Below, piece by piece: positions 1 through 64,000 of a DNA stretch of 64,000 nt. The DNA is taken from the NCBI GenBank assembly GCA_038727135.1, contig JAVYWL010000004.1:1-64000 (forward strand), written 5' to 3'. The notes under the pieces were generated by a model. That model had not been told where the DNA came from, made no database searches, and saw nothing but the letters and a program-made list of their open reading frames with translations. Position 1 is the first letter of the stretch, and every line of letters starts with the position of its first letter. A program made the translations under genes and the position numbers. Source of the stretch: Candidatus Bathyarchaeia archaeon. Its GTDB lineage: Archaea > Thermoproteota > Bathyarchaeia > Bathyarchaeales > Bathycorpusculaceae.

Positions 1-229
1 GCAGCGTCTAGAAGCATGGTCTAGACGCCCTTTCGGCGAGGACCCATTCCAGGAGTCCTCACCTATCGGGGATTAGCCCCAGTTTCCCGGGGTTGTCCCC
101 GTCCCAAGGGTAGGTTAGCCACGTGTTACTGAGCTGTGCGCCGCGCCTCCACCGTGGCTTGGAGGCGCACGACTAGCATGTCTTAGTCCCACCCCGATAG
201 CAGTGGGGTCCGGCAGGATCAACCGGAGT
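1..229 (-). rRNA. rrs: 16S rRNA gene, 5' end (partial, continues beyond window start)
   Basis: Reverse complement begins ACTCCGGTTGATCCTGCCGGA and contains GCTCAGTAACACGTGGCTAACCTACCC and GGGAAACTGGGGCTAATCCCC, canonical archaeal 16S 5' motifs. Confidence 0.98.
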
Positions 230-470
230 TAACGAACTCCTGGCCGTCTGCCGGAGACGCTTATTGGCATACGGCCGCAAAGCCGACTGGATTTGGAGGG
301 GGATCCACATGTCAAAGCCCATTTCAGACCTAACACGTTAGCGTCAGGTCCACATTTTTGTGCCCGCAAGTGGAGGCCAACCCTTTTCATCCCTTTTTAG
401 GCGCATAAGCGCCTTTACGGTCTAGGTTGGGCCGCCGCCGGATAAATGCGGGCAGCTCAACTTCACCAAG
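230..470 (-). other. Pre-rRNA 5' leader (external transcribed spacer)
   Basis: Non-coding GC-rich region with short hairpins between the putative TATA box and the mature 16S 5' end; boundaries approximate. Confidence 0.7.
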
Positions 471-494
471 ATAGATGTGAAGATGGCTCAGCGG

Positions 495-510
495 ATATAA
501 ATGTTTCTAC
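495..510 (-). promoter_or_regulatory. Putative rRNA operon promoter (BRE + TATA)
   Basis: Minus strand reads GTAGAAACATTTATAT: purine-rich BRE-like AGAAA followed by TTTATAT, about 270 nt upstream of 16S. Confidence 0.7.
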
Positions 511-532
511 TCGCCTTAGTTTTTATTATTTT
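500..532 (+). repeat. Putative left att site (core AATGTTTCT 500-508)
   Basis: 9-bp exact and 24/33 ungapped match to 11153-11185; lies just beyond the integrase stop codon. Confidence 0.6.
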
Positions 533-536
533 CATC

Positions 537-1712
537 CTATTTTCTTTTTCGGTATATGTGGATTCCGTTTATTGTGTCGAAGTATTCAAAGCCGGCTTCT
601 GCGAGTTTGCATGCTTCTTCTATGGTTGAAGCGGTTTTAACGTGGTATTCGTCGCTTTGTTTTTGGAATATTGCCTGTTCAATTGCAACGTATCTAAGCG
701 TGTTTTGGATGTTAACGTGGCCTATTTCTCTTTGTACGTATAAGATGTCTCTTGTTTTGTGGTAGAGCATTGTTGCCCGCCAATGTCTGAAAGTGTGGAA
801 GCTTATCTGTAAAAGTCTCGGGTTGTTTAGTTTGTAGGCAAGCCTTTTTCTTTGTTTGTAGAAGGCTGTTGCCATGTTTTTTCGGCTGCCAAAAATTCTG
901 CCGTCAGGCCTGGGCTTTAGTCTTTTAAGCATTGAAACGGTTAAATCGTTTAGGGCTAGTATTCTTGGAAGGCTTCCTTTTTCTGGTTTGACGCGGACTG
1001 TTCGCCTTTCAAAGTCTATGTCAGCCCATTTGAGGTTTACGGCTTCGCCGACCCGCATTCCTGTATCCTTTAACAGTTGAAGCAGGGCTGAAACCATTTT
1101 TGAAGTGTGGGCTATAAGCATGTCAAGCTCCTGCTCTGTTGGGATGAAGGGAATTTTCTTTTCCGGTTTGTATTTCGGCATTTCCCATGGAATGTTTAAA
1201 CGTTTATAGAAGCTTTGGAACACGGCAGCGTAGTTAGCCTTTGTTGTTTCGGAAATTTGCATTTTAGCCAAAGCTTCTTTTACAGCTTCTCCGTCTAAAA
1301 CGTCAACGTTTTTTGCAAAGTTTTGAAGCACGCGATTGTAAAACTTTAAGGTTTCTTCACTGCAGCCGTCTTTCTTTAAGGCCCATAGGAAGTTAACGAT
1401 TGCAGTTTTAGCGTCTGTTGTGGCTCCCGCTTCCCGTTTTTCCATTTGCCCTTGGGCTTCCACCAAAAGCTTAGCCGCCTTTTGGTGTGCATCATTTTTC
1501 CTATTTGCCCTCGGCTTATTTTTAAAACCTTCGCTGAACCTTAAACCGCAAACCCTACAAAGCCAACGTTGAACCGGGCTTCCATCGGCCTTGTAGCGGA
1601 ATCCATCTCTATAAAGTTTTTTTGAACCACATTCTGGACAGCAAAGCCCATTTTGGGCTTCAATTTGGAAAACGGGTTTTTCCGTTGGGCTTGCTGCGGG
1701 AGCCTCTTCCAT
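537..1712 (-). CDS. Tyrosine recombinase/integrase with N-terminal Zn ribbon
   Basis: Catalytic motifs TGMRVGE (R), HTFRH (HxxR), IGH, TLRY (Y); N-terminal CPECG...CRVCG. Confidence 0.95.
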   Translation of the reverse strand: MEEAPAASPTEKPVFQIEAQNGLCCPECGSKKLYRDGFRYKADGSPVQRWLCRVCGLRFSEGFKNKPRANRKNDAHQKAAKLLVEAQGQMEKREAGATTDAKTAIVNFLWALKKDGCSEETLKFYNRVLQNFAKNVDVLDGEAVKEALAKMQISETTKANYAAVFQSFYKRLNIPWEMPKYKPEKKIPFIPTEQELDMLIAHTSKMVSALLQLLKDTGMRVGEAVNLKWADIDFERRTVRVKPEKGSLPRILALNDLTVSMLKRLKPRPDGRIFGSRKNMATAFYKQRKRLAYKLNNPRLLQISFHTFRHWRATMLYHKTRDILYVQREIGHVNIQNTLRYVAIEQAIFQKQSDEYHVKTASTIEEACKLAEAGFEYFDTINGIHIYRKRK

Positions 1713-1714
1713 GT

Positions 1715-1960
1715 TTAAACCGCCTTTTTAACGTTTGAAATGAGCTTAGGCGGCCTTCCAGGCGGAAGTTTAGGCTTCTCTCTGGAACGTTTATGGAGCA
1801 GGGGCATGAGGGCTAACAGAAGCTGGATTTCAGTAAGCAGCCGTTGGTTATGCCTAATATAGTGAACGATTTTGTTGACTGTTGGATTCCGTTTTCGAGT
1901 TTTAATGAATTGTTCTAGGGCTTCAAGCTCATGGGGTGTGAAAATGTAGCTACGCATCAC
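1715..1960 (-). CDS. Small basic protein upstream of integrase (possible recombination directionality factor)
   Basis: 81 aa, basic, AT-hook-like PGRPPK, RBS-like GAGGT upstream, ends 2 nt before integrase start; function is inference. Confidence 0.65.
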   Translation of the reverse strand: MMRSYIFTPHELEALEQFIKTRKRNPTVNKIVHYIRHNQRLLTEIQLLLALMPLLHKRSREKPKLPPGRPPKLISNVKKAV

Positions 1961-1982
1961 TTAACCTCTTTAAATTTTTTCG

Positions 1983-2231
1983 CTAAATTCCAACTGTTGG
2001 AATTTCTAGCCCCCTATTTTTCTTCGGCTTTTTAATTGCCAGTGAAAGCTTCCTATGAAGTTTCATTAAGTTTTGGGCGGCTTGCGTTAAAATTATGGAG
2101 TCTTTGACTTTGTCGGCTTCTTGAAGGTTTGCCGCAACTTTGTTAATTTTTCTCAGCGTGTCTTCTATTTGTTTGAGCATTTTCATGATTTCAAGCGGGG
2201 AAAAAGAGGGTTTTTTGTCTTCACATTCCAT
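1983..2231 (-). CDS. Hypothetical helical/coiled-coil protein
   Basis: 82 aa ORF co-oriented with element operon. Confidence 0.6.
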   Translation of the reverse strand: MECEDKKPSFSPLEIMKMLKQIEDTLRKINKVAANLQEADKVKDSIILTQAAQNLMKLHRKLSLAIKKPKKNRGLEIPTVGI

Positions 2232-2294
2232 TTTAACCGCTTTTTATTGCCGTTTTCCTCGTTTCAAACATGAAAGAAAAAGGGGGGTTGACGT

Positions 2295-2969
2295 TCACGC
2301 CAGCAGCATTTGACGTAGCTCAGCAAGTTTCTGCGGATTAAGTAGGATGGACTCCTCTATGGCTGTTTCAAACGCTGCTTCTTTTTTGGCCTGTTCAATA
2401 GCCTGTTGAAGCTGCCAACGCTCATAGTTTGTGGAAATCAGCTCGCTTATCATGTTCAAGGCGTTTAGCGTCTTGTTTGTGACGTTGTCCCATGTGGGCT
2501 GCTTAGGAGGCTCTTTCTGGTTAAGGACGTCCTCAATTTTCTCCAGCTCCTTCTCAATGTCAAGCACAGCCTTGATTTTTTCAACCCGTTTTGAAAGGGT
2601 TATGAGGCGCAGCTCACGTTTGATTTTATTCAACGCGTTCAGCAATGCTTGGCGCTTTTCCTCGGTGTATGGCGAGTTTATTATGAGGCCTTCCCGTGCT
2701 GCAAGCTGGCGGTGCTCTGGGTTGTAGGCATTCAGAATTGTGAAGGCTCTGCCTTCTCCGTCTACAAGCCCGGCTTTGAAAGCTCCAGCCTTCATTTCCA
2801 CCCAAATTGGATGTTCTTTTGGCAAGTCGGCGGCTCTAACCCAGTGTTTTGGACTTGTCTCAATATACAAGTCGAATCCGGTGTATAGAAGGGCGTCTAG
2901 GGGCTTGGCTGAAGCTGAAAGCTGAATTTTGCCAACGTCGCCATACGCTACGTAGCAATACCTTTTCAT
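2295..2969 (-). CDS. Hypothetical protein with coiled-coil C-terminal half
   Basis: 224 aa ORF, GGAGGTGA RBS, ATGA overlap with upstream gene, followed by CCCCCCTTTTTCTTT terminator-like tract. Confidence 0.85.
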   Translation of the reverse strand: MKRYCYVAYGDVGKIQLSASAKPLDALLYTGFDLYIETSPKHWVRAADLPKEHPIWVEMKAGAFKAGLVDGEGRAFTILNAYNPEHRQLAAREGLIINSPYTEEKRQALLNALNKIKRELRLITLSKRVEKIKAVLDIEKELEKIEDVLNQKEPPKQPTWDNVTNKTLNALNMISELISTNYERWQLQQAIEQAKKEAAFETAIEESILLNPQKLAELRQMLLA

Positions 2970-3454
2970 GGCGTTTCACCTCCTGTAACCATTTTAACTA
3001 GGCCTATTACCTTCTCGGGGGTTATTCCATACTCTTGTGGTTTCTCTAAAAGTTGCCATTCAAGTTCAACTCCGCCAACGTAGCCCTGCGGCGTTAACAC
3101 AACTGTCCTGTCGCATCTCCAGATGGTTAGGTCGTCGCGGATAAGCGTTAGCGCATCGCCGCCTCCACGCTTTAAAGTTCTCTGCAAAACGTAGTAGGCG
3201 TGGGTTTCGTTGTTCTGCCGCATCAAAGCGAAGCCAACAATGCCCGCGGCGGCATTGTCAAAGCATGCTTTCCGCCACTTTTCAATGAGCGGCTTAAGCT
3301 CTTCAAGGGCTTCAGCTTCTGAAGGCGTTGGGCTTGCGGATTGTTGAGCTGGCTGTTCAACCGCTTGGGCAGGCTTAGTTTCAGCTGAAGATTCAGAGGC
3401 TTCAGCTTTTTCCGCCTCGGATTTTTTGAATTTTAAGGTTTTAATCCACGGCAC
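2966..3454 (-). CDS. Hypothetical protein with low-complexity N-terminal linker
   Basis: 162 aa ORF, GTG start preceded by GAGGTGA. Confidence 0.85.
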   Translation of the reverse strand: MPWIKTLKFKKSEAEKAEASESSAETKPAQAVEQPAQQSASPTPSEAEALEELKPLIEKWRKACFDNAAAGIVGFALMRQNNETHAYYVLQRTLKRGGGDALTLIRDDLTIWRCDRTVVLTPQGYVGGVELEWQLLEKPQEYGITPEKVIGLVKMVTGGETP

Positions 3455-3482
3455 GACTTATCACCTCTGTCTTGCTTTTTGG

Positions 3483-3523
3483 TTTGCGGGGCTGAAGGCG
3501 TTGCCTTACAGCCCTTTCGCAAA
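3483..3523. repeat. Bulged stem-loop downstream of replication gene
   Basis: TTTGCG-GGGCTG-AAGGC-gtt-GCCTT-a-CAGCCC-ttt-CGCAAA; 17 paired bases. Confidence 0.7.
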
Positions 3524-3557
3524 TTTAAGCCAATAAAAACGTGAATCACGTAAAATA

Positions 3558-6500
3558 TCATTTTTCCAAGCCTCCAGTTTTGAAGTGGCAAAAACGTTTA
3601 TGGTGGCTTCTGAATGTTTCTACGCATGGAAAAACATGTCCCTTGACCGTTAGCAATTCTAGAATTTGATTAAGAATTGTTTCTAAATCGTTTTTTAAAA
3701 TTGTAAAGCTGGCCCAATCGTCGGCTACTCCAAAGAATTGTTTGTAGATATGTTTGTTTGCCTTATGGCTTAAAATGTAGCTTGTTATGAAGCGCCATAA
3801 AGCCCGCTGTCCTTGGGCTGTAAGGCGGTAGGGCGTCTCACATAAATAGACGTCTATGTCTGCATAACGCAGGCCCCTGCGGATTTTAATTACTTTTTTG
3901 AATTGTTCGGCTAGTTTTGCCTTGAAGTCTGGTAAATCAAAACAACTCAAGTCTCCATAACAGCTTTCACATTCGTTGGGCGGTATGGGCTTACCCGTGC
4001 CTATGCAACCGGGAACGGTGGAATCCCTTGTTAGGCTTGATTCTTTTCGCCACTTTCCAAAGAGTTCAACCGCCTTAACCCTAGCCATGAACCACGTCAA
4101 GGGGCCGCGGACTTTAATTTCGGTTCCGTCTGGAAAAGTCAAGTCCATGGGTAGGTTGCGGTTACACCTTCGAGTAAACTCGGCAGCTTTCCAAGCCCAA
4201 ACATTATCAATTTTAGCGGTTAAGTGGACCCAACGCAGCATTCCAAGGCGTATCCCGGGCTTACGCTCAGCCTTAGCTTCCTCAGAAGGCTCCTCTACAA
4301 TCGCCTCTTCTTCAGTAGGGGCTTCAGCCTTCTCTAAGGGGTGTAAGTCATCAAGCTCGATTATTTTGACGGTTTTGATGCCGATAGGTTTGATAGGTGC
4401 GGAAGGCTTATAGGGGAGCCCCACTTCTATAACGGTGCGCCTTTTACGATCCTTTAAAACCTTAAGCCCAAGGCGGTTCTTCGCAATCCTGGACAATTTT
4501 TGGTTAAGGCCCTTCAACTCATCTGGGTCCGGGTTTGGGTCGTCAAGGATTATTTTTGAAATCTTAACCAGTGGAATCCTCAAAACCATTTTTTGCGGTT
4601 CTGGTTGCAAGTAGGGCTTTAGAGTTTCCTTTTCATCTTCTACCCGGCTCACTAAGAGGCCTTCCGAACCACTCACACCTATCGGCACTTCGCCGCAGAT
4701 CCTAGCTAAGGCATCATTAAACTGCTCTTCAAGCTGCCAATCTGGGTCTGAGGCTTTTATTTGGGCTTCAAGTTCTTGAGCTAGCTCGTTTATCTCTTGT
4801 TTAAACTCTGGGTTCAACAAAAGCAAAGGGGCCAAGACTTCCTTAATACGGCTGCTTGAAACATTAAGCTCAGTTTCGATTTCTGGGGTTTCAAGGGATT
4901 CAACTTTGGTCTTTAACTCTCCATATTTCCTAAACCGCCATAAGATAAGTTTGTTGCGTAAGGCTTGGGCTTCTGCCAAAAACTTCTTGTCCCTATACAG
5001 TGGCATCGGCCGGGTTTTCTCGCGGGCAATAAAAGTTAAACAACGAGACTCAAGGGCCTTATCGCGGAACTCTTCCCTTGTAGCCAAAAGTTTAGGCCCA
5101 TAGACATAATACGAAATGGTTTTCTGGGGATTAACATCGTCAGCCCGCGTGTAATGGCCGAGCCGCCGGTCGTAGCCTATATTCAATATTTTGACGATAA
5201 ACGCGTAGAGACTTGACTTATCAAAGTCAGCCTCATCTATGAGGGCCGTTCCACGCCAAAGATTAATCCGTCTAACTATGGCTTTATCAGTGTCACACCC
5301 CGCTAATATAATGGGCCGGTAGCAAATGGATCCAACAGTATCCAACCATGCTGATTTACCACGTCCATAGGGGCCTAACGCCCGCCTATATGGCAATCTC
5401 GGAAGCAGGTCATAGACGTAACTCAAGAAGACGTAAAAGGCATCTAGTTTACGCTCGAATTCATGGGGGGCTTCGTGCCATTTATTCAAAAAGTCTACGA
5501 CTTCCTGGAATAGTTGCTCTTCAGACCCATATTCATCAGCCTTGCTCGGCAAAAGGGTTAGCCCGCTTTTTACGTCGGGGTTTTTTATGGGTTTGTAAAT
5601 GCAGTCTTCAAGTTCTATTTGCTCCGTTTGCTCTATTTGCCCCGTTTTTGGATCATAGACGAGGAAAAAGACGTTTTGGCCGTCGAATGCCTCTTCAATC
5701 AGCCGGCCGTCTGGAAGCTCTGCGGATGGAGTGCGGATAACCTTGTTTGGCCCCTTCAAAATTAGACAATCCGCCTGATTGCAGTGGGCTTTCAATAACT
5801 CGTCGTCGCAGCCGTAAACATACTTGTGGACTTGAGCGCTTTTCAAAACATTTTCAAGCTCCTTCTCCGGAAGTGGCGGACTGTTCCGTCGGTTCCAAGC
5901 CTTAAGCTTGGCTAAAGCCTTTGACCGGCTAAGCCCTCGGAAATTCAGAAGGTATGAAGCCAAACGGATAGCTGACTCGTTTCTAATGCCTTCTGCAACA
6001 CCTTCAAGCAGGGCTTTAATACAAGGCGGGCTAGGCCCTCTATACAACCCTTTAACAGCCCTGCTTTGGCTAAACCATGTTTCCCGTTTAACTTCAACCC
6101 CGGCCCTCTGAAGGGCCTCATAGAAGACGGCTTCAAGATTTTGGACTACCGTAGGGCTGTTATCGTTCAACCGCCTATAGCCCTCAGAAGGCGCCATAAT
6201 GCATAGTTTACCCTCACCTAAAAGCTCCAAACCGCAAATGTTATGGTAGGCGCTTATGCTCTTTGGCTTGACATGGCTTAGATAAATCCAGTGCTTGCCT
6301 TTACTAGGTGTCTCCTCAATTTGTGTTATGGGCAAATGCTTTAGAGCTTCACGACCCTTTTCAACGGCTTCTGAGCTAACATTTTTAACATCAAAGTCAA
6401 TGGCCCCGAAAAATAGGCCGTTTTTTGCTTTCGAGCCGCAAATTATGGCGAAACCGTCCGCTTGACTCCATGGAAGGCTGCAGAATTCCTCTTCCGTCTG

Positions 6501-6632
6501 AGGCTCCTTTTGCCATTTAGCCCATTCAATGAGCGGTTGCTTGCCTTTAAGCGGAACAACCGACAGCCCTAAGCTCCAATAGTTTCTAGCAGCTTCAACG
6601 ATTTCGCTCATTAAAATCAGTCGCTCCTTCAC
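3558..6632 (-). CDS. Replication protein: bifunctional primase-polymerase + PriCT + P-loop NTPase
   Basis: N-terminal YWSLGLSVVPL..K.P, DFD, TPSKGKH (Prim-Pol); PPCI..L..GVAEGIRN and WN.RNSPPL (PriCT); Walker A GPYGRGKS, Walker B LIDEAD; true start may be ATG 6611. Confidence 0.9.
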   Translation of the reverse strand: MKERLILMSEIVEAARNYWSLGLSVVPLKGKQPLIEWAKWQKEPQTEEEFCSLPWSQADGFAIICGSKAKNGLFFGAIDFDVKNVSSEAVEKGREALKHLPITQIEETPSKGKHWIYLSHVKPKSISAYHNICGLELLGEGKLCIMAPSEGYRRLNDNSPTVVQNLEAVFYEALQRAGVEVKRETWFSQSRAVKGLYRGPSPPCIKALLEGVAEGIRNESAIRLASYLLNFRGLSRSKALAKLKAWNRRNSPPLPEKELENVLKSAQVHKYVYGCDDELLKAHCNQADCLILKGPNKVIRTPSAELPDGRLIEEAFDGQNVFFLVYDPKTGQIEQTEQIELEDCIYKPIKNPDVKSGLTLLPSKADEYGSEEQLFQEVVDFLNKWHEAPHEFERKLDAFYVFLSYVYDLLPRLPYRRALGPYGRGKSAWLDTVGSICYRPIILAGCDTDKAIVRRINLWRGTALIDEADFDKSSLYAFIVKILNIGYDRRLGHYTRADDVNPQKTISYYVYGPKLLATREEFRDKALESRCLTFIAREKTRPMPLYRDKKFLAEAQALRNKLILWRFRKYGELKTKVESLETPEIETELNVSSSRIKEVLAPLLLLNPEFKQEINELAQELEAQIKASDPDWQLEEQFNDALARICGEVPIGVSGSEGLLVSRVEDEKETLKPYLQPEPQKMVLRIPLVKISKIILDDPNPDPDELKGLNQKLSRIAKNRLGLKVLKDRKRRTVIEVGLPYKPSAPIKPIGIKTVKIIELDDLHPLEKAEAPTEEEAIVEEPSEEAKAERKPGIRLGMLRWVHLTAKIDNVWAWKAAEFTRRCNRNLPMDLTFPDGTEIKVRGPLTWFMARVKAVELFGKWRKESSLTRDSTVPGCIGTGKPIPPNECESCYGDLSCFDLPDFKAKLAEQFKKVIKIRRGLRYADIDVYLCETPYRLTAQGQRALWRFITSYILSHKANKHIYKQFFGVADDWASFTILKNDLETILNQILELLTVKGHVFPCVETFRSHHKRFCHFKTGGLEK

Positions 6633-6807
6633 GCTCTTTCGCTATCCAAAGCCTCACCGGGCTTTTGGTTTGAAAACGTAGCTCGCAGCCTTCAGCCTTT
6701 AAAATCGCCTGTTTAATCTTCTCATAAGCCTTCAAAGTCCCCTTGCAGACGAACGCAAACCAGAAAACAGTTTCCTCAGGCTCAACCTTCAACTCTTTCT
6801 CAATCAT
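6595..6807 (-). CDS. Small hypothetical protein leading the replication operon
   Basis: 70 aa, GGTGGTGA RBS, overlaps start of replication gene. Confidence 0.7.
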   Translation of the reverse strand: MIEKELKVEPEETVFWFAFVCKGTLKAYEKIKQAILKAEGCELRFQTKSPVRLWIAKEREGATDFNERNR

Positions 6808-6831
6808 TTCACCACCGACTATGATGGATGC

Positions 6832-6870
6832 GAAACTTATATATAATTAATAATTTGTAACTATTACAGA
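6832..6870. promoter_or_regulatory. Divergent promoter region with palindromic operator candidate
   Basis: Symmetric TTATATATAA TATA box and TGTAA-cta-TTACA inverted repeat between divergent genes. Confidence 0.55.
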
Positions 6871-6890
6871 AAGAAAACTGAGCGATCGAC

Positions 6891-7820
6891 ATGAAGAGAA
6901 GAGAGCTTGACGAAATAGAAGTAGACATTTTAGCCCATCTGCTTGAAAATGGAGAGCAGAGGTTCATAGAAATCGCAGAGGCCCTTTTCCCAAAACATGA
7001 AAAAACCTTCTATCATGATGAAAGACACTTTAAAGTAGTGTTAGTTAGAAAGTTGGAAAAGCTTAAGGAAGAGAAGTATATTGGAAAAAAGATTTACAGT
7101 CATAAAAACGTGTGCTACTTTATTCCAAAGAATAAAAAAGAACATGTTGCAAAAATGGTTAAGGATTATCGAAACTCTGAGTATTTTAATAAGTTATCAC
7201 AAGAAGAAAAGGAAAGACTCATTAAGTATCATCAGTTGCGAAGCAGACTATTAGAAATATTAAATGAACCGCTTCCAGGAATGATTATAGAACAGAAACT
7301 TCAACAGTTAGGTTATAAGCCTTCCGATTACAAACTCCGCAATGTTGTTTACGGTGAAATTTATGACTTATACACTCCAGAAGATATAATATTTGAAATT
7401 GTCCCCTGCAGCGAAAAAGACTTCCAAAATCTTAGAGCAGAGATTTTTCACGGTCACTATTATAAACCAGTAGCCTACATTAAATCAGAGAAAAAAGTAG
7501 TGCTCGCTGGTTACAAGGCAATAGATGAACTTGCCGAGCAAATAGATGAAATAGAAGTAGAGCTTGTTAAAATAGAATTCGATTTAACAAGTCAGGATGT
7601 CAAAAGATTGGACCAGAAACTTTTAAAGATTTTTCCATTAAAAGGAGCCGAATTTTGGAGATATATTGCAAGTAAAAAGCCAAACGCCCTTCAATTATTC
7701 ATAAATCATTATATTCGATTAGGCTACTCTGAAAGGTTCGCGGAAACTCTAGCGAAAAACGAACTTAGGTTTTATCAAGCTATTGAAAGAGATTTTAAAA
7801 CTTACAAAGGGTTGAATTGA
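6891..7820 (+). CDS. Winged-HTH domain protein (putative element regulator)
   Basis: N-terminal LDEIEVDILAHLLENGEQRFIEIAEAL...LEKLKEEKYI wHTH pattern; divergent from rep operon; visibly more AT-rich than flanks. Confidence 0.75.
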   Translation: MKRRELDEIEVDILAHLLENGEQRFIEIAEALFPKHEKTFYHDERHFKVVLVRKLEKLKEEKYIGKKIYSHKNVCYFIPKNKKEHVAKMVKDYRNSEYFNKLSQEEKERLIKYHQLRSRLLEILNEPLPGMIIEQKLQQLGYKPSDYKLRNVVYGEIYDLYTPEDIIFEIVPCSEKDFQNLRAEIFHGHYYKPVAYIKSEKKVVLAGYKAIDELAEQIDEIEVELVKIEFDLTSQDVKRLDQKLLKIFPLKGAEFWRYIASKKPNALQLFINHYIRLGYSERFAETLAKNELRFYQAIERDFKTYKGLN

Positions 7821-7824
7821 TGCT

Positions 7825-8241
7825 TCATTTTTCATACCACGCGTCTATTTGGGTTATGGGGCTGCTATGGTTTAATGTCACTAGGTAGCCGCGTTTTCCA
7901 AAACGTGAAACCAAAACTATTCCGGCAACTTGAAGCCTTCCGACAATCTGCCTAACCCTATGGTAGTCGTTGACGCCTATGGCCCGTGCAATTTGGCCCA
8001 ATGATGAGCCGCCGCCAAGGCTTAAAAACCGTATAACCTTCACCATCTTCGAGTTTTGCAGATAATAGCTTAAATCATATTTTGCGATTTCGTAAAAGCT
8101 TTGATGTTCAAGAAACTTTTTTAGGGCGTAACGTGCAGCCTCTTCAACGCTTAAACGTTTAAACCTTGCAAAACGCTCCAGACACGCATATAATTCTGGC
8201 GGCAGCTTGATAATGTAAACGCCCTCAGCCCTATTCAGCAA
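7825..8241 (-). CDS. RHH + winged-HTH DNA-binding protein
   Basis: IIKLPPELYACLERFA...SVEEAARYAL (RHH-like), then SLGQIARAIG...LQVAGIV (wHTH). Confidence 0.7.
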   Translation of the reverse strand: MLNRAEGVYIIKLPPELYACLERFARFKRLSVEEAARYALKKFLEHQSFYEIAKYDLSYYLQNSKMVKVIRFLSLGGGSSLGQIARAIGVNDYHRVRQIVGRLQVAGIVLVSRFGKRGYLVTLNHSSPITQIDAWYEK

Positions 8242-8426
8242 ACCTTTCGGCCCTCATATTCCGCAAGAAACTCTTCCAGATATCTGGCCAAAAACAAGCA
8301 GTTTTCCGCCCTTGTTAAATCGCCCTGGGCCTTAAACTCTTCAGCCTTTCTGCGTAAAGCCTTGATTTTCCGCTCAAAATCCTTTTTTAACCGTTTTTCA
8401 AGCTTTACCTCACTCATGGCGGACAC
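8235..8426 (-). CDS. Small helical hypothetical protein
   Basis: 63 aa ORF coupled to neighbours. Confidence 0.65.
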   Translation of the reverse strand: MSAMSEVKLEKRLKKDFERKIKALRRKAEEFKAQGDLTRAENCLFLARYLEEFLAEYEGRKVC

Positions 8427-8431
8427 CTATC

Positions 8432-8851
8432 TTAAACGTATCCGCGTTTTCTAAGCCACTCAATATATTGGCAAAGCTTTTCCGAGGGCGGATATATTCC
8501 GCTCCAGTTTATTGCTCCACCGGCCCGTTCAACGCTTTCTACGGCTAACCGTTCAAGCTTGTCCGCTTGCCTTTTAGGCAGCTTGTCATAATCAATCGGC
8601 TGCTTGTCCAGGAGAACCGTTGCCCGGCAGTTCCAAACGCTTACCTCAACCTCTGAGTCAAAGGGTATAGGCGGGCTTGTAGTGCAAGGCCATTCTGTCC
8701 GTGTAACCGGAAAGCCTTTCTCGTCGACTGGAAGCTCTTTTCCACAGTAGGGACATATCCATTTTCCGTCTAAGTAAGCTGCCGGGTGAATGTAAAATTT
8801 ACGCCCCATAAACTTCACCGCCACAAGGCTAAAGTTTTCGTTATCCTGCAA
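8432..8851 (-). CDS. Hypothetical protein with CPYCG Zn-binding motif
   Basis: 139 aa ORF in operon; start uncertain. Confidence 0.7.
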   Translation of the reverse strand: MQDNENFSLVAVKFMGRKFYIHPAAYLDGKWICPYCGKELPVDEKGFPVTRTEWPCTTSPPIPFDSEVEVSVWNCRATVLLDKQPIDYDKLPKRQADKLERLAVESVERAGGAINWSGIYPPSEKLCQYIEWLRKRGYV

Positions 8852-9036
8852 TAATAGGCTTCAAACTCGGCTTGGCCTATTTGGCCCTGCAAAAGCCGGT
8901 TTATTTTAGCCCTAATCTGCTCTACAAGCCCGCAGAAAACCACATTCGCGTAGTTTATAGGGTAGAATCGCTTGCCCTTTAAAGGCTTCCAGTATAATAG
9001 CCAACGCTGAGGACTGCATTTCAAAACAACCCTCAT
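8815..9036 (-). CDS. Hypothetical protein (73 aa, MRVVLKCSPQ...)
   Basis: ATG at 9036 preceded by GAGGTGA RBS in a repeated junction module. Confidence 0.7.
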   Translation of the reverse strand: MRVVLKCSPQRWLLYWKPLKGKRFYPINYANVVFCGLVEQIRAKINRLLQGQIGQAEFEAYYCRITKTLALWR

Positions 9037-9043
9037 CAACCCG

Positions 9044-9154
9044 TCACCTCTTATACCGTGTGACAAAACGGCAACCGCACTTGTTGCAATACCATACCGT
9101 CACAGACGAGTCAAACTCTCCATCCATTTCAAAACCGCATTCAGGACACTTCAT
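9044..9154 (-). CDS. 36-aa Zn-ribbon microprotein
   Basis: MKCPECGFEMDGEFDSSVTVWYCNKCGCRFVTRYKR; TAATG coupling and GAGGTGA RBS. Confidence 0.75.
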   Translation of the reverse strand: MKCPECGFEMDGEFDSSVTVWYCNKCGCRFVTRYKR

Positions 9155-9306
9155 TAACAAGTCACCTCTAAAGATATGTCGTTTAATGATGGTTCGCCTA
9201 CGCTTAGCCATGTGCACATGCTCTTGTAGGGGCAGCCCCTGCATAGGCCGGGGTATTTCACTATTACCCTGTCACGTTTTCCGAAACACCATTCTCGGTT
9301 AGCCAT
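9154..9306 (-). CDS. 50-aa Cys-rich microprotein (not in ORF track)
   Basis: MANREWCFGKRDRVIVKYPGLCRGCPYKSMCTWLSVGEPSLNDISLEVTC; TGATG coupling upstream, TAATG downstream. Confidence 0.7.
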   Translation of the reverse strand: MANREWCFGKRDRVIVKYPGLCRGCPYKSMCTWLSVGEPSLNDISLEVTC

Positions 9307-9611
9307 CAACCCGTCACCTCGAGAAGGCTTAACTGGACAGTTTGAGGCTCCTCTTCCACACAGCCCTCATAGATTCTCGGCAGCTTGTAGCCCGTCGCGT
9401 TTGGCAAGTCGAAGCGAATCCTAAAGCCCTCATGCGTGACGGTGAATCCCCAACCGTTGTTCAAACAAACTTGGCTATTGTAAGCCCTTTTAACTTTCTC
9501 GACAAAACGCTCATCATCCATTAACCATTCAACTGAAGGCTCAACGGCTGCGAAAGTTGTTCTGTCCAGGCGGATGTATCTTCGGCCCCTAACATTTACC
9601 ACATCATTCAT
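9306..9611 (-). CDS. Hypothetical protein
   Basis: 101 aa, GAGGT RBS, first gene of the leftward small-ORF operon. Confidence 0.75.
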   Translation of the reverse strand: MNDVVNVRGRRYIRLDRTTFAAVEPSVEWLMDDERFVEKVKRAYNSQVCLNNGWGFTVTHEGFRIRFDLPNATGYKLPRIYEGCVEEEPQTVQLSLLEVTG

Positions 9612-9612
9612 T

Positions 9613-9694
9613 TTCTATACCTCGGTTTATACTTATGTCTAAACAAGTATTTAAACCTTTCTATACTTAGGTTTAGAAAAATTTTTATACCACG
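9613..9694. promoter_or_regulatory. Repeated operator-like motifs in divergent promoter
   Basis: TTCTATACCTCGGTTTA (9613-9629) and TTCTATACTTAGGTTTA (9659-9675), 15/17 identical, plus weaker TTATAC-led copies. Confidence 0.55.
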
Positions 9695-9720
9695 GAATTC
9701 ATAGGAGGTATGGTGGTAGC

Positions 9721-9885
9721 ATGGTTAAAGAAGCTGAAACAAAAATTTACAAAACAAACGGCCGTCACTACCTCTATCTGCCAAAAGATTTAATCACAGA
9801 CTCTAATTTTCCGCTTGACATTAAAAAGCCAATAATCATACGCATAGAAGGCCAAAAACTAATCGTTGAAAACAAGAAAGCGTAA
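9721..9885 (+). CDS. AbrB/SpoVT-like swapped-hairpin protein, 54 aa (not in ORF track)
   Basis: MVKEAETKIYKTNGRHYLYLPKDLITDSNFPLDIKKPIIIRIEGQKLIVENKKA; similar to host gene 62514-62717. Confidence 0.8.
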   Translation: MVKEAETKIYKTNGRHYLYLPKDLITDSNFPLDIKKPIIIRIEGQKLIVENKKA

Positions 9886-9914
9886 GCATTTTTTACGCTT
9901 TTAGGCTAGCCTAA
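9877..9914. terminator. Hairpin plus 14-bp palindrome between convergent AbrB-like genes
   Basis: AAAGCGTAA-gcatttt-TTACGCTTT, then TTAGGCTAGCCTAA. Confidence 0.5.
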
Positions 9915-10033
9915 GTTGTGCAGAAATGCTTAGTTGTGTCCATGCTCTTGCTTCAGTTGAGGGTATCTTCCACATTGCCCTTTTTGAAAAGGGCTCAGTT
10001 TTGCAGCCCCTCATCACCGCAACCCCATGTTTC

Positions 10034-10198
10034 TTACGGTGAACTTTCAGCCCGCCTCATGCAGATTTTATCGTTTTCAAGCCAAATCTCCAAAACATCG
10101 CCTTCTTTTAGGCCTAACTGTTCAACAATGGCTTTTGGAATTAAAATTCTAAGGCTGCCGCCTGAACGCACAATTTTATGGCGCAGCTTCAAACTCAT
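10034..10198 (-). CDS. AbrB/MazE/SpoVT family DNA-binding protein, 54 aa (not in ORF track)
   Basis: MSLKLRHKIVRSGGSLRILIPKAIVEQLGLKEGDVLEIWLENDKICMRRAESSP: classic G.SL.I.IPK.I...LGLKEGD motif. Confidence 0.88.
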   Translation of the reverse strand: MSLKLRHKIVRSGGSLRILIPKAIVEQLGLKEGDVLEIWLENDKICMRRAESSP

Positions 10199-10330
10199 AT
10201 CTTGAAAAGTGTAGCCTTCATGTTTTTAATTGTTTCTAAAAAATCATTTTTTATAGATTGCCAAGCAGTTAAAAAATATTTTTTAGAAGATTTTAAATAG
10301 GTTAAGAGTAGAATAAAATGTTCTATTAGA

Positions 10331-10432
10331 GGTGAAGCTGAGGCAAACCGGCCTAGCCTAACCAACGCAAAATTCCCCCTCCGGAAATAAACACGTCATC
10401 TCTCCTTTCTCCCGCTCAGCCTCAGCTTCACC
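10331..10432. repeat. Perfect 14-bp inverted repeat enclosing 74 nt
   Basis: GGTGAAGCTGAGGC (10331-10344) / GCCTCAGCTTCACC (10419-10432). Confidence 0.85.
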
Positions 10433-10443
10433 CCCGGGAAAAC

Positions 10444-10902
10444 ATGGAGGAAGAGGAAATGAAAACGAAAAGTAAAGTTGCTTTGGCGGCGTTGATACTT
10501 GCCAGCATAATCGGCATATCTATGGCGGTTCAATACCTCAACTGGGAAGTTGGCAATCGAGTTGAAGTTATAGGTTATTTAATGGTGAAAGTTTACAAGG
10601 ACGAGGCTTGCACTGAACCGTTAACCTACATTGACTGGGGAACCGCATATCGAGGTGCACAGCTCGAATATTGCGCCTACATTAAAAATGAGGGTGAAAT
10701 ACCGGCCTATGTAACCTGGAGCGTGAGCGGCCTCCCTTCATGCTTGCAGCTTTCAATATATGATTGGTCGCAAAACATGGTAAAATTATTGAATCCAGGA
10801 AATAGACTGATGATTCGATTCATGTTAACGGTTGCTAGCGATGCGCCATACCAGACTTTCACGTTTACCATCACCTTCACAGCGACGGACACGTATCCTT
10901 AA
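10444..10902 (+). CDS. Secreted/anchored beta-rich (Ig-like) protein
   Basis: Basic plus hydrophobic N-terminus, VY.D.ACT.P...IDWG and YIKNEG motifs, alternating beta-strand C-terminus; true start probably MKTK at 10459. Confidence 0.75.
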   Translation: MEEEEMKTKSKVALAALILASIIGISMAVQYLNWEVGNRVEVIGYLMVKVYKDEACTEPLTYIDWGTAYRGAQLEYCAYIKNEGEIPAYVTWSVSGLPSCLQLSIYDWSQNMVKLLNPGNRLMIRFMLTVASDAPYQTFTFTITFTATDTYP

Positions 10903-11078
10903 ACGCACATCCAATCCCCCATTTTTCTGTTTAACACAAGCCCGCATCGGCTGCAGCAAACCTCACCAGTCAAACCGTCGCGGACAGCTTTCCTGGAACC
11001 GCAAAGCGGACAAGGCGTTTTAAGCTCTATTTCCACTCGAACATAATGGCTAACATCTTTATCCGGAGGCACAGTCAT
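10899..11078 (-). CDS. Stand-alone TFIIB/TFB-type zinc-ribbon protein (59 aa)
   Basis: CPLCGSRKAVRDGLTGEVCCSRCGLVLNRKMGD aligns ungapped at 17/33 identity with the Zn ribbon of host TFB (44111-45049); start uncertain. Confidence 0.75.
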   Translation of the reverse strand: MTVPPDKDVSHYVRVEIELKTPCPLCGSRKAVRDGLTGEVCCSRCGLVLNRKMGDWMCV

Positions 11079-11152
11079 TTTAAAGGCCTCATAAACGTTG
11101 CACAATGAGAAAAAATGGGGGTGTGTGGGAGAAGTCACCTCAAAGCTTTTGT

Positions 11153-11185
11153 AATGTTTCTTTCCGTCTTAATATGTATTGTTAT
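11153..11185 (+). repeat. Putative right att site (core AATGTTTCT 11153-11161)
   Basis: Direct repeat of 500-532, just outside the stop of the first host-type gene. Confidence 0.6.
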
Positions 11186-11192
11186 TTCTGAA

Positions 11193-11930
11193 TCAACAAT
11201 CACTAATTATCTTTGGAACCTCTTTTAGACTTTTCACAACAAAGTCCGGCTTAATGTTTGTGCAATCTGGTTTAGACGTGTCTGTCGCGGATGTCTTTCG
11301 AAGGACTAGGATGGCTTTCATCCCAACATTTTTTGCGCCATCAACGTCCATGCTTGGCGTGTCGCCAACAAAAATAGCCTCAAAAGGAGCCACATTTAGG
11401 CTTTCTAGTGCCTTTTGAAAGATTTCAGGGCTTGGCTTGCGCTTGTTAACCTCGGCAGAAATAATAACGACGTCAAAGAACCTTTTCAAGTCATATTTTT
11501 CAAGGAGCGCCCAAACACACTCTGGTATGGCGAAGTTGGAAATCAAGCCAAGCTTATATTTGCCGTAAAGCCGCTGCAGCACATCCATAGCGTCTTTATC
11601 GAGGCTTACATATTTCATGAACTCTTTAGCAAAGCATTCAGTAGTCTCGGCAATGATGGCGTAAGAAAGGTCATAATTGTAGCCCAGCCTTTGGAGGGTT
11701 TTCCAAACGCGAATGTTAAAGTGTGGCTCCTCGAGATTCTTGTTCGCCTCCACGTATATGGCGTCCCTAACCTCAAAATAGACCTTCCTAAATTCTTCAA
11801 AGGAGACATCAACGCCTTTCCCTACCAGAAAATTGTGGAGCTTTTGAAGGCACGGAGTGTAAAAGGCATTGCCGCCTTCAACTAAGAGAAGCGTGTCAAA
11901 TAGGTCGAATAGTACAGCCTTAACCTTCAA
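11193..11930 (-). CDS. HAD-superfamily hydrolase
   Basis: FDLFDTL motif I, ISN, KPSPEIF, VGD...DVDGA. Confidence 0.92.
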   Translation of the reverse strand: MKVKAVLFDLFDTLLLVEGGNAFYTPCLQKLHNFLVGKGVDVSFEEFRKVYFEVRDAIYVEANKNLEEPHFNIRVWKTLQRLGYNYDLSYAIIAETTECFAKEFMKYVSLDKDAMDVLQRLYGKYKLGLISNFAIPECVWALLEKYDLKRFFDVVIISAEVNKRKPSPEIFQKALESLNVAPFEAIFVGDTPSMDVDGAKNVGMKAILVLRKTSATDTSKPDCTNIKPDFVVKSLKEVPKIISDC

Positions 11931-11933
11931 CGC

Positions 11934-14384
11934 TTATCTCTTTTCCTTCCTTTTCAGCATGTTTTCCAGCACTGGGCGCAGCTTCTCATTTTCCGCCTTT
12001 ATCCGTTCCCTGCCGAGGGCTCGCATCTGCTCGGTCATTTCTCGGATGAGCTCTGCAAACTTTACGCCTTCAGCCGCTGATATGTATTCCACTCGGAACC
12101 TTTCTGGGCTTAAGCCGAGCTTATGGAGCATAGGCGCCAAAGCATCCATTCTTGCTTTCATCTTCCAGTTTCCACTAATATAATGGCAGTCGTAGGGTAG
12201 GTGGCATGCCGCCACAAGAACCATGCCAGCCCCAAGCCTAAAAGCCTCCAAAACAAAGTCTCTGTCAACTCTTCCGGAGCACATAACCCTTATTGGACGT
12301 ATTGTCGGCGGGTACTCGAAGCGGCTTGTTCCGGCTAAGTCGGCCCCCGCATAACTGCACCAGTTGCATAGGAAAGCCAAAATCTTGTCTTCTGGGTTTT
12401 TTTCTAAGGCTGTTCGCAGCTGAGCCAATATTTGGGCGTCTGTGAAGTGCATCTGTTGTATGGCGTCTGCTGGGCATTCCGCCGCACATGTTCCGCAGCC
12501 GTGGCACATAGCCGTAATGACTTGGGCTGGCTTCTTTTCTTCGGCTTTTATGGCTCCATATGGGCAGCGTTCAGCACATATCCCACATTTTGTCGTGACA
12601 TTCCGGCACCTAGTCGGGTCGACAACAGCGATGATGGGCTCAATCTTCCAAGTTTTCTTGGATAAGACCGTGGCTGCACGGGCTGCTGCGCCGCAGCCTT
12701 GCGAAACGCTGTAGGGTATGTCCTTTGGTCCTTGACATGCCCCTGCTAGGAATATGCCGTCTGTAGGTGCATCTAATGGCTTTAGCTTCGGGTGGCTCTC
12801 CATGAAGAAGCCGTCTGCGCCTCTTGTCAAGTTGAGGATGCGGGCTATATCCTCTGTGCCCTTCTTGGGTATGGCTGCCGTTGCCAAAACAACCATCTCC
12901 GCCTCAACTTCTATTGGCATGCCCAAGTTGGCATCCTCAGCGTGAATGATGAGGTTTTTGGTTTTCGGGTCTTCGAATATGCGGCTCACCCGCCCACGAA
13001 TGAAGTTCACGCCGAGTTCACGAGCACGCTGATAGAATTCCTCAAAGCCTTTGAAGTTGGTTCGCATATCCATGTAAAAGACGTAAACTTCTATGTCTTC
13101 CTTGTACTTCTCCTTAAGCTGGACAACATGCTTAAGCGTGTACATGCAGCAGAAGTTGGAACAATATGGGTACTTGTTTGTGTCCCGTGAACCAACACAC
13201 TGGATGAAGGCTACACTATGGGGCTTTTGCCCATCAGAAGCCCGCACCACTTTTCCGCCGGTTGGACCAGCCGCAAGAATAAGCCTCTCAAACTCCAGTG
13301 AGGTTATCACGTTTGTGTATTTGCCATAACCATAAAGCTGATTATCATAGGGCAAGTAAATGTCATAGCCTGTCGCCACAATTATGGCGCCAACTTCAAG
13401 CTCGATTTCCTCTGGCTTCTGGTCAAAGTTTATGGCTTGTCTGGCACCGCAAGCATCCACACACTTGTAGCACTCAATACAGTAGTCACGATTAATTGTA
13501 TAAACAAGCGGAACAGCTTGGTCAAAGGGCACCGATATGGCTTTTCTAACGCCGAGTCCCATGTCCCACTCGTTTGGATACTCTATGGGGCAGACGTCTT
13601 TGCATTCGCCACATCCCGTACAGTTTTCGGCAATAACGTAGCGCGGATTCTTCCTAATGCGAACTTTAAAGTTGCCTATGAAACCGCTGACGCTAAGCAA
13701 ATCAGCATAGGAAATTATCTCGATGTTTGGATGCCGACCAACGTCCACCATTTTCGGTCCTTCAATGCAGATGGAACAGTCCAATGTTGGAAAAGTTTTG
13801 TCCAACTGCGCCATGTGCCCACCTATGCTTTCGCCCTTTTCAAGAAGGTAAACCTTGAAGCCCATCTCAGCCAGGTCTAGGGCTGCATTCATGCCGGCTA
13901 TGCCGCCGCCAATGACCAAAGCCTTGTTTGTGACAGGCACCTCAATTGTTTGCAGTGGCATCAGAAGCCTAGCCTTTGCCACAGCCATCTTGATTAAGTC
14001 CTTAGCCTTTTCTGTCGCTTCCTTAGGAGTGCTCGGATGACACCAGGATGAAAACTCACGGATGTTAGCCATCTCAAAAAGGTACGGGTTTAAGCCAGCC
14101 TCTGAAACCGTCCGCCGAAATGTAACCTCGTGCATGCGTGGCGAACAAGCAGCCACAACAACGCGGTTAAGCCTATGCTCCTTTATGGCTTTCCTAATTT
14201 CCTCCTGTCCAGGATCTGCACATGTGTAGCGGTTATCCTTAACGTAAACAACGTCTGGAATGGTCTTTGCAAACTCAACAAGCTCCTTAATGTCAATGAC
14301 TCCAGCAATGTTCAAACCACAGTGGCATATGAAAACACCTATGCGAAGCTCTTCGGGCTTATTTTCAGCTCGCCTCTCCACCAT
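11934..14384 (-). CDS. hdrA: Heterodisulfide reductase subunit A fused to MvhD
   Basis: IGVFICHCG, AACSP, GGGIAG FAD motif, DKTFPTLDC, IQCVGSRD, CQGPKDI, ferredoxin motifs; C-terminal FLCNWCSYAGAD, RVMCSGRV, CHY = MvhD. Confidence 0.95.
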   Translation of the reverse strand: MVERRAENKPEELRIGVFICHCGLNIAGVIDIKELVEFAKTIPDVVYVKDNRYTCADPGQEEIRKAIKEHRLNRVVVAACSPRMHEVTFRRTVSEAGLNPYLFEMANIREFSSWCHPSTPKEATEKAKDLIKMAVAKARLLMPLQTIEVPVTNKALVIGGGIAGMNAALDLAEMGFKVYLLEKGESIGGHMAQLDKTFPTLDCSICIEGPKMVDVGRHPNIEIISYADLLSVSGFIGNFKVRIRKNPRYVIAENCTGCGECKDVCPIEYPNEWDMGLGVRKAISVPFDQAVPLVYTINRDYCIECYKCVDACGARQAINFDQKPEEIELEVGAIIVATGYDIYLPYDNQLYGYGKYTNVITSLEFERLILAAGPTGGKVVRASDGQKPHSVAFIQCVGSRDTNKYPYCSNFCCMYTLKHVVQLKEKYKEDIEVYVFYMDMRTNFKGFEEFYQRARELGVNFIRGRVSRIFEDPKTKNLIIHAEDANLGMPIEVEAEMVVLATAAIPKKGTEDIARILNLTRGADGFFMESHPKLKPLDAPTDGIFLAGACQGPKDIPYSVSQGCGAAARAATVLSKKTWKIEPIIAVVDPTRCRNVTTKCGICAERCPYGAIKAEEKKPAQVITAMCHGCGTCAAECPADAIQQMHFTDAQILAQLRTALEKNPEDKILAFLCNWCSYAGADLAGTSRFEYPPTIRPIRVMCSGRVDRDFVLEAFRLGAGMVLVAACHLPYDCHYISGNWKMKARMDALAPMLHKLGLSPERFRVEYISAAEGVKFAELIREMTEQMRALGRERIKAENEKLRPVLENMLKRKEKR

Positions 14385-14385
14385 T

Positions 14386-15318
14386 TTATGGGGCCCTCCA
14401 ACCCAACCTTTTCTCAACGGATTCCAAAGCCCTTTGGGAACCTTTAGCCTTCAACTCCTTAGTAATTTCAAGAGGAGAAGCCAAACGCTCCAAGGCCTTG
14501 TTCCAAGCCCCAGAGCGAACAGGAGTGTGCATAATCTTGGTTCTTTTAAGCTCTAAGGCTTCTGGCACCGGACAAACAACCTTGCAAGCTCCGCAATAAA
14601 CGCAGAAAGTTTCATTCACGTGAACCTTCTTATCTGCTTCGGACAAATATAGTGCCCCGGTTATTGGGCATACATCAAGGCAGTCTTTACAACCCTCTGG
14701 ACATTTATCCTGATTTATGCTTACCTTTCCATAGAAACTTTTGCGGACATGGAGAACCCCTTCTGGACATTTGAATTCGCATATTCTACAGCATGGGCAA
14801 AGCTCCTTCTTGACATCAACATTAACCTTCAAATCCTTCCACTCTTTCTTCGTTAAAGAGTCTAAATCTTCAACAATCTTTCCTTCCGGAGCAAGCCACT
14901 TCACTTTAATGAGATTTAAGGGGCAAGCCTTCTCACATTCAACACAGTCTACTGGGCACTTGCTTGTATCAATTTGAATGTCGCGGATAAGTTGCGGAAA
15001 GCTCTCCTTCTCAACAACGTTTAAAACATGCTCTCCATTAACCGTTACTCTAATCGCCCCATAAGGGCATAAGATGTCGCATATGCCACAGAAATTGCAC
15101 TTCTCAAGGGCTATGTCAACACGCGCATGTTGTGCTTTTCCATCAGGCGTTTTTGGTTGTTTCTCAAGTTTTATGGCTTCTTTTGGGCATGCTAAAGTGC
15201 AAATTTCACATCCAACACATAGCTTACGATCAAGGGTTAACTTGTAATTTTTAACATGCAAAATCCATTCAAGAGTTAAGGCTTCCGCGGTTTCTCTCTT
15301 CAAGGTTTTAAGGGGCAT
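14386..15318 (-). CDS. Polyferredoxin (multiple [4Fe-4S])
   Basis: Six CxxCxxCxxxCP-type motifs. Confidence 0.92.
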   Translation of the reverse strand: MPLKTLKRETAEALTLEWILHVKNYKLTLDRKLCVGCEICTLACPKEAIKLEKQPKTPDGKAQHARVDIALEKCNFCGICDILCPYGAIRVTVNGEHVLNVVEKESFPQLIRDIQIDTSKCPVDCVECEKACPLNLIKVKWLAPEGKIVEDLDSLTKKEWKDLKVNVDVKKELCPCCRICEFKCPEGVLHVRKSFYGKVSINQDKCPEGCKDCLDVCPITGALYLSEADKKVHVNETFCVYCGACKVVCPVPEALELKRTKIMHTPVRSGAWNKALERLASPLEITKELKAKGSQRALESVEKRLGWRAP

Positions 15319-15422
15319 CCGTCAACCACCAAGTCCCCAAATCTTCCATTAGTGAACCATGTAAGAGTATAGCTCTAACCTTCCACTTTCATATATAGTT
15401 TAGGTTAAACAGCCCACGAAAT

Positions 15423-15992
15423 TTAATGATGACCGGGCTTCTTGCAAACAGCCACATAACATTTTAGGCTTTCATTACCATTTGAAAATTCAATTACACT
15501 TAAACCAACCTTACGCAATAAACCCTCAAAAACCTCCAAAGAAAACTTCTTCTTCAATCCCGTAACAATTATGTAAGCATCTTTCCCCGCTACTCTGCAA
15601 ATTTCTGCTAGAGTTCTCTCGGGATCTGGCATGTTCTGGAGCAGAGTCACAGCAAAAACATGGCTGAAAACATGATCCCTAAAAGGCGGATAATCAGCAT
15701 CAGCCAAAACCAAACATACATTGCCAAAGGCTTTAGCCCGTCTTTCAGCCTCCGCCAAAATCTTCCTTGAAATATCCAGCCCCACCACCATGGCGGCTTT
15801 TTCAGCGATGTACTCAAAAAGCAAGCCTGTACCGCAGCCACAATCCAAAATCAGGCAATTTCCGCCGATTTTTACGCTTCTTAAGGCGTTCTCGATTTTA
15901 GCCCTTTGCTCCTCAGCATATTGCTCATCGTAGCCTTTCGCCGTCAAATCATAGTGCTGCATGTTATCGCGCTTAAGCTCCCACTCACTCAT
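15423..15992 (-). CDS. Class I SAM-dependent methyltransferase
   Basis: ILDCGCGTG, VVGLDIS motifs. Confidence 0.9.
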   Translation of the reverse strand: MSEWELKRDNMQHYDLTAKGYDEQYAEEQRAKIENALRSVKIGGNCLILDCGCGTGLLFEYIAEKAAMVVGLDISRKILAEAERRAKAFGNVCLVLADADYPPFRDHVFSHVFAVTLLQNMPDPERTLAEICRVAGKDAYIIVTGLKKKFSLEVFEGLLRKVGLSVIEFSNGNESLKCYVAVCKKPGHH

Positions 15993-16039
15993 AAGGGTCT
16001 TCAGAAGTTTTATCTAGCATAAAGGGATTCTAAAACTAT

Positions 16040-16843
16040 TTGGCTGAAAACTTGTCCACTTCAAGGCACCTCAAAGTTCTCGTAAGTCCAAATACGGTTG
16101 AGGTTGAAGGAATAGTTAAAGAGGCGATATCCCAAAGGAAAACTCTCCTTTTGGTTGGCAATTGCTGGGTTCATTACCTCGGCAGAGCCAAGTCAAAGCT
16201 TGAACCAGGCGAGCGCATATTAATAATAAAGGAGGACGGCTCATTGCTTGTACACCGCCCAGTGGGATATGAACCAGTAAACTGGCAACCGCCCGGCTGT
16301 ATATTCCACACACAAGTTAAGGGCGAAATATTGGAGATTCATGCTGTAAGGCGAAAACCCCCAGAATCCGTGAGAGTTTTCTTTGACAAGATCCATTTAG
16401 TTTCGGCTATGGCGCTTGCAGACTCTGGAGAATTTTCACTCTATGCCAGCGAGGAGGACATGCACAAAGCTATACTTTTAGAGCCTTCCCTTTTAGAAGA
16501 GGGCTTCAAACCCATAAGCTATGAAAAGAAGGTCGAGCCCGGGTTCGTGGACGTTTACGGCGTTGACAAGGATGGACGTTTTGTTGTTGTTGAGATTAAG
16601 CGCAAAACGGCTGGTAAAGAGGCTATTTTCCAATTAGCAAAATATATAGAGGCTGTTAAAAGTAGAACAAACCGCGAGGTGCGCGGCATTTTAGTGGCAC
16701 CAAACATAGCTAAAGATGTGCAGAGGCTTCTTGAAACCCTTGGATTGGAGTTTAGGGCTTTAGACCCTAAAAAGTGCGCGGAAATTCTGAAAAGGGCTGA
16801 AATAAAAAGGCTTGAAGCCTTCTTTGGGGAGGAAAGCAAATGA
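16040..16843 (+). CDS. nucS: Endonuclease NucS/EndoMS
   Basis: YLGRAKS, K.DGSLLVH, PVNWQP, VDVYGVD...VVVEIKR, QLAKY. Confidence 0.95.
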   Translation: MAENLSTSRHLKVLVSPNTVEVEGIVKEAISQRKTLLLVGNCWVHYLGRAKSKLEPGERILIIKEDGSLLVHRPVGYEPVNWQPPGCIFHTQVKGEILEIHAVRRKPPESVRVFFDKIHLVSAMALADSGEFSLYASEEDMHKAILLEPSLLEEGFKPISYEKKVEPGFVDVYGVDKDGRFVVVEIKRKTAGKEAIFQLAKYIEAVKSRTNREVRGILVAPNIAKDVQRLLETLGLEFRALDPKKCAEILKRAEIKRLEAFFGEESK

Positions 16844-17751
16844 TTAGGCAAATATTGCCCCTAGCCTTTGACAGTTTCGGAGTTCGCTCAATGGCAACTT
16901 TTGTAGAAACTGATAACTTAAAAATCTTGATAGACCCTGGCGTTTCTCTTGCGCCGTTGCGCTATGGTTTGGAGCCGCATCCACTCGAGTGGCAGAGGTT
17001 GGACGAGACATGGAACATTATCAAGCAGTACGCGGAAGAATCAGAAGTGCTTGTTGTAACACACTATCATTATGACCATCATGACCCAGATTATCCAGAA
17101 CTTTATAGCGGAAAAACGGTTTTCATAAAACATCCCACAGAAAATATAAACAGAAGCCAAAGGGACAGGGCTGCCTACTTCCTCACAGCCATCAAAAACT
17201 TGCCGAAAAGGCTTGAGATTGCGGACGGTAAAAGCTTCCAGTTTGGCGAAACCGCCATAACATTTTCAAAGGCTGTTTGCCACGGAACAAACCCAAGACT
17301 TGGCTATGTAACTGAAACATGCATAAAAAGTGGTGGCGAAAAGTTCCTTCACACCTCAGACGTAGAGGGACTGTCGCTTGATGATCAAATAGTCTTCATC
17401 TTAAACGAGAAGCCGGACGTGCTCTTTGTTGATGGACCAATGACATATATGCTTGGTTACCGCTTCTCTTTCAAAAGCCTTGAAATATCCAACAGCAACC
17501 TCATCAAAGCCATAAAAGAGACAAGCGTCCACACAATCGTTTTAGACCACCATTTCCTACGCGACCTAAACTACAAAATGAGAATAAAACCGGTTTACGA
17601 AGAAGCCCAAAAACGTGGCGTTAAGGTTATTACAGCTGCAGAGTTTTCTGGTAGAAAGATAGAGATGCTTGAAGCCTTGAGAAAGGAGCTTTACGCAAAA
17701 TACGGCATGGAAAAATTCGAGGTTAAGAGGAGGCCGCTTAGGGAGGAATAA
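16840..17751 (+). CDS. Metallo-beta-lactamase fold hydrolase (UPF0282-like)
   Basis: SFGVRSMAT, IDPG, THYHYDH, DHHFLRD. Confidence 0.88.
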   Translation: MIRQILPLAFDSFGVRSMATFVETDNLKILIDPGVSLAPLRYGLEPHPLEWQRLDETWNIIKQYAEESEVLVVTHYHYDHHDPDYPELYSGKTVFIKHPTENINRSQRDRAAYFLTAIKNLPKRLEIADGKSFQFGETAITFSKAVCHGTNPRLGYVTETCIKSGGEKFLHTSDVEGLSLDDQIVFILNEKPDVLFVDGPMTYMLGYRFSFKSLEISNSNLIKAIKETSVHTIVLDHHFLRDLNYKMRIKPVYEEAQKRGVKVITAAEFSGRKIEMLEALRKELYAKYGMEKFEVKRRPLREE

Positions 17752-17797
17752 CAAAAGCCTAAATACTGGGCTGAACAGTTTGGCTTTTGGCGTCTCT

Positions 17798-18331
17798 ATG
17801 AATCTTTGGCGAGATATCCCATGCGGAGAAAAACCACCAGAAATCTTAAACATGATTATTGAGGTTATCAGCGGTTCGAGAGATAAGTACGAATATAACA
17901 TTAAATGGGAAACCTTTGTCCTAGACCGCATAATACCATCATCGGTGGTTTTTCCAGTTGAGTATGGCTTTGTGCCCCAAACATGGTTTGACGACGAAGA
18001 CCCATTGGACATAATGGCGCTAAGCTATGAGCCCCTCGAGGTAGGATGCCTAGTGAAGGTTAGAGTTATAGGCGCATTAATCATCGAGGACGAGAAGGGC
18101 GAAGACCCCAAAATCTTATCTGTGCTTGTTGACGACGCCAGATTCGACGGCTACAAGGATATAAGCGACATCCATCCCCACAAGCTAAGAGAAATTCAAG
18201 AGTTTTTCGAAACCTACAAACGTCTTGAACCTCACAAGTGGGTTAGGTTTAAGGAATGGAGAAACGCAAAAGAAGCCATGAAAATCGTCGAATATGCCAT
18301 CAAAAAGTTCAGGGAATTAAAAACTACTTAA
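17798..18331 (+). CDS. ppa: Inorganic pyrophosphatase (family I)
   Basis: KYEY, YGFVPQT, DEDPLD, FFETYK. Confidence 0.95.
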   Translation: MNLWRDIPCGEKPPEILNMIIEVISGSRDKYEYNIKWETFVLDRIIPSSVVFPVEYGFVPQTWFDDEDPLDIMALSYEPLEVGCLVKVRVIGALIIEDEKGEDPKILSVLVDDARFDGYKDISDIHPHKLREIQEFFETYKRLEPHKWVRFKEWRNAKEAMKIVEYAIKKFRELKTT

Positions 18332-20049
18332 AGTGTTATCAGCCTTTGGCTAAAAGCTTCAAACTCCTTTTCTGAAAGCCAACCCTCTTCTTTCAGCTTC
18401 TTTAATCCTTGTTCCAATTGTTTCCGTTTAGAGCCTTCGCCGAGCATGCTTGTTTTTTCTCCAATCTCGTGGATTTCTCTGGCAAAGGCTGCATCCTTCT
18501 CCATTAAGGCTGGAAGTCTCTCCAAAAGCGCCGTTACCGCCTTAAACCTAGGAGTCAACAGGTGCTTAACTTTTGCCTTTCCAAGGGCGCCTTTAAGCCT
18601 TGCAGTAAAGCCTATGCTGTTCACTGTGGATGGTGCAAAAATCATGTAGCGCTTCTTCATTTCCGCTTCATAACAAACCATATAAAAGGGAATGTAAACT
18701 AAGCTTAGCTGTTTGTTTTCCTGCTGGATTCCCAACCCCTTAATGTTTGCTAAATCCGCCTCCCTCAACTTTATTGTATTGTTTATTTGTGCAATTATGT
18801 TAGCAGCCATGTTTTCCAGCTTTTCCATTTCCTGTTTGTGAACCTGTATTTTCGCGTCACGAGTGGATTCCAGTTCAAGCAGATTTTTCCTAGCCTCTTT
18901 AATTTTCGCCTCCCATTCAGACCTTAGCTTGAAGGTTTCGGCAGATTCGCTTTCTTCAACTTCCTTAATTTTTTCCTCCACTTCTTCGATTTTCCTGTTT
19001 ATTTCAGACAACTCCCTTTTTGCCTCGTTGGCTTTTTCCTTCCATTTTCTCTCTCCAACATTATCTTTTTTAGCTGCGCATGTTTTGGCTTCTAAATTGT
19101 ATTGCTCAATTTTTCTAAGCGTCTGCTCTTTCATCTTTTCAAGTTTAACCTTCTCCTTTTGCAATGGCAGAAGTTGCTTCTCAAAATTCTTTATCAGTTT
19201 GGCTCTTTGCTCTTCATATTCCTCATTTACCCTGTTGATTTTTTGCGCTGCAATTTCCTCTTCTTTTCTAATAACTTCTTCAAACTCTGCTTTGACAGTC
19301 CTAATTTTTCCACGTATCTCTTTTACGAAATTTCTTGTAGTCTTGTTAAGGAGTTTTATACTCTCTTTCAGCGTAGCAACTTCAGCTTCGAAGTCCTCCC
19401 TTAACCTTTCCAACTCCTCAACTGCTAACAAAATCGCCGACTCATCAACCGATGGATTTAATAGAACAGCCTCGGAGGACGTCAGCTCAATTTGTTTTGC
19501 TTCCGAAAGATATTCGTTAAACTCGCCAAGAAACGCGGTTTCGCTGACCAGTCCATCCACTGTGACTTTCCTTTCACCGCTTGGCACTTGAAAATAGTTT
19601 AGATTGTCGGACAGAAAAGCCATGTAGGTTTCCAAGGATTTTGCGCTTCTATGGGCGTTTTCTATGAATGCTTTAGCGTCTGGTATAATCTTATAGGTTG
19701 CCGTATAAGCCGACTGCTTTAATCCATCAAAGACTAGGCTTAACGTATTCCATGGTGCAAGCCAAAAGGGATAATAAAACTTTGTTAAGAAAACTGTTTT
19801 CTCCTCCGCCTTCCTTAATATTAGGCCTCCACCCTTTTCCCTTTTCACTTCTGCAAAGCAATAGATGGCTGCCCTTTCCATATCTGCCGTGAAGGGTTCT
19901 TTTCGGTTTTCAGCTGGAACTGAAAAAGGAAGTATTAACCTTGCAATTTTATGCGACAATTCTTCACCGTTAATGAAGGTATTACGTGAATCCTTTAAAT
20001 GTCTTGCCACTATCCCTTCTTGGCTCTCCATTTTATTATTGGTATGCAT
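18328..20049 (-). CDS. Long coiled-coil protein of unknown function
   Basis: 573 aa with roughly 240-aa central K/E-rich heptad region flanked by globular domains. Confidence 0.85.
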   Translation of the reverse strand: MHTNNKMESQEGIVARHLKDSRNTFINGEELSHKIARLILPFSVPAENRKEPFTADMERAAIYCFAEVKREKGGGLILRKAEEKTVFLTKFYYPFWLAPWNTLSLVFDGLKQSAYTATYKIIPDAKAFIENAHRSAKSLETYMAFLSDNLNYFQVPSGERKVTVDGLVSETAFLGEFNEYLSEAKQIELTSSEAVLLNPSVDESAILLAVEELERLREDFEAEVATLKESIKLLNKTTRNFVKEIRGKIRTVKAEFEEVIRKEEEIAAQKINRVNEEYEEQRAKLIKNFEKQLLPLQKEKVKLEKMKEQTLRKIEQYNLEAKTCAAKKDNVGERKWKEKANEAKRELSEINRKIEEVEEKIKEVEESESAETFKLRSEWEAKIKEARKNLLELESTRDAKIQVHKQEMEKLENMAANIIAQINNTIKLREADLANIKGLGIQQENKQLSLVYIPFYMVCYEAEMKKRYMIFAPSTVNSIGFTARLKGALGKAKVKHLLTPRFKAVTALLERLPALMEKDAAFAREIHEIGEKTSMLGEGSKRKQLEQGLKKLKEEGWLSEKEFEAFSQRLITL

Positions 20050-21239
20050 ATTGTGGCAATTACTGCTGTTACAAGAATCACCAAAACAACTATGTTGATG
20101 TAGATTTTATACAGCTCTTTAAAAGTGGGGTTCGCTTCAGAATACTGCAAAGGCAATGTTGCTAATACGGCGGCCGCCAAACCCCTTGTCAGAATTACAC
20201 TCATTATTGGACGTTCTTCGGCGAGTTCGCTGCAGCGGGCTGTTGCTAATCGCACGGCACCAAATCTAGCTAGCAACAGTATGAAGGAAAGGATTATGCC
20301 GAGAATGGCCATTCTTATGTCACCTATTGTTGATATCAGGCCTATATAGACAAAGAAGAATGTTCTTAACAGAAATGCCACTTCAGACTCAAACCTCTTT
20401 AACCCAGCGTCAATAACAGTTTCTGCTGGTCTTTCCATTCGAAGCATTCTGTAAATCTCCTTTTCATTCCCCAACACTATGCCAAAGAGGAGGCAGCATA
20501 ACGCCCCGCTGCCGCCCAGGGTTTCTGAAACAGCGTATGCTAGTAGCACAACGGCTAGTGTGAGGATATAAGCATATGGTGCCTTTACAATCCTTTTTAG
20601 TATGCTTAACCATAAAAGTCCGAAAAATATTCCAAGCACTATTCCTATCGAGAATTTGCTTGCAATTGCTTGCCCAATGGCTATGGGTTCAACGGCGCTT
20701 CCCAAAATTATCTCAATAATTGTCAATGAGAAAACGATGCATAAAATGTCTGTCAGCGCCGATTCGAGGCTTAATATTGTTGAACATTTTTCGCTAATCC
20801 CTATCTTTGATGCAAGTGAAATCACAACTATGCTGCTGCTTCCTCCCAAAATCGTTCCTAACAATATTGAGTATGTTACTGGTTTGTCTGGCATCAACAA
20901 TAAAGCTGCAAACAATGTTGTGGTTGCAACGCTTAAACCAAAACCCCCAACAGCCAACACAGTGGCTCTAGGGCTTTCGGTGAAAACGCGGTAAATATTC
21001 ATAGCCATTCCACCGTCGAATAATATGAAGACTAAGGCTAGGGCAGCGAAGTATGGAGTCAGCGGCATTATGAACTGCTCGGTGTCCACCAATTTTGTTA
21101 CGGGTCCAACCAGCATGCCCAAAATTATAAGGAAAATCATGTCAGGGAAACCGGTGCGCTCAAAGAAGTAGTTGCCTAAAAATCCTATAACAATTATTGA
21201 GCCAGCCAAAGCCAACGCAAGTGTTACTGGGTCAAGCAT
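20010..21239 (-). CDS. Cation:proton antiporter (CPA1/NhaP-like)
   Basis: Many TM helices; ILFDGG, LSLESALTD, TRGLAAAVLA motifs. Confidence 0.9.
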   Translation of the reverse strand: MLDPVTLALALAGSIIVIGFLGNYFFERTGFPDMIFLIILGMLVGPVTKLVDTEQFIMPLTPYFAALALVFILFDGGMAMNIYRVFTESPRATVLAVGGFGLSVATTTLFAALLLMPDKPVTYSILLGTILGGSSSIVVISLASKIGISEKCSTILSLESALTDILCIVFSLTIIEIILGSAVEPIAIGQAIASKFSIGIVLGIFFGLLWLSILKRIVKAPYAYILTLAVVLLAYAVSETLGGSGALCCLLFGIVLGNEKEIYRMLRMERPAETVIDAGLKRFESEVAFLLRTFFFVYIGLISTIGDIRMAILGIILSFILLLARFGAVRLATARCSELAEERPIMSVILTRGLAAAVLATLPLQYSEANPTFKELYKIYINIVVLVILVTAVIATICIPIIKWRAKKG

Positions 21240-21323
21240 TTTATGAAACCTTTCACTTAGTTTAATAATTTGCCTTAAAATCTTTGCTCTAAAATATGCA
21301 TGTTTATTTTAACCTACCAACAA

Positions 21324-22292
21324 CTAGAAAATTGCTTGAAACACTATGTAGACCGTTATGAGGATTATTCCGCCAAGTTGTGTTACTCCTCCCTTTGTCA
21401 AGTACCTCCATAAAATGAGGTTCATTATGAGCACGAATATGAGAATTTCAGTGAACATTAGCTGTTCGATTGCAAACGGCGCGAAAAGTAAAACTATGCC
21501 CAAGGCCAAGGTTATAGTTGTAAGGTTTGCGCCGATGGCGTCGCCCAAAGCAAGGTGTACTCTTCCTCTTTTGAGAGCTACCAGCCCAAAAGCAAGTTCA
21601 GGGAGAGATGTGCCCACTGCCACTATCTTGGCACCGATTTCGGGCTGAGAGATGCCCACTAAGTTAATAATTTCAATAGCTGATGTGATGGTGGTTCTAG
21701 CGGACAACACAACAATAGCAACTGCAATGAGGATTGTAATGAGGATTATAAGTGGTTTTTTCCTTTCCACGCGTCTATCTTTAATATGGTCGAAAGTGGG
21801 AGGTCGCCGCTTTCTGCTCATCCTATAAAAACTTAGAACAAAAATGACTATTAATAGAACACCGATAATGGAACTGGCTGCCTTGAATGCAACGAGAAGT
21901 AAAGGTATGATAGAAGCGAGAAAAAGTAAATCAATAAGTTCTACCAGCGCTTCTGTCCTGCATTTTTTTAAAGAACCAAACGTTGCTAATAACCCGACCA
22001 CTACACCAATGTTAAAGAGATGTGAACCTAAAATGTCGCCTATGCTGATTCCTGCTGTGCCATGTTGCACTGAAAAAACCGCTACAGTTATTTCAGGCAT
22101 ACAAGTCATAATCGCCAAGATCACAAATCCAGCTGCAACTTCGCTTAGACTAATGATTTCCATAAAATCTTCAATATGTTTTATGGCGAAAAAGCTGGCT
22201 GTCGCTAAGACAGCCAAAGAGGCAAACAGCGCCAAAGCTTGAATGATTATCTCTACCATTAAATGCACCAAATGTAAACTCTGGAAAACCAA
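21324..22292 (-). CDS. Sodium/calcium exchanger family protein
   Basis: Alpha repeats TCMPE...GDILGS and GTSLPEL...GDAIGAN. Confidence 0.9.
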   Translation of the reverse strand: MVFQSLHLVHLMVEIIIQALALFASLAVLATASFFAIKHIEDFMEIISLSEVAAGFVILAIMTCMPEITVAVFSVQHGTAGISIGDILGSHLFNIGVVVGLLATFGSLKKCRTEALVELIDLLFLASIIPLLLVAFKAASSIIGVLLIVIFVLSFYRMSRKRRPPTFDHIKDRRVERKKPLIILITILIAVAIVVLSARTTITSAIEIINLVGISQPEIGAKIVAVGTSLPELAFGLVALKRGRVHLALGDAIGANLTTITLALGIVLLFAPFAIEQLMFTEILIFVLIMNLILWRYLTKGGVTQLGGIILITVYIVFQAIF

Positions 22293-22342
22293 AACTAACT
22301 ACGTCAGCGTTTATAAATTATTTTCTCCCATTGTCTAATACC

Positions 22343-22930
22343 TCACCAGATTTTATCCACTTTTAAATGCGTCAGATATCCAGCTAAACCATAAAGCGGA
22401 AAGACAAGAATTTTAATAAAATTTCCAGTTCGTACGGGAAATTTCACGAAGGCGAAAAAGCCAACAAAAAAGAGGAAAACGCAGTAAACTGAGTAGGTTT
22501 CCGTGGTTCTCCAGTTTAGTCGTATACCCGAAAACAAAATCCAAACAAGCAATGGCGCGAATAAAAGTATGGCGTAGCGTTTATACCATGAAAGATCTTT
22601 CCCACCATTGTTTTTGGCTTTTCTTCTGTAGATGGACGGTAAGTCTGGTAGGAAGTTGCTGTAAAAGAAAACCGCTAACCCCCAGAGCATTGTGTCTAAA
22701 GCGTTTTCGCCGAAAAAGTAGAACTCTAGGAAAATGTAGAGGAGGCTTGCAGGCAAGATTATCCACTTGAAAACCTTTATTGATGACTGGACGTGCTCTC
22801 TTGTTTCCTCTTTCATGCGCCAAACTGGAAGCTTCGACCTAATCTTTCGGTTAATGCTCTTAAACGAGTTGAGTACAAAGTTGAAAAAGGCGTGATATAA
22901 TGTTGCCAAAAACTTTCTTATCCTCGACAT
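22343..22930 (-). CDS. Membrane protein, possible YdjM-like metal-dependent hydrolase
   Basis: Several TM segments; LPD and GYLTHL..D motifs. Confidence 0.6.
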   Translation of the reverse strand: MSRIRKFLATLYHAFFNFVLNSFKSINRKIRSKLPVWRMKEETREHVQSSIKVFKWIILPASLLYIFLEFYFFGENALDTMLWGLAVFFYSNFLPDLPSIYRRKAKNNGGKDLSWYKRYAILLFAPLLVWILFSGIRLNWRTTETYSVYCVFLFFVGFFAFVKFPVRTGNFIKILVFPLYGLAGYLTHLKVDKIW

Positions 22931-22941
22931 GGCTTTAACCG

Positions 22942-24303
22942 TCAGCCTTTAACTTTTTCCAAGAAATCCGTTATCCTTTTCTGGAAAAGGGCATCCTTCA
23001 AAAGTTCGCTGCGCATAATCCACTGGCGAATAGGAATCTTAAAGCGGCTTGCAATAAACTTTAGGGCCTCATCTAAAGTTTTGAAAGTGTAGGGTTTCTG
23101 GCGCATGGCATTCCTAACGTTTTCACGAACTTGCCAGACGCCGACCGGCATTATGTAGCCAGGATGAGCCTCCCGAAGCACTATGACCGTTGCTTGGCGC
23201 TGCTCCCTAACGAGTTGTTCGCAGACAGCCAAACGCGCCGCGTAGTAGCATCCACCAATTTCAGCATACGTTGTTCGCCCCTCATAGCCTTCCCAGTCGG
23301 AAAACATTATAACACTTCTTCCATGGGGGTTCCAAACGGTGCCCGGATACCAAGCCTCTATGGCTTCATAGCTCCACTTGCCCGGAATCATTAAAACTTC
23401 AAAAATGTTGTCCAAATAACGAGACTCGTAAACGCGATATTCGCTTATTTCTGGAAAAGTCTTCACTTTTTCCATAAGCTCCTTTGAGATTATGCTGTCA
23501 ACGGCTGTTATACTCCAGCGGGTTGGCACAAGACGCCTATTCTTTTCCATACCAAAGGCGCCAACGCTAAAAGCTCTTTGAATCTTCGTTACCAAAACAC
23601 CTTTGTTGTAAAGCTCTAAAACCGCCTCCGCAGCCTTCAAATCCGTATCATAATAGGCTTTCTCAATTTGATGATCCCACCGGGCATATCCAACCCTTAA
23701 GTCGCGTATGGGCGCAGAAGGACCAAAAGGCTGAACTTCATCGTCCAAAACTATGAAACCTCTAGGTTTTTTCTTCAAAAGAAGCTCGACATCAACGGGT
23801 TTAACAGCTAAGGCAAGCTCCCGGGTTTTCTCAATAATTTTTCCAGCTTCCAAAAACTTCTGCACATGAACACGATGCTTACCACGAATGAGCATAGAGC
23901 GGAAACCAACAATTTCGTCAATAGATTTTCCAAACCAGTATTCCGGCAGGTCATAAAGGCTTGTGTCCTCTTGCACAGGCGGAACAAGGGGTCCAGCATA
24001 AACATATGGATAGCCAATCCTACCAACAAAAACACTTGGAGGAGAAGCCCCAGCAATATCCTCACTCTGCATCAACGGAACACTTTTCAAGAAGTAGTTA
24101 GCCCTAACAATTATTGGACAACGAGTCTTTCCGCAGAGAAAACGTGAACCCTTACAAGCAACACATAAACCGCTTCTAGAAGCCTTAACAACAACCTGAC
24201 TTTCATCATAACCTACATCCACAGCTGCACTAGAATCTTTTAGAACATTAAGTAACCAAACGTTCGGCGAGCACCTATCCACAAGCCTTTGAGAAAACCG
24301 CAA
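22942..24303 (-). CDS. nreA: Nre family DNA repair protein
   Basis: CVACKG..LCG..CP, SPPSVFVG, LVPTRWSITAVD, PVGVWQVRE, C-terminal PIP box QKRITDF; start uncertain. Confidence 0.92.
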   Translation of the reverse strand: MRFSQRLVDRCSPNVWLLNVLKDSSAAVDVGYDESQVVVKASRSGLCVACKGSRFLCGKTRCPIIVRANYFLKSVPLMQSEDIAGASPPSVFVGRIGYPYVYAGPLVPPVQEDTSLYDLPEYWFGKSIDEIVGFRSMLIRGKHRVHVQKFLEAGKIIEKTRELALAVKPVDVELLLKKKPRGFIVLDDEVQPFGPSAPIRDLRVGYARWDHQIEKAYYDTDLKAAEAVLELYNKGVLVTKIQRAFSVGAFGMEKNRRLVPTRWSITAVDSIISKELMEKVKTFPEISEYRVYESRYLDNIFEVLMIPGKWSYEAIEAWYPGTVWNPHGRSVIMFSDWEGYEGRTTYAEIGGCYYAARLAVCEQLVREQRQATVIVLREAHPGYIMPVGVWQVRENVRNAMRQKPYTFKTLDEALKFIASRFKIPIRQWIMRSELLKDALFQKRITDFLEKVKG

Positions 24304-24420
24304 GCTTACCCATCAAAATCTGATTAAAACACATTCATATGCTTTATGTTAACCAGCATTCACCAGAAAACTTAATTGTCTTATATATCAAAATTTGAAA
24401 GTTCAAAAGAGCTGAAAAAC

Positions 24421-25548
24421 ATGAAAGTGGATAAATTTTTAGTTGAAAGATTCATAGGCTCCTACGAACATAAAGTGGAGCTCAACCTTGCGGAAACATG
24501 TGTCAATCCATTCACCTTAGGCGAATTTCTAACCCTTATGGGTAGCGAAAAGTTTTTTGAAGAGTTCAAAGGAACACAACTTACATACGGTTTCGTTGAC
24601 GGTTCTCCTGAACTTAGAGAGGGAATTTCGAGACTATACAAGCGCATGAAGCCGGAAAACATTCTTATTTCTGGTGGAGCTATAGGCGCAAACTTTCTCG
24701 TTTTTTATACTCTTGTTGAACCCGGAGATACGGTTATTTCCATTTTTCCAGCCTATCAGCAGCTCTACAGCGTAGCCAAATCCTTCGGCGCCAACGTTAA
24801 GTTTTTAAAATTGCGAGAAGAAGATCGCTGGCTTCTAGATATTAACGAATTATCTGAACTTGTCGACGACAAAACCAAACTCATCGTGCTTATAAATCCC
24901 CACAATCCCACCGGAGCCCTTTTTGATGATAAGTTTTTGAAAGAAATTTGCTCTGTTGCAGAAGATGCGGGCGCCTATTTACTCTGCGACGAAGCCTATA
25001 GGGGTTTATACATAAATCCAGATGATTACGTTCCATCAGTTGCAGATTTAAGTGATAATGCCATAGCAACCGGTTCTTTTTCTAAGGCTTTTTCGCTTAC
25101 AGGTTTGCGGTTAGGGTGGATAGCCGCCAGTGAAGAAATTATTGAGGAATGCATGCTTCATAAAGACTATACAACAATTAGCAATGGTCTAATAGATGAT
25201 GCCCTCGCGACTCTAGCCGTTAAAAACGTGAATAAAATCTTTAAACGTAACTTGGAAATCATCCGTACAAACTACGAAATTCTTTCCCGATGGATCGAAG
25301 ATGAACCATTAATCAATTGGATTCCCCCAAGGGCGGGAAGCATAGCTTTCCTTCGTTATAGCCTAAAAATGCCATCGGAAGCCCTTTGCCTTCGCCTCAT
25401 AAAAGAAAAGGGGACACTATTAGTCCCGGGATCGTGCTTCGAAATGGAAGGATACTTACGCATCGGTTATGGATGCAAAACTGAAACCTTGAAAGAAGGA
25501 TTATCGAGATTCAAAGATTTCCTAAACTCTTACCGAAAAAAAGGCTAA
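24421..25548 (+). CDS. PLP-dependent aminotransferase class I/II
   Basis: INPHNPTG, DEAY, SFSKAFSLTGLRLGW. Confidence 0.92.
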   Translation: MKVDKFLVERFIGSYEHKVELNLAETCVNPFTLGEFLTLMGSEKFFEEFKGTQLTYGFVDGSPELREGISRLYKRMKPENILISGGAIGANFLVFYTLVEPGDTVISIFPAYQQLYSVAKSFGANVKFLKLREEDRWLLDINELSELVDDKTKLIVLINPHNPTGALFDDKFLKEICSVAEDAGAYLLCDEAYRGLYINPDDYVPSVADLSDNAIATGSFSKAFSLTGLRLGWIAASEEIIEECMLHKDYTTISNGLIDDALATLAVKNVNKIFKRNLEIIRTNYEILSRWIEDEPLINWIPPRAGSIAFLRYSLKMPSEALCLRLIKEKGTLLVPGSCFEMEGYLRIGYGCKTETLKEGLSRFKDFLNSYRKKG

Positions 25549-25564
25549 GCAAATATGTTATTTT

Positions 25565-25642
25565 TGGCGCCCTGGCCGGGATTTGAACCCGGGTCGGGCG
25601 GGCGACAGCCGCCTATACTAGACCGGACTATACTACCAGGGC
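25565..25642 (-). tRNA. tRNA-Asp(GTC), CCA encoded
   Basis: GCCCTGG acceptor stem, GGCGG-CT-GTC-GC-CCGCC anticodon arm, GTTCAAATC T loop. Confidence 0.97.
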
Positions 25643-25703
25643 TTTTAGGCGGATGCCAAGATGAATAGAAGGAAAATGTTGATTTATTAAGTTTTCTTGG
25701 CTT

Positions 25704-27124
25704 TCATAACATTTTTGAGAGGTTATTCAATATGGCAACATAAGATTTCTCGAGGGTTATTAGGCCTCCTGTTGGTCCTCCTTCCCCAACGACTATGTAT
25801 TCGTTTGGTGCATGGGCTCTTCCGCCGTGACCTATGCCTCCCTCAACGAATGGAAGGTTCAGTGGCTCTCTATTGAACATGCAGAAGGGTGCGCTTCCAG
25901 CCATGTGGGGCCATATTTCGGGTTCGTAGCCGAACTCGCGGTAGGTCTTTATAACAGCTTGGGCGGCTGGTTCGCGCACGCTTGTTTTTGCCCATCCATA
26001 CCCTTCTTCAAGCTGGATTATTTTTATTTCCTTGAAGCCATGTTTGTCCAAGTGTCTCCTTATCTTTGGTATAACTTCTTCAACAGTCATGTTTGGCACT
26101 AAGCGAACATCTATTTTTACAGTTATTTTGTGGGGTAAAACGGTTTTAGTGCCTGGGCCAATATAGCCGCTCCAAATACCATCAATGTTTAGGGTTGGCG
26201 AATAGAGATATTTTAGCAGCGCCTCCTTTCCATGAACGTCGTCGATAAAACGCTCAACCTTCATCTCTTTTTGACGGTTTCTTCATCGAAGGTCTTTTCC
26301 AGCTTCTCTATTAATTTCATGTCTTCAGGGCTTGGAGGAACAACGTTGTCGTAGAAGCCTTCAACCAAGACCTTATTTCCATCCTTTGATGTAAGGGTGC
26401 TAAGGGCCTGTATCATGCGCAGCGCTGGACTGTCAACCCATGCCTTGTTGCTTCCATGGATGTCAAACTCTGTTAGTCCGTAACCCCAACTTTTCCCGTC
26501 AAGCTCAAGTTCAAAATAAACTATTCCCTTGACGCCCAGTGCCATTTGAACCTTGCCCTTTTCATCTTGATCAGCTGTTGGGAAGAAAACAGCACCAGCA
26601 TCCTTCAAAATATTCAAGTACTCATTTATGAACTCTGGAAGGTGGCGGCTTCCAAGCTCTTCTTCGCCTTCAGCCACAAAAATTAAGTTAAGCGGAATTT
26701 CTTCGCCAACAGCTGTTATAGATTCGCAAGCATTCAAAAAGGCGCCAAGCTCCCCTTTAGTGTTTATGGCGCCTCTGGCGACAAGGCATTTTCCAAAAGG
26801 CGGCATCTCAACAACACGTCCTTCCAGTGGCGGAACAGTCCAGCCAGGCTCGTCCACTGGCTGTGTGTCATACATCATGTAAATTATGACTGTTTTATCG
26901 GCGCCAGCATTATAATATCCGTAAACCACAGGGTTGCCGGATGTTTCCACGAGGCGAGCGTCCTTACAGCCCAAACGCTTCAAATAATCCTTGACGAGGT
27001 TTGCACACTCGCGTATTCCAAGGTTTTCAGCTGATATGGAAGGCTGTCTAACAAGCTCTTTTAGCCGTCCAAGATGCTCCTCAAAATGGTCTTCAATGTA
27101 TCTAAAAACTTTCTCTCGATTCAT
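25704..27124 (-). pseudogene. M20 family metallopeptidase split by a 1-nt frameshift (ORFs 26261-27124 and 25704-26264)
   Basis: N-part: YDTQP, ARGAINTKG, EGEEE.GS; C-part: DVRLVP, HAPNE; one extra A at 26268-26272 would fuse them into about 473 aa. Confidence 0.8.
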
Positions 27125-27243
27125 TTACACACCTAGCCTCCAATTCTAGATTTTAAAAGTTATAAAGCTTCACATGGCTTATGTTCTGGATAATTTATAT
27201 ATCCAAAAAGAAACTCTAATGGAGATTAAGAGGGAGAAGCTTT

Positions 27244-27954
27244 TTGCCCCTTGATGAGCCCCAAACCTACGCGCTTATAATAACAGTGGTGGGAGTAGTT
27301 GCTGCCCTCCTAATAGTTTTTTATGCTATGAGGCGAAGGGGGAAGGAAGAGAAAAAAGCTTCTGAAAAAATTGAAGTTAAGCCTAAGGAGGCTTTGCCAT
27401 TTAAAATTGTTAAGACTGTTTCTCCTGAAGAGGCTGCCCGCGCCAAAGAAGAGCTTAGAATACTGGACTTGGAGAGGGAGATTTTAAGCGACGCAATAAG
27501 GAAGCTTTACGAGGCCCACGCCGAAGGAAAAATAACTGAAGAAGAGCGAGACAGGCTTGCCCAAACATATAAGGAGCGAATGATGATCGTTAAGGAGGCT
27601 ATTACGAAGGACGAGTCCCTTGTTGCCTTACATGAGCTTGAAGCCATGCAGGAAGACCTAATAAAACTTTTCAGCGAACGCTTCGACGAGATAAGCGCAA
27701 AAATCGAGGAGCTCCGCTCAAAGGTTGAAGCTAAGCCATTAAAAGAAATAACAATACCGGCGCCAAAACCAGCGAAGCCTTTAGAGGTTGAGGAGAAAAC
27801 AGAAGAAGCGGAAACCGAAGAAAAAGCGAAAAAGAGAAGGAAACCACCCGCCAAGCCCCCTCCGCGGACAGAAGCTGAAAAACGCATAGAGGAGATTAGA
27901 GCCGAAGTGGAAAAAGTTCTGGAAAAGCTGGGGCAGATGGAAATTGAAACTTAG
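27244..27954 (+). CDS. Membrane-anchored coiled-coil protein
   Basis: N-terminal TM helix, SHOCT-like GKITEEE, coiled coil. Confidence 0.8.
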   Translation: MPLDEPQTYALIITVVGVVAALLIVFYAMRRRGKEEKKASEKIEVKPKEALPFKIVKTVSPEEAARAKEELRILDLEREILSDAIRKLYEAHAEGKITEEERDRLAQTYKERMMIVKEAITKDESLVALHELEAMQEDLIKLFSERFDEISAKIEELRSKVEAKPLKEITIPAPKPAKPLEVEEKTEEAETEEKAKKRRKPPAKPPPRTEAEKRIEEIRAEVEKVLEKLGQMEIET

Positions 27955-28654
27955 AGAAGAAGATTTGGAAAAGGCAAAGAGGAATGCCGCACTAGAAGCG
28001 GCCAAACACGTTAAAGATGGATTTATATTAGGGCTCGGCAGCGGAAGCACAGTAGCCTATGCTGCGGAAGAAATTGGAAAAAGAATAAAAGCCGACGAAT
28101 TACATGTTAAGGTAGTGCCAACATCATACCAAGCTTTTATGCTGGCGGTAAAGAATGGCATTCCAACAACAACATTGGAAGAAAACCCCACAATAGACTT
28201 GACAATAGATGGAGCAGACCAAATAGACGAAAATCTGAATCTAATTAAGGGCATGGGCGGTGCCCTAACCCGCGAAAAAATAGTTGCTGCGGCATCCAAA
28301 ACCCTAATAATAATAGCGGATGAGAGAAAGAAAGCCAAAATCTTAGGCGAAAATGGCCAAAGACTACCAATAGAAGTCTTACCCTTCGCCGCATCCTTTG
28401 TAACACAGAAATTAAGTGCATTAGGGGGGAAGCCAAAAATAAGAGAAGGCAGCGGAAAAGTCGGTCCAATTGTTACGGAAAATGGCAACTTCATAATAGA
28501 CGTGGACTTCGGATTAATAGAGGATCCAACAGAATTGGAAAAGAGACTGAAAATGATTCCTGGAATAGTGGAGACCGGACTTTTCGTGGATATGGCGGAT
28601 CTAGTTTACCTTGGAAAACGTGACAGAGTTGAAAAACTGAAGCGAAAGAAATAA
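27944..28654 (+). CDS. rpiA: Ribose-5-phosphate isomerase A
   Basis: GLGSGST, DGADQID, KGMGGALTREK, PGIVETGLF. Confidence 0.96.
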   Translation: MKLREEDLEKAKRNAALEAAKHVKDGFILGLGSGSTVAYAAEEIGKRIKADELHVKVVPTSYQAFMLAVKNGIPTTTLEENPTIDLTIDGADQIDENLNLIKGMGGALTREKIVAAASKTLIIIADERKKAKILGENGQRLPIEVLPFAASFVTQKLSALGGKPKIREGSGKVGPIVTENGNFIIDVDFGLIEDPTELEKRLKMIPGIVETGLFVDMADLVYLGKRDRVEKLKRKK

Positions 28655-28687
28655 CAAGAAGCATTTTTCATCTGATTATTAAGGGAT

Positions 28688-28797
28688 GCCGGGGTAGCCT
28701 AGCCTGGAATGGGCGCCAGACTCATAATCAAAAGGTCTGAATGGGGCACAGAAGATAGGAAATCTGGAGGTCGCGGGCTCAAATCCCGCCCCCGGCA
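28688..28797 (+). tRNA. tRNA-Met(CAT), elongator, with 35-nt intron at 37/38 (28727-28761)
   Basis: GCCGGGG/CCCCGGC acceptor, CCAGA-CT-CAT-A[intron]A-TCTGG anticodon arm, CTCAAATC T loop. Confidence 0.92.
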
Positions 28798-29642
28798 CTC
28801 TTTATATAGTATCGTACTATTACTATGGGTTTGTGTTTTATTTTTTCCAGCATCTTCCAGCTCACTTCGGCCAAGTCAACATTGAATTTTTCAGCCATGT
28901 CCCAGACGGTTCTGCCAGCCCCATAACCTCTAGCACGGTTTGCGAGTTCTGCAATTGCTAACGCCTCATCAGTTGAGATGGGGCTTCCAGCAACCGCTAT
29001 CGGGGTTGCCCTTCTCTTTAGCTTTAGCATCCGCCCGACAACGTAGGTGATAAAGCCCCCAAGGTTACGGATTCCCTTTATTGGTCTTGGTCTAGGCGTA
29101 AAATGGAAATTTCTGAAAGAGTATGTTTTGTCTGTGTCGGCAATTATGACGCAAACTTTCCGCCCAAGTGCTTCTAAAATTTTTCTTTGTATTTTTTCGG
29201 CTATGGCTTGGGCGTTTTTTAGGGGTAAGCAAACATAAGCGTATGGAAGGTTTGTTCCGTCTATGCCTCCTTCAGAGCCAAACATTAGGGCTTGCAGTAA
29301 ACCTGCATACTGTAGGGCGACCTGTTTGTGGCGGCTTCCAGCGTCTCGTGGATAGTCTCGAAGCCTTTCTATGAGTTTTCTCCGCAAGTGGCATATCGGA
29401 CCGAGAAAATAGCCCCAAACAAGCGGCATCCAAAGTCTGGCAATGATTTTTGCGTTTAGGCTTGGCTGCACCTTGCTCTCGTCCACAATATTGCCGGTGG
29501 CTGTTGCAATGGCTTTTTCCGATATAACCACAAAGTCTCCGTCTGAAATTTTTCCTTCAATACTTTTGATTATCTGCCTTATGTAGTCTTCTCCGGGTCG
29601 CCAGTACTTTGTTGTTATGGCGTACGCCTTATACTTTGGCAA
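28779..29642 (-). CDS. Coenzyme F420:L-glutamate ligase (CofE)-like protein
   Basis: DGDFVVISEKAIA, GGIDGTN, VIIADTD, PIVIVR. Confidence 0.8.
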   Translation of the reverse strand: MPKYKAYAITTKYWRPGEDYIRQIIKSIEGKISDGDFVVISEKAIATATGNIVDESKVQPSLNAKIIARLWMPLVWGYFLGPICHLRRKLIERLRDYPRDAGSRHKQVALQYAGLLQALMFGSEGGIDGTNLPYAYVCLPLKNAQAIAEKIQRKILEALGRKVCVIIADTDKTYSFRNFHFTPRPRPIKGIRNLGGFITYVVGRMLKLKRRATPIAVAGSPISTDEALAIAELANRARGYGAGRTVWDMAEKFNVDLAEVSWKMLEKIKHKPIVIVRYYIKSAGGGI

Positions 29643-29660
29643 TTTAAACCGCTTTAGGTT

Positions 29661-30359
29661 TTAGAGGCTTTTAAACCGCTTTTTAATCTCTTCAATATTG
29701 CATTCTGGCGGTTTCATTTTTCCTTCTGGGCAAAAGCCAAGCTCAACACAGGTGGGTCCAGCATTCTCAAAAAGTGATGGCGCCACCCTTTTCACTTGTC
29801 GGAGCATTTCAGTTGCGACCTCACGGAGTTCCCATTGGGAGCGGGCGCAGCACCGCAGGTTGAAGAAGTGGCGTAGCTCGCGGGCGTTCATTGTTACGAC
29901 AATGTTTGTTTTTGCAGCGTTAGGGAGAATGTAGCGTGCATCCTCTTTTGGAATGCCCATCTCCAAGAGCTTCTTGTAGGCGGCAGAGATGCTTTCCAAC
30001 GTTTCATCGAATATTTTCTTTGCCTCTGAATTTTGGGCTATGGTGGGCGGTGTCACATACTTTTTCAATGTGTCATATGTTACGTAGCGTTGGCTTTGTT
30101 GCGTGTAGGATGCGATGCGGTGTCTAACAAGCTGGTGGGTTAAAGCCCTCGAAACCTCCTCTATGCTGAAGGTGAAGGATGCATGCTCAATAACGGACAT
30201 GTGTCCATAACCAGTCACACGCTTAATCGTCTGCCTCGCCCTCTCCAAATTTATACTATCAAAAATTTCAGAAGGGCTTCCACTTTTTGATGATGTTAAA
30301 GCTGCAGCCCCGCATAGAAGCTCGGGGTCCGCCGTATAACGGAGAAGCTTAACCCTCAT
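29661..30359 (-). CDS. thyX: Flavin-dependent thymidylate synthase
   Basis: GHMSVIEH, QLVRHRIASYTQQSQRY, EDARYILP, NAREL. Confidence 0.96.
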   Translation of the reverse strand: MRVKLLRYTADPELLCGAAALTSSKSGSPSEIFDSINLERARQTIKRVTGYGHMSVIEHASFTFSIEEVSRALTHQLVRHRIASYTQQSQRYVTYDTLKKYVTPPTIAQNSEAKKIFDETLESISAAYKKLLEMGIPKEDARYILPNAAKTNIVVTMNARELRHFFNLRCCARSQWELREVATEMLRQVKRVAPSLFENAGPTCVELGFCPEGKMKPPECNIEEIKKRFKSL

Positions 30360-30406
30360 TTAGCACACCTTTCACGCTTAAACCACGAAGGTAATAAATC
30401 GGGTTT

Positions 30407-31066
30407 GTGATAAAACGCTTTTGGAGACCTTTATTGGCCAGAGCCAAGAAGCCAATAGACTACATAAACGAGCTGTGCTATAGCAAGAGTGAAGAGCAGC
30501 GGATGCTTGGAAAAACTTTAAACGCCCAATATGAGAGGTGGACGAAAACCCTAACCCTGAAGGACTTCCTCGAATTTAATGAAACCATAATGGCGAACAA
30601 GGCCGAAATCGGTGTTGCACAATTTTTCGGAAAGTTCCGCGCCTACGCCTTCGAAGAGTACATTTTCCGTCTTGTGAGGGAAAAAGTTATCGTCAAGAAG
30701 CCCTTTGAAGCCTTTTGGGGCGAAAAGTGTCTTGTCTGGCAGAGCGGCGAGAAAAGTTATGCCATAGAATTTGACATCTCCATCGGGCAGAAAATATGCG
30801 AGTTTATTGATCCTCTCGTTGTTTTTGACGCGAAGGTTGAGCTTGATTCAGCCAGACTAAAAACAGCCCTCGCTTCCTTTGCCATACTAAAACGTTGGAA
30901 ACCAGCCGCCCGCTGCGTGCTTGTCTACGTAACAAGAGAGTTAGATGACTGCCTCTTGGAACTAGCTAAAAACTGGATTGATGGAGTCTTCCAGTTTAGT
31001 AGGGAAAATGATGAAACCGCCATTTTCCTCAGTTATGTTACCCGATGCTTGAGCATGAATTGCTAA
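30407..31066 (+). CDS. Putative PD-(D/E)xK nuclease-fold protein
   Basis: FEEYI helix, EFDISIG, VVFDAK spacing resembles restriction-endonuclease motifs I-III. Confidence 0.55.
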   Translation: MIKRFWRPLLARAKKPIDYINELCYSKSEEQRMLGKTLNAQYERWTKTLTLKDFLEFNETIMANKAEIGVAQFFGKFRAYAFEEYIFRLVREKVIVKKPFEAFWGEKCLVWQSGEKSYAIEFDISIGQKICEFIDPLVVFDAKVELDSARLKTALASFAILKRWKPAARCVLVYVTRELDDCLLELAKNWIDGVFQFSRENDETAIFLSYVTRCLSMNC

Positions 31067-31068
31067 GA

Positions 31069-32100
31069 CTAGATTTTTGCGTATATGCGTTCGCTGGTGA
31101 ACCTACCGCTTTCCATCTCCATCTCAATTTCCCTCAAAAGCAGTATTCGCTTAAACGTAGGCGGATGAGTTGAGAACCACGTGTTGATTTTTGCCCACGT
31201 GGATTTTGCCTCCTTCTCCATGGCTAACTCCAACTCGCGCTCGTCTAAAACGCCGTCCTTGTCCAAGTCGTATTCAGCCTTCTTCTCCATTATGGAGGAT
31301 ATTTCCATCTTAGCCATCGCCGGATCACCAATGTAGAAGGTTCTGGCGCCGGATGGCGGTTTGGGCGAAAGCGACAAACCATAAGTGATTTTGGCTAAAG
31401 CACTTTGGAGGCTTCTAGGCGACCCGGTCAAGTAGGCGGAGTAGGCGTCAGCGTAGTGCTCCCGCAGCCGGCTCAAACCCATGACACATAAGAGCGAAAT
31501 GATGTAGACTATATAGGAGATTATTGCCACTGCGAAGAAGGCTGCCTTTATGCTTCCTTCCTCCTTCTTCTTTGCTGGGGTCCATCTTCCAGCTTCCCAT
31601 GTTGCCCTTGCAATTAAGTAGGCGAGGAGTGGCAAGGCTGAAAGTACGGTCATGACAATGAAGTCTTTGTGTTTTATGTGACCTAACTCGTGGCCTATGA
31701 CGCCTCTAATTTCCTCTTTGTTGAGCTTCTTAAGGAGTCCTTCGTGTACTGCTAGGGTGGCGTCTTTGGCTGTTCTTCCGAAGACAAAGGCATTTGGCGT
31801 TTCATCCGGCACTATGGCTAGCTTCGGCATTGGCAGTCCAGATTTGTCGGCTAACTCTTTTACGGTTTCTTCAAGCCACGGGTTTTCTCCCCTTTCCAGA
31901 TAGCGAAGCCTTGTTGAACTTGCCACCATTGCTGGCCCTATCAAATATTGGATGAGTATGAATAGCACTGTGCCTATTATGGCGTAGATAAGGCTGAACT
32001 GGAAGATTAGCATAATTGCCGACAAAAAGAGCGCGAATATGAAGGCTACTAGGAATATGGACGTGCCCATTGCAAGCTTTAACTCGGCAAGTCTACCCAA
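31069..32100 (-). CDS. htpX: Zinc metalloprotease HtpX (M48)
   Basis: PNAF, HELGH, SRLREHYAD, STHPP. Confidence 0.93.
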   Translation of the reverse strand: MGRLAELKLAMGTSIFLVAFIFALFLSAIMLIFQFSLIYAIIGTVLFILIQYLIGPAMVASSTRLRYLERGENPWLEETVKELADKSGLPMPKLAIVPDETPNAFVFGRTAKDATLAVHEGLLKKLNKEEIRGVIGHELGHIKHKDFIVMTVLSALPLLAYLIARATWEAGRWTPAKKKEEGSIKAAFFAVAIISYIVYIISLLCVMGLSRLREHYADAYSAYLTGSPRSLQSALAKITYGLSLSPKPPSGARTFYIGDPAMAKMEISSIMEKKAEYDLDKDGVLDERELELAMEKEAKSTWAKINTWFSTHPPTFKRILLLREIEMEMESGRFTSERIYAKI

Positions 32101-32170
32101 CAGCCCACCAGCATTCTAACATTCAGAAACGTAGAAGCATCTCTGGTTAAAGCTTTATCCTCTTCGCTGC

Positions 32171-34306
32171 TTATTTCATGTACTTTTTTGGGTTTTTCTT
32201 AAACTCTTCTTCGCACACTTTTGAACAGAAATAGATGACGCGGCCTTCATGCTCAATTTTGCTGAACGCTGTGTCTGGGTCTATCTTCATCCCACAAACC
32301 GGGTCCTTTACAAGGGTTTTCTTCGCCAATATTTTCACCTCCCCAGGTTCATACTTCCTTAAAGTTTGACTGTTCAATGCGACTATAACTGTGCTTAGGG
32401 ACATTATTATTGCACCAACCGCCGCTGGAAGAGTAACACCAAACCCTGATAGGATTCCAGCCGCCAATGGAATTGTTACTATGTTGTAGCCAGCGGCCCA
32501 CCATAGGTTTTGAGTCATCTTCGAATATGTTCTGCGTGAGATGTCTATTACTTTCACCACGTCTCTCGGGTCGTTCTTGACTAGGATTATGTCCGCGCTT
32601 TCTATGGCTACGTCTGTTCCGGCACCTATGGCTATACCAACATCCGCCGTTACAAGTGCTGGGGCGTCGTTCACACCGTCGCCAACCATGGCAACCCGGT
32701 ACCCCTCCTCTTTGAGCCGTCTAATTTTTTCAGCCTTTCTGTCTGGCAGAACCCGTGCAAAATAGCTGTCTATGCCAAGTTCTCTTGCAACCCAACTGGC
32801 AACTTCTTCAGAATCTCCGGTAAGCATGTAAACCTTGACACCGTTTTCCTTCAACTTTCTGACAGCTTCACGGGACTCCTCTCGTATGCTGTCCGCCAGC
32901 GCGAATGCACCAGCAAGTTTTCCGTCCACAATCGTGAAAACAACTGTCTTGCCTTGCTCTTGCAGCTTCTTTATTCTCGGGTCTTCAACGGTTATTTTTA
33001 ACTCGTCTAATAGGTTTACGCTGCCCACATAAACTTCCCTTCTTCCAACTTTTCCATAGGCGCCTTTTCCCGGCAACGCCCTAAAGTCCTTGGCGTGTGG
33101 GATTTTGATGCCTTTGCTTTCGGCGTATTCCACTATGGCTTTTGCTATCACATGTTCCGAGTTCAACTCAATACTAGCCGTTAGCCTCAAAAGCTCTTCC
33201 TCTGGTATGAAGGCGATGACATCACTGACGCCAAATTTTCCAACGGTCAACGTGCCTGTTTTATCAAAAACAACGGCGTTAACATCCTTAACCATTTCGA
33301 AGGCTCGCCTATCCCTTATGAGGATTCCACTTTTCGCCGTTATGGATGTGGAAAGAGCCACAACCAGTGGTATAGCCAACCCCAAAGCGTGGGGGCAAGC
33401 GATAACGAGAACTGTTACAGCCCTTTCAAGGGCAAAGTCCAAACTGGCCATAAAAGACCACACTGTAAAGGTTGCTATGCCTACGCCTAGTGCCACATAG
33501 AAGAGAAGGGCGGCGGCTCTGTTCGCCAAATCCTGCGTCCGCGAGCGGCTTTCTTGGGCTTGTCTAACCAGCTTGATAACTTGCGCCAAATAAGTTTCTT
33601 CACCTACGCGTTCTATCCGCACTTTTAGGACGCCTTCTCCGTTTATTGAGCCTCCAACAACCTTTTCGCCAACTTTCTTGCTTATGGGCTTTGATTCGCC
33701 AGTCAATAAAGCCTCATTAACATATGATTCGCCTTCAAGCACAACGCCGTCAGACGGGATTTTTTCGCCGGGTCTCACAAGAACAACATCGCCCTTTTTC
33801 AGCTGTGAGACTGGGGTGTCTATGATTTCGCCGTTTTTTATTAGGTGGGCTGTTGTTGGCATTATGCGAACAAGCTCCTCCAAAGCCATGGAAGCTCCCA
33901 TAACGCTTTTTGCCTCAATCCAATGCCCCAAAAGCATAACATCGATTAGGGTTGCGAGTTCCCAGAAGAAATCTTTGCCGCTTATGGAAAAGTAGACCGT
34001 CCCAAGCGAGTAAAACATGGCCACAGATACAGCCATACCAATGAGCGTCATCATGCCGGGCTGTCTAGCTTTAACCTCTTGGTACAAGCCTTTTAAGAAG
34101 GGCCATCCGCCATAAAGATAGACGATTATGGATAAGAGGGAAAGCACCTCTTTCTGGTAGGGGATTTTTATCCATTCTAGGCCGAGCCACATCTGAATCA
34201 TTTCCGAAAGAAGCAGAATTGGCACTGTTAGTACCAGTGAAACCCAAAATCGTCGTTTAAACTCTCCCACATGGTGGGCGTGATTATGGTGACTATGAGT
34301 GCTCAA
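32171..34306 (-). CDS. copB: P1B-type copper-translocating ATPase (CopB-like) with C-terminal YHS domain
   Basis: His-rich N-terminus, TGES, CPHALGL, DKTGT, GDGVNDAP, YN/MSLS; DPVCGM...YFCS. Confidence 0.93.
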   Translation of the reverse strand: MSTHSHHNHAHHVGEFKRRFWVSLVLTVPILLLSEMIQMWLGLEWIKIPYQKEVLSLLSIIVYLYGGWPFLKGLYQEVKARQPGMMTLIGMAVSVAMFYSLGTVYFSISGKDFFWELATLIDVMLLGHWIEAKSVMGASMALEELVRIMPTTAHLIKNGEIIDTPVSQLKKGDVVLVRPGEKIPSDGVVLEGESYVNEALLTGESKPISKKVGEKVVGGSINGEGVLKVRIERVGEETYLAQVIKLVRQAQESRSRTQDLANRAAALLFYVALGVGIATFTVWSFMASLDFALERAVTVLVIACPHALGLAIPLVVALSTSITAKSGILIRDRRAFEMVKDVNAVVFDKTGTLTVGKFGVSDVIAFIPEEELLRLTASIELNSEHVIAKAIVEYAESKGIKIPHAKDFRALPGKGAYGKVGRREVYVGSVNLLDELKITVEDPRIKKLQEQGKTVVFTIVDGKLAGAFALADSIREESREAVRKLKENGVKVYMLTGDSEEVASWVARELGIDSYFARVLPDRKAEKIRRLKEEGYRVAMVGDGVNDAPALVTADVGIAIGAGTDVAIESADIILVKNDPRDVVKVIDISRRTYSKMTQNLWWAAGYNIVTIPLAAGILSGFGVTLPAAVGAIIMSLSTVIVALNSQTLRKYEPGEVKILAKKTLVKDPVCGMKIDPDTAFSKIEHEGRVIYFCSKVCEEEFKKNPKKYMK

Positions 34307-34328
34307 TCTTTTACCTCCTCCGGAAGTT

Positions 34329-34775
34329 TCAACCCTTCAGCCTTTCCAAAATTATTGCTGGACAAATTTTCTTGACACCTTCAATGGGTCCGATTTTTTC
34401 CGATATGAGCTTTGTCAGTTCGCGGCCGTCCCTGGTCCATACTTCAGTCATTATCATGTGGTCTCCTGTCGATGTGGCAACACAGCGGATTTCCTTAAAT
34501 TCGCAGAGTTTTTGGGCTACCTCCAAAAGCTTGGGTGGGTCGACGTCTATGCCAACTATCGCAACAGTGTTTAAGCCTATTTTGGCTGGGTCTATTTCCA
34601 CCGTGAACCTTTTGATTACGCCGTTTTCTTTTAGGGCTTGAACTCTTTTCCTTATTGTTGATTCGCTTAGCCTTAGTTTTTTGGCTATCTCCATGAAGGT
34701 TAGGCGTCCATCTTCCTCTAAGAGTTTTAGGATTTTGAGGTCGAGTTCGTCTATTTCCGCAATTCTTTTTACCAT
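34329..34775 (-). CDS. Lrp/AsnC transcriptional regulator, LrpA/Ptr2-like
   Basis: HTH SESTIRKRV; STGDHMIM and GVKKICPAIILE typical of LrpA/Ptr2 orthologues. Confidence 0.92.
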   Translation of the reverse strand: MVKRIAEIDELDLKILKLLEEDGRLTFMEIAKKLRLSESTIRKRVQALKENGVIKRFTVEIDPAKIGLNTVAIVGIDVDPPKLLEVAQKLCEFKEIRCVATSTGDHMIMTEVWTRDGRELTKLISEKIGPIEGVKKICPAIILERLKG

Positions 34776-34828
34776 TTTCGCACCATTCTATACGATTTTA
34801 GCCGAATTTTGTACGAAAAGCATATAAG
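34771..34828. promoter_or_regulatory. Phased Ptr2-like binding boxes next to TATA box
   Basis: ACCATTTTCGC (34771), ACGATTTTAGC (34792), CCGAATTTTGT (34802), ACGAAAAGCAT (34813) versus Ptr2 core ACGATTTTCGT; ATATAAG at 34822. Confidence 0.6.
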
Positions 34829-34882
34829 CTTGAAAGATAAAAGGATTACGGTTAAAAATCAGCGGAGGAGGAATGAAATAAA

Positions 34883-35533
34883 ATGGAAAAAGTTGAAGAG
34901 AAAAAGCCTCTCTTGAGTCTCGGCGAAGTTGTCCCGGATTTTGAAGCGGTGACAACTCACGGCAAGATAAGGCTTTCAGACTTTAAGGGAAAATGGGTTA
35001 TCCTATTTTCGCATCCCGCAGATTTCACACCGGTCTGTACAACAGAGTTTGTTGCCTTCGCCCAGATATATCCAGAACTTGCGAAGCACAACGTTCAGCT
35101 TATTGGATTAAGTATCGACAGTGTATACTCCCACATTGCATGGGTTAGAACAATTAAAGAGAAATTGGGCGTAACAATACCGTTCCCTATTATTGCCGAC
35201 TTGGACATGAAGGTTGCAAACCTATTTGGCATGATACACCCCAAGCAAAGCACAACAGCAGCAGTGCGCTGCGTCTTCGTAATAGACCCGGAAATGAGGT
35301 TGAGGGCAATGATATACTATCCGCTGAACGTTGGGAGAAACATGGACGAAATTTTGAGGCTAATTGATGCATTGCAAACAGCCGACAAACATAAGGTGGC
35401 TTTGCCAGCAAACTGGAGGCCGGGCGACCCGGTTATAGTGCCGCCGCCAACGACGCAGGAAGAGGCTGAAAAACGCTTGCAAGAGGGCTACGAGTGTGTT
35501 GACTGGTTCCTCTGCAAGAAAAAGCTTCCATAA
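34883..35533 (+). CDS. Peroxiredoxin (Prx6 family)
   Basis: [25 protein letters not shown]. Confidence 0.96.
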
Positions 35534-35548
35534 ACCCTTTTTATCTTT

Positions 35549-35983
35549 ATGCGAGGTGAAAATGGTTTGGTTCAAAAGCTTCGTTCCATGGCCAAACTTG
35601 TAAAGGACTTGCGGATAGCCGTTGACGATGGAAGAGCCCACAGCGTATGCCTTGACCTTCCGCCAGAACTTGGAACAGACATGGGACCAACAGCCCTCGA
35701 GCTGGGCGTTATGAGCTATGCCGGATGCTTCGCCACAATCTTCGCTTTAATGGCCAAGAAAATGAGGGTTCAGCTTAAAGACTTGGAGGTTAAGCTTGAA
35801 GCCATAAAATCCGAAGAGGCTGGAACCATAACAGAAGCAACCTTCAACATAAACGTCAAAACCGACGCCTCAGAGGAAACAGTCCAAAGAATTTTCAAAC
35901 TAACGGTGGAAAACTGCCCAGTTGGAAAGCTCTTCGAAAGGGCTGGGGTCAAAGTAAGCTACAACATCAAGGCAGAAAAATAA
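35549..35983 (+). CDS. OsmC family protein
   Basis: GPTALEL...AGC and NCPV Cys pair; start uncertain. Confidence 0.88.
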   Translation: MRGENGLVQKLRSMAKLVKDLRIAVDDGRAHSVCLDLPPELGTDMGPTALELGVMSYAGCFATIFALMAKKMRVQLKDLEVKLEAIKSEEAGTITEATFNINVKTDASEETVQRIFKLTVENCPVGKLFERAGVKVSYNIKAEK

Positions 35984-36001
35984 TTGAGGAGTTTGAAATC
36001 A

Positions 36002-36163
36002 TTGGAAAAGTGGGAATGCATAATCTGCGGATACGTTTATGACCCAGAGGTTGGGGACCCGGAACACGGCGTTAAACCCGGAACGCCTTTTGAGGCTTTG
36101 CCTGAAAACTGGGTTTGCCCGGTTTGCGGCGCCCCAAAGGATCAGTTTGTTAAGAAAAGTTAG
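36002..36163 (+). CDS. rub: Rubredoxin, 53 aa (not in ORF track)
   Basis: [53 protein letters not shown]; TTG start after GAGGAG. Confidence 0.95.
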
Positions 36164-36182
36164 AGATAGAGGCGCATGTTTT

Positions 36183-36797
36183 ATGGAGCAAACCAAGCTG
36201 TATGTTTTGCCACAGTTGCCTTACGGTTATGAGGATTTGAAGCCCTACATGTCTGAAGAGCAGTTGAGAATACACCACAGCAAGCACCATCAAGCCTACG
36301 TCAACGGGGCTAACACCATACTCCAACGATTAGACAAGGCACGCAAAGAAAACATCGACATAGATGTTAAGGCTACACTCAAGGAGCTTTCATGGAACGT
36401 TGCCGGACACCTTTTGCACTCGCTTTTCTGGGGCAACTTAGCACCGCCAAGCATGGGCGGCGGAAAACCAGACGGAAAATTAGCCGACAAAATCGCTGAA
36501 GAATTTGGAAGCTTTGAACGTTTCCAGAAGGAGTTTTCCCAAGCAGCCATAAGCGTTGAAGGCTCTGGATGGGCGGCTTTAACCATCTGTAGGCAGACTG
36601 GTCGCCTAATGTTAATGCAGGTGGAGAAGCATAACGTGAACGTTTATCCAACGTTCCAAATTCTCATGGTCCTCGACGTTTTCGAACACGCCTACTACAT
36701 AGACTACAAGAACGACCGAGGCAAATTCGTTGAGGCTTTTTGGAAAATTATCAACTGGGACGAAGTTAACCGACGCTTGGAAGAGGCACTAAAATAG
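36183..36797 (+). CDS. sod: Fe/Mn superoxide dismutase
   Basis: [38 protein letters not shown]. Confidence 0.96.
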
Positions 36798-36810
36798 CCT
36801 TTAATGGTAG

Positions 36811-37257
36811 ATGTGTATGCCAAGAATTCTAATTCTCTATTATAGCAGGACTGGAAACACTGAGAAAATGGCTAAAGCAGTGGCTGAAGGAGCAGAGATG
36901 GTTCAAGGCGTGGACGTGGAGCTAACTTATCACGCAACACCAGAACAGCTAAAAGAGTTTGACGCTATAATTGTGGGAACGCCCACATACCACCATGACA
37001 CAACAGTCGACATAAAAATGCTCTTTGAAGAAGCCGCCGCAAAAAACATAAATTTGAAAGGCAAAGTGGGCGCCGCCTTCGGGTCTTATGGATGGAGCGG
37101 TGAGGCCCCAAGACTTGTCCTTGAAATCCTGAAAAACAAGTTTGAAATGGAAGTGACAGAACCGCCCTTGCTAATAAGGTACACACCAGACACAGCTGGC
37201 TTGGAAAAGTGCAGAGAATTTGGGCGGAAGATCGCTGAAAGGCTTGTTAAAGCCTAG
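36811..37257 (+). CDS. Flavodoxin
   Basis: YYSRTGNTEKMA, GTPTY, AFGSYGWSGEA. Confidence 0.93.
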   Translation: MCMPRILILYYSRTGNTEKMAKAVAEGAEMVQGVDVELTYHATPEQLKEFDAIIVGTPTYHHDTTVDIKMLFEEAAAKNINLKGKVGAAFGSYGWSGEAPRLVLEILKNKFEMEVTEPPLLIRYTPDTAGLEKCREFGRKIAERLVKA

Positions 37258-37306
37258 CATAGACATTAAAATAGTTCGGGCAACTTAGTATTATGGGGAA
37301 CCCTAA

Positions 37307-37786
37307 ATGTCTACAAAAAATGAACTTTTAAGATTCATCAAAAGACAGATTGAGGTCGAAAATGAAATTGTTGACTCTCTCAACGAGGCTTTGAAGGGCA
37401 TAAAAAATCCGTCAGTTAAGGGCGTTTTGAGGGGAATTTCGCTGGATTCTCTGAAACACGCGGAAATGTATGACGCCGCCCTAAAACTTTTAACCACAAC
37501 TCAGCAAGCACTCGCCCAAGAACACCTTAACAAACAAAGAAGCCTTGTGGAGAGGCATATTCAAATCGAGGCTGAACTTATAAAGAAGATAAGCGACATG
37601 CTGCCAACCGTTGAAAATGAGAAAGTTAAGCTTCTCCTAACAGCCATACTTGCCGACGAAAAACGGCACCATGAACTCCTAAAAGAAGTTTTAGAAATCA
37701 TCGTTAGGGGCGAGACAATAACAGAAGAGGACTGGTGGGACATTCTCTGGAAAAACGTGCCATTCCATGGAGCGCCAGGCGGATAG
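37307..37786 (+). CDS. Ferritin-like diiron protein (two-repeat)
   Basis: E..E...DSLKH and HIQIE...DEKRHH. Confidence 0.85.
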   Translation: MSTKNELLRFIKRQIEVENEIVDSLNEALKGIKNPSVKGVLRGISLDSLKHAEMYDAALKLLTTTQQALAQEHLNKQRSLVERHIQIEAELIKKISDMLPTVENEKVKLLLTAILADEKRHHELLKEVLEIIVRGETITEEDWWDILWKNVPFHGAPGG

Positions 37787-37884
37787 CTCAACATTGCAGT
37801 ATAATCTCCATTTTTATTGGATCTTCGCGTATTTTGGCAAAACTTTTAAACAAACTAAAACAAACTGAAGGGAGGTGAAATGTT

Positions 37885-38304
37885 TTGGCTTCTAAAAAAT
37901 TGTTGGAAATGCTGAACGACGCCATCGCAAGGGAAATGCAAGTCTCAATACAATACATATGGCAACACGTCCAATGGAGCGGTGTCAAAGGCTTCGCAGT
38001 TCAAGAAGAACTTAAAAAAGTGGCGATAACAGAAATGAAGCACGCGGAAGCCATCGCTGAAAGACTATTCTATTTGGGCGGAACACCCACAACAAAGCCA
38101 ACTGAAATATTTGTTGGAAAAACGCTCAAGGAAATGATACAACGAGACATAAAAGACGAGGAAAATGCCATAAACTTATATAAACAGATAATAGCCCAAG
38201 CCCGAAAAGAGAAGGACGAAACAACAGCCTTCCTATTCGAAGGAATACTAAAAGACGAAGAGGAACACCACGACCTCTTCACAACACTAGCAGAAGAAAT
38301 ATAG
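37885..38304 (+). CDS. Bacterioferritin-like protein
   Basis: LNDAIARE...QY, EMKHAE, E..AINLY, DEEEH ferroxidase ligands. Confidence 0.9.
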   Translation: MASKKLLEMLNDAIAREMQVSIQYIWQHVQWSGVKGFAVQEELKKVAITEMKHAEAIAERLFYLGGTPTTKPTEIFVGKTLKEMIQRDIKDEENAINLYKQIIAQARKEKDETTAFLFEGILKDEEEHHDLFTTLAEEI

Positions 38305-38501
38305 GCACCCCGAAACTTTTCTTTCACTCGATTTTTCTAATTTTTCAAACATCATGAAATTCACTTCTGAAACTAGAGAAAGAAGGGGAGATGGAAATGA
38401 AATGCGGCAACCAACTATTTTCGCATATTGCAAAAAGGTTTAATGCACATTAATGCATATCGCTGCGATAAAGCGAAAACTAACGGAGGTGAATTTAAAG
38501 A

Positions 38502-38780
38502 ATGTTGTCTCAAATTCCAATAAGGGTTGACAAGGTTGAAAAGAAGCTAGACTGCGAAATCTTGAGAGCCGCCATAATCGCCGAACTGGACGCAATAAAC
38601 CTTTATGAGCAGCTGGCAGCCACAACAACAAATGAAAGCATTAAGAAAGTGCTTCTGGAAATAGTCAGAGAAGAAAAAACCCACGTAGGCGAGTTCCAAA
38701 CGCTACTTCTAAAAGAGGACAAAGAACAGATCGAGGAGCTCGAGAAAGGCAGAAAAGAAGTTGAAAATATAACGGAATAG
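38502..38780 (+). CDS. Encapsulin-associated-type ferritin-like protein (EncFtn/Flp)
   Basis: EILRAAIIAELDAINLYEQ...REEKTHVGEF, half four-helix bundle of 92 aa. Confidence 0.88.
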   Translation: MLSQIPIRVDKVEKKLDCEILRAAIIAELDAINLYEQLAATTTNESIKKVLLEIVREEKTHVGEFQTLLLKEDKEQIEELEKGRKEVENITE

Positions 38781-38849
38781 GCAAATTTCCTAAAAGCGGT
38801 ACAAACTTGAGATAACCTTTTATTTTTTATGTGCAAAATCTGACGTTAA

Positions 38850-39326
38850 GTGAATGAAATGCTCTGGCAAAAACTAATCGAGATTATTTTGCAATTGTCA
38901 TTTAAAGCTGGCAAGAGGCCAGAGTGGCCTTGGGGATTACCTGAAGAATTAGTTTTAATTTTTGCAATTGCATGGTTTTTCCTATCATTGTTTGTACTAG
39001 CGGTTGTTTTGTATATCGCGGGGCTAATTGTTGTGGGCAGGAAGCGCGCCCTGCTCTCTGACGCCTTTATAATTTCTCTTTTGGGAACAGTTTTAACTAC
39101 ACTATTTGCGATTTTTATACCATATCCCCTAATCACTTTAATCCTAAGCCTTCTTGTTTGGCTTATCTTAATTAAACGCTTATTTGAAACTGGGTGGCTC
39201 GGTGCGATAGCGGTTGGCATACTTGCAATAATAATCTACTTGGTGATTCTCGTGCTCCTAGCCTTCGCCTTTCATATCTTGGAAAAGATATTTGACTGGC
39301 TACGGTCAATATGGCCTTTTACGTAA
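38850..39326 (+). CDS. Hypothetical membrane protein
   Basis: About 4 TM segments. Confidence 0.75.
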   Translation: MNEMLWQKLIEIILQLSFKAGKRPEWPWGLPEELVLIFAIAWFFLSLFVLAVVLYIAGLIVVGRKRALLSDAFIISLLGTVLTTLFAIFIPYPLITLILSLLVWLILIKRLFETGWLGAIAVGILAIIIYLVILVLLAFAFHILEKIFDWLRSIWPFT

Positions 39327-39886
39327 GCGAGGTTTTGCAATTGTCGGAATCGAGAAAACACACCATCATTTTAGGATTAGCCTTCCTCTTCTCTCTACTT
39401 TTATCTTCATTTGAGAATACTACTTTCTTTACAATTTTGGCAAAAGATATTCTCCAAAACCAATCATTAGCCGTTGGGATGATATTTCTACATAACGTAC
39501 TTGTCATTTCCATGATCCTTCTTGGCATGTCCTTTTATGTAAGCCTCGTTGTCACTGGATTCTTTAAAAGAGAAAAGTATTCACACATTGTTTTGGAACA
39601 TCCTCAAACCTTCGCCGTAGCCTTCACCGTAATGATTGTTTTCTTAAGCATATTGAGAGGTTGCATCCTAATATATGGAAAAGTCAGCTTGGAAGCATTG
39701 CCTAAAATACTGGTTATGAGCATGCCTGTGGGAATTGTCGAGGGTTGCGGTATCTATTTAACGCTTAAAAAGACGTTGAGCAGAACGCTTAAAACAAAAG
39801 ACCTAATCTACATTTACGGCATATTTTTCATCGCTGCTGTATTGGAAGTGGCCTTCATAAACTTCTTAACGGCGTTTAGAAGTTGA
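39311..39886 (+). CDS. Membrane protein, SpoIIM-like
   Basis: IFLHN, P.GIVE, AAVLE pattern with about 5 TM segments. Confidence 0.65.
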   Translation: MAFYVSEVLQLSESRKHTIILGLAFLFSLLLSSFENTTFFTILAKDILQNQSLAVGMIFLHNVLVISMILLGMSFYVSLVVTGFFKREKYSHIVLEHPQTFAVAFTVMIVFLSILRGCILIYGKVSLEALPKILVMSMPVGIVEGCGIYLTLKKTLSRTLKTKDLIYIYGIFFIAAVLEVAFINFLTAFRS

Positions 39887-39915
39887 AACCTAAAGATAAA
39901 TGTTTTAATCTGCGG

Positions 39916-41379
39916 TCAGAAACTGACGCCCTCAACCTTTTTCAGCTTTTCCCTCAAATCCCTTATAAGCCTCTTAAGTTTGGGGCTTAACTCAACCGGA
40001 TATTTGGCTGCCCCCCTAAGCCGCTTATACTTTTCTGGAAGCTTTGAAAGGTTGTTTAAGGCGTTTTCCCTTATATCTTCAAGGGACGGCAAATCATAGA
40101 CTATTTTGCCCTTTTCCATAACCTTAACAAGTAGTGGCTCCCCGCCAATGTCTTCGCCTTCCAAAGCAATTACATCTTTAACGAAATTTCCTTTTTCATC
40201 CTTAAACCTGAAGACTTGTTTTCTTCCCGGAAGAGTGGCTTTTCTTTCGCTCAGCTTCATTATTGGCTCGAATTCTCCTTTCTCGTTCATTTTTTCGCAT
40301 AGCTTGTAAATTATGTCAACATAAGGTCTGTCTGCTGATGTCCCCATGCGGGTTCCAACCCCGAAGGCGTCTATTTTTGCGCCTTTGCTCAGCAGTTCCT
40401 CTATTTTATACTCGTCGAGGTCTCCGCTTGCAAATATTTGCACATAACCAAGCCCATTATCGTCGAGCATTTTCCTAACTTTACGGCTTATTTCCACAAG
40501 GTCCCCGCTGTCGATGCGTACCCCGCGAAGCCTAAACCCCATTTTTTCAAGCTCTTTTGCGACGGTTATAGCGTTTTCCGCACCCTTAATATTGTCAAAA
40601 GTGTCTATCAAAAGGGTCGACTTGTCAGGGAAGGTTTTTACAAAAGCCCTGAAAGATTCTATCTCATTGTCGAAGAACATGACAAAGGAGTGTGCCATGG
40701 TCCCGAAAACTGGTATGCCGTACATCATTCCAGCTAGGACATTCGATGTGCCGTTGCAACCAGCTATGTAACTTGCACGGGCAACTTTCAATCCGGCGTC
40801 TGTTCCATGCTCCCTTCTCAAACCAAACTCAATTACGGATCTGCCTTGAGCAGCATAAACAACTCTAGATGCTTTAGTGGCTATTGTAGTTTGGAGATTA
40901 ATAGTGTTTAAAATGAAGGTTTCTATCAGCTGTGCCTCTATTATTGGGGCTGTAACCCTAATCAGTGGCTCGTTGGGAAAAACCACAGTACCTTCTGGAA
41001 TAGCCCAGACGTCGCCACTAAACTTAAAATTCCTCAAATATTCGAGGAATTCCTCTTTGAATCCTTGCCCCTTCAAAAATTTTATGTGTTCCTCTGTAAA
41101 CTTCATTTTTTCAAGAAAAAATAGGACTTGTTCTAAACCAGCAAGTAGAAAGTAGGAGCGGTTTGGGGGTAAACGCCTTATGAAAAGGTCGAAGGTGGCT
41201 GGTTCAAACCTCTTATTGTCAAAGTAACTTGCGCACATTGTAAGCTCGTAGAGGTCTGTTAACATACTCATGTTTTCTTCGTTAACAAAGCCTAACGATG
41301 CCTTCACGGCTTTCACCTTCGAAACTTGTTCTCTTTTATCCTGGGAATGGACAGGTCTTTGTTGGGCAACCTCCAGCAT
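39916..41379 (-). CDS. pncB: Nicotinate phosphoribosyltransferase
   Basis: LTDLYELTM, EFGLRR, GTMAHS, LIDT, RIDSGD; true start probably downstream (e.g. GTG 41316). Confidence 0.95.
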   Translation of the reverse strand: MLEVAQQRPVHSQDKREQVSKVKAVKASLGFVNEENMSMLTDLYELTMCASYFDNKRFEPATFDLFIRRLPPNRSYFLLAGLEQVLFFLEKMKFTEEHIKFLKGQGFKEEFLEYLRNFKFSGDVWAIPEGTVVFPNEPLIRVTAPIIEAQLIETFILNTINLQTTIATKASRVVYAAQGRSVIEFGLRREHGTDAGLKVARASYIAGCNGTSNVLAGMMYGIPVFGTMAHSFVMFFDNEIESFRAFVKTFPDKSTLLIDTFDNIKGAENAITVAKELEKMGFRLRGVRIDSGDLVEISRKVRKMLDDNGLGYVQIFASGDLDEYKIEELLSKGAKIDAFGVGTRMGTSADRPYVDIIYKLCEKMNEKGEFEPIMKLSERKATLPGRKQVFRFKDEKGNFVKDVIALEGEDIGGEPLLVKVMEKGKIVYDLPSLEDIRENALNNLSKLPEKYKRLRGAAKYPVELSPKLKRLIRDLREKLKKVEGVSF

Positions 41380-43429
41380 ACTCTGAATCTGCCGAAATAA
41401 ATTTCTTTTCAGCAGTTTTCACTTCCCCAATGTATAGGACTTGCTCTGGCTTGCTTCCATAACGGAAGACGGTTACGCCCTTACATTTTAGTTTCCATGC
41501 AAGCTCAAACACTTTTCTAACGTCTTCAACAGTGGCCTCAAAAGGCATGTTAACAGTTTTTGAAACAGCATTATCCGTATACTTTTGGAAGGCTGCCTGC
41601 ATCCTCACATGCCACTCCGGCTCAATGTCTAGGGCTGTCACAAAAACCCTTTTGACGTCCTCTGGAATCTTGTCTATCCTTTGAACAGAACCGGTTTTCG
41701 CTATCTCTTCAAGAAGATGAGCATCATAGAAGCCTCTTTCCTTCGCTACCATCTCAAATAACGGGTTTGTTTCAAAAAGCCTCGTTCCATCCAAAACGTT
41801 TCTTATAAAGGATATGGCGAAAAGCGGCTCAATTCCTGAGGAGCATCCTGCAATTATGCTTATGCTTCCTGTTGGGGCTATTGTTGTTACTGTGGCGTTT
41901 CTCATAGCCTTGTACTTGTCCTTCCAAATGCTCTTGTCGAAATTTGGAAACGAGCCCCTTTTCTCGGCGATTTCCTCCGACTTTTTATGGGCTTCCTCGT
42001 CGATGAACTTCATCAGTTTTTCTGCAAGCTCTAGGGCTCGTTCAGAATTGTAGGGAATACCCAGTTTAATGAGCATGTCCGCAAAGCCCATAACGCCTAA
42101 ACCTATCTTCCTATTCGCCTTTGTGACCCTCTCTATCTCCTTCAACGGGTATTTGTTCGCGTCTATAACATTGTCCAAGAAGTGAACAGCGTTCCTAACA
42201 GTTTCCCTAAGCTTCTTCCAATTAATTTTCCCATCCTCAACCATGCGTGAAAGATTGATTGACCCCAGATTGCACGACTCATAAGGCAGAAGTGGCTGCT
42301 CGCCACATGGGTTAGTCGACTCTATTCTTCCAACTTCCGGCGTAGGATTATGCCTATTAATCTCGTCTATAAATACGACGCCGGGGTCTCCACTAGCCCA
42401 AGCAGACCTCGCTATTAAGTTCCAAACATCCCTCGCCTTGAGCTTTTCCGTTCTCTCCTTGTTTCTGGGGTTTATCAGCCAATATTCGCCATCCTCCTCG
42501 AGAGCCTTCATAAACTCGTCGGTTACAGCAACTGATATATTAAAGTTTGAGAGGAAGCCTGGCTGCTGCTTTGCAGTTATAAACTCTAGAATGTCCGGAT
42601 GGTCTACACGCAGAATTCCCATCATGGCGCCCCGCCTTTTGCCGCCAGCCTTGATAACCTCTGTGGCAACGTCAAAAACCCGCATAAAACTAACAGGGCC
42701 GGAAGCCACACCCTTGGTGGACATGACTATGTCGCCTTTAGGCCTAAGCCTTGAAAAGTCAAAGCCAACACCTCCGCCACTTTTCTCGATTAAAGCCATG
42801 TTTTTAACGGCTTCAAAAATGCTGTCTAAAGAATCTTCAACAGGCAAGACGAAGCACGCGGAAAGTTGTCCAAGCTTTGTTCCAGCATTAAACAGCGTCG
42901 GCGAGTTCGGAAGGAACTCAAGCCTCGCCATCATTCTGTAGAAAGTTTCCTCGCTTTCTCTCGGGTCTTCGCCATATTTCCGGTCAATCCTCGCTATGGC
43001 CTTTGCGACTCTCCTAAACATTTGAGCCGGGTCTTCAATTATGTTTCCAGCTTCATCCCTTCGCAGGTAACGCTTCCTCAAAACTTCAAGGGCATTAACC
43101 GTCAACTTAGGCTCTTCAATTCCAAGTCTTTCCCTTAGCCGCCTTATTTCCTCCTTCTTACTCCTATAAGCCTGATACTCCGAAGCAACCTCCTCGAAAC
43201 CGCTATTCTTTAGAACCTCAATTACAACGTCTTGGACATCCTCAACCGACGGAATTTTCTCTACGAACCTTTCCTCTAAAAGGTCAACAACATCCCTTGT
43301 TAATCTTTCAGCTTTTTCTCCATCCTCAAGTTTAACAGCCACAAAAGCCTTGTGAATGGCGTTTTTAATTCTCTCGGCGTTAAAGTCAACTATTCGACCG
43401 TCTCTTTTCCTAATTTTTGTTATTGGCAT
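41336..43429 (-). CDS. nrdJ: Class II (B12-dependent) ribonucleotide reductase with ATP cone
   Basis: IRKRDG cone, [29 protein letters not shown]-terminal Cys pair. Confidence 0.96.
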
Positions 43430-43566
43430 GGTTTTTCAATCACAATTGGATTAAACGCCAATATAAAGTTTGAAAAGCTTCTCATTCTTCCATCATTTTG
43501 TTGAATTTGCTGATTGAAGATTTGAAAATTTTATATACGGCCTTTGCCATTGTAGTGTTGAGTGTC

Positions 43567-43875
43567 ATGGCTGATATCTGTCCAATATGCGGGCTTCCTA
43601 AAGACTTATGTGTCTGTGGCGAGATAGGCAAAGAGCAGCAAAGAATTCGCATAAGGTTTGAAACAAGGAAGTTCGGCAGACCAACGACAATAGTTGAAGG
43701 CATAAATGACAAGGATGCAGATCTTGGGAGTCTAGCTCAGAAACTTAAAAGCTTTTGTGCATGCGGAGGCACGGCCAAAAACGGGCAAATAATCCTTCAA
43801 GGAGACCACCGCGAAAAAGTTCGCCAATATCTAATAAGACTTGGATATCCAGAAGAGAACATAGAAGTTCAATAA
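43567..43875 (+). CDS. sui1: Translation initiation factor SUI1/aIF1 homolog
   Basis: CPICGLPKDLCVC, CACGGT, LQGDHR. Confidence 0.95.
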   Translation: MADICPICGLPKDLCVCGEIGKEQQRIRIRFETRKFGRPTTIVEGINDKDADLGSLAQKLKSFCACGGTAKNGQIILQGDHREKVRQYLIRLGYPEENIEVQ

Positions 43876-43895
43876 ACGCCAAAAGGTGTAAGCCC

Positions 43896-44105
43896 ATGGG
43901 AATCCTACAGAATATGCGTGAAGTATTGAAGACTCTGAAACATAGGGGTCCATCAAAAATTTACTGTCCAAAATGTGGAAGCCCCAGAATCCATCTGTCA
44001 AGCAGCCTTGACTACTGGCTGACGCCTAAAAAGTATGTTTGCGAAGACTGCGGGTATGTCGGCCCAGTAGTTATGGAAATTGAAAAGGAAGAAAATGAAG
44101 GCTAG
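43896..44105 (+). CDS. Small Zn-ribbon protein
   Basis: CPKCGS...YVCEDCGY; AGGTG RBS before ATG 43896. Confidence 0.8.
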   Translation: MGILQNMREVLKTLKHRGPSKIYCPKCGSPRIHLSSSLDYWLTPKKYVCEDCGYVGPVVMEIEKEENEG

Positions 44106-44110
44106 AATGG

Positions 44111-45049
44111 CTAGTCTGGCAATTCCAAGTTTAGCTGTCTCTTCAATGTTTTGTAACGGTTCCGCACCGTAACCTCGGTGACTCCGGCGGCTTCGGCAAT
44201 GTCCTTTTGGGTTTTCTTCTCATTATTTTGCAAGCATGCAATGTATAATGCCGCGGCAGCCAATCCCATGGGATCTTTTCCAGCTGCAGCACGCTTCATT
44301 TTCGCTTCACGTAGAATTTGTATGGCTAGCCCTTGTGTCTTACCAGAAATTCCCGTTTTTTCAGCAATTTTCGACACGTAGGTTAATGGGTCTGCTATGG
44401 GCATCTGCACGTCAAGCTCGCGAAGCAGAAGCCTATAACAGCGGGCAACATCCTTTTTGTCCACTAGGCTGGCTTCTGCTATCTCCCTTAAAGTTCTCGG
44501 GGTTCCGCTTCCACGGCAAGCTGCATAAAGTGCAGCTGCAGCTATAGCCGCAATTGATCTTCCACGCACTAAGCCCTTGTCTAAGGCTTTGCGGTATATG
44601 ACGGCTGCCTTCTCCTTTATGGGTGGCGGAATGTACACCTTGTCTGAGAGGCGGTCAAGTTCAGCCATCGCTTGTGCCAAATTGCGGTCTATTGAGGAGT
44701 GCACCCTTGAGCGTATCTGCCATTTTCTTAGGCGCCACATTTGCAGTCTTGTTGAAAGTGGAAGTTTTCTTCCGAAGGCATCACGGTCCACTTGGCTTAT
44801 AGCTGTTGACAATCCCTTATCGTGGACGGAGTATGATGTTGGGACTCCAACGCGGCTTCTCGAGGCTTTCTCCTCTTGTGTGAAGGCCCGCCACTCTGGT
44901 CCCTTGTCCATCATCTGCTCGTGAAGCACAAGTCCGCATTCTCCGCAAACAGTCTCGCCAGTATCATAATCGTGAATAAGGTTTACACTGCCGCATTCTG
45001 GGCACTTGTCAACTAGGCGTTGACGGGTTCCGCCTTCTTTCCCGCTCAT
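44111..45049 (-). CDS. tfb: Transcription initiation factor IIB
   Basis: Zn ribbon, GPEWRAF B-reader, two cyclin repeats, TEVTVRNRYK. Confidence 0.98.
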   Translation of the reverse strand: MSGKEGGTRQRLVDKCPECGSVNLIHDYDTGETVCGECGLVLHEQMMDKGPEWRAFTQEEKASRSRVGVPTSYSVHDKGLSTAISQVDRDAFGRKLPLSTRLQMWRLRKWQIRSRVHSSIDRNLAQAMAELDRLSDKVYIPPPIKEKAAVIYRKALDKGLVRGRSIAAIAAAALYAACRGSGTPRTLREIAEASLVDKKDVARCYRLLLRELDVQMPIADPLTYVSKIAEKTGISGKTQGLAIQILREAKMKRAAAGKDPMGLAAAALYIACLQNNEKKTQKDIAEAAGVTEVTVRNRYKTLKRQLNLELPD

Positions 45050-45236
45050 TTTCTCACACTTCGATTTTTGCGTAGAACCGTCCCCTTTTCATTTCCCCAA
45101 TATAGGAGTAGAAGACGCCATCCGGCCCCGCGTGACTATCCAGATGAAATGTTTTAATATATAAATTTTACGGTTTAAACTAAAATATCCCCTTCACAAA
45201 TTTTGAATAATAATACACGCTACTAATCGAACAGAA

Positions 45237-46373
45237 GTGTCCACAAAAATGTTAAAGCTTCCAGAAAAACTGCGAAAAACACTTGAGAAAACAGTAAAAG
45301 AAATGGCCGCCAACGAAACAGTTTCTGGAATAGGCCTATTTGGAAGCTGGAGCCGAGGAGACGCCACCCTTTCAAGTGACGTTGACCTTCTAATCCTCAG
45401 CAATGAGCCGTTAGAAGACGAATATGTAGAAAGGATTTCAGTCGGCGACCTATTTTTAGACCTGAACTTTGTCCCAAAACACTTAATTCAAGGCCCCATA
45501 CACCCGAAACTTGACCAAAAACTCTATGAAGCCCAAATCTTGTATGACAGAGAATGGACTTTGACAAATACAAAACTTTCAATGGCTAAGTTTTATGGCT
45601 CGCCTGAAAGGATAGACATAAGAACACAAACTCACGTAATAGAGTCAGACGTATACCTGAGTCGCGCCACATCAGCCCATGCGAAAGGCGACTATCTGAG
45701 TGCTCAGCTCTTCGCCATAGTTGCCATGGAAAATATCTTGCGGGTGCCGCTGGAAATAGCCCTTGAACCATTTTCAAACAGCCGATTCTTAGAGAAATTG
45801 GAAATCGTAGCTGAAAGGCTTGGTATGCAAGAAATTTTTGATGACTATCTTAAAACAGCCAAACTAAACGAAGTGAGCGCGATGGAGGCTGAAGAGAAAC
45901 TGAAACTCTTTAAAACTGTTTGGGATGAAACGAGCTTATTAGTTAAACGTAAACTTCAAACGCTAAAAAACGTGCATTTCAAAGTTAAAACAAGCATAAA
46001 TTATTACTTCAATGCGGCGTTTATGCAGGGCACAATTTTGAGAGCAAACTCAATGATAAACTCTGAAAAGTTTGCCGAAACGGCGCATTACCTAACCAGC
46101 ATATCCTTAAACCTCATTGAAAATTACGCTTGGCTAAAAGCCACAGCCGAAAGGCAGAGAGTAGACTACACAAGCCTAATACGCTCGATAGAGAAACTTG
46201 AGAGAGGCAATCCTAAACACTACCAAAACATCATAAAACTACTAAACCTAACCGACACAGCCAATTTAAGCAAGGAAGAGACAACCCAAACCATCGGAAA
46301 AGTTAGGAGAAACATATTAAAGATAAGACGAGAAAGGAAACATTTAATCAAAACATACATATCAAAGAGTTAA
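45237..46373 (+). CDS. Nucleotidyltransferase domain protein with helical C-terminal region
   Basis: LFGSWSRGD...SDVDL pol-beta-like motif. Confidence 0.85.
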   Translation: MSTKMLKLPEKLRKTLEKTVKEMAANETVSGIGLFGSWSRGDATLSSDVDLLILSNEPLEDEYVERISVGDLFLDLNFVPKHLIQGPIHPKLDQKLYEAQILYDREWTLTNTKLSMAKFYGSPERIDIRTQTHVIESDVYLSRATSAHAKGDYLSAQLFAIVAMENILRVPLEIALEPFSNSRFLEKLEIVAERLGMQEIFDDYLKTAKLNEVSAMEAEEKLKLFKTVWDETSLLVKRKLQTLKNVHFKVKTSINYYFNAAFMQGTILRANSMINSEKFAETAHYLTSISLNLIENYAWLKATAERQRVDYTSLIRSIEKLERGNPKHYQNIIKLLNLTDTANLSKEETTQTIGKVRRNILKIRRERKHLIKTYISKS

Positions 46374-46395
46374 AATAACATCACATGTATTGTGA

Positions 46396-46471
46396 AGCCC
46401 GGTGGTGTAGTGGACAAGCATAGCGGGCTTTGGACCCGCCGACGGGAGTTCGAATCTCCCCCGGGCTACCA
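46396..46471 (+). tRNA. tRNA-Gln(TTG), CCA encoded
   Basis: AGCCCGG/CCGGGCT acceptor, GCGGG-CT-TTG-GA-CCCGC, GTTCGAATC. Confidence 0.97.
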
Positions 46472-46536
46472 AAATCTGAGATATTAAAAAACACGGTTGA
46501 TGTTGCAGTTTTCTATAGTTTGTTATAATCATGATT

Positions 46537-46652
46537 TGGTGCGGGGGGTGGGATTTGAACCCACGAACCCCTACGGGACAGCCGTTCTGCGAAACTTTTG
46601 GAAGAGGTTTCTCCTCAGGGCTGCGCCTTTGGCCAGGCTTGGCAACCCCCGC
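46537..46652 (-). tRNA. tRNA-Leu(GAG) with 28-nt intron at 37/38 (46585-46612), CCA encoded
   Basis: GCGGGGG acceptor, CAGCC-CT-GAG-G[intron]C-GGCTG, long variable arm, GTTCAAATC. Confidence 0.93.
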
Positions 46653-46740
46653 ATGTCACCGCTTTATTCCTTAATTTTGTAGGTGAAATTAAAGTTTCCT
46701 TTCAGTGATTTCAGGTTAATATAGAAAGGAGAGGGAGATT

Positions 46741-47262
46741 TTAAATTAGTCTGAAATCTTCTTTTATAGTTGTTAGTACCACGTGGGTGTTTGTTCTCTC
46801 CACGTAGGGCATCGCCAACAAGCGTTTTGCAAATTTGCTTAATTCCTCCCGGTTTTTGAATTTGGCTACTACTATGGCGTCTATTAGCCCTGTTACGTCG
46901 TAGACGCAGCAGACGTTTGGAAGCTTTGCGATTTCGCTTTCCACCTCCAAAAGTCTTCCTTTTGAAACTGTTATTTCGACCACGACAGTTAAGGCATAGC
47001 CAAGTTTCTCGTGGTCTACTAGGGCTGTATACCCTTTTATTATGCCCTTCTCCTCTAGTTTTTTAACCCTTGATAGGGCTGTGCTTGTGGATATGTCGCA
47101 CTGCTTGGCCAGTTGTCTTGAAGAAAGCCTCGCGTCAAAGGTTAAGGCCCTTAAGATTTTCATGTCTACATCGTTTAATTCTTCCTCGTTTCTAGCGCGT
47201 TTTTTCTCCAATTTTTCCTTAGACGGTGGCTTTTGAACATTTGCATCTTTCATTATGTACAT
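46741..47262 (-). CDS. Lrp/AsnC family transcriptional regulator
   Basis: DMKIL..L..DARLS, LEEKGIIKGY, YDVTG. Confidence 0.93.
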   Translation of the reverse strand: MYIMKDANVQKPPSKEKLEKKRARNEEELNDVDMKILRALTFDARLSSRQLAKQCDISTSTALSRVKKLEEKGIIKGYTALVDHEKLGYALTVVVEITVSKGRLLEVESEIAKLPNVCCVYDVTGLIDAIVVAKFKNREELSKFAKRLLAMPYVERTNTHVVLTTIKEDFRLI

Positions 47263-47388
47263 GCTCCTTTATTTGTTCTACATCTGTACAACTGGCTTGA
47301 CTTTATATTTAACATTTGTTATCATTTTCTTTGAAAAGCCTTTTATATGTATTATCAAACTCTTTTTTGTTGTAAAATTATCTAGAGG

Positions 47389-48804
47389 TTGGAGGCTGGC
47401 GTGATGAGGAATTCGTTACGACGAATGTTTCAGAGCCAGAATGTTGAGTTGTGCTTTAAGCTTATGAAGAATGCTGACCATGTCCTGTTGCATTTTACAG
47501 ATTTGCTTGGCTTTTTTAAGGGCAGAACAATCCCAGTGGAGGAAGTGGAAAACGCAATAGTTGAAGGTGTAGGCTTTGACGGCTCATCGTTAATTGGTGG
47601 AGTTGGTATAGAAGAAAGCGACATGCTCATGAAGCCCGACATCACTACTTTCACGGTTTGCCCCTACTATTTTTATGACAAAAGTGTTGTAAGCTTCATC
47701 TGCAACTTGTACATGCCGGAGGGCAAGCGTTTTGAAGGTGACCCAAGATACATCTGCCAAAAAACCCTTGAAAAATTAGCGGTTGAGGGATACGAGCCGA
47801 CAGCAGCTGCGGAGCTGGAATTTTATCTTGTGCAAAAAACTGTTGGTGGCGGCTTTGAGCCTGTTGAAAATCACCTCATAGATAAGCAGCGATATTTTGA
47901 TATAGCTCCTGGTAGGGATGTCACCGAAGCCTTCCGGATGGAGTTAACTAATGCACTTTTCACCATGGGCATATCAGTTGAGAGACAGCACCACGAAGTT
48001 GGCGCAGCCCAGAATGAAATAACTTTCAAGTACTCTGATCCGGTGACTACCGCAGACAATATTATGCGTTATAAGTTTGCTGCTAAGGCTGTTGCTGATA
48101 GAAAATATGGTTGGATAGCCACTTTCATGCCAAAACCATGGTTTGGAAAGCCCGGGAATGGAATGCACGTTCACCTTGGTCTTTTCGACTCGAAAACTGG
48201 AAGAAATGTTTTCTATGATAAAGATGGTTATGCCCACTTATCCCAGAAGTGCCGCTATTTTATAGGTGGAATTCTTGAACATGCAAGGGCTTTATGCGCA
48301 GTTGTGGCGCCTACGGTGAACAGTTATAAGAGGCTTGTGCCGGGTTATGAAGCTCCAGTTTACATCACTTGGAGCCGGAAAAACCGTTCAGCCTTGATAA
48401 GGGTGCCGGAGTACTTCCCTGGAAAGGAGGATGAGGCCAGAATTGAATTCCGTTGTCCAGACTCGCTCTGCAATCCTTACTTGGCTTATGCTGCAATTTT
48501 TGAGGCTGGTTTAGATGGCATTAAAAGGAAGATAGAGCCAGGTGACGCTGTTGATGTGAACGTTTATCATTTGAGCGAGACAAAAAGAAGAGAGCTTGGC
48601 ATAGAAGTTCTGCCTGGTTCGCTTAAAGAAGCCTTGGAGGAGTTGAAGAGCGATGACGTTTGCATAAGGGCCCTGGGTAAAGAAAATGCTGAGAAATATT
48701 TAGAGCTTAAAATGCAGGAGTGGCGCGATTACGAACCCCACATGCCTAAAAATGATAAAGGCGCAATCACATTTTGGGAGTTGCAAAAGTACATCTACGC
48801 CTAA
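47389..48804 (+). CDS. glnA: Glutamine synthetase type I
   Basis: FDGSS, ELEFY, HHEV, TFMPKP, GNGMHVH, NSYKRLVPGYEAP, RIEFR. Confidence 0.95.
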   Translation: MEAGVMRNSLRRMFQSQNVELCFKLMKNADHVLLHFTDLLGFFKGRTIPVEEVENAIVEGVGFDGSSLIGGVGIEESDMLMKPDITTFTVCPYYFYDKSVVSFICNLYMPEGKRFEGDPRYICQKTLEKLAVEGYEPTAAAELEFYLVQKTVGGGFEPVENHLIDKQRYFDIAPGRDVTEAFRMELTNALFTMGISVERQHHEVGAAQNEITFKYSDPVTTADNIMRYKFAAKAVADRKYGWIATFMPKPWFGKPGNGMHVHLGLFDSKTGRNVFYDKDGYAHLSQKCRYFIGGILEHARALCAVVAPTVNSYKRLVPGYEAPVYITWSRKNRSALIRVPEYFPGKEDEARIEFRCPDSLCNPYLAYAAIFEAGLDGIKRKIEPGDAVDVNVYHLSETKRRELGIEVLPGSLKEALEELKSDDVCIRALGKENAEKYLELKMQEWRDYEPHMPKNDKGAITFWELQKYIYA

Positions 48805-48860
48805 CAAACTTTAAATTGCCATGTTCTCCTATGTTCAAAGCCATATGAGCGTGTGTATAC

Positions 48861-50405
48861 TTGAAATACGATGCCATACTTATATTGGACTTTGGCGGGC
48901 AATACTGCCATCTCATTGGAAGACGTGTTAGAGAAAATGGCGTATACTCAGAAATTGTTCCTCACGACATAAAAATTGAGGAAATAAGGCTTTTAGGCGA
49001 AAAGTTTAACATTAAAGGGTTAATTCTGTCCGGTGGTCCTGCAAGCGTTTTTGATGCAGATGCGCCAAAACCGGACAAGCGTATTTTTGATTTAGGACTA
49101 CCCGTTTTGGGTTTATGCTATGGGCATCAACTTATAGCTCAAGTTTTCGGTGGAAAAGTTGGTTCAGCCAAACGGAAAGAGTTCGGCTCAACCTATGCAA
49201 CAATAGACAAGCCAATTGACATTTTGAAGGGTTTAAACAGAAAAGAACGGGTTTGGATGAGCCACAGCGACACAGTCTTCTCGGTTCCCCAAGAATTTGA
49301 AGTTTTAGCCTACACACAAAATTGTCCAGTTGCCGCCTTCAAACATAAAACCAAACCAATTTACGGTTTACAGTGGCATCCAGAAGTGGTGCACACAGTT
49401 AATGGCGCCAAAATGCTACGCAACTTTCTTTTTGAGGTATGCGGTTGTGTTGCCAACTGGAAGATGGAAAACATCATAGATAAAATGGTTGAAGAGGTTA
49501 AGAGAGAGGTTGGCGAGGGCAAAGCTATAATAGCTTTAAGTGGGGGCATAGACTCCAGTGTAGCCACAGCCATAGCAGCCAAAGCAGTAGGCGAAAAACT
49601 AACAGCAGTTTTTGTTGACCACGGGTTCATGAGGGAAAACGAGCCAGAATTTGTTAAGAACACTTTCCAAAAACTCAAAATAAACATGGTTATTGTAAAC
49701 GCGCAAGAAAGATTCTTTGAAAGACTTAAAGGCGTAACAGACCCAGAAATGAAAAGGAAGATTATAGGCGAAGAGTTCATTAGAGTTTTTGAAGAAGTTG
49801 CCGAAAAAGTTGGCGCAGAATACCTCATCCAAGGAACTATTTACCCAGATAGAATCGAATCTGGTTTCAGAAGGTTCTCCGATAAAATTAAGACACATCA
49901 TAATGTTGCTGGGCTTCCCACAAAAATCAAGTTTAAGAAAATTATTGAGCCTCTGAGAGACTTATACAAAGACGAGATCCGCAGGGTCGCCCAAATAATC
50001 GGGTTGCCAAAAGAAATAGTTTTTAGGCAGCCTTTTCCCGGTCCAGGGCTTGCAGTACGAGTTGTAGGTGAAATAACTAAAGAAAAGGTTGAGATTGCTA
50101 GAAAGGCGGACAGAATTGTAAGGGAGGAATTCGAGAAAAGTGGCTTAAAAGAGCGATTGTGGCAGTATTTTGCGGTTTTGACAAATACGAAAGCCACTGG
50201 TGTTAAGGGTGATGCTAGAGCTTATGGCTATGTTGTAGCCATCCGAGCTGTGGAAAGTCGCGAGGCTATGACGGCGAGTTTTGCAAGAATCCCCTACAAG
50301 ATTCTGGAAAAAGTCTCCACCAGGATAACCAGCGAAATACCAGAAGTCGTTAGGGTGGTGTACGACATTACCCATAAGCCGCCTGCAACTATAGAATGGG
50401 AATGA
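48861..50405 (+). CDS. guaA: GMP synthase (fused GATase + synthetase)
   Basis: LDFGGQY, LCYGHQ, QWHPEV, SGGIDS, QPFPGPGL, KPPATIEWE. Confidence 0.97.
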   Translation: MKYDAILILDFGGQYCHLIGRRVRENGVYSEIVPHDIKIEEIRLLGEKFNIKGLILSGGPASVFDADAPKPDKRIFDLGLPVLGLCYGHQLIAQVFGGKVGSAKRKEFGSTYATIDKPIDILKGLNRKERVWMSHSDTVFSVPQEFEVLAYTQNCPVAAFKHKTKPIYGLQWHPEVVHTVNGAKMLRNFLFEVCGCVANWKMENIIDKMVEEVKREVGEGKAIIALSGGIDSSVATAIAAKAVGEKLTAVFVDHGFMRENEPEFVKNTFQKLKINMVIVNAQERFFERLKGVTDPEMKRKIIGEEFIRVFEEVAEKVGAEYLIQGTIYPDRIESGFRRFSDKIKTHHNVAGLPTKIKFKKIIEPLRDLYKDEIRRVAQIIGLPKEIVFRQPFPGPGLAVRVVGEITKEKVEIARKADRIVREEFEKSGLKERLWQYFAVLTNTKATGVKGDARAYGYVVAIRAVESREAMTASFARIPYKILEKVSTRITSEIPEVVRVVYDITHKPPATIEWE

Positions 50406-50409
50406 AGCT

Positions 50410-51168
50410 TTAAATTCTCGATTTAACCATCAAATCCTCAACTTTCGCCCTTTTCAACAAATTGATGTGTTTAACAAGTTCATTAACTACTGCTTCCAAA
50501 ACTTGTTTACCCTTATCCGCCAAAGCAGTTGTTGACTTGCCAAAAACTCCCGAGCTTGTGCGGTCCACAGTGTCTAAAGGAAGTATTATGCCTTCAGCCT
50601 CTGCAACGTGTCCCCGCACCTCCTCATCTACAGCAAGGTCCATGTTTACAAGATGTGGATGTAAAGCCAAATTCACAGAAGTCTCTTCAGCACCAGCATG
50701 TCCCCGTTCTTCTGGCTTGAATATGTCTGGCAAAAGTTTTCCAGCAGCGGGCCACCATTGAAAAACTGATATGAAGATTCCCCTTTCCCGCAGCTCTCTA
50801 ACCAGTTCTGTTAGGGCGTTTAAGTTTCCGCCATGCCCATTAACAATGACAATTTTCTTCACACCGTAATAGTTTAGAGATAGGCAAACATCCCTAACAT
50901 AGGCTTTTAGGGTTTTAGGCGAAACATAAATTGTGCCCCAAAACTGTCTATGGTGGTGGCTCACACCAAAGGGAATAACCTGCAAACAAAGAACATTTGC
51001 GCGTCTTGCGGCCTCTTCAGCTATTGCCTTGGCGATAAAATGATCTGTTCCCAGGGGATTTTGTGGGCCATGCTGCTCATTGGAGCCGACTGGAACAATA
51101 GCGATGTCATTTCTGCTGAAATATTCTTTTGCCTCCACCCAACTCATTTCATGAAGCAAGACTTTCAT
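50410..51168 (-). CDS. Creatininase family amidohydrolase
   Basis: PVGSNEQHGP..PLGTD, NGHGGN, HAGAEETS. Confidence 0.92.
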   Translation of the reverse strand: MKVLLHEMSWVEAKEYFSRNDIAIVPVGSNEQHGPQNPLGTDHFIAKAIAEEAARRANVLCLQVIPFGVSHHHRQFWGTIYVSPKTLKAYVRDVCLSLNYYGVKKIVIVNGHGGNLNALTELVRELRERGIFISVFQWWPAAGKLLPDIFKPEERGHAGAEETSVNLALHPHLVNMDLAVDEEVRGHVAEAEGIILPLDTVDRTSSGVFGKSTTALADKGKQVLEAVVNELVKHINLLKRAKVEDLMVKSRI

Positions 51169-51249
51169 GAGCTGTCCTCCATTTTCACGAAACTGTTTTA
51201 TTCCTAAGGAATTTGAATATAAGCTTGCGCATAAAACGGTGAAGCCCCA

Positions 51250-52335
51250 TTGAAGGCATTAATTTTGGCCGGGGGATTTGCAACCAGACTTAGACCACTA
51301 AGCTGCACAAGACCCAAAATTCTATTCCCAGTTCTTAACAAACCACTTTTAGAGTGGACCCTTGAAAGCCTCTCGAAAAGCGGGATAAAAGAGGTGATAT
51401 TGGCGGTTAATCATCAAACAGCCTTCCACATAAAGAACTCCAAATTTTCCAAGGGTGGAATGAGAATCACCTACTCATACGACCCTCCAAAACAGCCCCT
51501 CGGAACCGGCGGCGCAATAAAACACGCTGAAGAATTCTTAGGAGACGACAATTTTCTAGTTGTAAATGGCGATATCTTCACCAGCCTAAGTTATGCCGAG
51601 ATAATTAAGAAACATCAAGAGAAAGCCACAATTGCAACAATAGCCTTATGCACTGTTAAAGATCCAAGCCGATACGGGGTTGCAGAACTCGACGATAACG
51701 GCAGAATAAAACGTTTCATCGAGAAACCTCCACCGGGAATGGCTCCATCAAACCTTATAAACGCCGGAATATATGTCCTCAGTCATGAAATTTTCAAATA
51801 CATCCAGACCGGAAGAAAGGTTTCTCTTGAACGTGAAGTATTCCCAAAGCTGGCAGAGGAGGGCAAACTTTTTGGCTACGTGTTTGCTGGCTTGTGGACA
51901 GATATTGGTAAAGCCGAAGATTATTTGGAGATAAACAAAATTCTATTGGACAGCCTTCGTGGAAGACTGAAAAACGTGATGAGAGGCGGTGGGCAGGTAA
52001 ACGAGCCAGTATTCTGTGATGAAAGTACTACGATTGAAGACGGTTCAACTATCGGGCCGTATGCTGTTCTAGGCAAAAATGTCACCGTTGGAAGAAACGT
52101 TTACATAAAAAATTCCATAATCTTTCCCGGCGTTTCAATATCAGATGATTCTTTTATAAATGGGACTATAATTGGCGAAAACGCCATTATCGGCAGAGGG
52201 GTTAAAATTAGCGGGAACTGTGTAATAGGCGACTGTGCGGTTATAGGGGATAACGTCTCATTGGCTGAGGGGGTTTCAATCTGTCCAGCGAAAGAAGTTT
52301 ACCGAGACGTGTCAGAGGCAAAATGCATCATTTAA
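51250..52335 (+). CDS. NDP-sugar pyrophosphorylase (mannose-1-P guanylyltransferase-like)
   Basis: LAGGFATRLRPLS..RPK, FIEKP, hexapeptide repeats. Confidence 0.92.
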   Translation: MKALILAGGFATRLRPLSCTRPKILFPVLNKPLLEWTLESLSKSGIKEVILAVNHQTAFHIKNSKFSKGGMRITYSYDPPKQPLGTGGAIKHAEEFLGDDNFLVVNGDIFTSLSYAEIIKKHQEKATIATIALCTVKDPSRYGVAELDDNGRIKRFIEKPPPGMAPSNLINAGIYVLSHEIFKYIQTGRKVSLEREVFPKLAEEGKLFGYVFAGLWTDIGKAEDYLEINKILLDSLRGRLKNVMRGGGQVNEPVFCDESTTIEDGSTIGPYAVLGKNVTVGRNVYIKNSIIFPGVSISDDSFINGTIIGENAIIGRGVKISGNCVIGDCAVIGDNVSLAEGVSICPAKEVYRDVSEAKCII

Positions 52336-52347
52336 TGAGGGTAAGCT

Positions 52348-53724
52348 ATGCTAGGCCAAAGGAGACTGTTTGGAACCAACGGAATCCGTGGGCTCGTTAA
52401 CAAAGAGTTAACGCCGGAGCTTGCAATTACTATTGGAAGCGCAATAGGCACATACTTTAATCATGGGGATTTGCTTGTTGGGTACGATGCCAGAACAAGC
52501 AGCCCCATGCTTGCAAAAGCCATAATATCAGGTTTAAATGCCGCTGGCTGTGATGTGCTTTTTGCAGGAATGGCTCCCACGCCAGCATTGCAATATACTG
52601 TTAAAAAGCACAAGCTTGACGGTGGGGTAATCATAACTGCTTCCCATAACCCGCCAGAATATAACGGGATAAAAGTTGTATGGAATGATGGAATAGAAAT
52701 TGCACGGGAACAAGAAATCGAAATTGAAAACATATTCTTTGATCATAAGATTCGCCTCGTGGCGTGGGACAAAATAGGGGACATGCAAACGCTCGCTGGA
52801 ATTATTGAAGAATATGTTGAAGCCATAAAGGGACATGTGGACACAGCCAAAATAGCCAATAAACACTATCATGTTGTCGTTGACGCTGCAAACAGTGTTG
52901 CAGCTCTAGCGGTTCCCAAACTTCTTAGGGAACTTGGCTGTCGCATCACAACCATAAACGCAAACATTGACGGAACATTCCCGGCTAGATCGCCTGAGCC
53001 TCGACCAGAAAACCTTGGAGATTTAGCCTCTACGGTCAAGGCTGTGGGTGCTGACCTAGGTGTCGCTTTTGACGGTGATGCTGACCGCTCAATCTTCGTT
53101 GACGAGAAAGGGGAGATCCATTGGGGCGACAAAACCTTCGCCCTCGTTGAGAAACACTTTCTGCTAAAAAATCGGGGCGGAAAAATTGTCTCGCCCATAA
53201 GTTCATCAACTTTGGTAAAGGATATCGCCGATGCTTACGGCGGGGAAATTGTCTGGACAAAAGTTGGAAGCGTCATAGTCTCCCATACAATGAAAAAATT
53301 AGGCGCAAAACTTGGCGGGGAGGAAAACGGCGGAATCTTTTATGGGCCTCATCAGCCAGTCAGGGATGGCGCAATGGCCACGGCCTTAATTTTGGGTATA
53401 ATGGCAGAAACTGGCAAAAAGCTTTCAAGCCTTCTCGCCGAACTGCCCAAATACTTTATCGAGAAAGGCAAGGTTGAATGCCCCGAACAGCTTAAAGAAA
53501 AAGTTTTAGAAAAACTCATCGAACAGACAAAGGGGCTAAACATAAACACCATCGACGGCGTCAAAATTTGGTTTGAGGATAAAAGCTCCATACTTGTTAG
53601 ACCAAGCGGAACAGAACCACTATACAGACTTTATGCAGAGGCGAAAACGAGAAAGAAAGCCCTAAAGCTTGTCCAAGACTTTAGTTTAAAACTTAAAAGG
53701 ATGATCGACAGCTTAAAAGTCTAA
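52348..53724 (+). CDS. glmM: Phosphoglucosamine/phosphomannomutase
   Basis: FGTNGIRG, TASHNP, FDGDADR, GEENGG, RPSGTEP. Confidence 0.93.
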   Translation: MLGQRRLFGTNGIRGLVNKELTPELAITIGSAIGTYFNHGDLLVGYDARTSSPMLAKAIISGLNAAGCDVLFAGMAPTPALQYTVKKHKLDGGVIITASHNPPEYNGIKVVWNDGIEIAREQEIEIENIFFDHKIRLVAWDKIGDMQTLAGIIEEYVEAIKGHVDTAKIANKHYHVVVDAANSVAALAVPKLLRELGCRITTINANIDGTFPARSPEPRPENLGDLASTVKAVGADLGVAFDGDADRSIFVDEKGEIHWGDKTFALVEKHFLLKNRGGKIVSPISSSTLVKDIADAYGGEIVWTKVGSVIVSHTMKKLGAKLGGEENGGIFYGPHQPVRDGAMATALILGIMAETGKKLSSLLAELPKYFIEKGKVECPEQLKEKVLEKLIEQTKGLNINTIDGVKIWFEDKSSILVRPSGTEPLYRLYAEAKTRKKALKLVQDFSLKLKRMIDSLKV

Positions 53725-53761
53725 ACCAGCATATGTACTTCTGCAACTCGGAGAAATCGGA

Positions 53762-55117
53762 ATGTTATTAACAAAATCCACAGAGGCCAAAGCCTCGGAA
53801 CAGCGAGACGAAGGGGCAGTTAGCATAGTGGGTTGTGGACGTTTAGGCCTTCTTCACGCCTGTCTTTTTGCCGAAGCTGGCTTTAGGGTTATATGTGTCG
53901 ACAGCGGCCAAGCTACTATAGAGCGTATACAAAGAGGCAAAGTTCCATTTTTGAAGCATGAAGTGGAGCCAATCCTCCGAAAAAGTCTGACCAGCGGAAG
54001 GTTAAAAGCTACCACTGATTTGAAAGCCGCATTAGCCCAAAGCAACGGCATATTGGTTACCACTCCAGTTGTTGTAGATGATAAAGGTAAGGTAGACTAC
54101 TCCCCACTAGAAAAAACTCTAAAGTCCATAGGCCCATGCCTTCGCAAAGCAACATTAATTGTCATCACAAGTGTTGTTGGAATAGGCATAACGGAGGGGC
54201 TCCTTAAAGAGATTCTTGAAAGTTCCTCCGGATTTAGGGCTGGTTCGGACTTTTACTTGGCCTATAGCCCGATCCTTTTTCCGGAAAGACAGACGCTTAA
54301 GGGGCTATCAAGTTGTAGGCGAATCGTTGCCGCTTCAGACAGAGCTAGTTTAGAGATGGCACTAAACCTCATAAAATCGATAACAAGCACAGAGGTCGTC
54401 GCAGTTCAAGACGTGAAGATAGCTGAAGCCGCCGCACTTTTCGAAGCCGCCTTCCAAAATGTTAATTCTGCGTTGGCTAGTGAGTTTGCTTTTCTCTGCG
54501 AGAAGCTTGGCATAGACTACCTCGCGGCTCGCAACTTTTTAGGCTCTAATGCTGGCACACATACGCAACAGCCATCAACAAGCGAGGCACTTAAAATATT
54601 GCTGGAAGAAGCTGAAAACCTCAACGTGAAACTCCGCATTCCAGAAACAGCCATAGGACTAGATGAAGAAGTTTTAAGGCGTGAAGTTGAGCTGGTTCGA
54701 GATGCACTTAAAAGCTGCGGAAAACCATTACGAAGAGCAAAAATCGCACTGCTTGGATTTTCCCAAACACCAAACACCGCAGACGCTCCAAAGGAATCTG
54801 CAAAGAAAATTGTTGACATGCTAGCAAATAAGGGAGCAAAATTAACACTTTACGACCCCTACATATCTTGGAAAGGCATAACAGACCTAGAGCATGCGCA
54901 ACCTAAAAAAAGCTTAATCGAAGCCGTTGAAGGCGCAGACTGCATAGTGATACTGGCAGCCCACGAACAACTTAAACGGCTAAATTTAAGAAAGCTTAAG
55001 CTTTTAGCAAAAATGCCGGCGGCAATCGTAGACCTTGAAGGCGTTTTGGACCCCTTGAAAGTTGAGGCTGAAGGCTTCATATATCGTGGTTTTGGAAGGG
55101 GAGTTTGGAAGAAATGA
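53762..55117 (+). CDS. UDP-sugar dehydrogenase family protein, apparently catalytically degenerate
   Basis: Rossmann GCGRLG and overall architecture retained; GGHC catalytic loop and catalytic Lys not found. Confidence 0.8.
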   Translation: MLLTKSTEAKASEQRDEGAVSIVGCGRLGLLHACLFAEAGFRVICVDSGQATIERIQRGKVPFLKHEVEPILRKSLTSGRLKATTDLKAALAQSNGILVTTPVVVDDKGKVDYSPLEKTLKSIGPCLRKATLIVITSVVGIGITEGLLKEILESSSGFRAGSDFYLAYSPILFPERQTLKGLSSCRRIVAASDRASLEMALNLIKSITSTEVVAVQDVKIAEAAALFEAAFQNVNSALASEFAFLCEKLGIDYLAARNFLGSNAGTHTQQPSTSEALKILLEEAENLNVKLRIPETAIGLDEEVLRREVELVRDALKSCGKPLRRAKIALLGFSQTPNTADAPKESAKKIVDMLANKGAKLTLYDPYISWKGITDLEHAQPKKSLIEAVEGADCIVILAAHEQLKRLNLRKLKLLAKMPAAIVDLEGVLDPLKVEAEGFIYRGFGRGVWKK

Positions 55118-56061
55118 AAAAACTTGGAGTCGCCGTTATAGGAACAGGGTTCTGGGGCAAAAATCACGCAAGAGTTTTCACCGAACTGGAAGAAACAGAG
55201 CTTCTGGCTGTTTGCGACATTGACGCTAAAAGGGCAAAGACCGTCGCCAAACAATTTGGCATTAAAGCCTACACTAACACGGCGAGAATGCTGAAGAGAA
55301 AAGATATAGATGCTGTCAGCGTCTGCACATGGTCAACAAGCCTCGCAAAAGAGGCTTTAAAGGCATTAAAGGCTGGAAAGCATGTTTTGGTTGAGAAGCC
55401 TATGGCCGCCAACTCAAAACAGGCGGAAACTTTGCTGAAAACAGCGGAAAAAGAAGGCTTACACCTTTCTGTTGGCTTTTTGATGCGTTTTATTCCTGGG
55501 CTTCAGTACATTAGAAAGGCTATTGAAAGCCAAGATATAGGCGAACTTGTTTGCGCCACCGCAAAAAGAGTTTCAGAGTGGCCTGAAAGAGTGGGAGACA
55601 TTGGGGTGGTGAAAGACTTGGCCATTCATGACATTGACGTGATGCGCTACTTGTTTAGCAATGACCCAGTGGCGGTTTATGCAAAAACTGGGAATATGAA
55701 ACATAGGAAGTTTGAGGATTACGCCCACATAATGCTGACTTTCAAGCATGGGAAAAACGCCTTCATAGAGGCAAATTGGCTAACCCCCTACAAAACAAGA
55801 GTACTTGTGGTGACCGGAAGCAAGGCCATAGCAAAACTAGACTACATTACACAAGAGCTGACCATAGAAACAGCGGAGAAAACTGTCCAACCAAGAATCC
55901 CATGGCAAGAGCCCCTAAAACTTGAACTTCAACACTTTGCAAGATGTATCTTGGGAAAGGAAAAACCATTCATAACCGGCTGGGATGGCTTAAAGGCTCT
56001 AAAAATTGCCGAGGCTGCACTTAAATCATCCAGAACAGGCAGACTTGTTAGGCTTAAGTAG
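55105..56061 (+). CDS. Gfo/Idh/MocA oxidoreductase (UDP-GlcNAc 3-dehydrogenase-like)
   Basis: IGTGFWG, HVLVEKP, DLAIHDID. Confidence 0.9.
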   Translation: MEEMKKLGVAVIGTGFWGKNHARVFTELEETELLAVCDIDAKRAKTVAKQFGIKAYTNTARMLKRKDIDAVSVCTWSTSLAKEALKALKAGKHVLVEKPMAANSKQAETLLKTAEKEGLHLSVGFLMRFIPGLQYIRKAIESQDIGELVCATAKRVSEWPERVGDIGVVKDLAIHDIDVMRYLFSNDPVAVYAKTGNMKHRKFEDYAHIMLTFKHGKNAFIEANWLTPYKTRVLVVTGSKAIAKLDYITQELTIETAEKTVQPRIPWQEPLKLELQHFARCILGKEKPFITGWDGLKALKIAEAALKSSRTGRLVRLK

Positions 56062-56064
56062 GCT

Positions 56065-56328
56065 CTATTTCCCTTTCAGGTTAAAGGGTCTCCCTTCAAA
56101 GAGAATCTTCTCTGGGATCTTTTCCCTCCATTTTTTGAGGAAGGGTGAGTCCTCATTTTCTTTACGCAGTTCATCCGGAAGCATTTCGGGTATTTCATCA
56201 CGGATTGGATACCATCTTAGGCATTTTGGACAAACAATTAAGCCTTCAACAATTTCATCTTTTTCCTCAAAAACATAAAGCTCCAGCGGATAGTGCTTGT
56301 CGATGGGACACGCGAGAATTTCCATCAA
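56065..56328 (-). CDS. trm112: Trm112 family protein
   Basis: ILACPIDK, EGLIVCPKC.RWYPI..EIP.ML. Confidence 0.9.
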   Translation of the reverse strand: MMEILACPIDKHYPLELYVFEEKDEIVEGLIVCPKCLRWYPIRDEIPEMLPDELRKENEDSPFLKKWREKIPEKILFEGRPFNLKGK

Positions 56329-56390
56329 TTTCCTTTTAATTTTTCATTCCTCCTTAACCAAAATTTACATGATGTGAGCTTATAAAAGCA

Positions 56391-57275
56391 TTAAGTCGCC
56401 TTTAAAATTGCTGGCGTACGCGCGCGGCTTGTTGTTTTGATGTCCAAGACGATTTGGTACCAGTTTGGACCAGTTGTGCGAACAATCTTGCCAAAGGGGA
56501 TTTCAAATTTCACTCCCAACTCTTCAAGTCTTTTTGAAACCTTAACCTTAACCTTTTCAACAGCGTTTTCCTCTTTTGCGGCGTGTTCAAAATCATAATA
56601 ATGTATCCATCCTTTTCCATCTTTCAGGGCTAAGAGGGCGTAGGGCAAATACTCAAAGGCTTTTTCCGGCAGTGGCATCAAAACCCTATCGGCTATGTTA
56701 TGGAGAATTTTTTGGATAATTTCTTTTGCGTCTCCTTCTATTGGGATAACTTTTCCAAAGGCTCTATTTAGCCTAACATTTTCTTTCATGTATTGGATGG
56801 CTATGGGGTTTATGTCTATTGAATAAATTTTTGAGGCGTTTGAATGTTTGGCGATTACCAGCGAGAAGCATCCCACCCCGGCAAACATGTTCACGACAGT
56901 TTCTCCATACTTAACAAGTTTGGCAACTCGCATTCTCTCATAAAAAAGTCTGGGAGAAAAATAGCACTTGTCTACATCCACTGAAAAAAGGCATCCAGAC
57001 TCCTTGTGAATGGCTGTCGTCCTTTTTTCTCCAGCTACATGCTCCAATTTCCGAAGCCTATAATCTCCATGAACCGGGCCTACCTGCGCCAAAACAGTTC
57101 TAACATTTTTATGAATTTTCATAACAGTCTCGGCGATGATTTGGCTATATTTTCTGGATTTTTCAGTTAGGCGTATTATGGCTATGTCTCCAACAATGTC
57201 GTAGGAGTTGTAGATGTTGGATAATTCCTCCGGAGGAATAATTCCAGACAAGAGCGTCTTTAAACGCTTTTTCAT
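56391..57275 (-). CDS. Trm5/Taw2 (Met-10+) family tRNA modification enzyme
   Basis: YDIVGDIAI, YFSPRL..ER, NMFAGVG, DINP, ADRVLMPLP, IHYY. Confidence 0.9.
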   Translation of the reverse strand: MKKRLKTLLSGIIPPEELSNIYNSYDIVGDIAIIRLTEKSRKYSQIIAETVMKIHKNVRTVLAQVGPVHGDYRLRKLEHVAGEKRTTAIHKESGCLFSVDVDKCYFSPRLFYERMRVAKLVKYGETVVNMFAGVGCFSLVIAKHSNASKIYSIDINPIAIQYMKENVRLNRAFGKVIPIEGDAKEIIQKILHNIADRVLMPLPEKAFEYLPYALLALKDGKGWIHYYDFEHAAKEENAVEKVKVKVSKRLEELGVKFEIPFGKIVRTTGPNWYQIVLDIKTTSRARTPAILKAT

Positions 57276-57355
57276 CGCTAGTCCTCGCTACGATAATAGT
57301 GGTATTGGAAATGCTTAAAAGCAAAAACCCCTTGTAATGGGAAGGGTGGCGCATT

Positions 57356-57523
57356 ATGGAGAAAATAACAACTGGAATCGTTTACGAGTGCCTACGTTGT
57401 GGAGCAAAGGTTTCTACGGAGGAGCTTGAACTTCGTGGCGGAGAAATAAAATGCACAGTGTGCGGCTACCGCGTTTTGAAAAAGATTAGGCCGCCTGTTG
57501 TTAAGCGTGTCCAAGCCAGATAG
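57356..57523 (+). CDS. rpoP: RNA polymerase subunit Rpo12/P, 55 aa (not in ORF track)
   Basis: MEKITTGIVYECLRCGAKVSTEELELRGGEIKCTVCGYRVLKKIRPPVVKRVQAR. Confidence 0.93.
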   Translation: MEKITTGIVYECLRCGAKVSTEELELRGGEIKCTVCGYRVLKKIRPPVVKRVQAR

Positions 57524-57585
57524 TGTTCAATAGGCTATTTTAAGCACGTGGTTCGAAAGTTTAGGCTCTTTTAATCTGGTTCAGT

Positions 57586-57858
57586 TTAGAACAGTTCTCT
57601 TTCTCCTATCTTGCGGAGGGCTCTTCCTCGAAGCTTTATTGCTGGTCCAACAACTTCTTCCGGCTGTTTTTCAGTTGTTTTTCTTTTGACGGTTTCTCCG
57701 CATATTCCTCTCGGAAGAAGTCTTCTTTTTGTGCAGAGGGCATACGAGCAGTTTGCCACGTTGCAGACGTCCTCGGTCCAGCGGCACCAGACTCCGTTTC
57801 GGCGGTAAACCGCGGCATTTTTGCCACACTTGAAGAGTTCACATGTGGGAGAACACAT
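57586..57858 (-). CDS. Small Cys-rich protein
   Basis: CSPTC.LFKC...WC.WT.D.C....C.YA.C..R.LLP.G.C; start may lie further upstream. Confidence 0.7.
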   Translation of the reverse strand: MCSPTCELFKCGKNAAVYRRNGVWCRWTEDVCNVANCSYALCTKRRLLPRGICGETVKRKTTEKQPEEVVGPAIKLRGRALRKIGERELF

Positions 57859-57987
57859 CTTTACCTGCGCCAATGTGGATACAACCTTTCCAATTATTCT
57901 AAAATTTCGGTTTCCACAGTCTTTCTTGTGATATGTTCCGCAACATTTTGATATAAAGTTTTTCCCATAAGACTCAATATTCAAACT

Positions 57988-60087
57988 CTAGCCTGAAACT
58001 TTGCTTGGTTTAAGCCGTTTTCTTCTAACAATCTCTATTATTGCAATTAGCACTATCGTGGCAATGATTAATAAGGTCATGGCAAACTGAGCTGTGTCAA
58101 CCAGCGAGCCTGCCAGAACAACATATTTTCCCAGTTTAATCAAAATCGGATTTGAATAATCTCTTTTCTCGTTGACGTAAGTGGTAAGGGTGGCTTCCGG
58201 TAGGTTTTGATTTGTCAAGTAAACTTTTATTGTCATTGTTCCGCCAATTTCTCTAAAACTGGCAACGCCATCAGCCCTCGTGATGCTTGAATTTATTTTG
58301 ACACCCTTTCTTTCCAGGGTTACGTTCGCGTTTGAAATTGGCTGCCCAAAATAGTCAACAACTTTTACGCATATCGGTAAGTTATAAAGGGTGCAGCGAA
58401 TGGTCACTGTTCTGTTGTTAAATAATTCAACCGTCGTCTCATTTAGCAGTATTATTTTGTCCGAATAAACTTTAAGATGGTACTTCCCAAAAACGCAGTT
58501 AAAAGTTGCACTTCCGTTTTCGTCTGTATATTGCGTGTCACGTAGTCCTCCCATCAGCTCTTGCAGCTCTACCAAGGCATTTTCTATCGGCTTACCTTCC
58601 CAGTCAGTTACAGTGACATTTAAAATTCTTTCCGGGCAAACTATTGTAATGTTGTTCCATGCGCACAGTTCTAAATTGGCAAATGTGGTTTGGTAAAAAA
58701 TCTGCCCGTAACGTGAAGCGTTCAATTTATAGGAGGCATTTAGTAAGAAGGAATGCTGTTTTGCGGTCCCCGTTATGTCCGTTTGGAATGAGACTGTTTC
58801 ATTGGCAGATTTTCTTCCGTCAAGGTCTGTTGTGAAATTATAGTAAAGCCTTATAGACACGAATGGAATTTTTATTCCTCGAGCGCTGACCACCGTTATG
58901 TTCAGGCTTGTAAGCTGGCATGTAAAGTTCAGTGTTAGGCTTTCGTTTTCTATGCTGAATGTTAAGGCTTGGCCAACTTTGACTTTTTTGAAGTAAGCTG
59001 TGGCGTTGTATTCGCCCCTTTCCAGCTGTTTGGTTGCGACGCCGCTTCTATTACTTGTGACGTTGTAGGTTTCGTTTGCCCACTTATCATATATTCTTAC
59101 GAGAACGTCGGGCACCGGTTCATCGGCAAGGTTGCGTGGCACAATTTCCGTCTTAAAACCTGGAACCGCAAATGTTTGTGTGTCATTTACCGCTTTCACC
59201 TTTACCTTTGGCGTAATAGTAACGCTATAGTTTCCAATGAGCATTTTTATTGGTACAGGCCAACTCGCGTCGACCACACCATCTGTGACATTCCATGGAA
59301 ACTCGTCGATTTTTTCACCTTTTTCTGATTTTATTGTAATGTTAACCTTGTCAAGTGATGAGTAGCCAACAGCCCAAATCTTCATCATGTCATTTCTATG
59401 ATATTCCGCGAGGTCTGTCAACCCTATGAAAAACGTGTCGGACGCCAATGTTCCATTAAAGCTAACCGTGTATGTTCCAGTATAGTTTGTGTGAGCATTT
59501 CCAAACGGATATACGATTGTTGCATTTCCAATTCCCGTATCCGTCGTGTTTGAAAGTTGGATGTTCCTTGAGTATATCTCGTTAGCAGGTGTTTTCACTG
59601 TTATGTTTGCGGAGTAAACCATGTTTGCTTTTCCTCCGGTTATGCTTATTGAAATGTTAACCGTTGCGTTTTGTTGTAGTTGTCTTGGATATTCGGGCTT
59701 GCTGACTTTGAGGATATAGGCAGTTTCAATAACGAACCAGGAAGTGTCGGCGATGTTTGCAGTTTTGTCCAGTAATGTCAGCGTATAATTTCCGCTGGGA
59801 AGGACTGGAACTGTGAATGAGGCGCTCACATTATTTCCGAATGCTGTTCCGTTCACCACTAGGGTGTTATTAAACAGGATTTGGTACCACCCGTCTGTTG
59901 TGTTTATTGTTCCAGTAATGTGAACTGTTTCTCCAACTTTTCCTCGATGGGTTGTAGGCGTAACGGAAGTAATTTTTACGTCAACCGCATTTACGCGTGG
60001 AGAAATTATTTGCGCGAAAATTGTTAAGGTTAACAAGGCTATCAGCGTGATTATAATAGTCTTCTTTTTCAAGCTGCTACTCTCCAA
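57988..60087 (-). CDS. Large cell-surface glycoprotein with tandem beta-sandwich domains
   Basis: Signal peptide, many N-x-T/S sequons, repeated V.D..G.PI.NA.V...T...G.A, C-terminal TM plus basic tail. Confidence 0.85.
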   Translation of the reverse strand: MESSSLKKKTIIITLIALLTLTIFAQIISPRVNAVDVKITSVTPTTHRGKVGETVHITGTINTTDGWYQILFNNTLVVNGTAFGNNVSASFTVPVLPSGNYTLTLLDKTANIADTSWFVIETAYILKVSKPEYPRQLQQNATVNISISITGGKANMVYSANITVKTPANEIYSRNIQLSNTTDTGIGNATIVYPFGNAHTNYTGTYTVSFNGTLASDTFFIGLTDLAEYHRNDMMKIWAVGYSSLDKVNITIKSEKGEKIDEFPWNVTDGVVDASWPVPIKMLIGNYSVTITPKVKVKAVNDTQTFAVPGFKTEIVPRNLADEPVPDVLVRIYDKWANETYNVTSNRSGVATKQLERGEYNATAYFKKVKVGQALTFSIENESLTLNFTCQLTSLNITVVSARGIKIPFVSIRLYYNFTTDLDGRKSANETVSFQTDITGTAKQHSFLLNASYKLNASRYGQIFYQTTFANLELCAWNNITIVCPERILNVTVTDWEGKPIENALVELQELMGGLRDTQYTDENGSATFNCVFGKYHLKVYSDKIILLNETTVELFNNRTVTIRCTLYNLPICVKVVDYFGQPISNANVTLERKGVKINSSITRADGVASFREIGGTMTIKVYLTNQNLPEATLTTYVNEKRDYSNPILIKLGKYVVLAGSLVDTAQFAMTLLIIATIVLIAIIEIVRRKRLKPSKVSG

Positions 60088-60209
60088 CGCTCCAAAGTTT
60101 GTTGAGGATGTGAAACATTTACTATGAAGGGGACATTTTAAACTTTACCTTTTAAAGGCAACCCATTTAAGCAGTTATTGTTTAAAGTTTAGCGCATGCG
60201 AGGGTTTCT

Positions 60210-61391
60210 ATGATTAGCGAAATACTGGCTCTCGTTAGGAAACATGAGAATTGGCGCGGGAAAGAATGCCTAAACCTTATCCCATCAGAGAACATCATGA
60301 GCCCAGCAGTGCGTGCTCTCCTCAGCTCTGAGCTTGGTCACCGCTACACCGCCCGGAACCGCTTTTACATGGGCACAAAATTCATGGATGAGATTGAGCA
60401 GTTCGGCGAGGAACTGGCGAAAGACATTTTTGGGGCTGAAACCGCTGATTTGCGTCCGATTTCTGGGCATATTGCCGACATGATTTTTGCTGCTTGTTTT
60501 TCCAAGCCAGGCGACACGCTTATGTGTGTTTCGCCAGAGGATGGAGGCTACCCCGGATTATGGCAAGACGGGTTAGCCGGTCTTTTAGGTTTAAGAGTAG
60601 CTCCATTTCCCTTTGTTAAGGATGCCATGAACATTGATGTTGAGAAAGCCAAAGAAACCATTAGGCTTGTAAAGCCAAAGCTTCTGATTTTCGGTGCAAG
60701 CCTCATAACGTTTCCCCATCCTCTTAAAGAGTTAGCTGATGCTGCTCGTGAAATTGGCGCGTGTGTTGGTTTTGATGGCTCCCATGTTTTGGGACTTATT
60801 GCAGGAAAACAATTTCAAGACCCGTTGGGAGAGGGCGCATATGCATTATTTGGTTCTACGCACAAATCCTTCTTTGGACCACAAGGCGGCATAATTCTGG
60901 CTGATAAAAAGCATGGCGAAGCGATGAAGACAAAGATTTATCCTAGATTTGTGGACAACGCTCATTGGAACCGAATTGCAGCATTAACTTTGGCTCTTGC
61001 TGAAATAAAGGAGTTTGGCAGAGGATACGCCGAGCAAGTAGTCCGCAATGCAAAAGCTTTAGCCAAAAACTTGCACGCGTATGGTTTCCCAGTTAAATGC
61101 CCCCATTTAGGCTTTACCCAGTCTCACCAAGTTATCCTAGACTATGGAAATTATGAGCGGGGTAGAGAGATAGCCGAAAAACTTCAGCGGGTAAACATAA
61201 TCGTCGACTGCGTCATAAGGCTTGGAACATGCGAAGTTACAAGGCGCGGAATGAAGGAGGAGGAGATGGCGAAAATAGCCGAGCTTATTAAAAGAACAGT
61301 TTTTGACAGAGAAAATCCAGAGATAATCAAGCGCGAGGTTATAAAATTATGCTCGGAATTTCAGAGCATTGAATACTGTTTTAAGCCGTGA
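60210..61391 (+). CDS. glyA: Serine hydroxymethyltransferase
   Basis: NLIPSEN, DGSHVLGLIAG, STHKSFFGPQGG, IRLGT. Confidence 0.94.
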   Translation: MISEILALVRKHENWRGKECLNLIPSENIMSPAVRALLSSELGHRYTARNRFYMGTKFMDEIEQFGEELAKDIFGAETADLRPISGHIADMIFAACFSKPGDTLMCVSPEDGGYPGLWQDGLAGLLGLRVAPFPFVKDAMNIDVEKAKETIRLVKPKLLIFGASLITFPHPLKELADAAREIGACVGFDGSHVLGLIAGKQFQDPLGEGAYALFGSTHKSFFGPQGGIILADKKHGEAMKTKIYPRFVDNAHWNRIAALTLALAEIKEFGRGYAEQVVRNAKALAKNLHAYGFPVKCPHLGFTQSHQVILDYGNYERGREIAEKLQRVNIIVDCVIRLGTCEVTRRGMKEEEMAKIAELIKRTVFDRENPEIIKREVIKLCSEFQSIEYCFKP

Positions 61392-61427
61392 GAAAGGCAC
61401 TTTTATAAAACTGTCCAAGTTTTTAAC

Positions 61428-62420
61428 GTGTGGAAAAGCCTCCATGTGGCGTCGGCTATGAGCCTTGTTCCAGAAACGCTAATTGAAGCATTAAAGAAGC
61501 ATAAATACCATATCGTTGGTAGGCATTCAGCTGTCAAAAGATGTAGGTGGCTCTATGAGAGCCTCGTCCATGATAGACCATGTTATAAGCAGAAGTTTTA
61601 TGGGATAAAATCCCACCAGTGCATTCAAATGACTCCGGCACTTTTCTACTGCACGCAGAGATGCCTTTTCTGCTGGAGAGCCCAGAGCGGAGACCTCCAA
61701 ATTACATGGGAAGAAACCAAACTGCCAAAATGGGATTCCCCAGAAGAAATTGTTGAGGGAAGCATAAAAGCGCAACTTGAAATCTTAAGCGGGTATAAGG
61801 GCAACCCTAAGGCGAATCCTCAAAAGTTTAAGGAAGCCTTAAGACCAAGGCATGCAGCGATAAGCCTAACTGGCGAGCCAACCCTATATGGGCCTATAGG
61901 CGAGCTTATACATGCCTTCCACAAGAGAGGCTTCACAACTTTTCTGGTGTCTAACGGCACCGTTCCGTCCGCTTTGGCTAAAATAAATCACGAGCCAACC
62001 CAGCTTTATATTTCTGTCTGCGCTCCGAACAGGGAGATTCATCGAAAAGTTTGCCGTCCAATATCAGCGAATGCTTGGGAAAAGCTTAACGAAACGCTAG
62101 AGCTTCTCCAAAGTTTCAGTTGCCCAACAGTGATTCGCATAACTGCCGTGCGTGGTCTAAATATGAGGAATGTCGAGGAATATGCCAAACTAATAGAGAA
62201 GGCTAACCCCACATATGTTGAACCTAAAGCCTACATGCACGTTGGTTTTTCAAGGCTGCGGCTGGGTTACGAGAGCATGCCCAGCCACAAGGAAATACGT
62301 GAATTTGCACTACAGCTTGCAAGCGCCACTGGCTACAAGGTTATTGACGAGTCTGAAGAAAGCCGTGTAGTATTGTTAAGCAGGCTTGAAAAGCAGCCAA
62401 TAAGATTTTCATCGGATTAA
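61428..62420 (+). CDS. taw1: 4-demethylwyosine synthase (radical SAM)
   Basis: HSAVK.C.W, CYKQKFYGI.SH.C.QMTP, CTQRCLFCWR, ISLTGEPT. Confidence 0.95.
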   Translation: MWKSLHVASAMSLVPETLIEALKKHKYHIVGRHSAVKRCRWLYESLVHDRPCYKQKFYGIKSHQCIQMTPALFYCTQRCLFCWRAQSGDLQITWEETKLPKWDSPEEIVEGSIKAQLEILSGYKGNPKANPQKFKEALRPRHAAISLTGEPTLYGPIGELIHAFHKRGFTTFLVSNGTVPSALAKINHEPTQLYISVCAPNREIHRKVCRPISANAWEKLNETLELLQSFSCPTVIRITAVRGLNMRNVEEYAKLIEKANPTYVEPKAYMHVGFSRLRLGYESMPSHKEIREFALQLASATGYKVIDESEESRVVLLSRLEKQPIRFSSD

Positions 62421-62513
62421 GGCTAAGCGTTCTTTGTCTTGTCGGAGTAAAGGTTAAATAACTCGCTTTTCATTCATTGCTGTTCAAAAATCGCTTTCAT
62501 CGAGGTGCAACCC

Positions 62514-62717
62514 ATGGTTAATGAGGGAAAAGGCAGACTATTTAGGCGGAAGGATGGCAAATTCCTAATATACCTTCCAAAGGACTTGGCTGAAGACAGC
62601 ATGTTCCCCTTCAAAGGCTCGGATTCGATATTTGTAAAAGTAAGCTTCAAAATCGGAGACGACAAACTGCTCATTGAGCGCTGGCCAGAACAGCAAGAGA
62701 AACAGCAAAGCAGCTAA
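62514..62717 (+). CDS. AbrB-like small DNA-binding protein
   Basis: MVNEGKGRLFRRKDGKFLIYLPKDLAEDSMFPF; GAGGTG RBS. Confidence 0.8.
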   Translation: MVNEGKGRLFRRKDGKFLIYLPKDLAEDSMFPFKGSDSIFVKVSFKIGDDKLLIERWPEQQEKQQSS

Positions 62718-62826
62718 AGGCCAAAAGCTTCAAAACTTTTCCGCCACCTTCCAAACTTTTTGGCAACGATAAAATAGCAGTTTCCCTTTAATTTCAGAGG
62801 AACAACGGAATAGAAGTGTTAAGTGT

Positions 62827-63483
62827 ATGGCCTCTTTAAAAACTGTTCTAAAGCAGATTAGGAAGGAGCTTAAGGGTAAAGAGAAAGTTCGAGATAAAGC
62901 CCAAGCTGACATGAGAAAATTAACCAGCATATCTAAACAAGCGATACTTTTTATCCACCAAAAAAGGCTTAAAGAGGCGAGGAGGCTTCTTGAAAAGGCT
63001 AAGGAGATAATTTCTAGGCTTAATGTAATTGCAAAGGAGCACCCAGACATAATTCACAGCGGCTTATATGACATTGCCCTTCAAGAGTATGCAGAGGCAA
63101 ACATATTTCTCACATTGATTGAGGAGGAGCGATTTATCACGCCCACTGAAATAAACGTGCCTTCTATAGATTATGTTCTTGGTCTTGCAGACGTTATCGG
63201 TGAGTATAGGCGTTTGGCTTTGGATGCTCTACGGGAGGGTGACGCGAGGAAAAGCGAGCAGTGCTTAAAAGTGATGGATGAAATTTATACGGAGCTTATG
63301 GCTATGGATGAAGCCTACATGCTCGTTCCGGGGCTTCGAAGAAAATGTGATGTTGCAAGAAAAATTATTGAAACCACAAGGGGCGACGTAACCCACGAAG
63401 TGCGAAGGCAATCTCTTGAAAAGTACATGAAACGTTTTGAAAGGTTGGAAAGACGCTTTGAGGCTCTTGAAAAAGGAAGATAG
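62827..63483 (+). CDS. Translin/TRAX family protein
   Basis: LQEYAEA, YVLGLADVIGE.RR, LRRKCD. Confidence 0.9.
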   Translation: MASLKTVLKQIRKELKGKEKVRDKAQADMRKLTSISKQAILFIHQKRLKEARRLLEKAKEIISRLNVIAKEHPDIIHSGLYDIALQEYAEANIFLTLIEEERFITPTEINVPSIDYVLGLADVIGEYRRLALDALREGDARKSEQCLKVMDEIYTELMAMDEAYMLVPGLRRKCDVARKIIETTRGDVTHEVRRQSLEKYMKRFERLERRFEALEKGR

Positions 63484-64000
63484 ATGAGCCTATCCGATTT
63501 GAAGTCCCGCTTTTCAATTGAGAAGGCACGCAAGGTGCAGCTCCAACTTTCAAAGCATATTATTTTTGAGGATAAGCTGCCAAAAGAAATTCGATACGTG
63601 GCAGGCGTCGATGTTGCCTACGCTGGAAACCTAGCTGTAAGCTCTGCTGTTGTTCTAGATTATGAGAGTTTAAAACTTGTTGAGGCTCAAACAGCTGCTC
63701 GCAAAGTTTCTTTTCCGTATGTTCCAACGCTTCTTTCATTTAGGGAATTACCGCCTACACTTATGTGCATTAAAAAGTTGAAAATTCAGCCGGACGTTTT
63801 CTTGGTTGACGGGCAAGGCTTTGCGCATCCGTACCGATGTGGTTTTGCAAGCCATTTGGGCGTCGTTATGGATAAGCCGACTATAGGTGTTGCGAAGAGC
63901 AAGCTTGTCGGCGAAGTTGAGCCCTTCGGTGAAAGGGATTTTGCTTATCTCTGGCATGAGGGTGAAATTGTTGGAGCTGCGCTAAAAACCTCTGTAGGGA
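63484..64000 (+). CDS. nfi: Endonuclease V (partial, runs off window end)
   Basis: VAGVDVAY, FPYVPTLLSFRE, VDGQGFAHP..CGFASHLG, PTIGVAKS. Confidence 0.95.
   Translation, partial: MSLSDLKSRFSIEKARKVQLQLSKHIIFEDKLPKEIRYVAGVDVAYAGNLAVSSAVVLDYESLKLVEAQTAARKVSFPYVPTLLSFRELPPTLMCIKKLKIQPDVFLVDGQGFAHPYRCGFASHLGVVMDKPTIGVAKSKLVGEVEPFGERDFAYLWHEGEIVGAALKTSVG

What the first reader, a model, noticed from the sequence alone, without database searches (positions are those of the whole stretch)
491..11185. Integrative element that appears to target the rRNA operon promoter and rebuild it
Seen: there is no tRNA at either end. The 9-mer AATGTTTCT occurs at 500-508 and 11153-11161, and the match continues ungapped to 24/33 nt. 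The left copy abuts the TTTATAT box and covers the BRE position of the 16S promoter. Removing the element gives minus-strand GACGGAAAGAAACATTTATAT, a normal BRE-TATA; the integrated form reads GGCGAGTAGAAACATTTATAT. Known: archaeal tyrosine integrases (SSV-, pNOB8-, SNJ2-type) usually target tRNA genes and restore the target. Inference: this element uses the rRNA promoter as a conserved site and carries a look-alike of the displaced upstream DNA, so rRNA transcription survives or is retuned.
Basis: partly seen in the sequence, partly recalled or inferred. Interest (0 to 1): 0.85.

Follow-up and report, generated by a model that had tools for sequence, protein, structure and literature searches.

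The report
Mobile element inserted in 16S promoter
A 10.65-kb integrase-carrying mobile element sits exactly in the core promoter of this archaeon's only 16S rRNA gene, a target not described before as far as I could search, and related genomes show both the empty site and other insertions at the same point.

Summary

- **The insertion.** Window 509-11161 (10,653 bp) carries an intact tyrosine integrase and a primase-polymerase replication gene. It is flanked by the 9-mer AATGTTTCT at 500-508 and 11153-11161.
- **Empty sites.** Four same-genus genomes join the 16S leader directly to the HAD-hydrolase flank through one copy of the 9-mer. Metagenome contigs of relatives show the same joint.
- **The target.** On the 16S strand the 9-mer is the BRE plus the first two T of the TATA box. 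The motif is conserved across the family and resembles this genome's tRNA promoters.
- **Recurrent use.** Three more genomes carry related, decayed inserts at the same nucleotide.
- **Look-alike arm.** Beyond the core the element matches the displaced upstream DNA at 15 of 24 positions, on one side only.
- **Family context.** Integrase paralogues sit beside tRNA genes. The nearest clade crosses over in the first codons of an isochorismatase gene and supplies a new promoter and start. Another homologue abuts the 23S promoter.

Not shown: a circular form, any transcription start, or any effect on rRNA synthesis.

I class it as a new variant of a known kind.

The parts
1..229 (-). 5' end of the 16S rRNA gene, cut by the contig and window start
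   Evidence: Rfam RF01959, 153.9 bits, model positions 1-212. The rest of the 16S lies at G000:C2:29-737.
230..494 (-). 16S leader. Conserved across the family up to the promoter.
   Evidence: 60 of 81 family genomes match window 150-508. G003 is 97.8% identical over 1-508.
495..501 (-). Putative TATA box, TTTATAT on the 16S strand
   Evidence: Read from the sequence. Conserved in the 33 loci. tRNA genes of the same genome have similar GAAACATTTAA-type upstream motifs. No transcription-start data.
502..508 (-). Putative BRE, AGAAACA on the 16S strand. It lies inside the core.
   Evidence: The motif assignment is inferred.
500..508 (.). attL core AATGTTTCT, the left copy of the direct repeat
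509..536 (.). Element arm between the core and the integrase stop codon. A partial look-alike of the displaced host upstream DNA.
   Evidence: 15 of 24 identities to 11162-11185. Related arms occur in G011, G017 and G013.
537..1712 (-). Tyrosine integrase, 391 aa, intact, with an N-terminal four-cysteine zinc ribbon. It is transcribed towards the 16S promoter.
   Evidence: PF00589 at 2e-23. phrog_1 integrase at 2.5e-36. XerA structures at about 1e-13. R220, K245, R309, H332 and Y341 are conserved in at least 97% of 34 homologues.
1715..3454 (-). Four ORFs of 81, 82, 224 and 162 aa. No family match.
3558..6632 (-). Replication protein, 1024 aa: PrimPol domain, PriCT_1 domain and about 700 aa with no match
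   Evidence: PF09250 at 3.2e-11 and PF08708 at 3.6e-9. PHROG primase families. No plasmid hit, weak phage primase hits, no PDB hit.
6891..7820 (+). 309-aa ORF in the lowest-GC stretch (0.32), perhaps a winged-helix protein. Lead only.
   Evidence: Atlas feature scores of 0.88 or less and TM below 0.35.
7825..9611 (-). Run of small ORFs. Includes a weak CopG-like match (7825-8241) and a zinc-ribbon ORF (9044-9244).
   Evidence: phrog_7325 at 1.6e-4. PF13453 at 1e-4, 22 bits, equal to its cut-off.
9918..10902 (+). Two plus-strand ORFs of 95 and 152 aa. The 152-aa protein has unnamed look-alikes in Bathyarchaeota and in some viral records.
   Evidence: Atlas score 0.97 to unnamed clusters.
10899..11138 (-). 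79-aa ORF at the right end with a sub-threshold TFB/TFIIB-type zinc ribbon. Same direction as HAD and 16S; it begins 14 nt after the attR core.
   Evidence: PF08271 at 2.2e-6, 27.5 bits against a cut-off of 29. NF001658 TFB at 2e-5, far below its cut-off.
11153..11161 (.). attR core AATGTTTCT, the right copy of the direct repeat
11162..11192 (-). Displaced host DNA that normally lies directly upstream of the 16S BRE. Holds the family-conserved TAATAT box.
   Evidence: Alignment of 31 unoccupied sites.
11193..11930 (-). HAD-family hydrolase, the host gene that normally ends 31 nt upstream of the core
   Evidence: PF13419 at 2.8e-22. Adjacent to the promoter in 19 of 33 loci.

Best explanation
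Window 509-11161 is an integrated, plasmid-like 'cryptic' mobile element of a Bathyarchaeia genome. It carries a tyrosine integrase, a PrimPol-type replication protein and small DNA-binding and zinc-ribbon ORFs. No capsid genes were recognised.

Its integrase recombined an attP lying about 28 nt downstream of its own stop codon with an attB that is the core promoter of the genome's single 16S rRNA gene, which is not linked to the 23S gene. Strand exchange took place within the 9 bp AATGTTTCT, which on the 16S strand is the BRE plus the first two T of the TATA box.

Because this core is duplicated, an intact BRE-TATA stays attached to the 16S gene. Everything upstream of the BRE, including a family-conserved TAATAT box, now lies 10.65 kb away next to the HAD gene. 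In its place stand element DNA (a 62% look-alike over the first 24 nt) and the integrase gene, which is transcribed towards the promoter.

**Shown:** the insertion, its exact boundaries, the empty sites, repeated use of the site, the one-sided look-alike, and the family context.

**Inferred:**
- The motif is the working promoter.
- The integrase is the enzyme responsible.
- The element-supplied arm serves to keep or modify rRNA transcription. I put this at about 40%. The alternative is that the arm is a recombinase-binding or leftover identity segment.

The confidence given is for the element and its site, not for the functional role of the arm.
For: **Boundaries and empty sites**
- Homology of the right flank in relatives starts at window 11153.
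- One-copy junctions occur in G003, G001, G005 and G009.
- Contigs in runs X6 and X7 join 499 to 11153 with 9 shared letters.

**Ancestral state**
- HAD ends 33-123 nt from the core in 19 of 33 family loci.
- 31 of 33 loci continue with the attB-type box.
- 23 of 33 loci have the exact 9-mer.

**Recurrent occupancy at the same nucleotide**
- G011: 4.65-kb insert with an integrase remnant and no second core. The same junction is present in two metagenome contigs.
- G013: attL at a contig end with the integrase 3' end, and attR at another contig's start with a different inner sequence.
- G017, another genus: about 1.1-kb remnant.

**Integrase**
- PF00589 and PHROG integrase matches with conserved catalytic residues.
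- The same layout holds across the family: the target lies 27-59 nt after the integrase stop. This was seen for tRNA genes in 11 of 37 loci.

**Promoter reading**
- Conservation stops just upstream of the box.
- tRNA genes of the genome carry similar upstream motifs.
- The genome has a single 16S gene.

**Look-alike arm**
- 15 of 24 identities on the right, 3 of 24 on the left.

**Analogy**
- The sister-clade element in G009 is 17,352 bp with 13-bp repeats.
- It crosses over in codons 8-12 of an isochorismatase gene and supplies a new promoter, start codon and first seven codons. The empty attB is in G005.
Against: - No circular or attP junction was found: not in the rows shown, and not in pattern scans of metagenome and viral contigs.
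- Only the window copy has an intact integrase. The three other inserts are decayed, so activity today is unproven.
- The 9-mer occurs 36 times in the genome, so specificity must lie in flanking DNA that I could not define. I saw no clear inverted core-type binding sites.
- The promoter is assigned by motif and conservation only. No RNA run holds the stretch.
- The nearest intact homologues (58-60% identical) sit at other targets.
- The genome is a metagenome assembly, and the contig starts inside the 16S gene. The one near-identical independent contig (X1, 481-986) has only 28 letters left of the junction, below the tool's 31-letter bridging rule.
- All occupied genomes also have HAD next to the site, so HAD-flank targeting cannot be fully separated from promoter targeting in those genomes.
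Confidence: 0.84

Rival explanations
1. The element is real, but its target is simply the AT-rich spacer after the HAD gene. This would be ordinary intergenic or 3'-distal integration, as in thaumarchaeal elements. The overlap with the rRNA promoter is then incidental, and the arm similarity is only a recombinase-binding or residual identity segment with no role in transcription.
For: - All four occupied genomes have HAD beside the site.
- Intergenic and 3'-distal targets with short repeats are common in related archaea. Passages of PMC6563490 read give 15 intergenic and 14 3'-distal targets among 68.
- No expression data exist.
Against: - The core and the conserved box travel with the 16S promoter even where no HAD hit was found downstream: 11 of 33 loci.
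- The core is the BRE/TATA motif itself.
- The integrase-proximal junction faces the 16S gene. The nearest clade abuts the 5' ends of genes running in the same direction, and its G009 element demonstrably rebuilds one.
- Another homologue abuts the 23S promoter.
Confidence: 0.12
2. The junction between the 16S leader and the integrase is an assembly or binning chimera created at a repeated rRNA region. On this reading the 9-mer match is chance.
For: - The contig starts inside the 16S gene.
- The 9-mer is frequent, and the repeat finder lists many comparable repeats.
Against: - The same junction type appears in independent assemblies: G011 and two ENA contigs, one of them 50 kb; G013; and G017.
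- Both flanks of the insert meet exactly in four relatives.
Confidence: 0.02
3. The 10.65 kb is ancestral, and the relatives lost it by deletion between the two 9-mers. There was no integration.
For: A deletion between short direct repeats would give the same empty junction.
Against: - The unoccupied arrangement is found across about 20 genera.
- The region encodes an integrase and a replication module.
- Different inserts occupy the same nucleotide in G011, G013 and G017.
Confidence: 0.02

Closest known systems
pTN3-like integrases of Thermococcales (described in the review PMC8371274; passages read)
   Same: The element integrates on the 5' side of its target, and the recombinant target is expressed from element-borne upstream DNA. 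The integrase lies next to the rebuilt end.
   Different: - Their target is the 5' half of a tRNA gene.
- They are 'suicidal': attP lies inside the integrase gene, which is split on integration.
- Here the target is an rRNA promoter, the integrase stays intact, and attP lies 28 nt after its stop codon.
Cryptic integrated elements of Thaumarchaeota (PMC6563490; passages read)
   Same: Integrase plus a PrimPol-type replication protein, no recognisable capsid genes, short direct repeats, and use of non-tRNA targets.
   Different: - No rRNA-associated target is mentioned: the word 'rRNA' occurs 0 times in the main text. The supplementary Table S2 with all sites could not be seen.
- An S3H helicase domain was not detected here.
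Classical tRNA-targeting tyrosine integrases (pNOB8-type and bacterial P4/lambda-like), including this genome's own paralogues
   Same: - Same enzyme family and same layout: attP just after the integrase gene, and a one-sided identity block that replaces the displaced part of the target.
- Paralogues lie 27-59 nt from tRNA-Pro, tRNA-Leu and tRNA-Asn genes.
   Different: The restored part here is non-transcribed promoter-upstream DNA, at only 62% identity beyond a 9-bp core. In tRNA-targeting elements it is an exact copy of the tRNA 3' part.
Prophage PsiM100 of Methanothermobacter wolfeii (as summarised in PMC8371274)
   Same: An archaeal tyrosine-integrase element with an AT-rich intergenic att site.
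   Different: PsiM100 is reported not to affect transcription of adjacent genes and is not at a promoter core. It is a tailed virus.
SpyCI of Streptococcus pyogenes at the 5' end of mutL (PMC3430984; title and abstract start seen in the listing)
   Same: Integration at the 5' end of a housekeeping gene, with an element-encoded promoter that rescues downstream expression.
   Different: A bacterial, phage-like island in a protein-coding operon, acting as a growth-phase switch. It is not an rRNA promoter.
rDNA-specific eukaryotic elements (R1, R2, Pokey; PMC10946416 seen only in the listing; element names recalled)
   Same: They use the conserved ribosomal RNA locus as a reliable target.
   Different: They are retrotransposons or DNA transposons inserting inside multicopy rRNA genes. 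The case here is a tyrosine recombinase acting at the promoter of a single-copy gene.

Membership tests
Tyrosine recombinase / phage integrase (PF00589) | Catalytic domain recognised by the family profile | tested here: met
   PF00589 at 83.5 bits against a cut-off of 27.1. phrog_1. XerA structures at about 1e-13.
Tyrosine recombinase / phage integrase (PF00589) | Catalytic Arg, Lys, His-x-x-Arg, His and Tyr residues present | tested here: met
   R220, K245, R309 (in HTFRH), H332 and Y341 are conserved in at least 97% of 34 homologues. The assignment of roles to these residues is recalled, not computed.
Site-specific integrative element | Insert flanked by direct repeats, with a precise empty site in relatives | tested here: met
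   9-bp repeats. One-copy junction in G001, G003, G005 and G009 and in contigs of runs X6 and X7.
Site-specific integrative element | Excised circular form (attP) observed | tested here: inconclusive
   No backward joint among the rows shown; 27 joints were not shown, and only assembled contigs were available. Core-plus-arm pattern scans found only integrated forms.
Site-specific integrative element | Same site used repeatedly by related elements | tested here: met
   G011, G013 and G017 are occupied at the same nucleotide. The pattern scan of 332 family genomes gave 4 hits, of which 3 are occupied sites (G000, G011, G017) and G136 is an attB variant. G013, with another arm, was found by DNA search, not by the pattern.
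SSV-type 'suicidal' archaeal integrases | attP inside the integrase ORF; gene split into two parts on integration | tested here: not met
   The integrase is one intact 391-aa ORF. The core lies 28 nt beyond its stop codon.
pTN3-like 5'-targeting integrases | attB is the 5' half of a tRNA gene | tested here: not met
   There is no tRNA within 1-12,000. The target is the 16S BRE/TATA.
Thaumarchaeal-type cryptic integrated element | Integrase plus PrimPol-S3H replication protein; no virion or conjugation genes | tested here: inconclusive
   PrimPol and PriCT_1 were found, but no helicase domain was detected in the remaining roughly 700 aa. Pfam, PHROGs and NCBIfam gave no capsid, terminase or conjugation match for the ORFs tested.
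Provirus | Capsid and packaging genes | tested here: not met
   There were no such matches. The integrase search of viral contigs gave only distant matches. Unrecognised archaeal capsid folds cannot be excluded.
Archaeal BRE-TATA promoter (target site) | TATA box with an upstream purine-rich BRE about 25 nt before a mapped transcription start | not testable with these tools
   The motif, its conservation and its likeness to tRNA upstream regions support the reading. No RNA holder was listed.

The most novel reading that the evidence does not exclude
One lineage of Bathyarchaeia tyrosine integrases has moved from tRNA genes to the 5' control ends of genes.

- It crosses over in a BRE/TATA or in the first codons of the target.
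- It brings its own replacement upstream DNA.

On this reading the host's only 16S rRNA gene comes under element-supplied upstream control. In a close relative the same may hold for the 23S gene.

At attR, the displaced host upstream box plus a copy of the BRE now faces the element's right-end gene, which encodes a small protein with a TFB-like zinc ribbon. Integration could therefore wire an element gene to half of the strongest promoter in the cell.
Probability: 0.3. Interest if true: 0.8.

Novelty: new variant of a known kind. Interest (0 to 1): 0.66.

Why it matters
Integrases are thought to choose tRNA genes because these are conserved and can be rebuilt after integration. Here the same enzyme family uses the core promoter of a single-copy rRNA gene, which is the most highly expressed and least dispensable locus of a cell. 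Its nearest clade rebuilds the promoter and first codons of a protein gene.

If this is confirmed, three things follow:
- The known set of archaeal attachment sites grows.
- It becomes a natural experiment on what an archaeal rRNA promoter needs upstream of the BRE.
- It offers integrases with a short, well-defined and widely conserved landing site in an uncultivated, abundant archaeal class. The exact 9-mer is present in 23 of 33 family loci.

It also bears on assembly practice. Contigs that break at rRNA genes can hide such insertions.

Tried and rejected
- **Chance repeat:** rejected on the comparative evidence, not on repeat statistics. One search shows many similar repeats.
- **Circular form:**
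  - The pattern of core plus left arm found 14 stretches in metagenome contigs. Two are the G011-type integrated junction and 12 are chance. It found one chance stretch in viral contigs.
  - Read laying showed no backward joint in the rows shown.
- **RNA evidence:** no RNA holder was listed, so expression and transcription starts could not be examined.
- **Depth across the element:** parts without cover are not interpreted.
- **The search for related loci with the single integrase:**
  - In genome contigs it gave 57 loci. Only 2 are Bathyarchaeia, and one of those (68% identical) is cut by its contig end, so its neighbour is unknown.
  - In viral contigs it gave only 8 distant matches.
- **PrimPol protein:** no plasmid hit, four weak phage primase hits and no PDB hit. 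The element could not be tied to a named plasmid or virus family.
- **Atlas searches of two ORFs:** leads only.
- **G136 pattern hit:** this proved to be a normal attB variant, not an insert.
- **attR of the G149 element at the 23S promoter:** not found on its 23.5-kb contig.
- **Integrases upstream of the 23S promoter:** none in 27 further family loci.
- **First attempt to find the sister element's attR:** a blastn-short search failed. A closer empty site in G005 later gave the answer.
- **G000 isochorismatase locus:** I first took it for an empty site. It is better read as a scar that keeps the element-type 5' end and a remnant of the integrase's last codons.
- **Literature:** five searches and passages of three papers gave no report of an integrase attB at an rRNA promoter. 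The library holds only open-access papers and preprints, and supplements were closed.

Full report
**What is in the window**

The window is the first 64 kb of contig C4 of a 1.55-Mb, 7-contig metagenome-assembled genome. Record titles of the two closest outside hits name Bathyarchaeia.

- Bases 1-229 are the 5' end of a 16S rRNA gene on the minus strand, cut by the contig start.
- No tRNA lies within 1-12,000.
- From 537 to 11138 lies a block of mostly minus-strand ORFs:
  - a 391-aa tyrosine integrase at 537-1712 (PF00589, 2e-23);
  - a 1024-aa PrimPol plus PriCT_1 protein at 3558-6632;
  - several small ORFs, two of them with sub-threshold TFB/TFIIB-type zinc ribbons;
  - three plus-strand ORFs without family matches.
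- From 11193 the host resumes with a HAD-family hydrolase and an HdrA-like protein.

**The observation**

AATGTTTCT occurs at 500-508 and 11153-11161. The ungapped match continues to 31 nt at 74% (D11).

By itself this means little. One search lists at least 60 direct-repeat families in 14 kb, and the 9-mer occurs 36 times in the genome.

Beyond the core, 15 of 24 bases agree on the side away from the 16S gene. Only 3 of 24 agree on the other side. 52 of 200,000 random genomic 24-mers and 486 of 100,000 shuffles of the arm reach 15.

**Empty sites**

- A search of 41 genomes (G000 and 40 relatives) with window 11139-12600 gave matches in G003, G009, G005 and G013 that all begin at query base 15, which is window 11153.
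- In G003, G001, G005 and G009 the 16S leader (92-98% identical to window 1-508) and the HAD flank lie on one contig. They overlap by exactly the 9-mer.
- Contigs of two hot-spring runs join 499 to 11153, skipping 10,653 bases, with 9 letters fitting both sides. X7 has one contig at depth 197 with 53 letters on the short side. X6 has one contig with 21 letters. They are about 94% identical to the window, so they come from relatives and not necessarily from the same population.
- Among 33 loci with the promoter region (29 from a family-wide search plus the 4 above):
  - 31 continue beyond the core with a conserved box (consensus TTTnnnCCTAATATAnnTT);
  - 23 have the exact 9-mer;
  - 19 have the HAD gene ending 33-123 nt away.

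The unoccupied arrangement is therefore ancestral, and the window carries an insertion.

**The same nucleotide is used again**

- **G011** (same genus) has the window's arm type directly after the core, an integrase remnant (aa 250-353, 54% identical), 4.65 kb of other genes and no second core. Two ENA metagenome contigs carry the same junction.
- **G013** (same genus):
  - attL sits at the end of contig C70, with homology to the last roughly 27 codons of the integrase and an arm still closer to attB.
  - attR sits 1,192 nt into contig C63, with a different inner sequence.
- **G017** (another genus) has a roughly 1.1-kb remnant with a related arm.
- A pattern scan of 332 family genomes for the promoter, the core and the first two arm bases found G000, G011, G017 and G136. 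G136 proved to be an ordinary attB variant.

In all, four genomes are occupied. Only the window copy has an intact integrase.

**What the target is**

On the 16S strand the site reads AGAAACA TTTATAT. The core is the seven-base A-rich element plus the first two T of the TATA-like box.

I read this as BRE plus TATA for four reasons:
- It lies about 270 nt upstream of the mature 16S 5' end.
- Family-wide conservation of the leader runs up to it and ends about 25 nt beyond it.
- tRNA genes of the same genome carry very similar motifs 30-45 nt upstream, for example GAAACATTTAA-type.
- It is the only such 14-mer in the genome.

No transcription-start data exist.

The 16S gene is single. Its 3' part lies at the start of contig C2, and the 23S gene lies elsewhere at the end of C1, so the two are unlinked.

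Both rRNA promoters are preceded, 21-22 nt upstream, by a second TATA-like box that is conserved in the family. Integration separates that box from the 16S gene.

**Family context of the integrase**

- The genome has at least five other full-length paralogues (40-48% identical) and a broken one.
- In 37 loci examined, 11 integrases have a tRNA gene 27-59 nt beyond their stop codon. Seven are convergent and four run in the same direction.
- One integrase abuts the RNase P RNA gene.
- In a quick maximum-likelihood tree of 36 integrases, the window's enzyme groups (SH-aLRT 93) with six others. L058 was left out because only 123 aa were recovered.
- All six lie just upstream of a gene running in the same direction:
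  - four before an isochorismatase-domain gene;
  - one, 26 nt before a LarA-like gene;
  - one, 119 nt before a small gene.
- For the isochorismatase group I could define the event. In G009 a 17,352-bp element is flanked by the 13-bp repeat ATAATAATTGACA. G005, which is 97% identical in the flank, has the empty site. The crossover lies in codons 8-12, the original promoter and first codons are left at the far end, and the element supplies a new promoter, start codon and seven codons.

So this clade does carry replacement upstream DNA for its targets.

- Separately, an integrase 50% identical to the window's lies on G149:C17 with its stop codon 45 nt upstream of the 23S TATA-like box.
  - The leader there is 99% identical to G000's, where the site is unoccupied.
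  - This integrase falls in another clade, with tRNA-Pro-associated and RNase P-associated enzymes (SH-aLRT 99).
  - That contig may be mis-binned, and its far end was not found.

**Mechanism**

*Shown:* a 10.65-kb element bounded by 9-bp repeats at the BRE/TATA of the 16S gene.

*Inferred from family knowledge:* the integrase exchanged strands within the 9 bp between an attP just downstream of its gene and this attB.

*Consequences read from the sequence:*
- BRE and TATA remain attached to the 16S gene.
- The DNA upstream of the BRE is now the element arm and the integrase gene. The integrase is transcribed towards the promoter, with no T-run terminator in the 28-nt spacer.
- The host's upstream box plus a second BRE copy now face the element's right-end 79-aa ORF.

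Whether the arm keeps, lowers or raises rRNA transcription is untested. I put about 40% on a functional role. The main alternative is a recombinase-binding or residual identity segment.

**What kind of element**

No capsid, packaging or conjugation genes were recognised. The PrimPol protein has no relatives in the plasmid collection and only weak phage primase hits.

The best fit is the 'cryptic integrated element' class described for Thaumarchaeota: an integrase, a PrimPol-type replication protein and short repeats (passages of PMC6563490).

It is not SSV-type, because the integrase is intact and the att site lies outside it. It is also not a member of the pTN3-like group, although it works in a similar way by targeting the 5' side.

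**Novelty**

The review of archaeal tyrosine recombinases and the thaumarchaeal survey do not contain the word 'rRNA' in their main texts. Five full-text searches gave no report of an integrase attB at an rRNA promoter. Supplements and subscription journals were out of reach.

I rate it a new variant of a known kind: a classical integrase system with a new class of target and a 5'-end-rebuilding habit in its clade.

**Limits**

- The genome is a metagenome assembly.
- The contig starts inside the 16S gene.
- No circular form was seen.
- No RNA data were available.
- There is only one intact copy.
- Specificity determinants are unknown.

Noticed in passing
L165 (G009:C5:48500-68000), repeats at L165 1210-1222 and 18562-18574; empty site in L215 (G005) at 1504: A 17,352-bp element with an integrase 59-60% identical to the window's is flanked by the 13-bp repeat ATAATAATTGACA, inside the first codons of an isochorismatase-domain gene. 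The element supplies a new promoter, start codon and seven codons. The original 5' end is left at the far end of the element.
   Followed up: yes
G000:C2 about 266397-266451, outside the window: Upstream of the same isochorismatase gene, the window's own genome keeps the element-type 5' end and a sequence resembling the last codons of that integrase clade, but no element. It looks like a scar of a lost insert.
   Followed up: partly
L127 / L178 (G149:C17:1-1790): An integrase 50% identical to the window's ends 45 nt upstream of the TATA-like box of the 23S rRNA gene and runs in the same direction. The leader is 99% identical to G000:C1:818101-818633, where the site is unoccupied. The far end was not found on the 23.5-kb contig, and the contig may be mis-binned.
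   Followed up: partly
L133 (G133:C65), RNase P RNA at 1298-1603: A homologous integrase ends 21 nt from the 3' end of the RNase P RNA gene. L130 has a similar flank. This is another non-tRNA RNA-gene target in the family.
   Followed up: no
window 11162-11185 and the family loci: Both the 16S and the 23S promoters of this family are preceded, 21-22 nt upstream, by a second conserved TATA-like box. These are TATATTA-type for 16S and CTTATTA-type for 23S.
   Followed up: partly
window 9034-9050, 9152-9168, 9304-9320: A 17-nt sequence occurs three times (two copies identical) at the junctions of small minus-strand ORFs. On that strand it reads as a Shine-Dalgarno-like GAGGTGA followed by TTGATG. 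One X7 contig lacks the 270 nt between two of the copies.
   Followed up: no
window 9044-9244 and 10899-11138: Two small ORFs of the element have weak TFB/TFIIB-type zinc-ribbon similarity; one scores exactly at its Pfam cut-off and the other below it. This is curious in an element that sits in a BRE/TATA.
   Followed up: partly
window 28688-28797 (+): Rfam finds a 110-nt tRNA match that ARAGORN does not report. It is probably an intron-containing tRNA.
   Followed up: no
L054 (G011:C4) about 1230-1992: The HAD gene next to the decayed insert in G011 shows no open frame of 60 aa or more. Its tblastx pieces fall in different frames, so it may be a pseudogene or may contain assembly errors.
   Followed up: no
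G000:C2:8404-10414, outside the window: A broken integrase (one TAG, 60-62% identical to the window's) lies 26 nt upstream of a LarA-like gene. The same arrangement, with an intact integrase, is found in G004.
   Followed up: partly
G000:C4:1-229, C2:29-737 and C1:818329-820020: The 16S gene is split over two contig ends, with its middle part unassembled. The 23S gene lies on a third contig end with its own promoter, so the rRNA genes are unlinked.
   Followed up: partly
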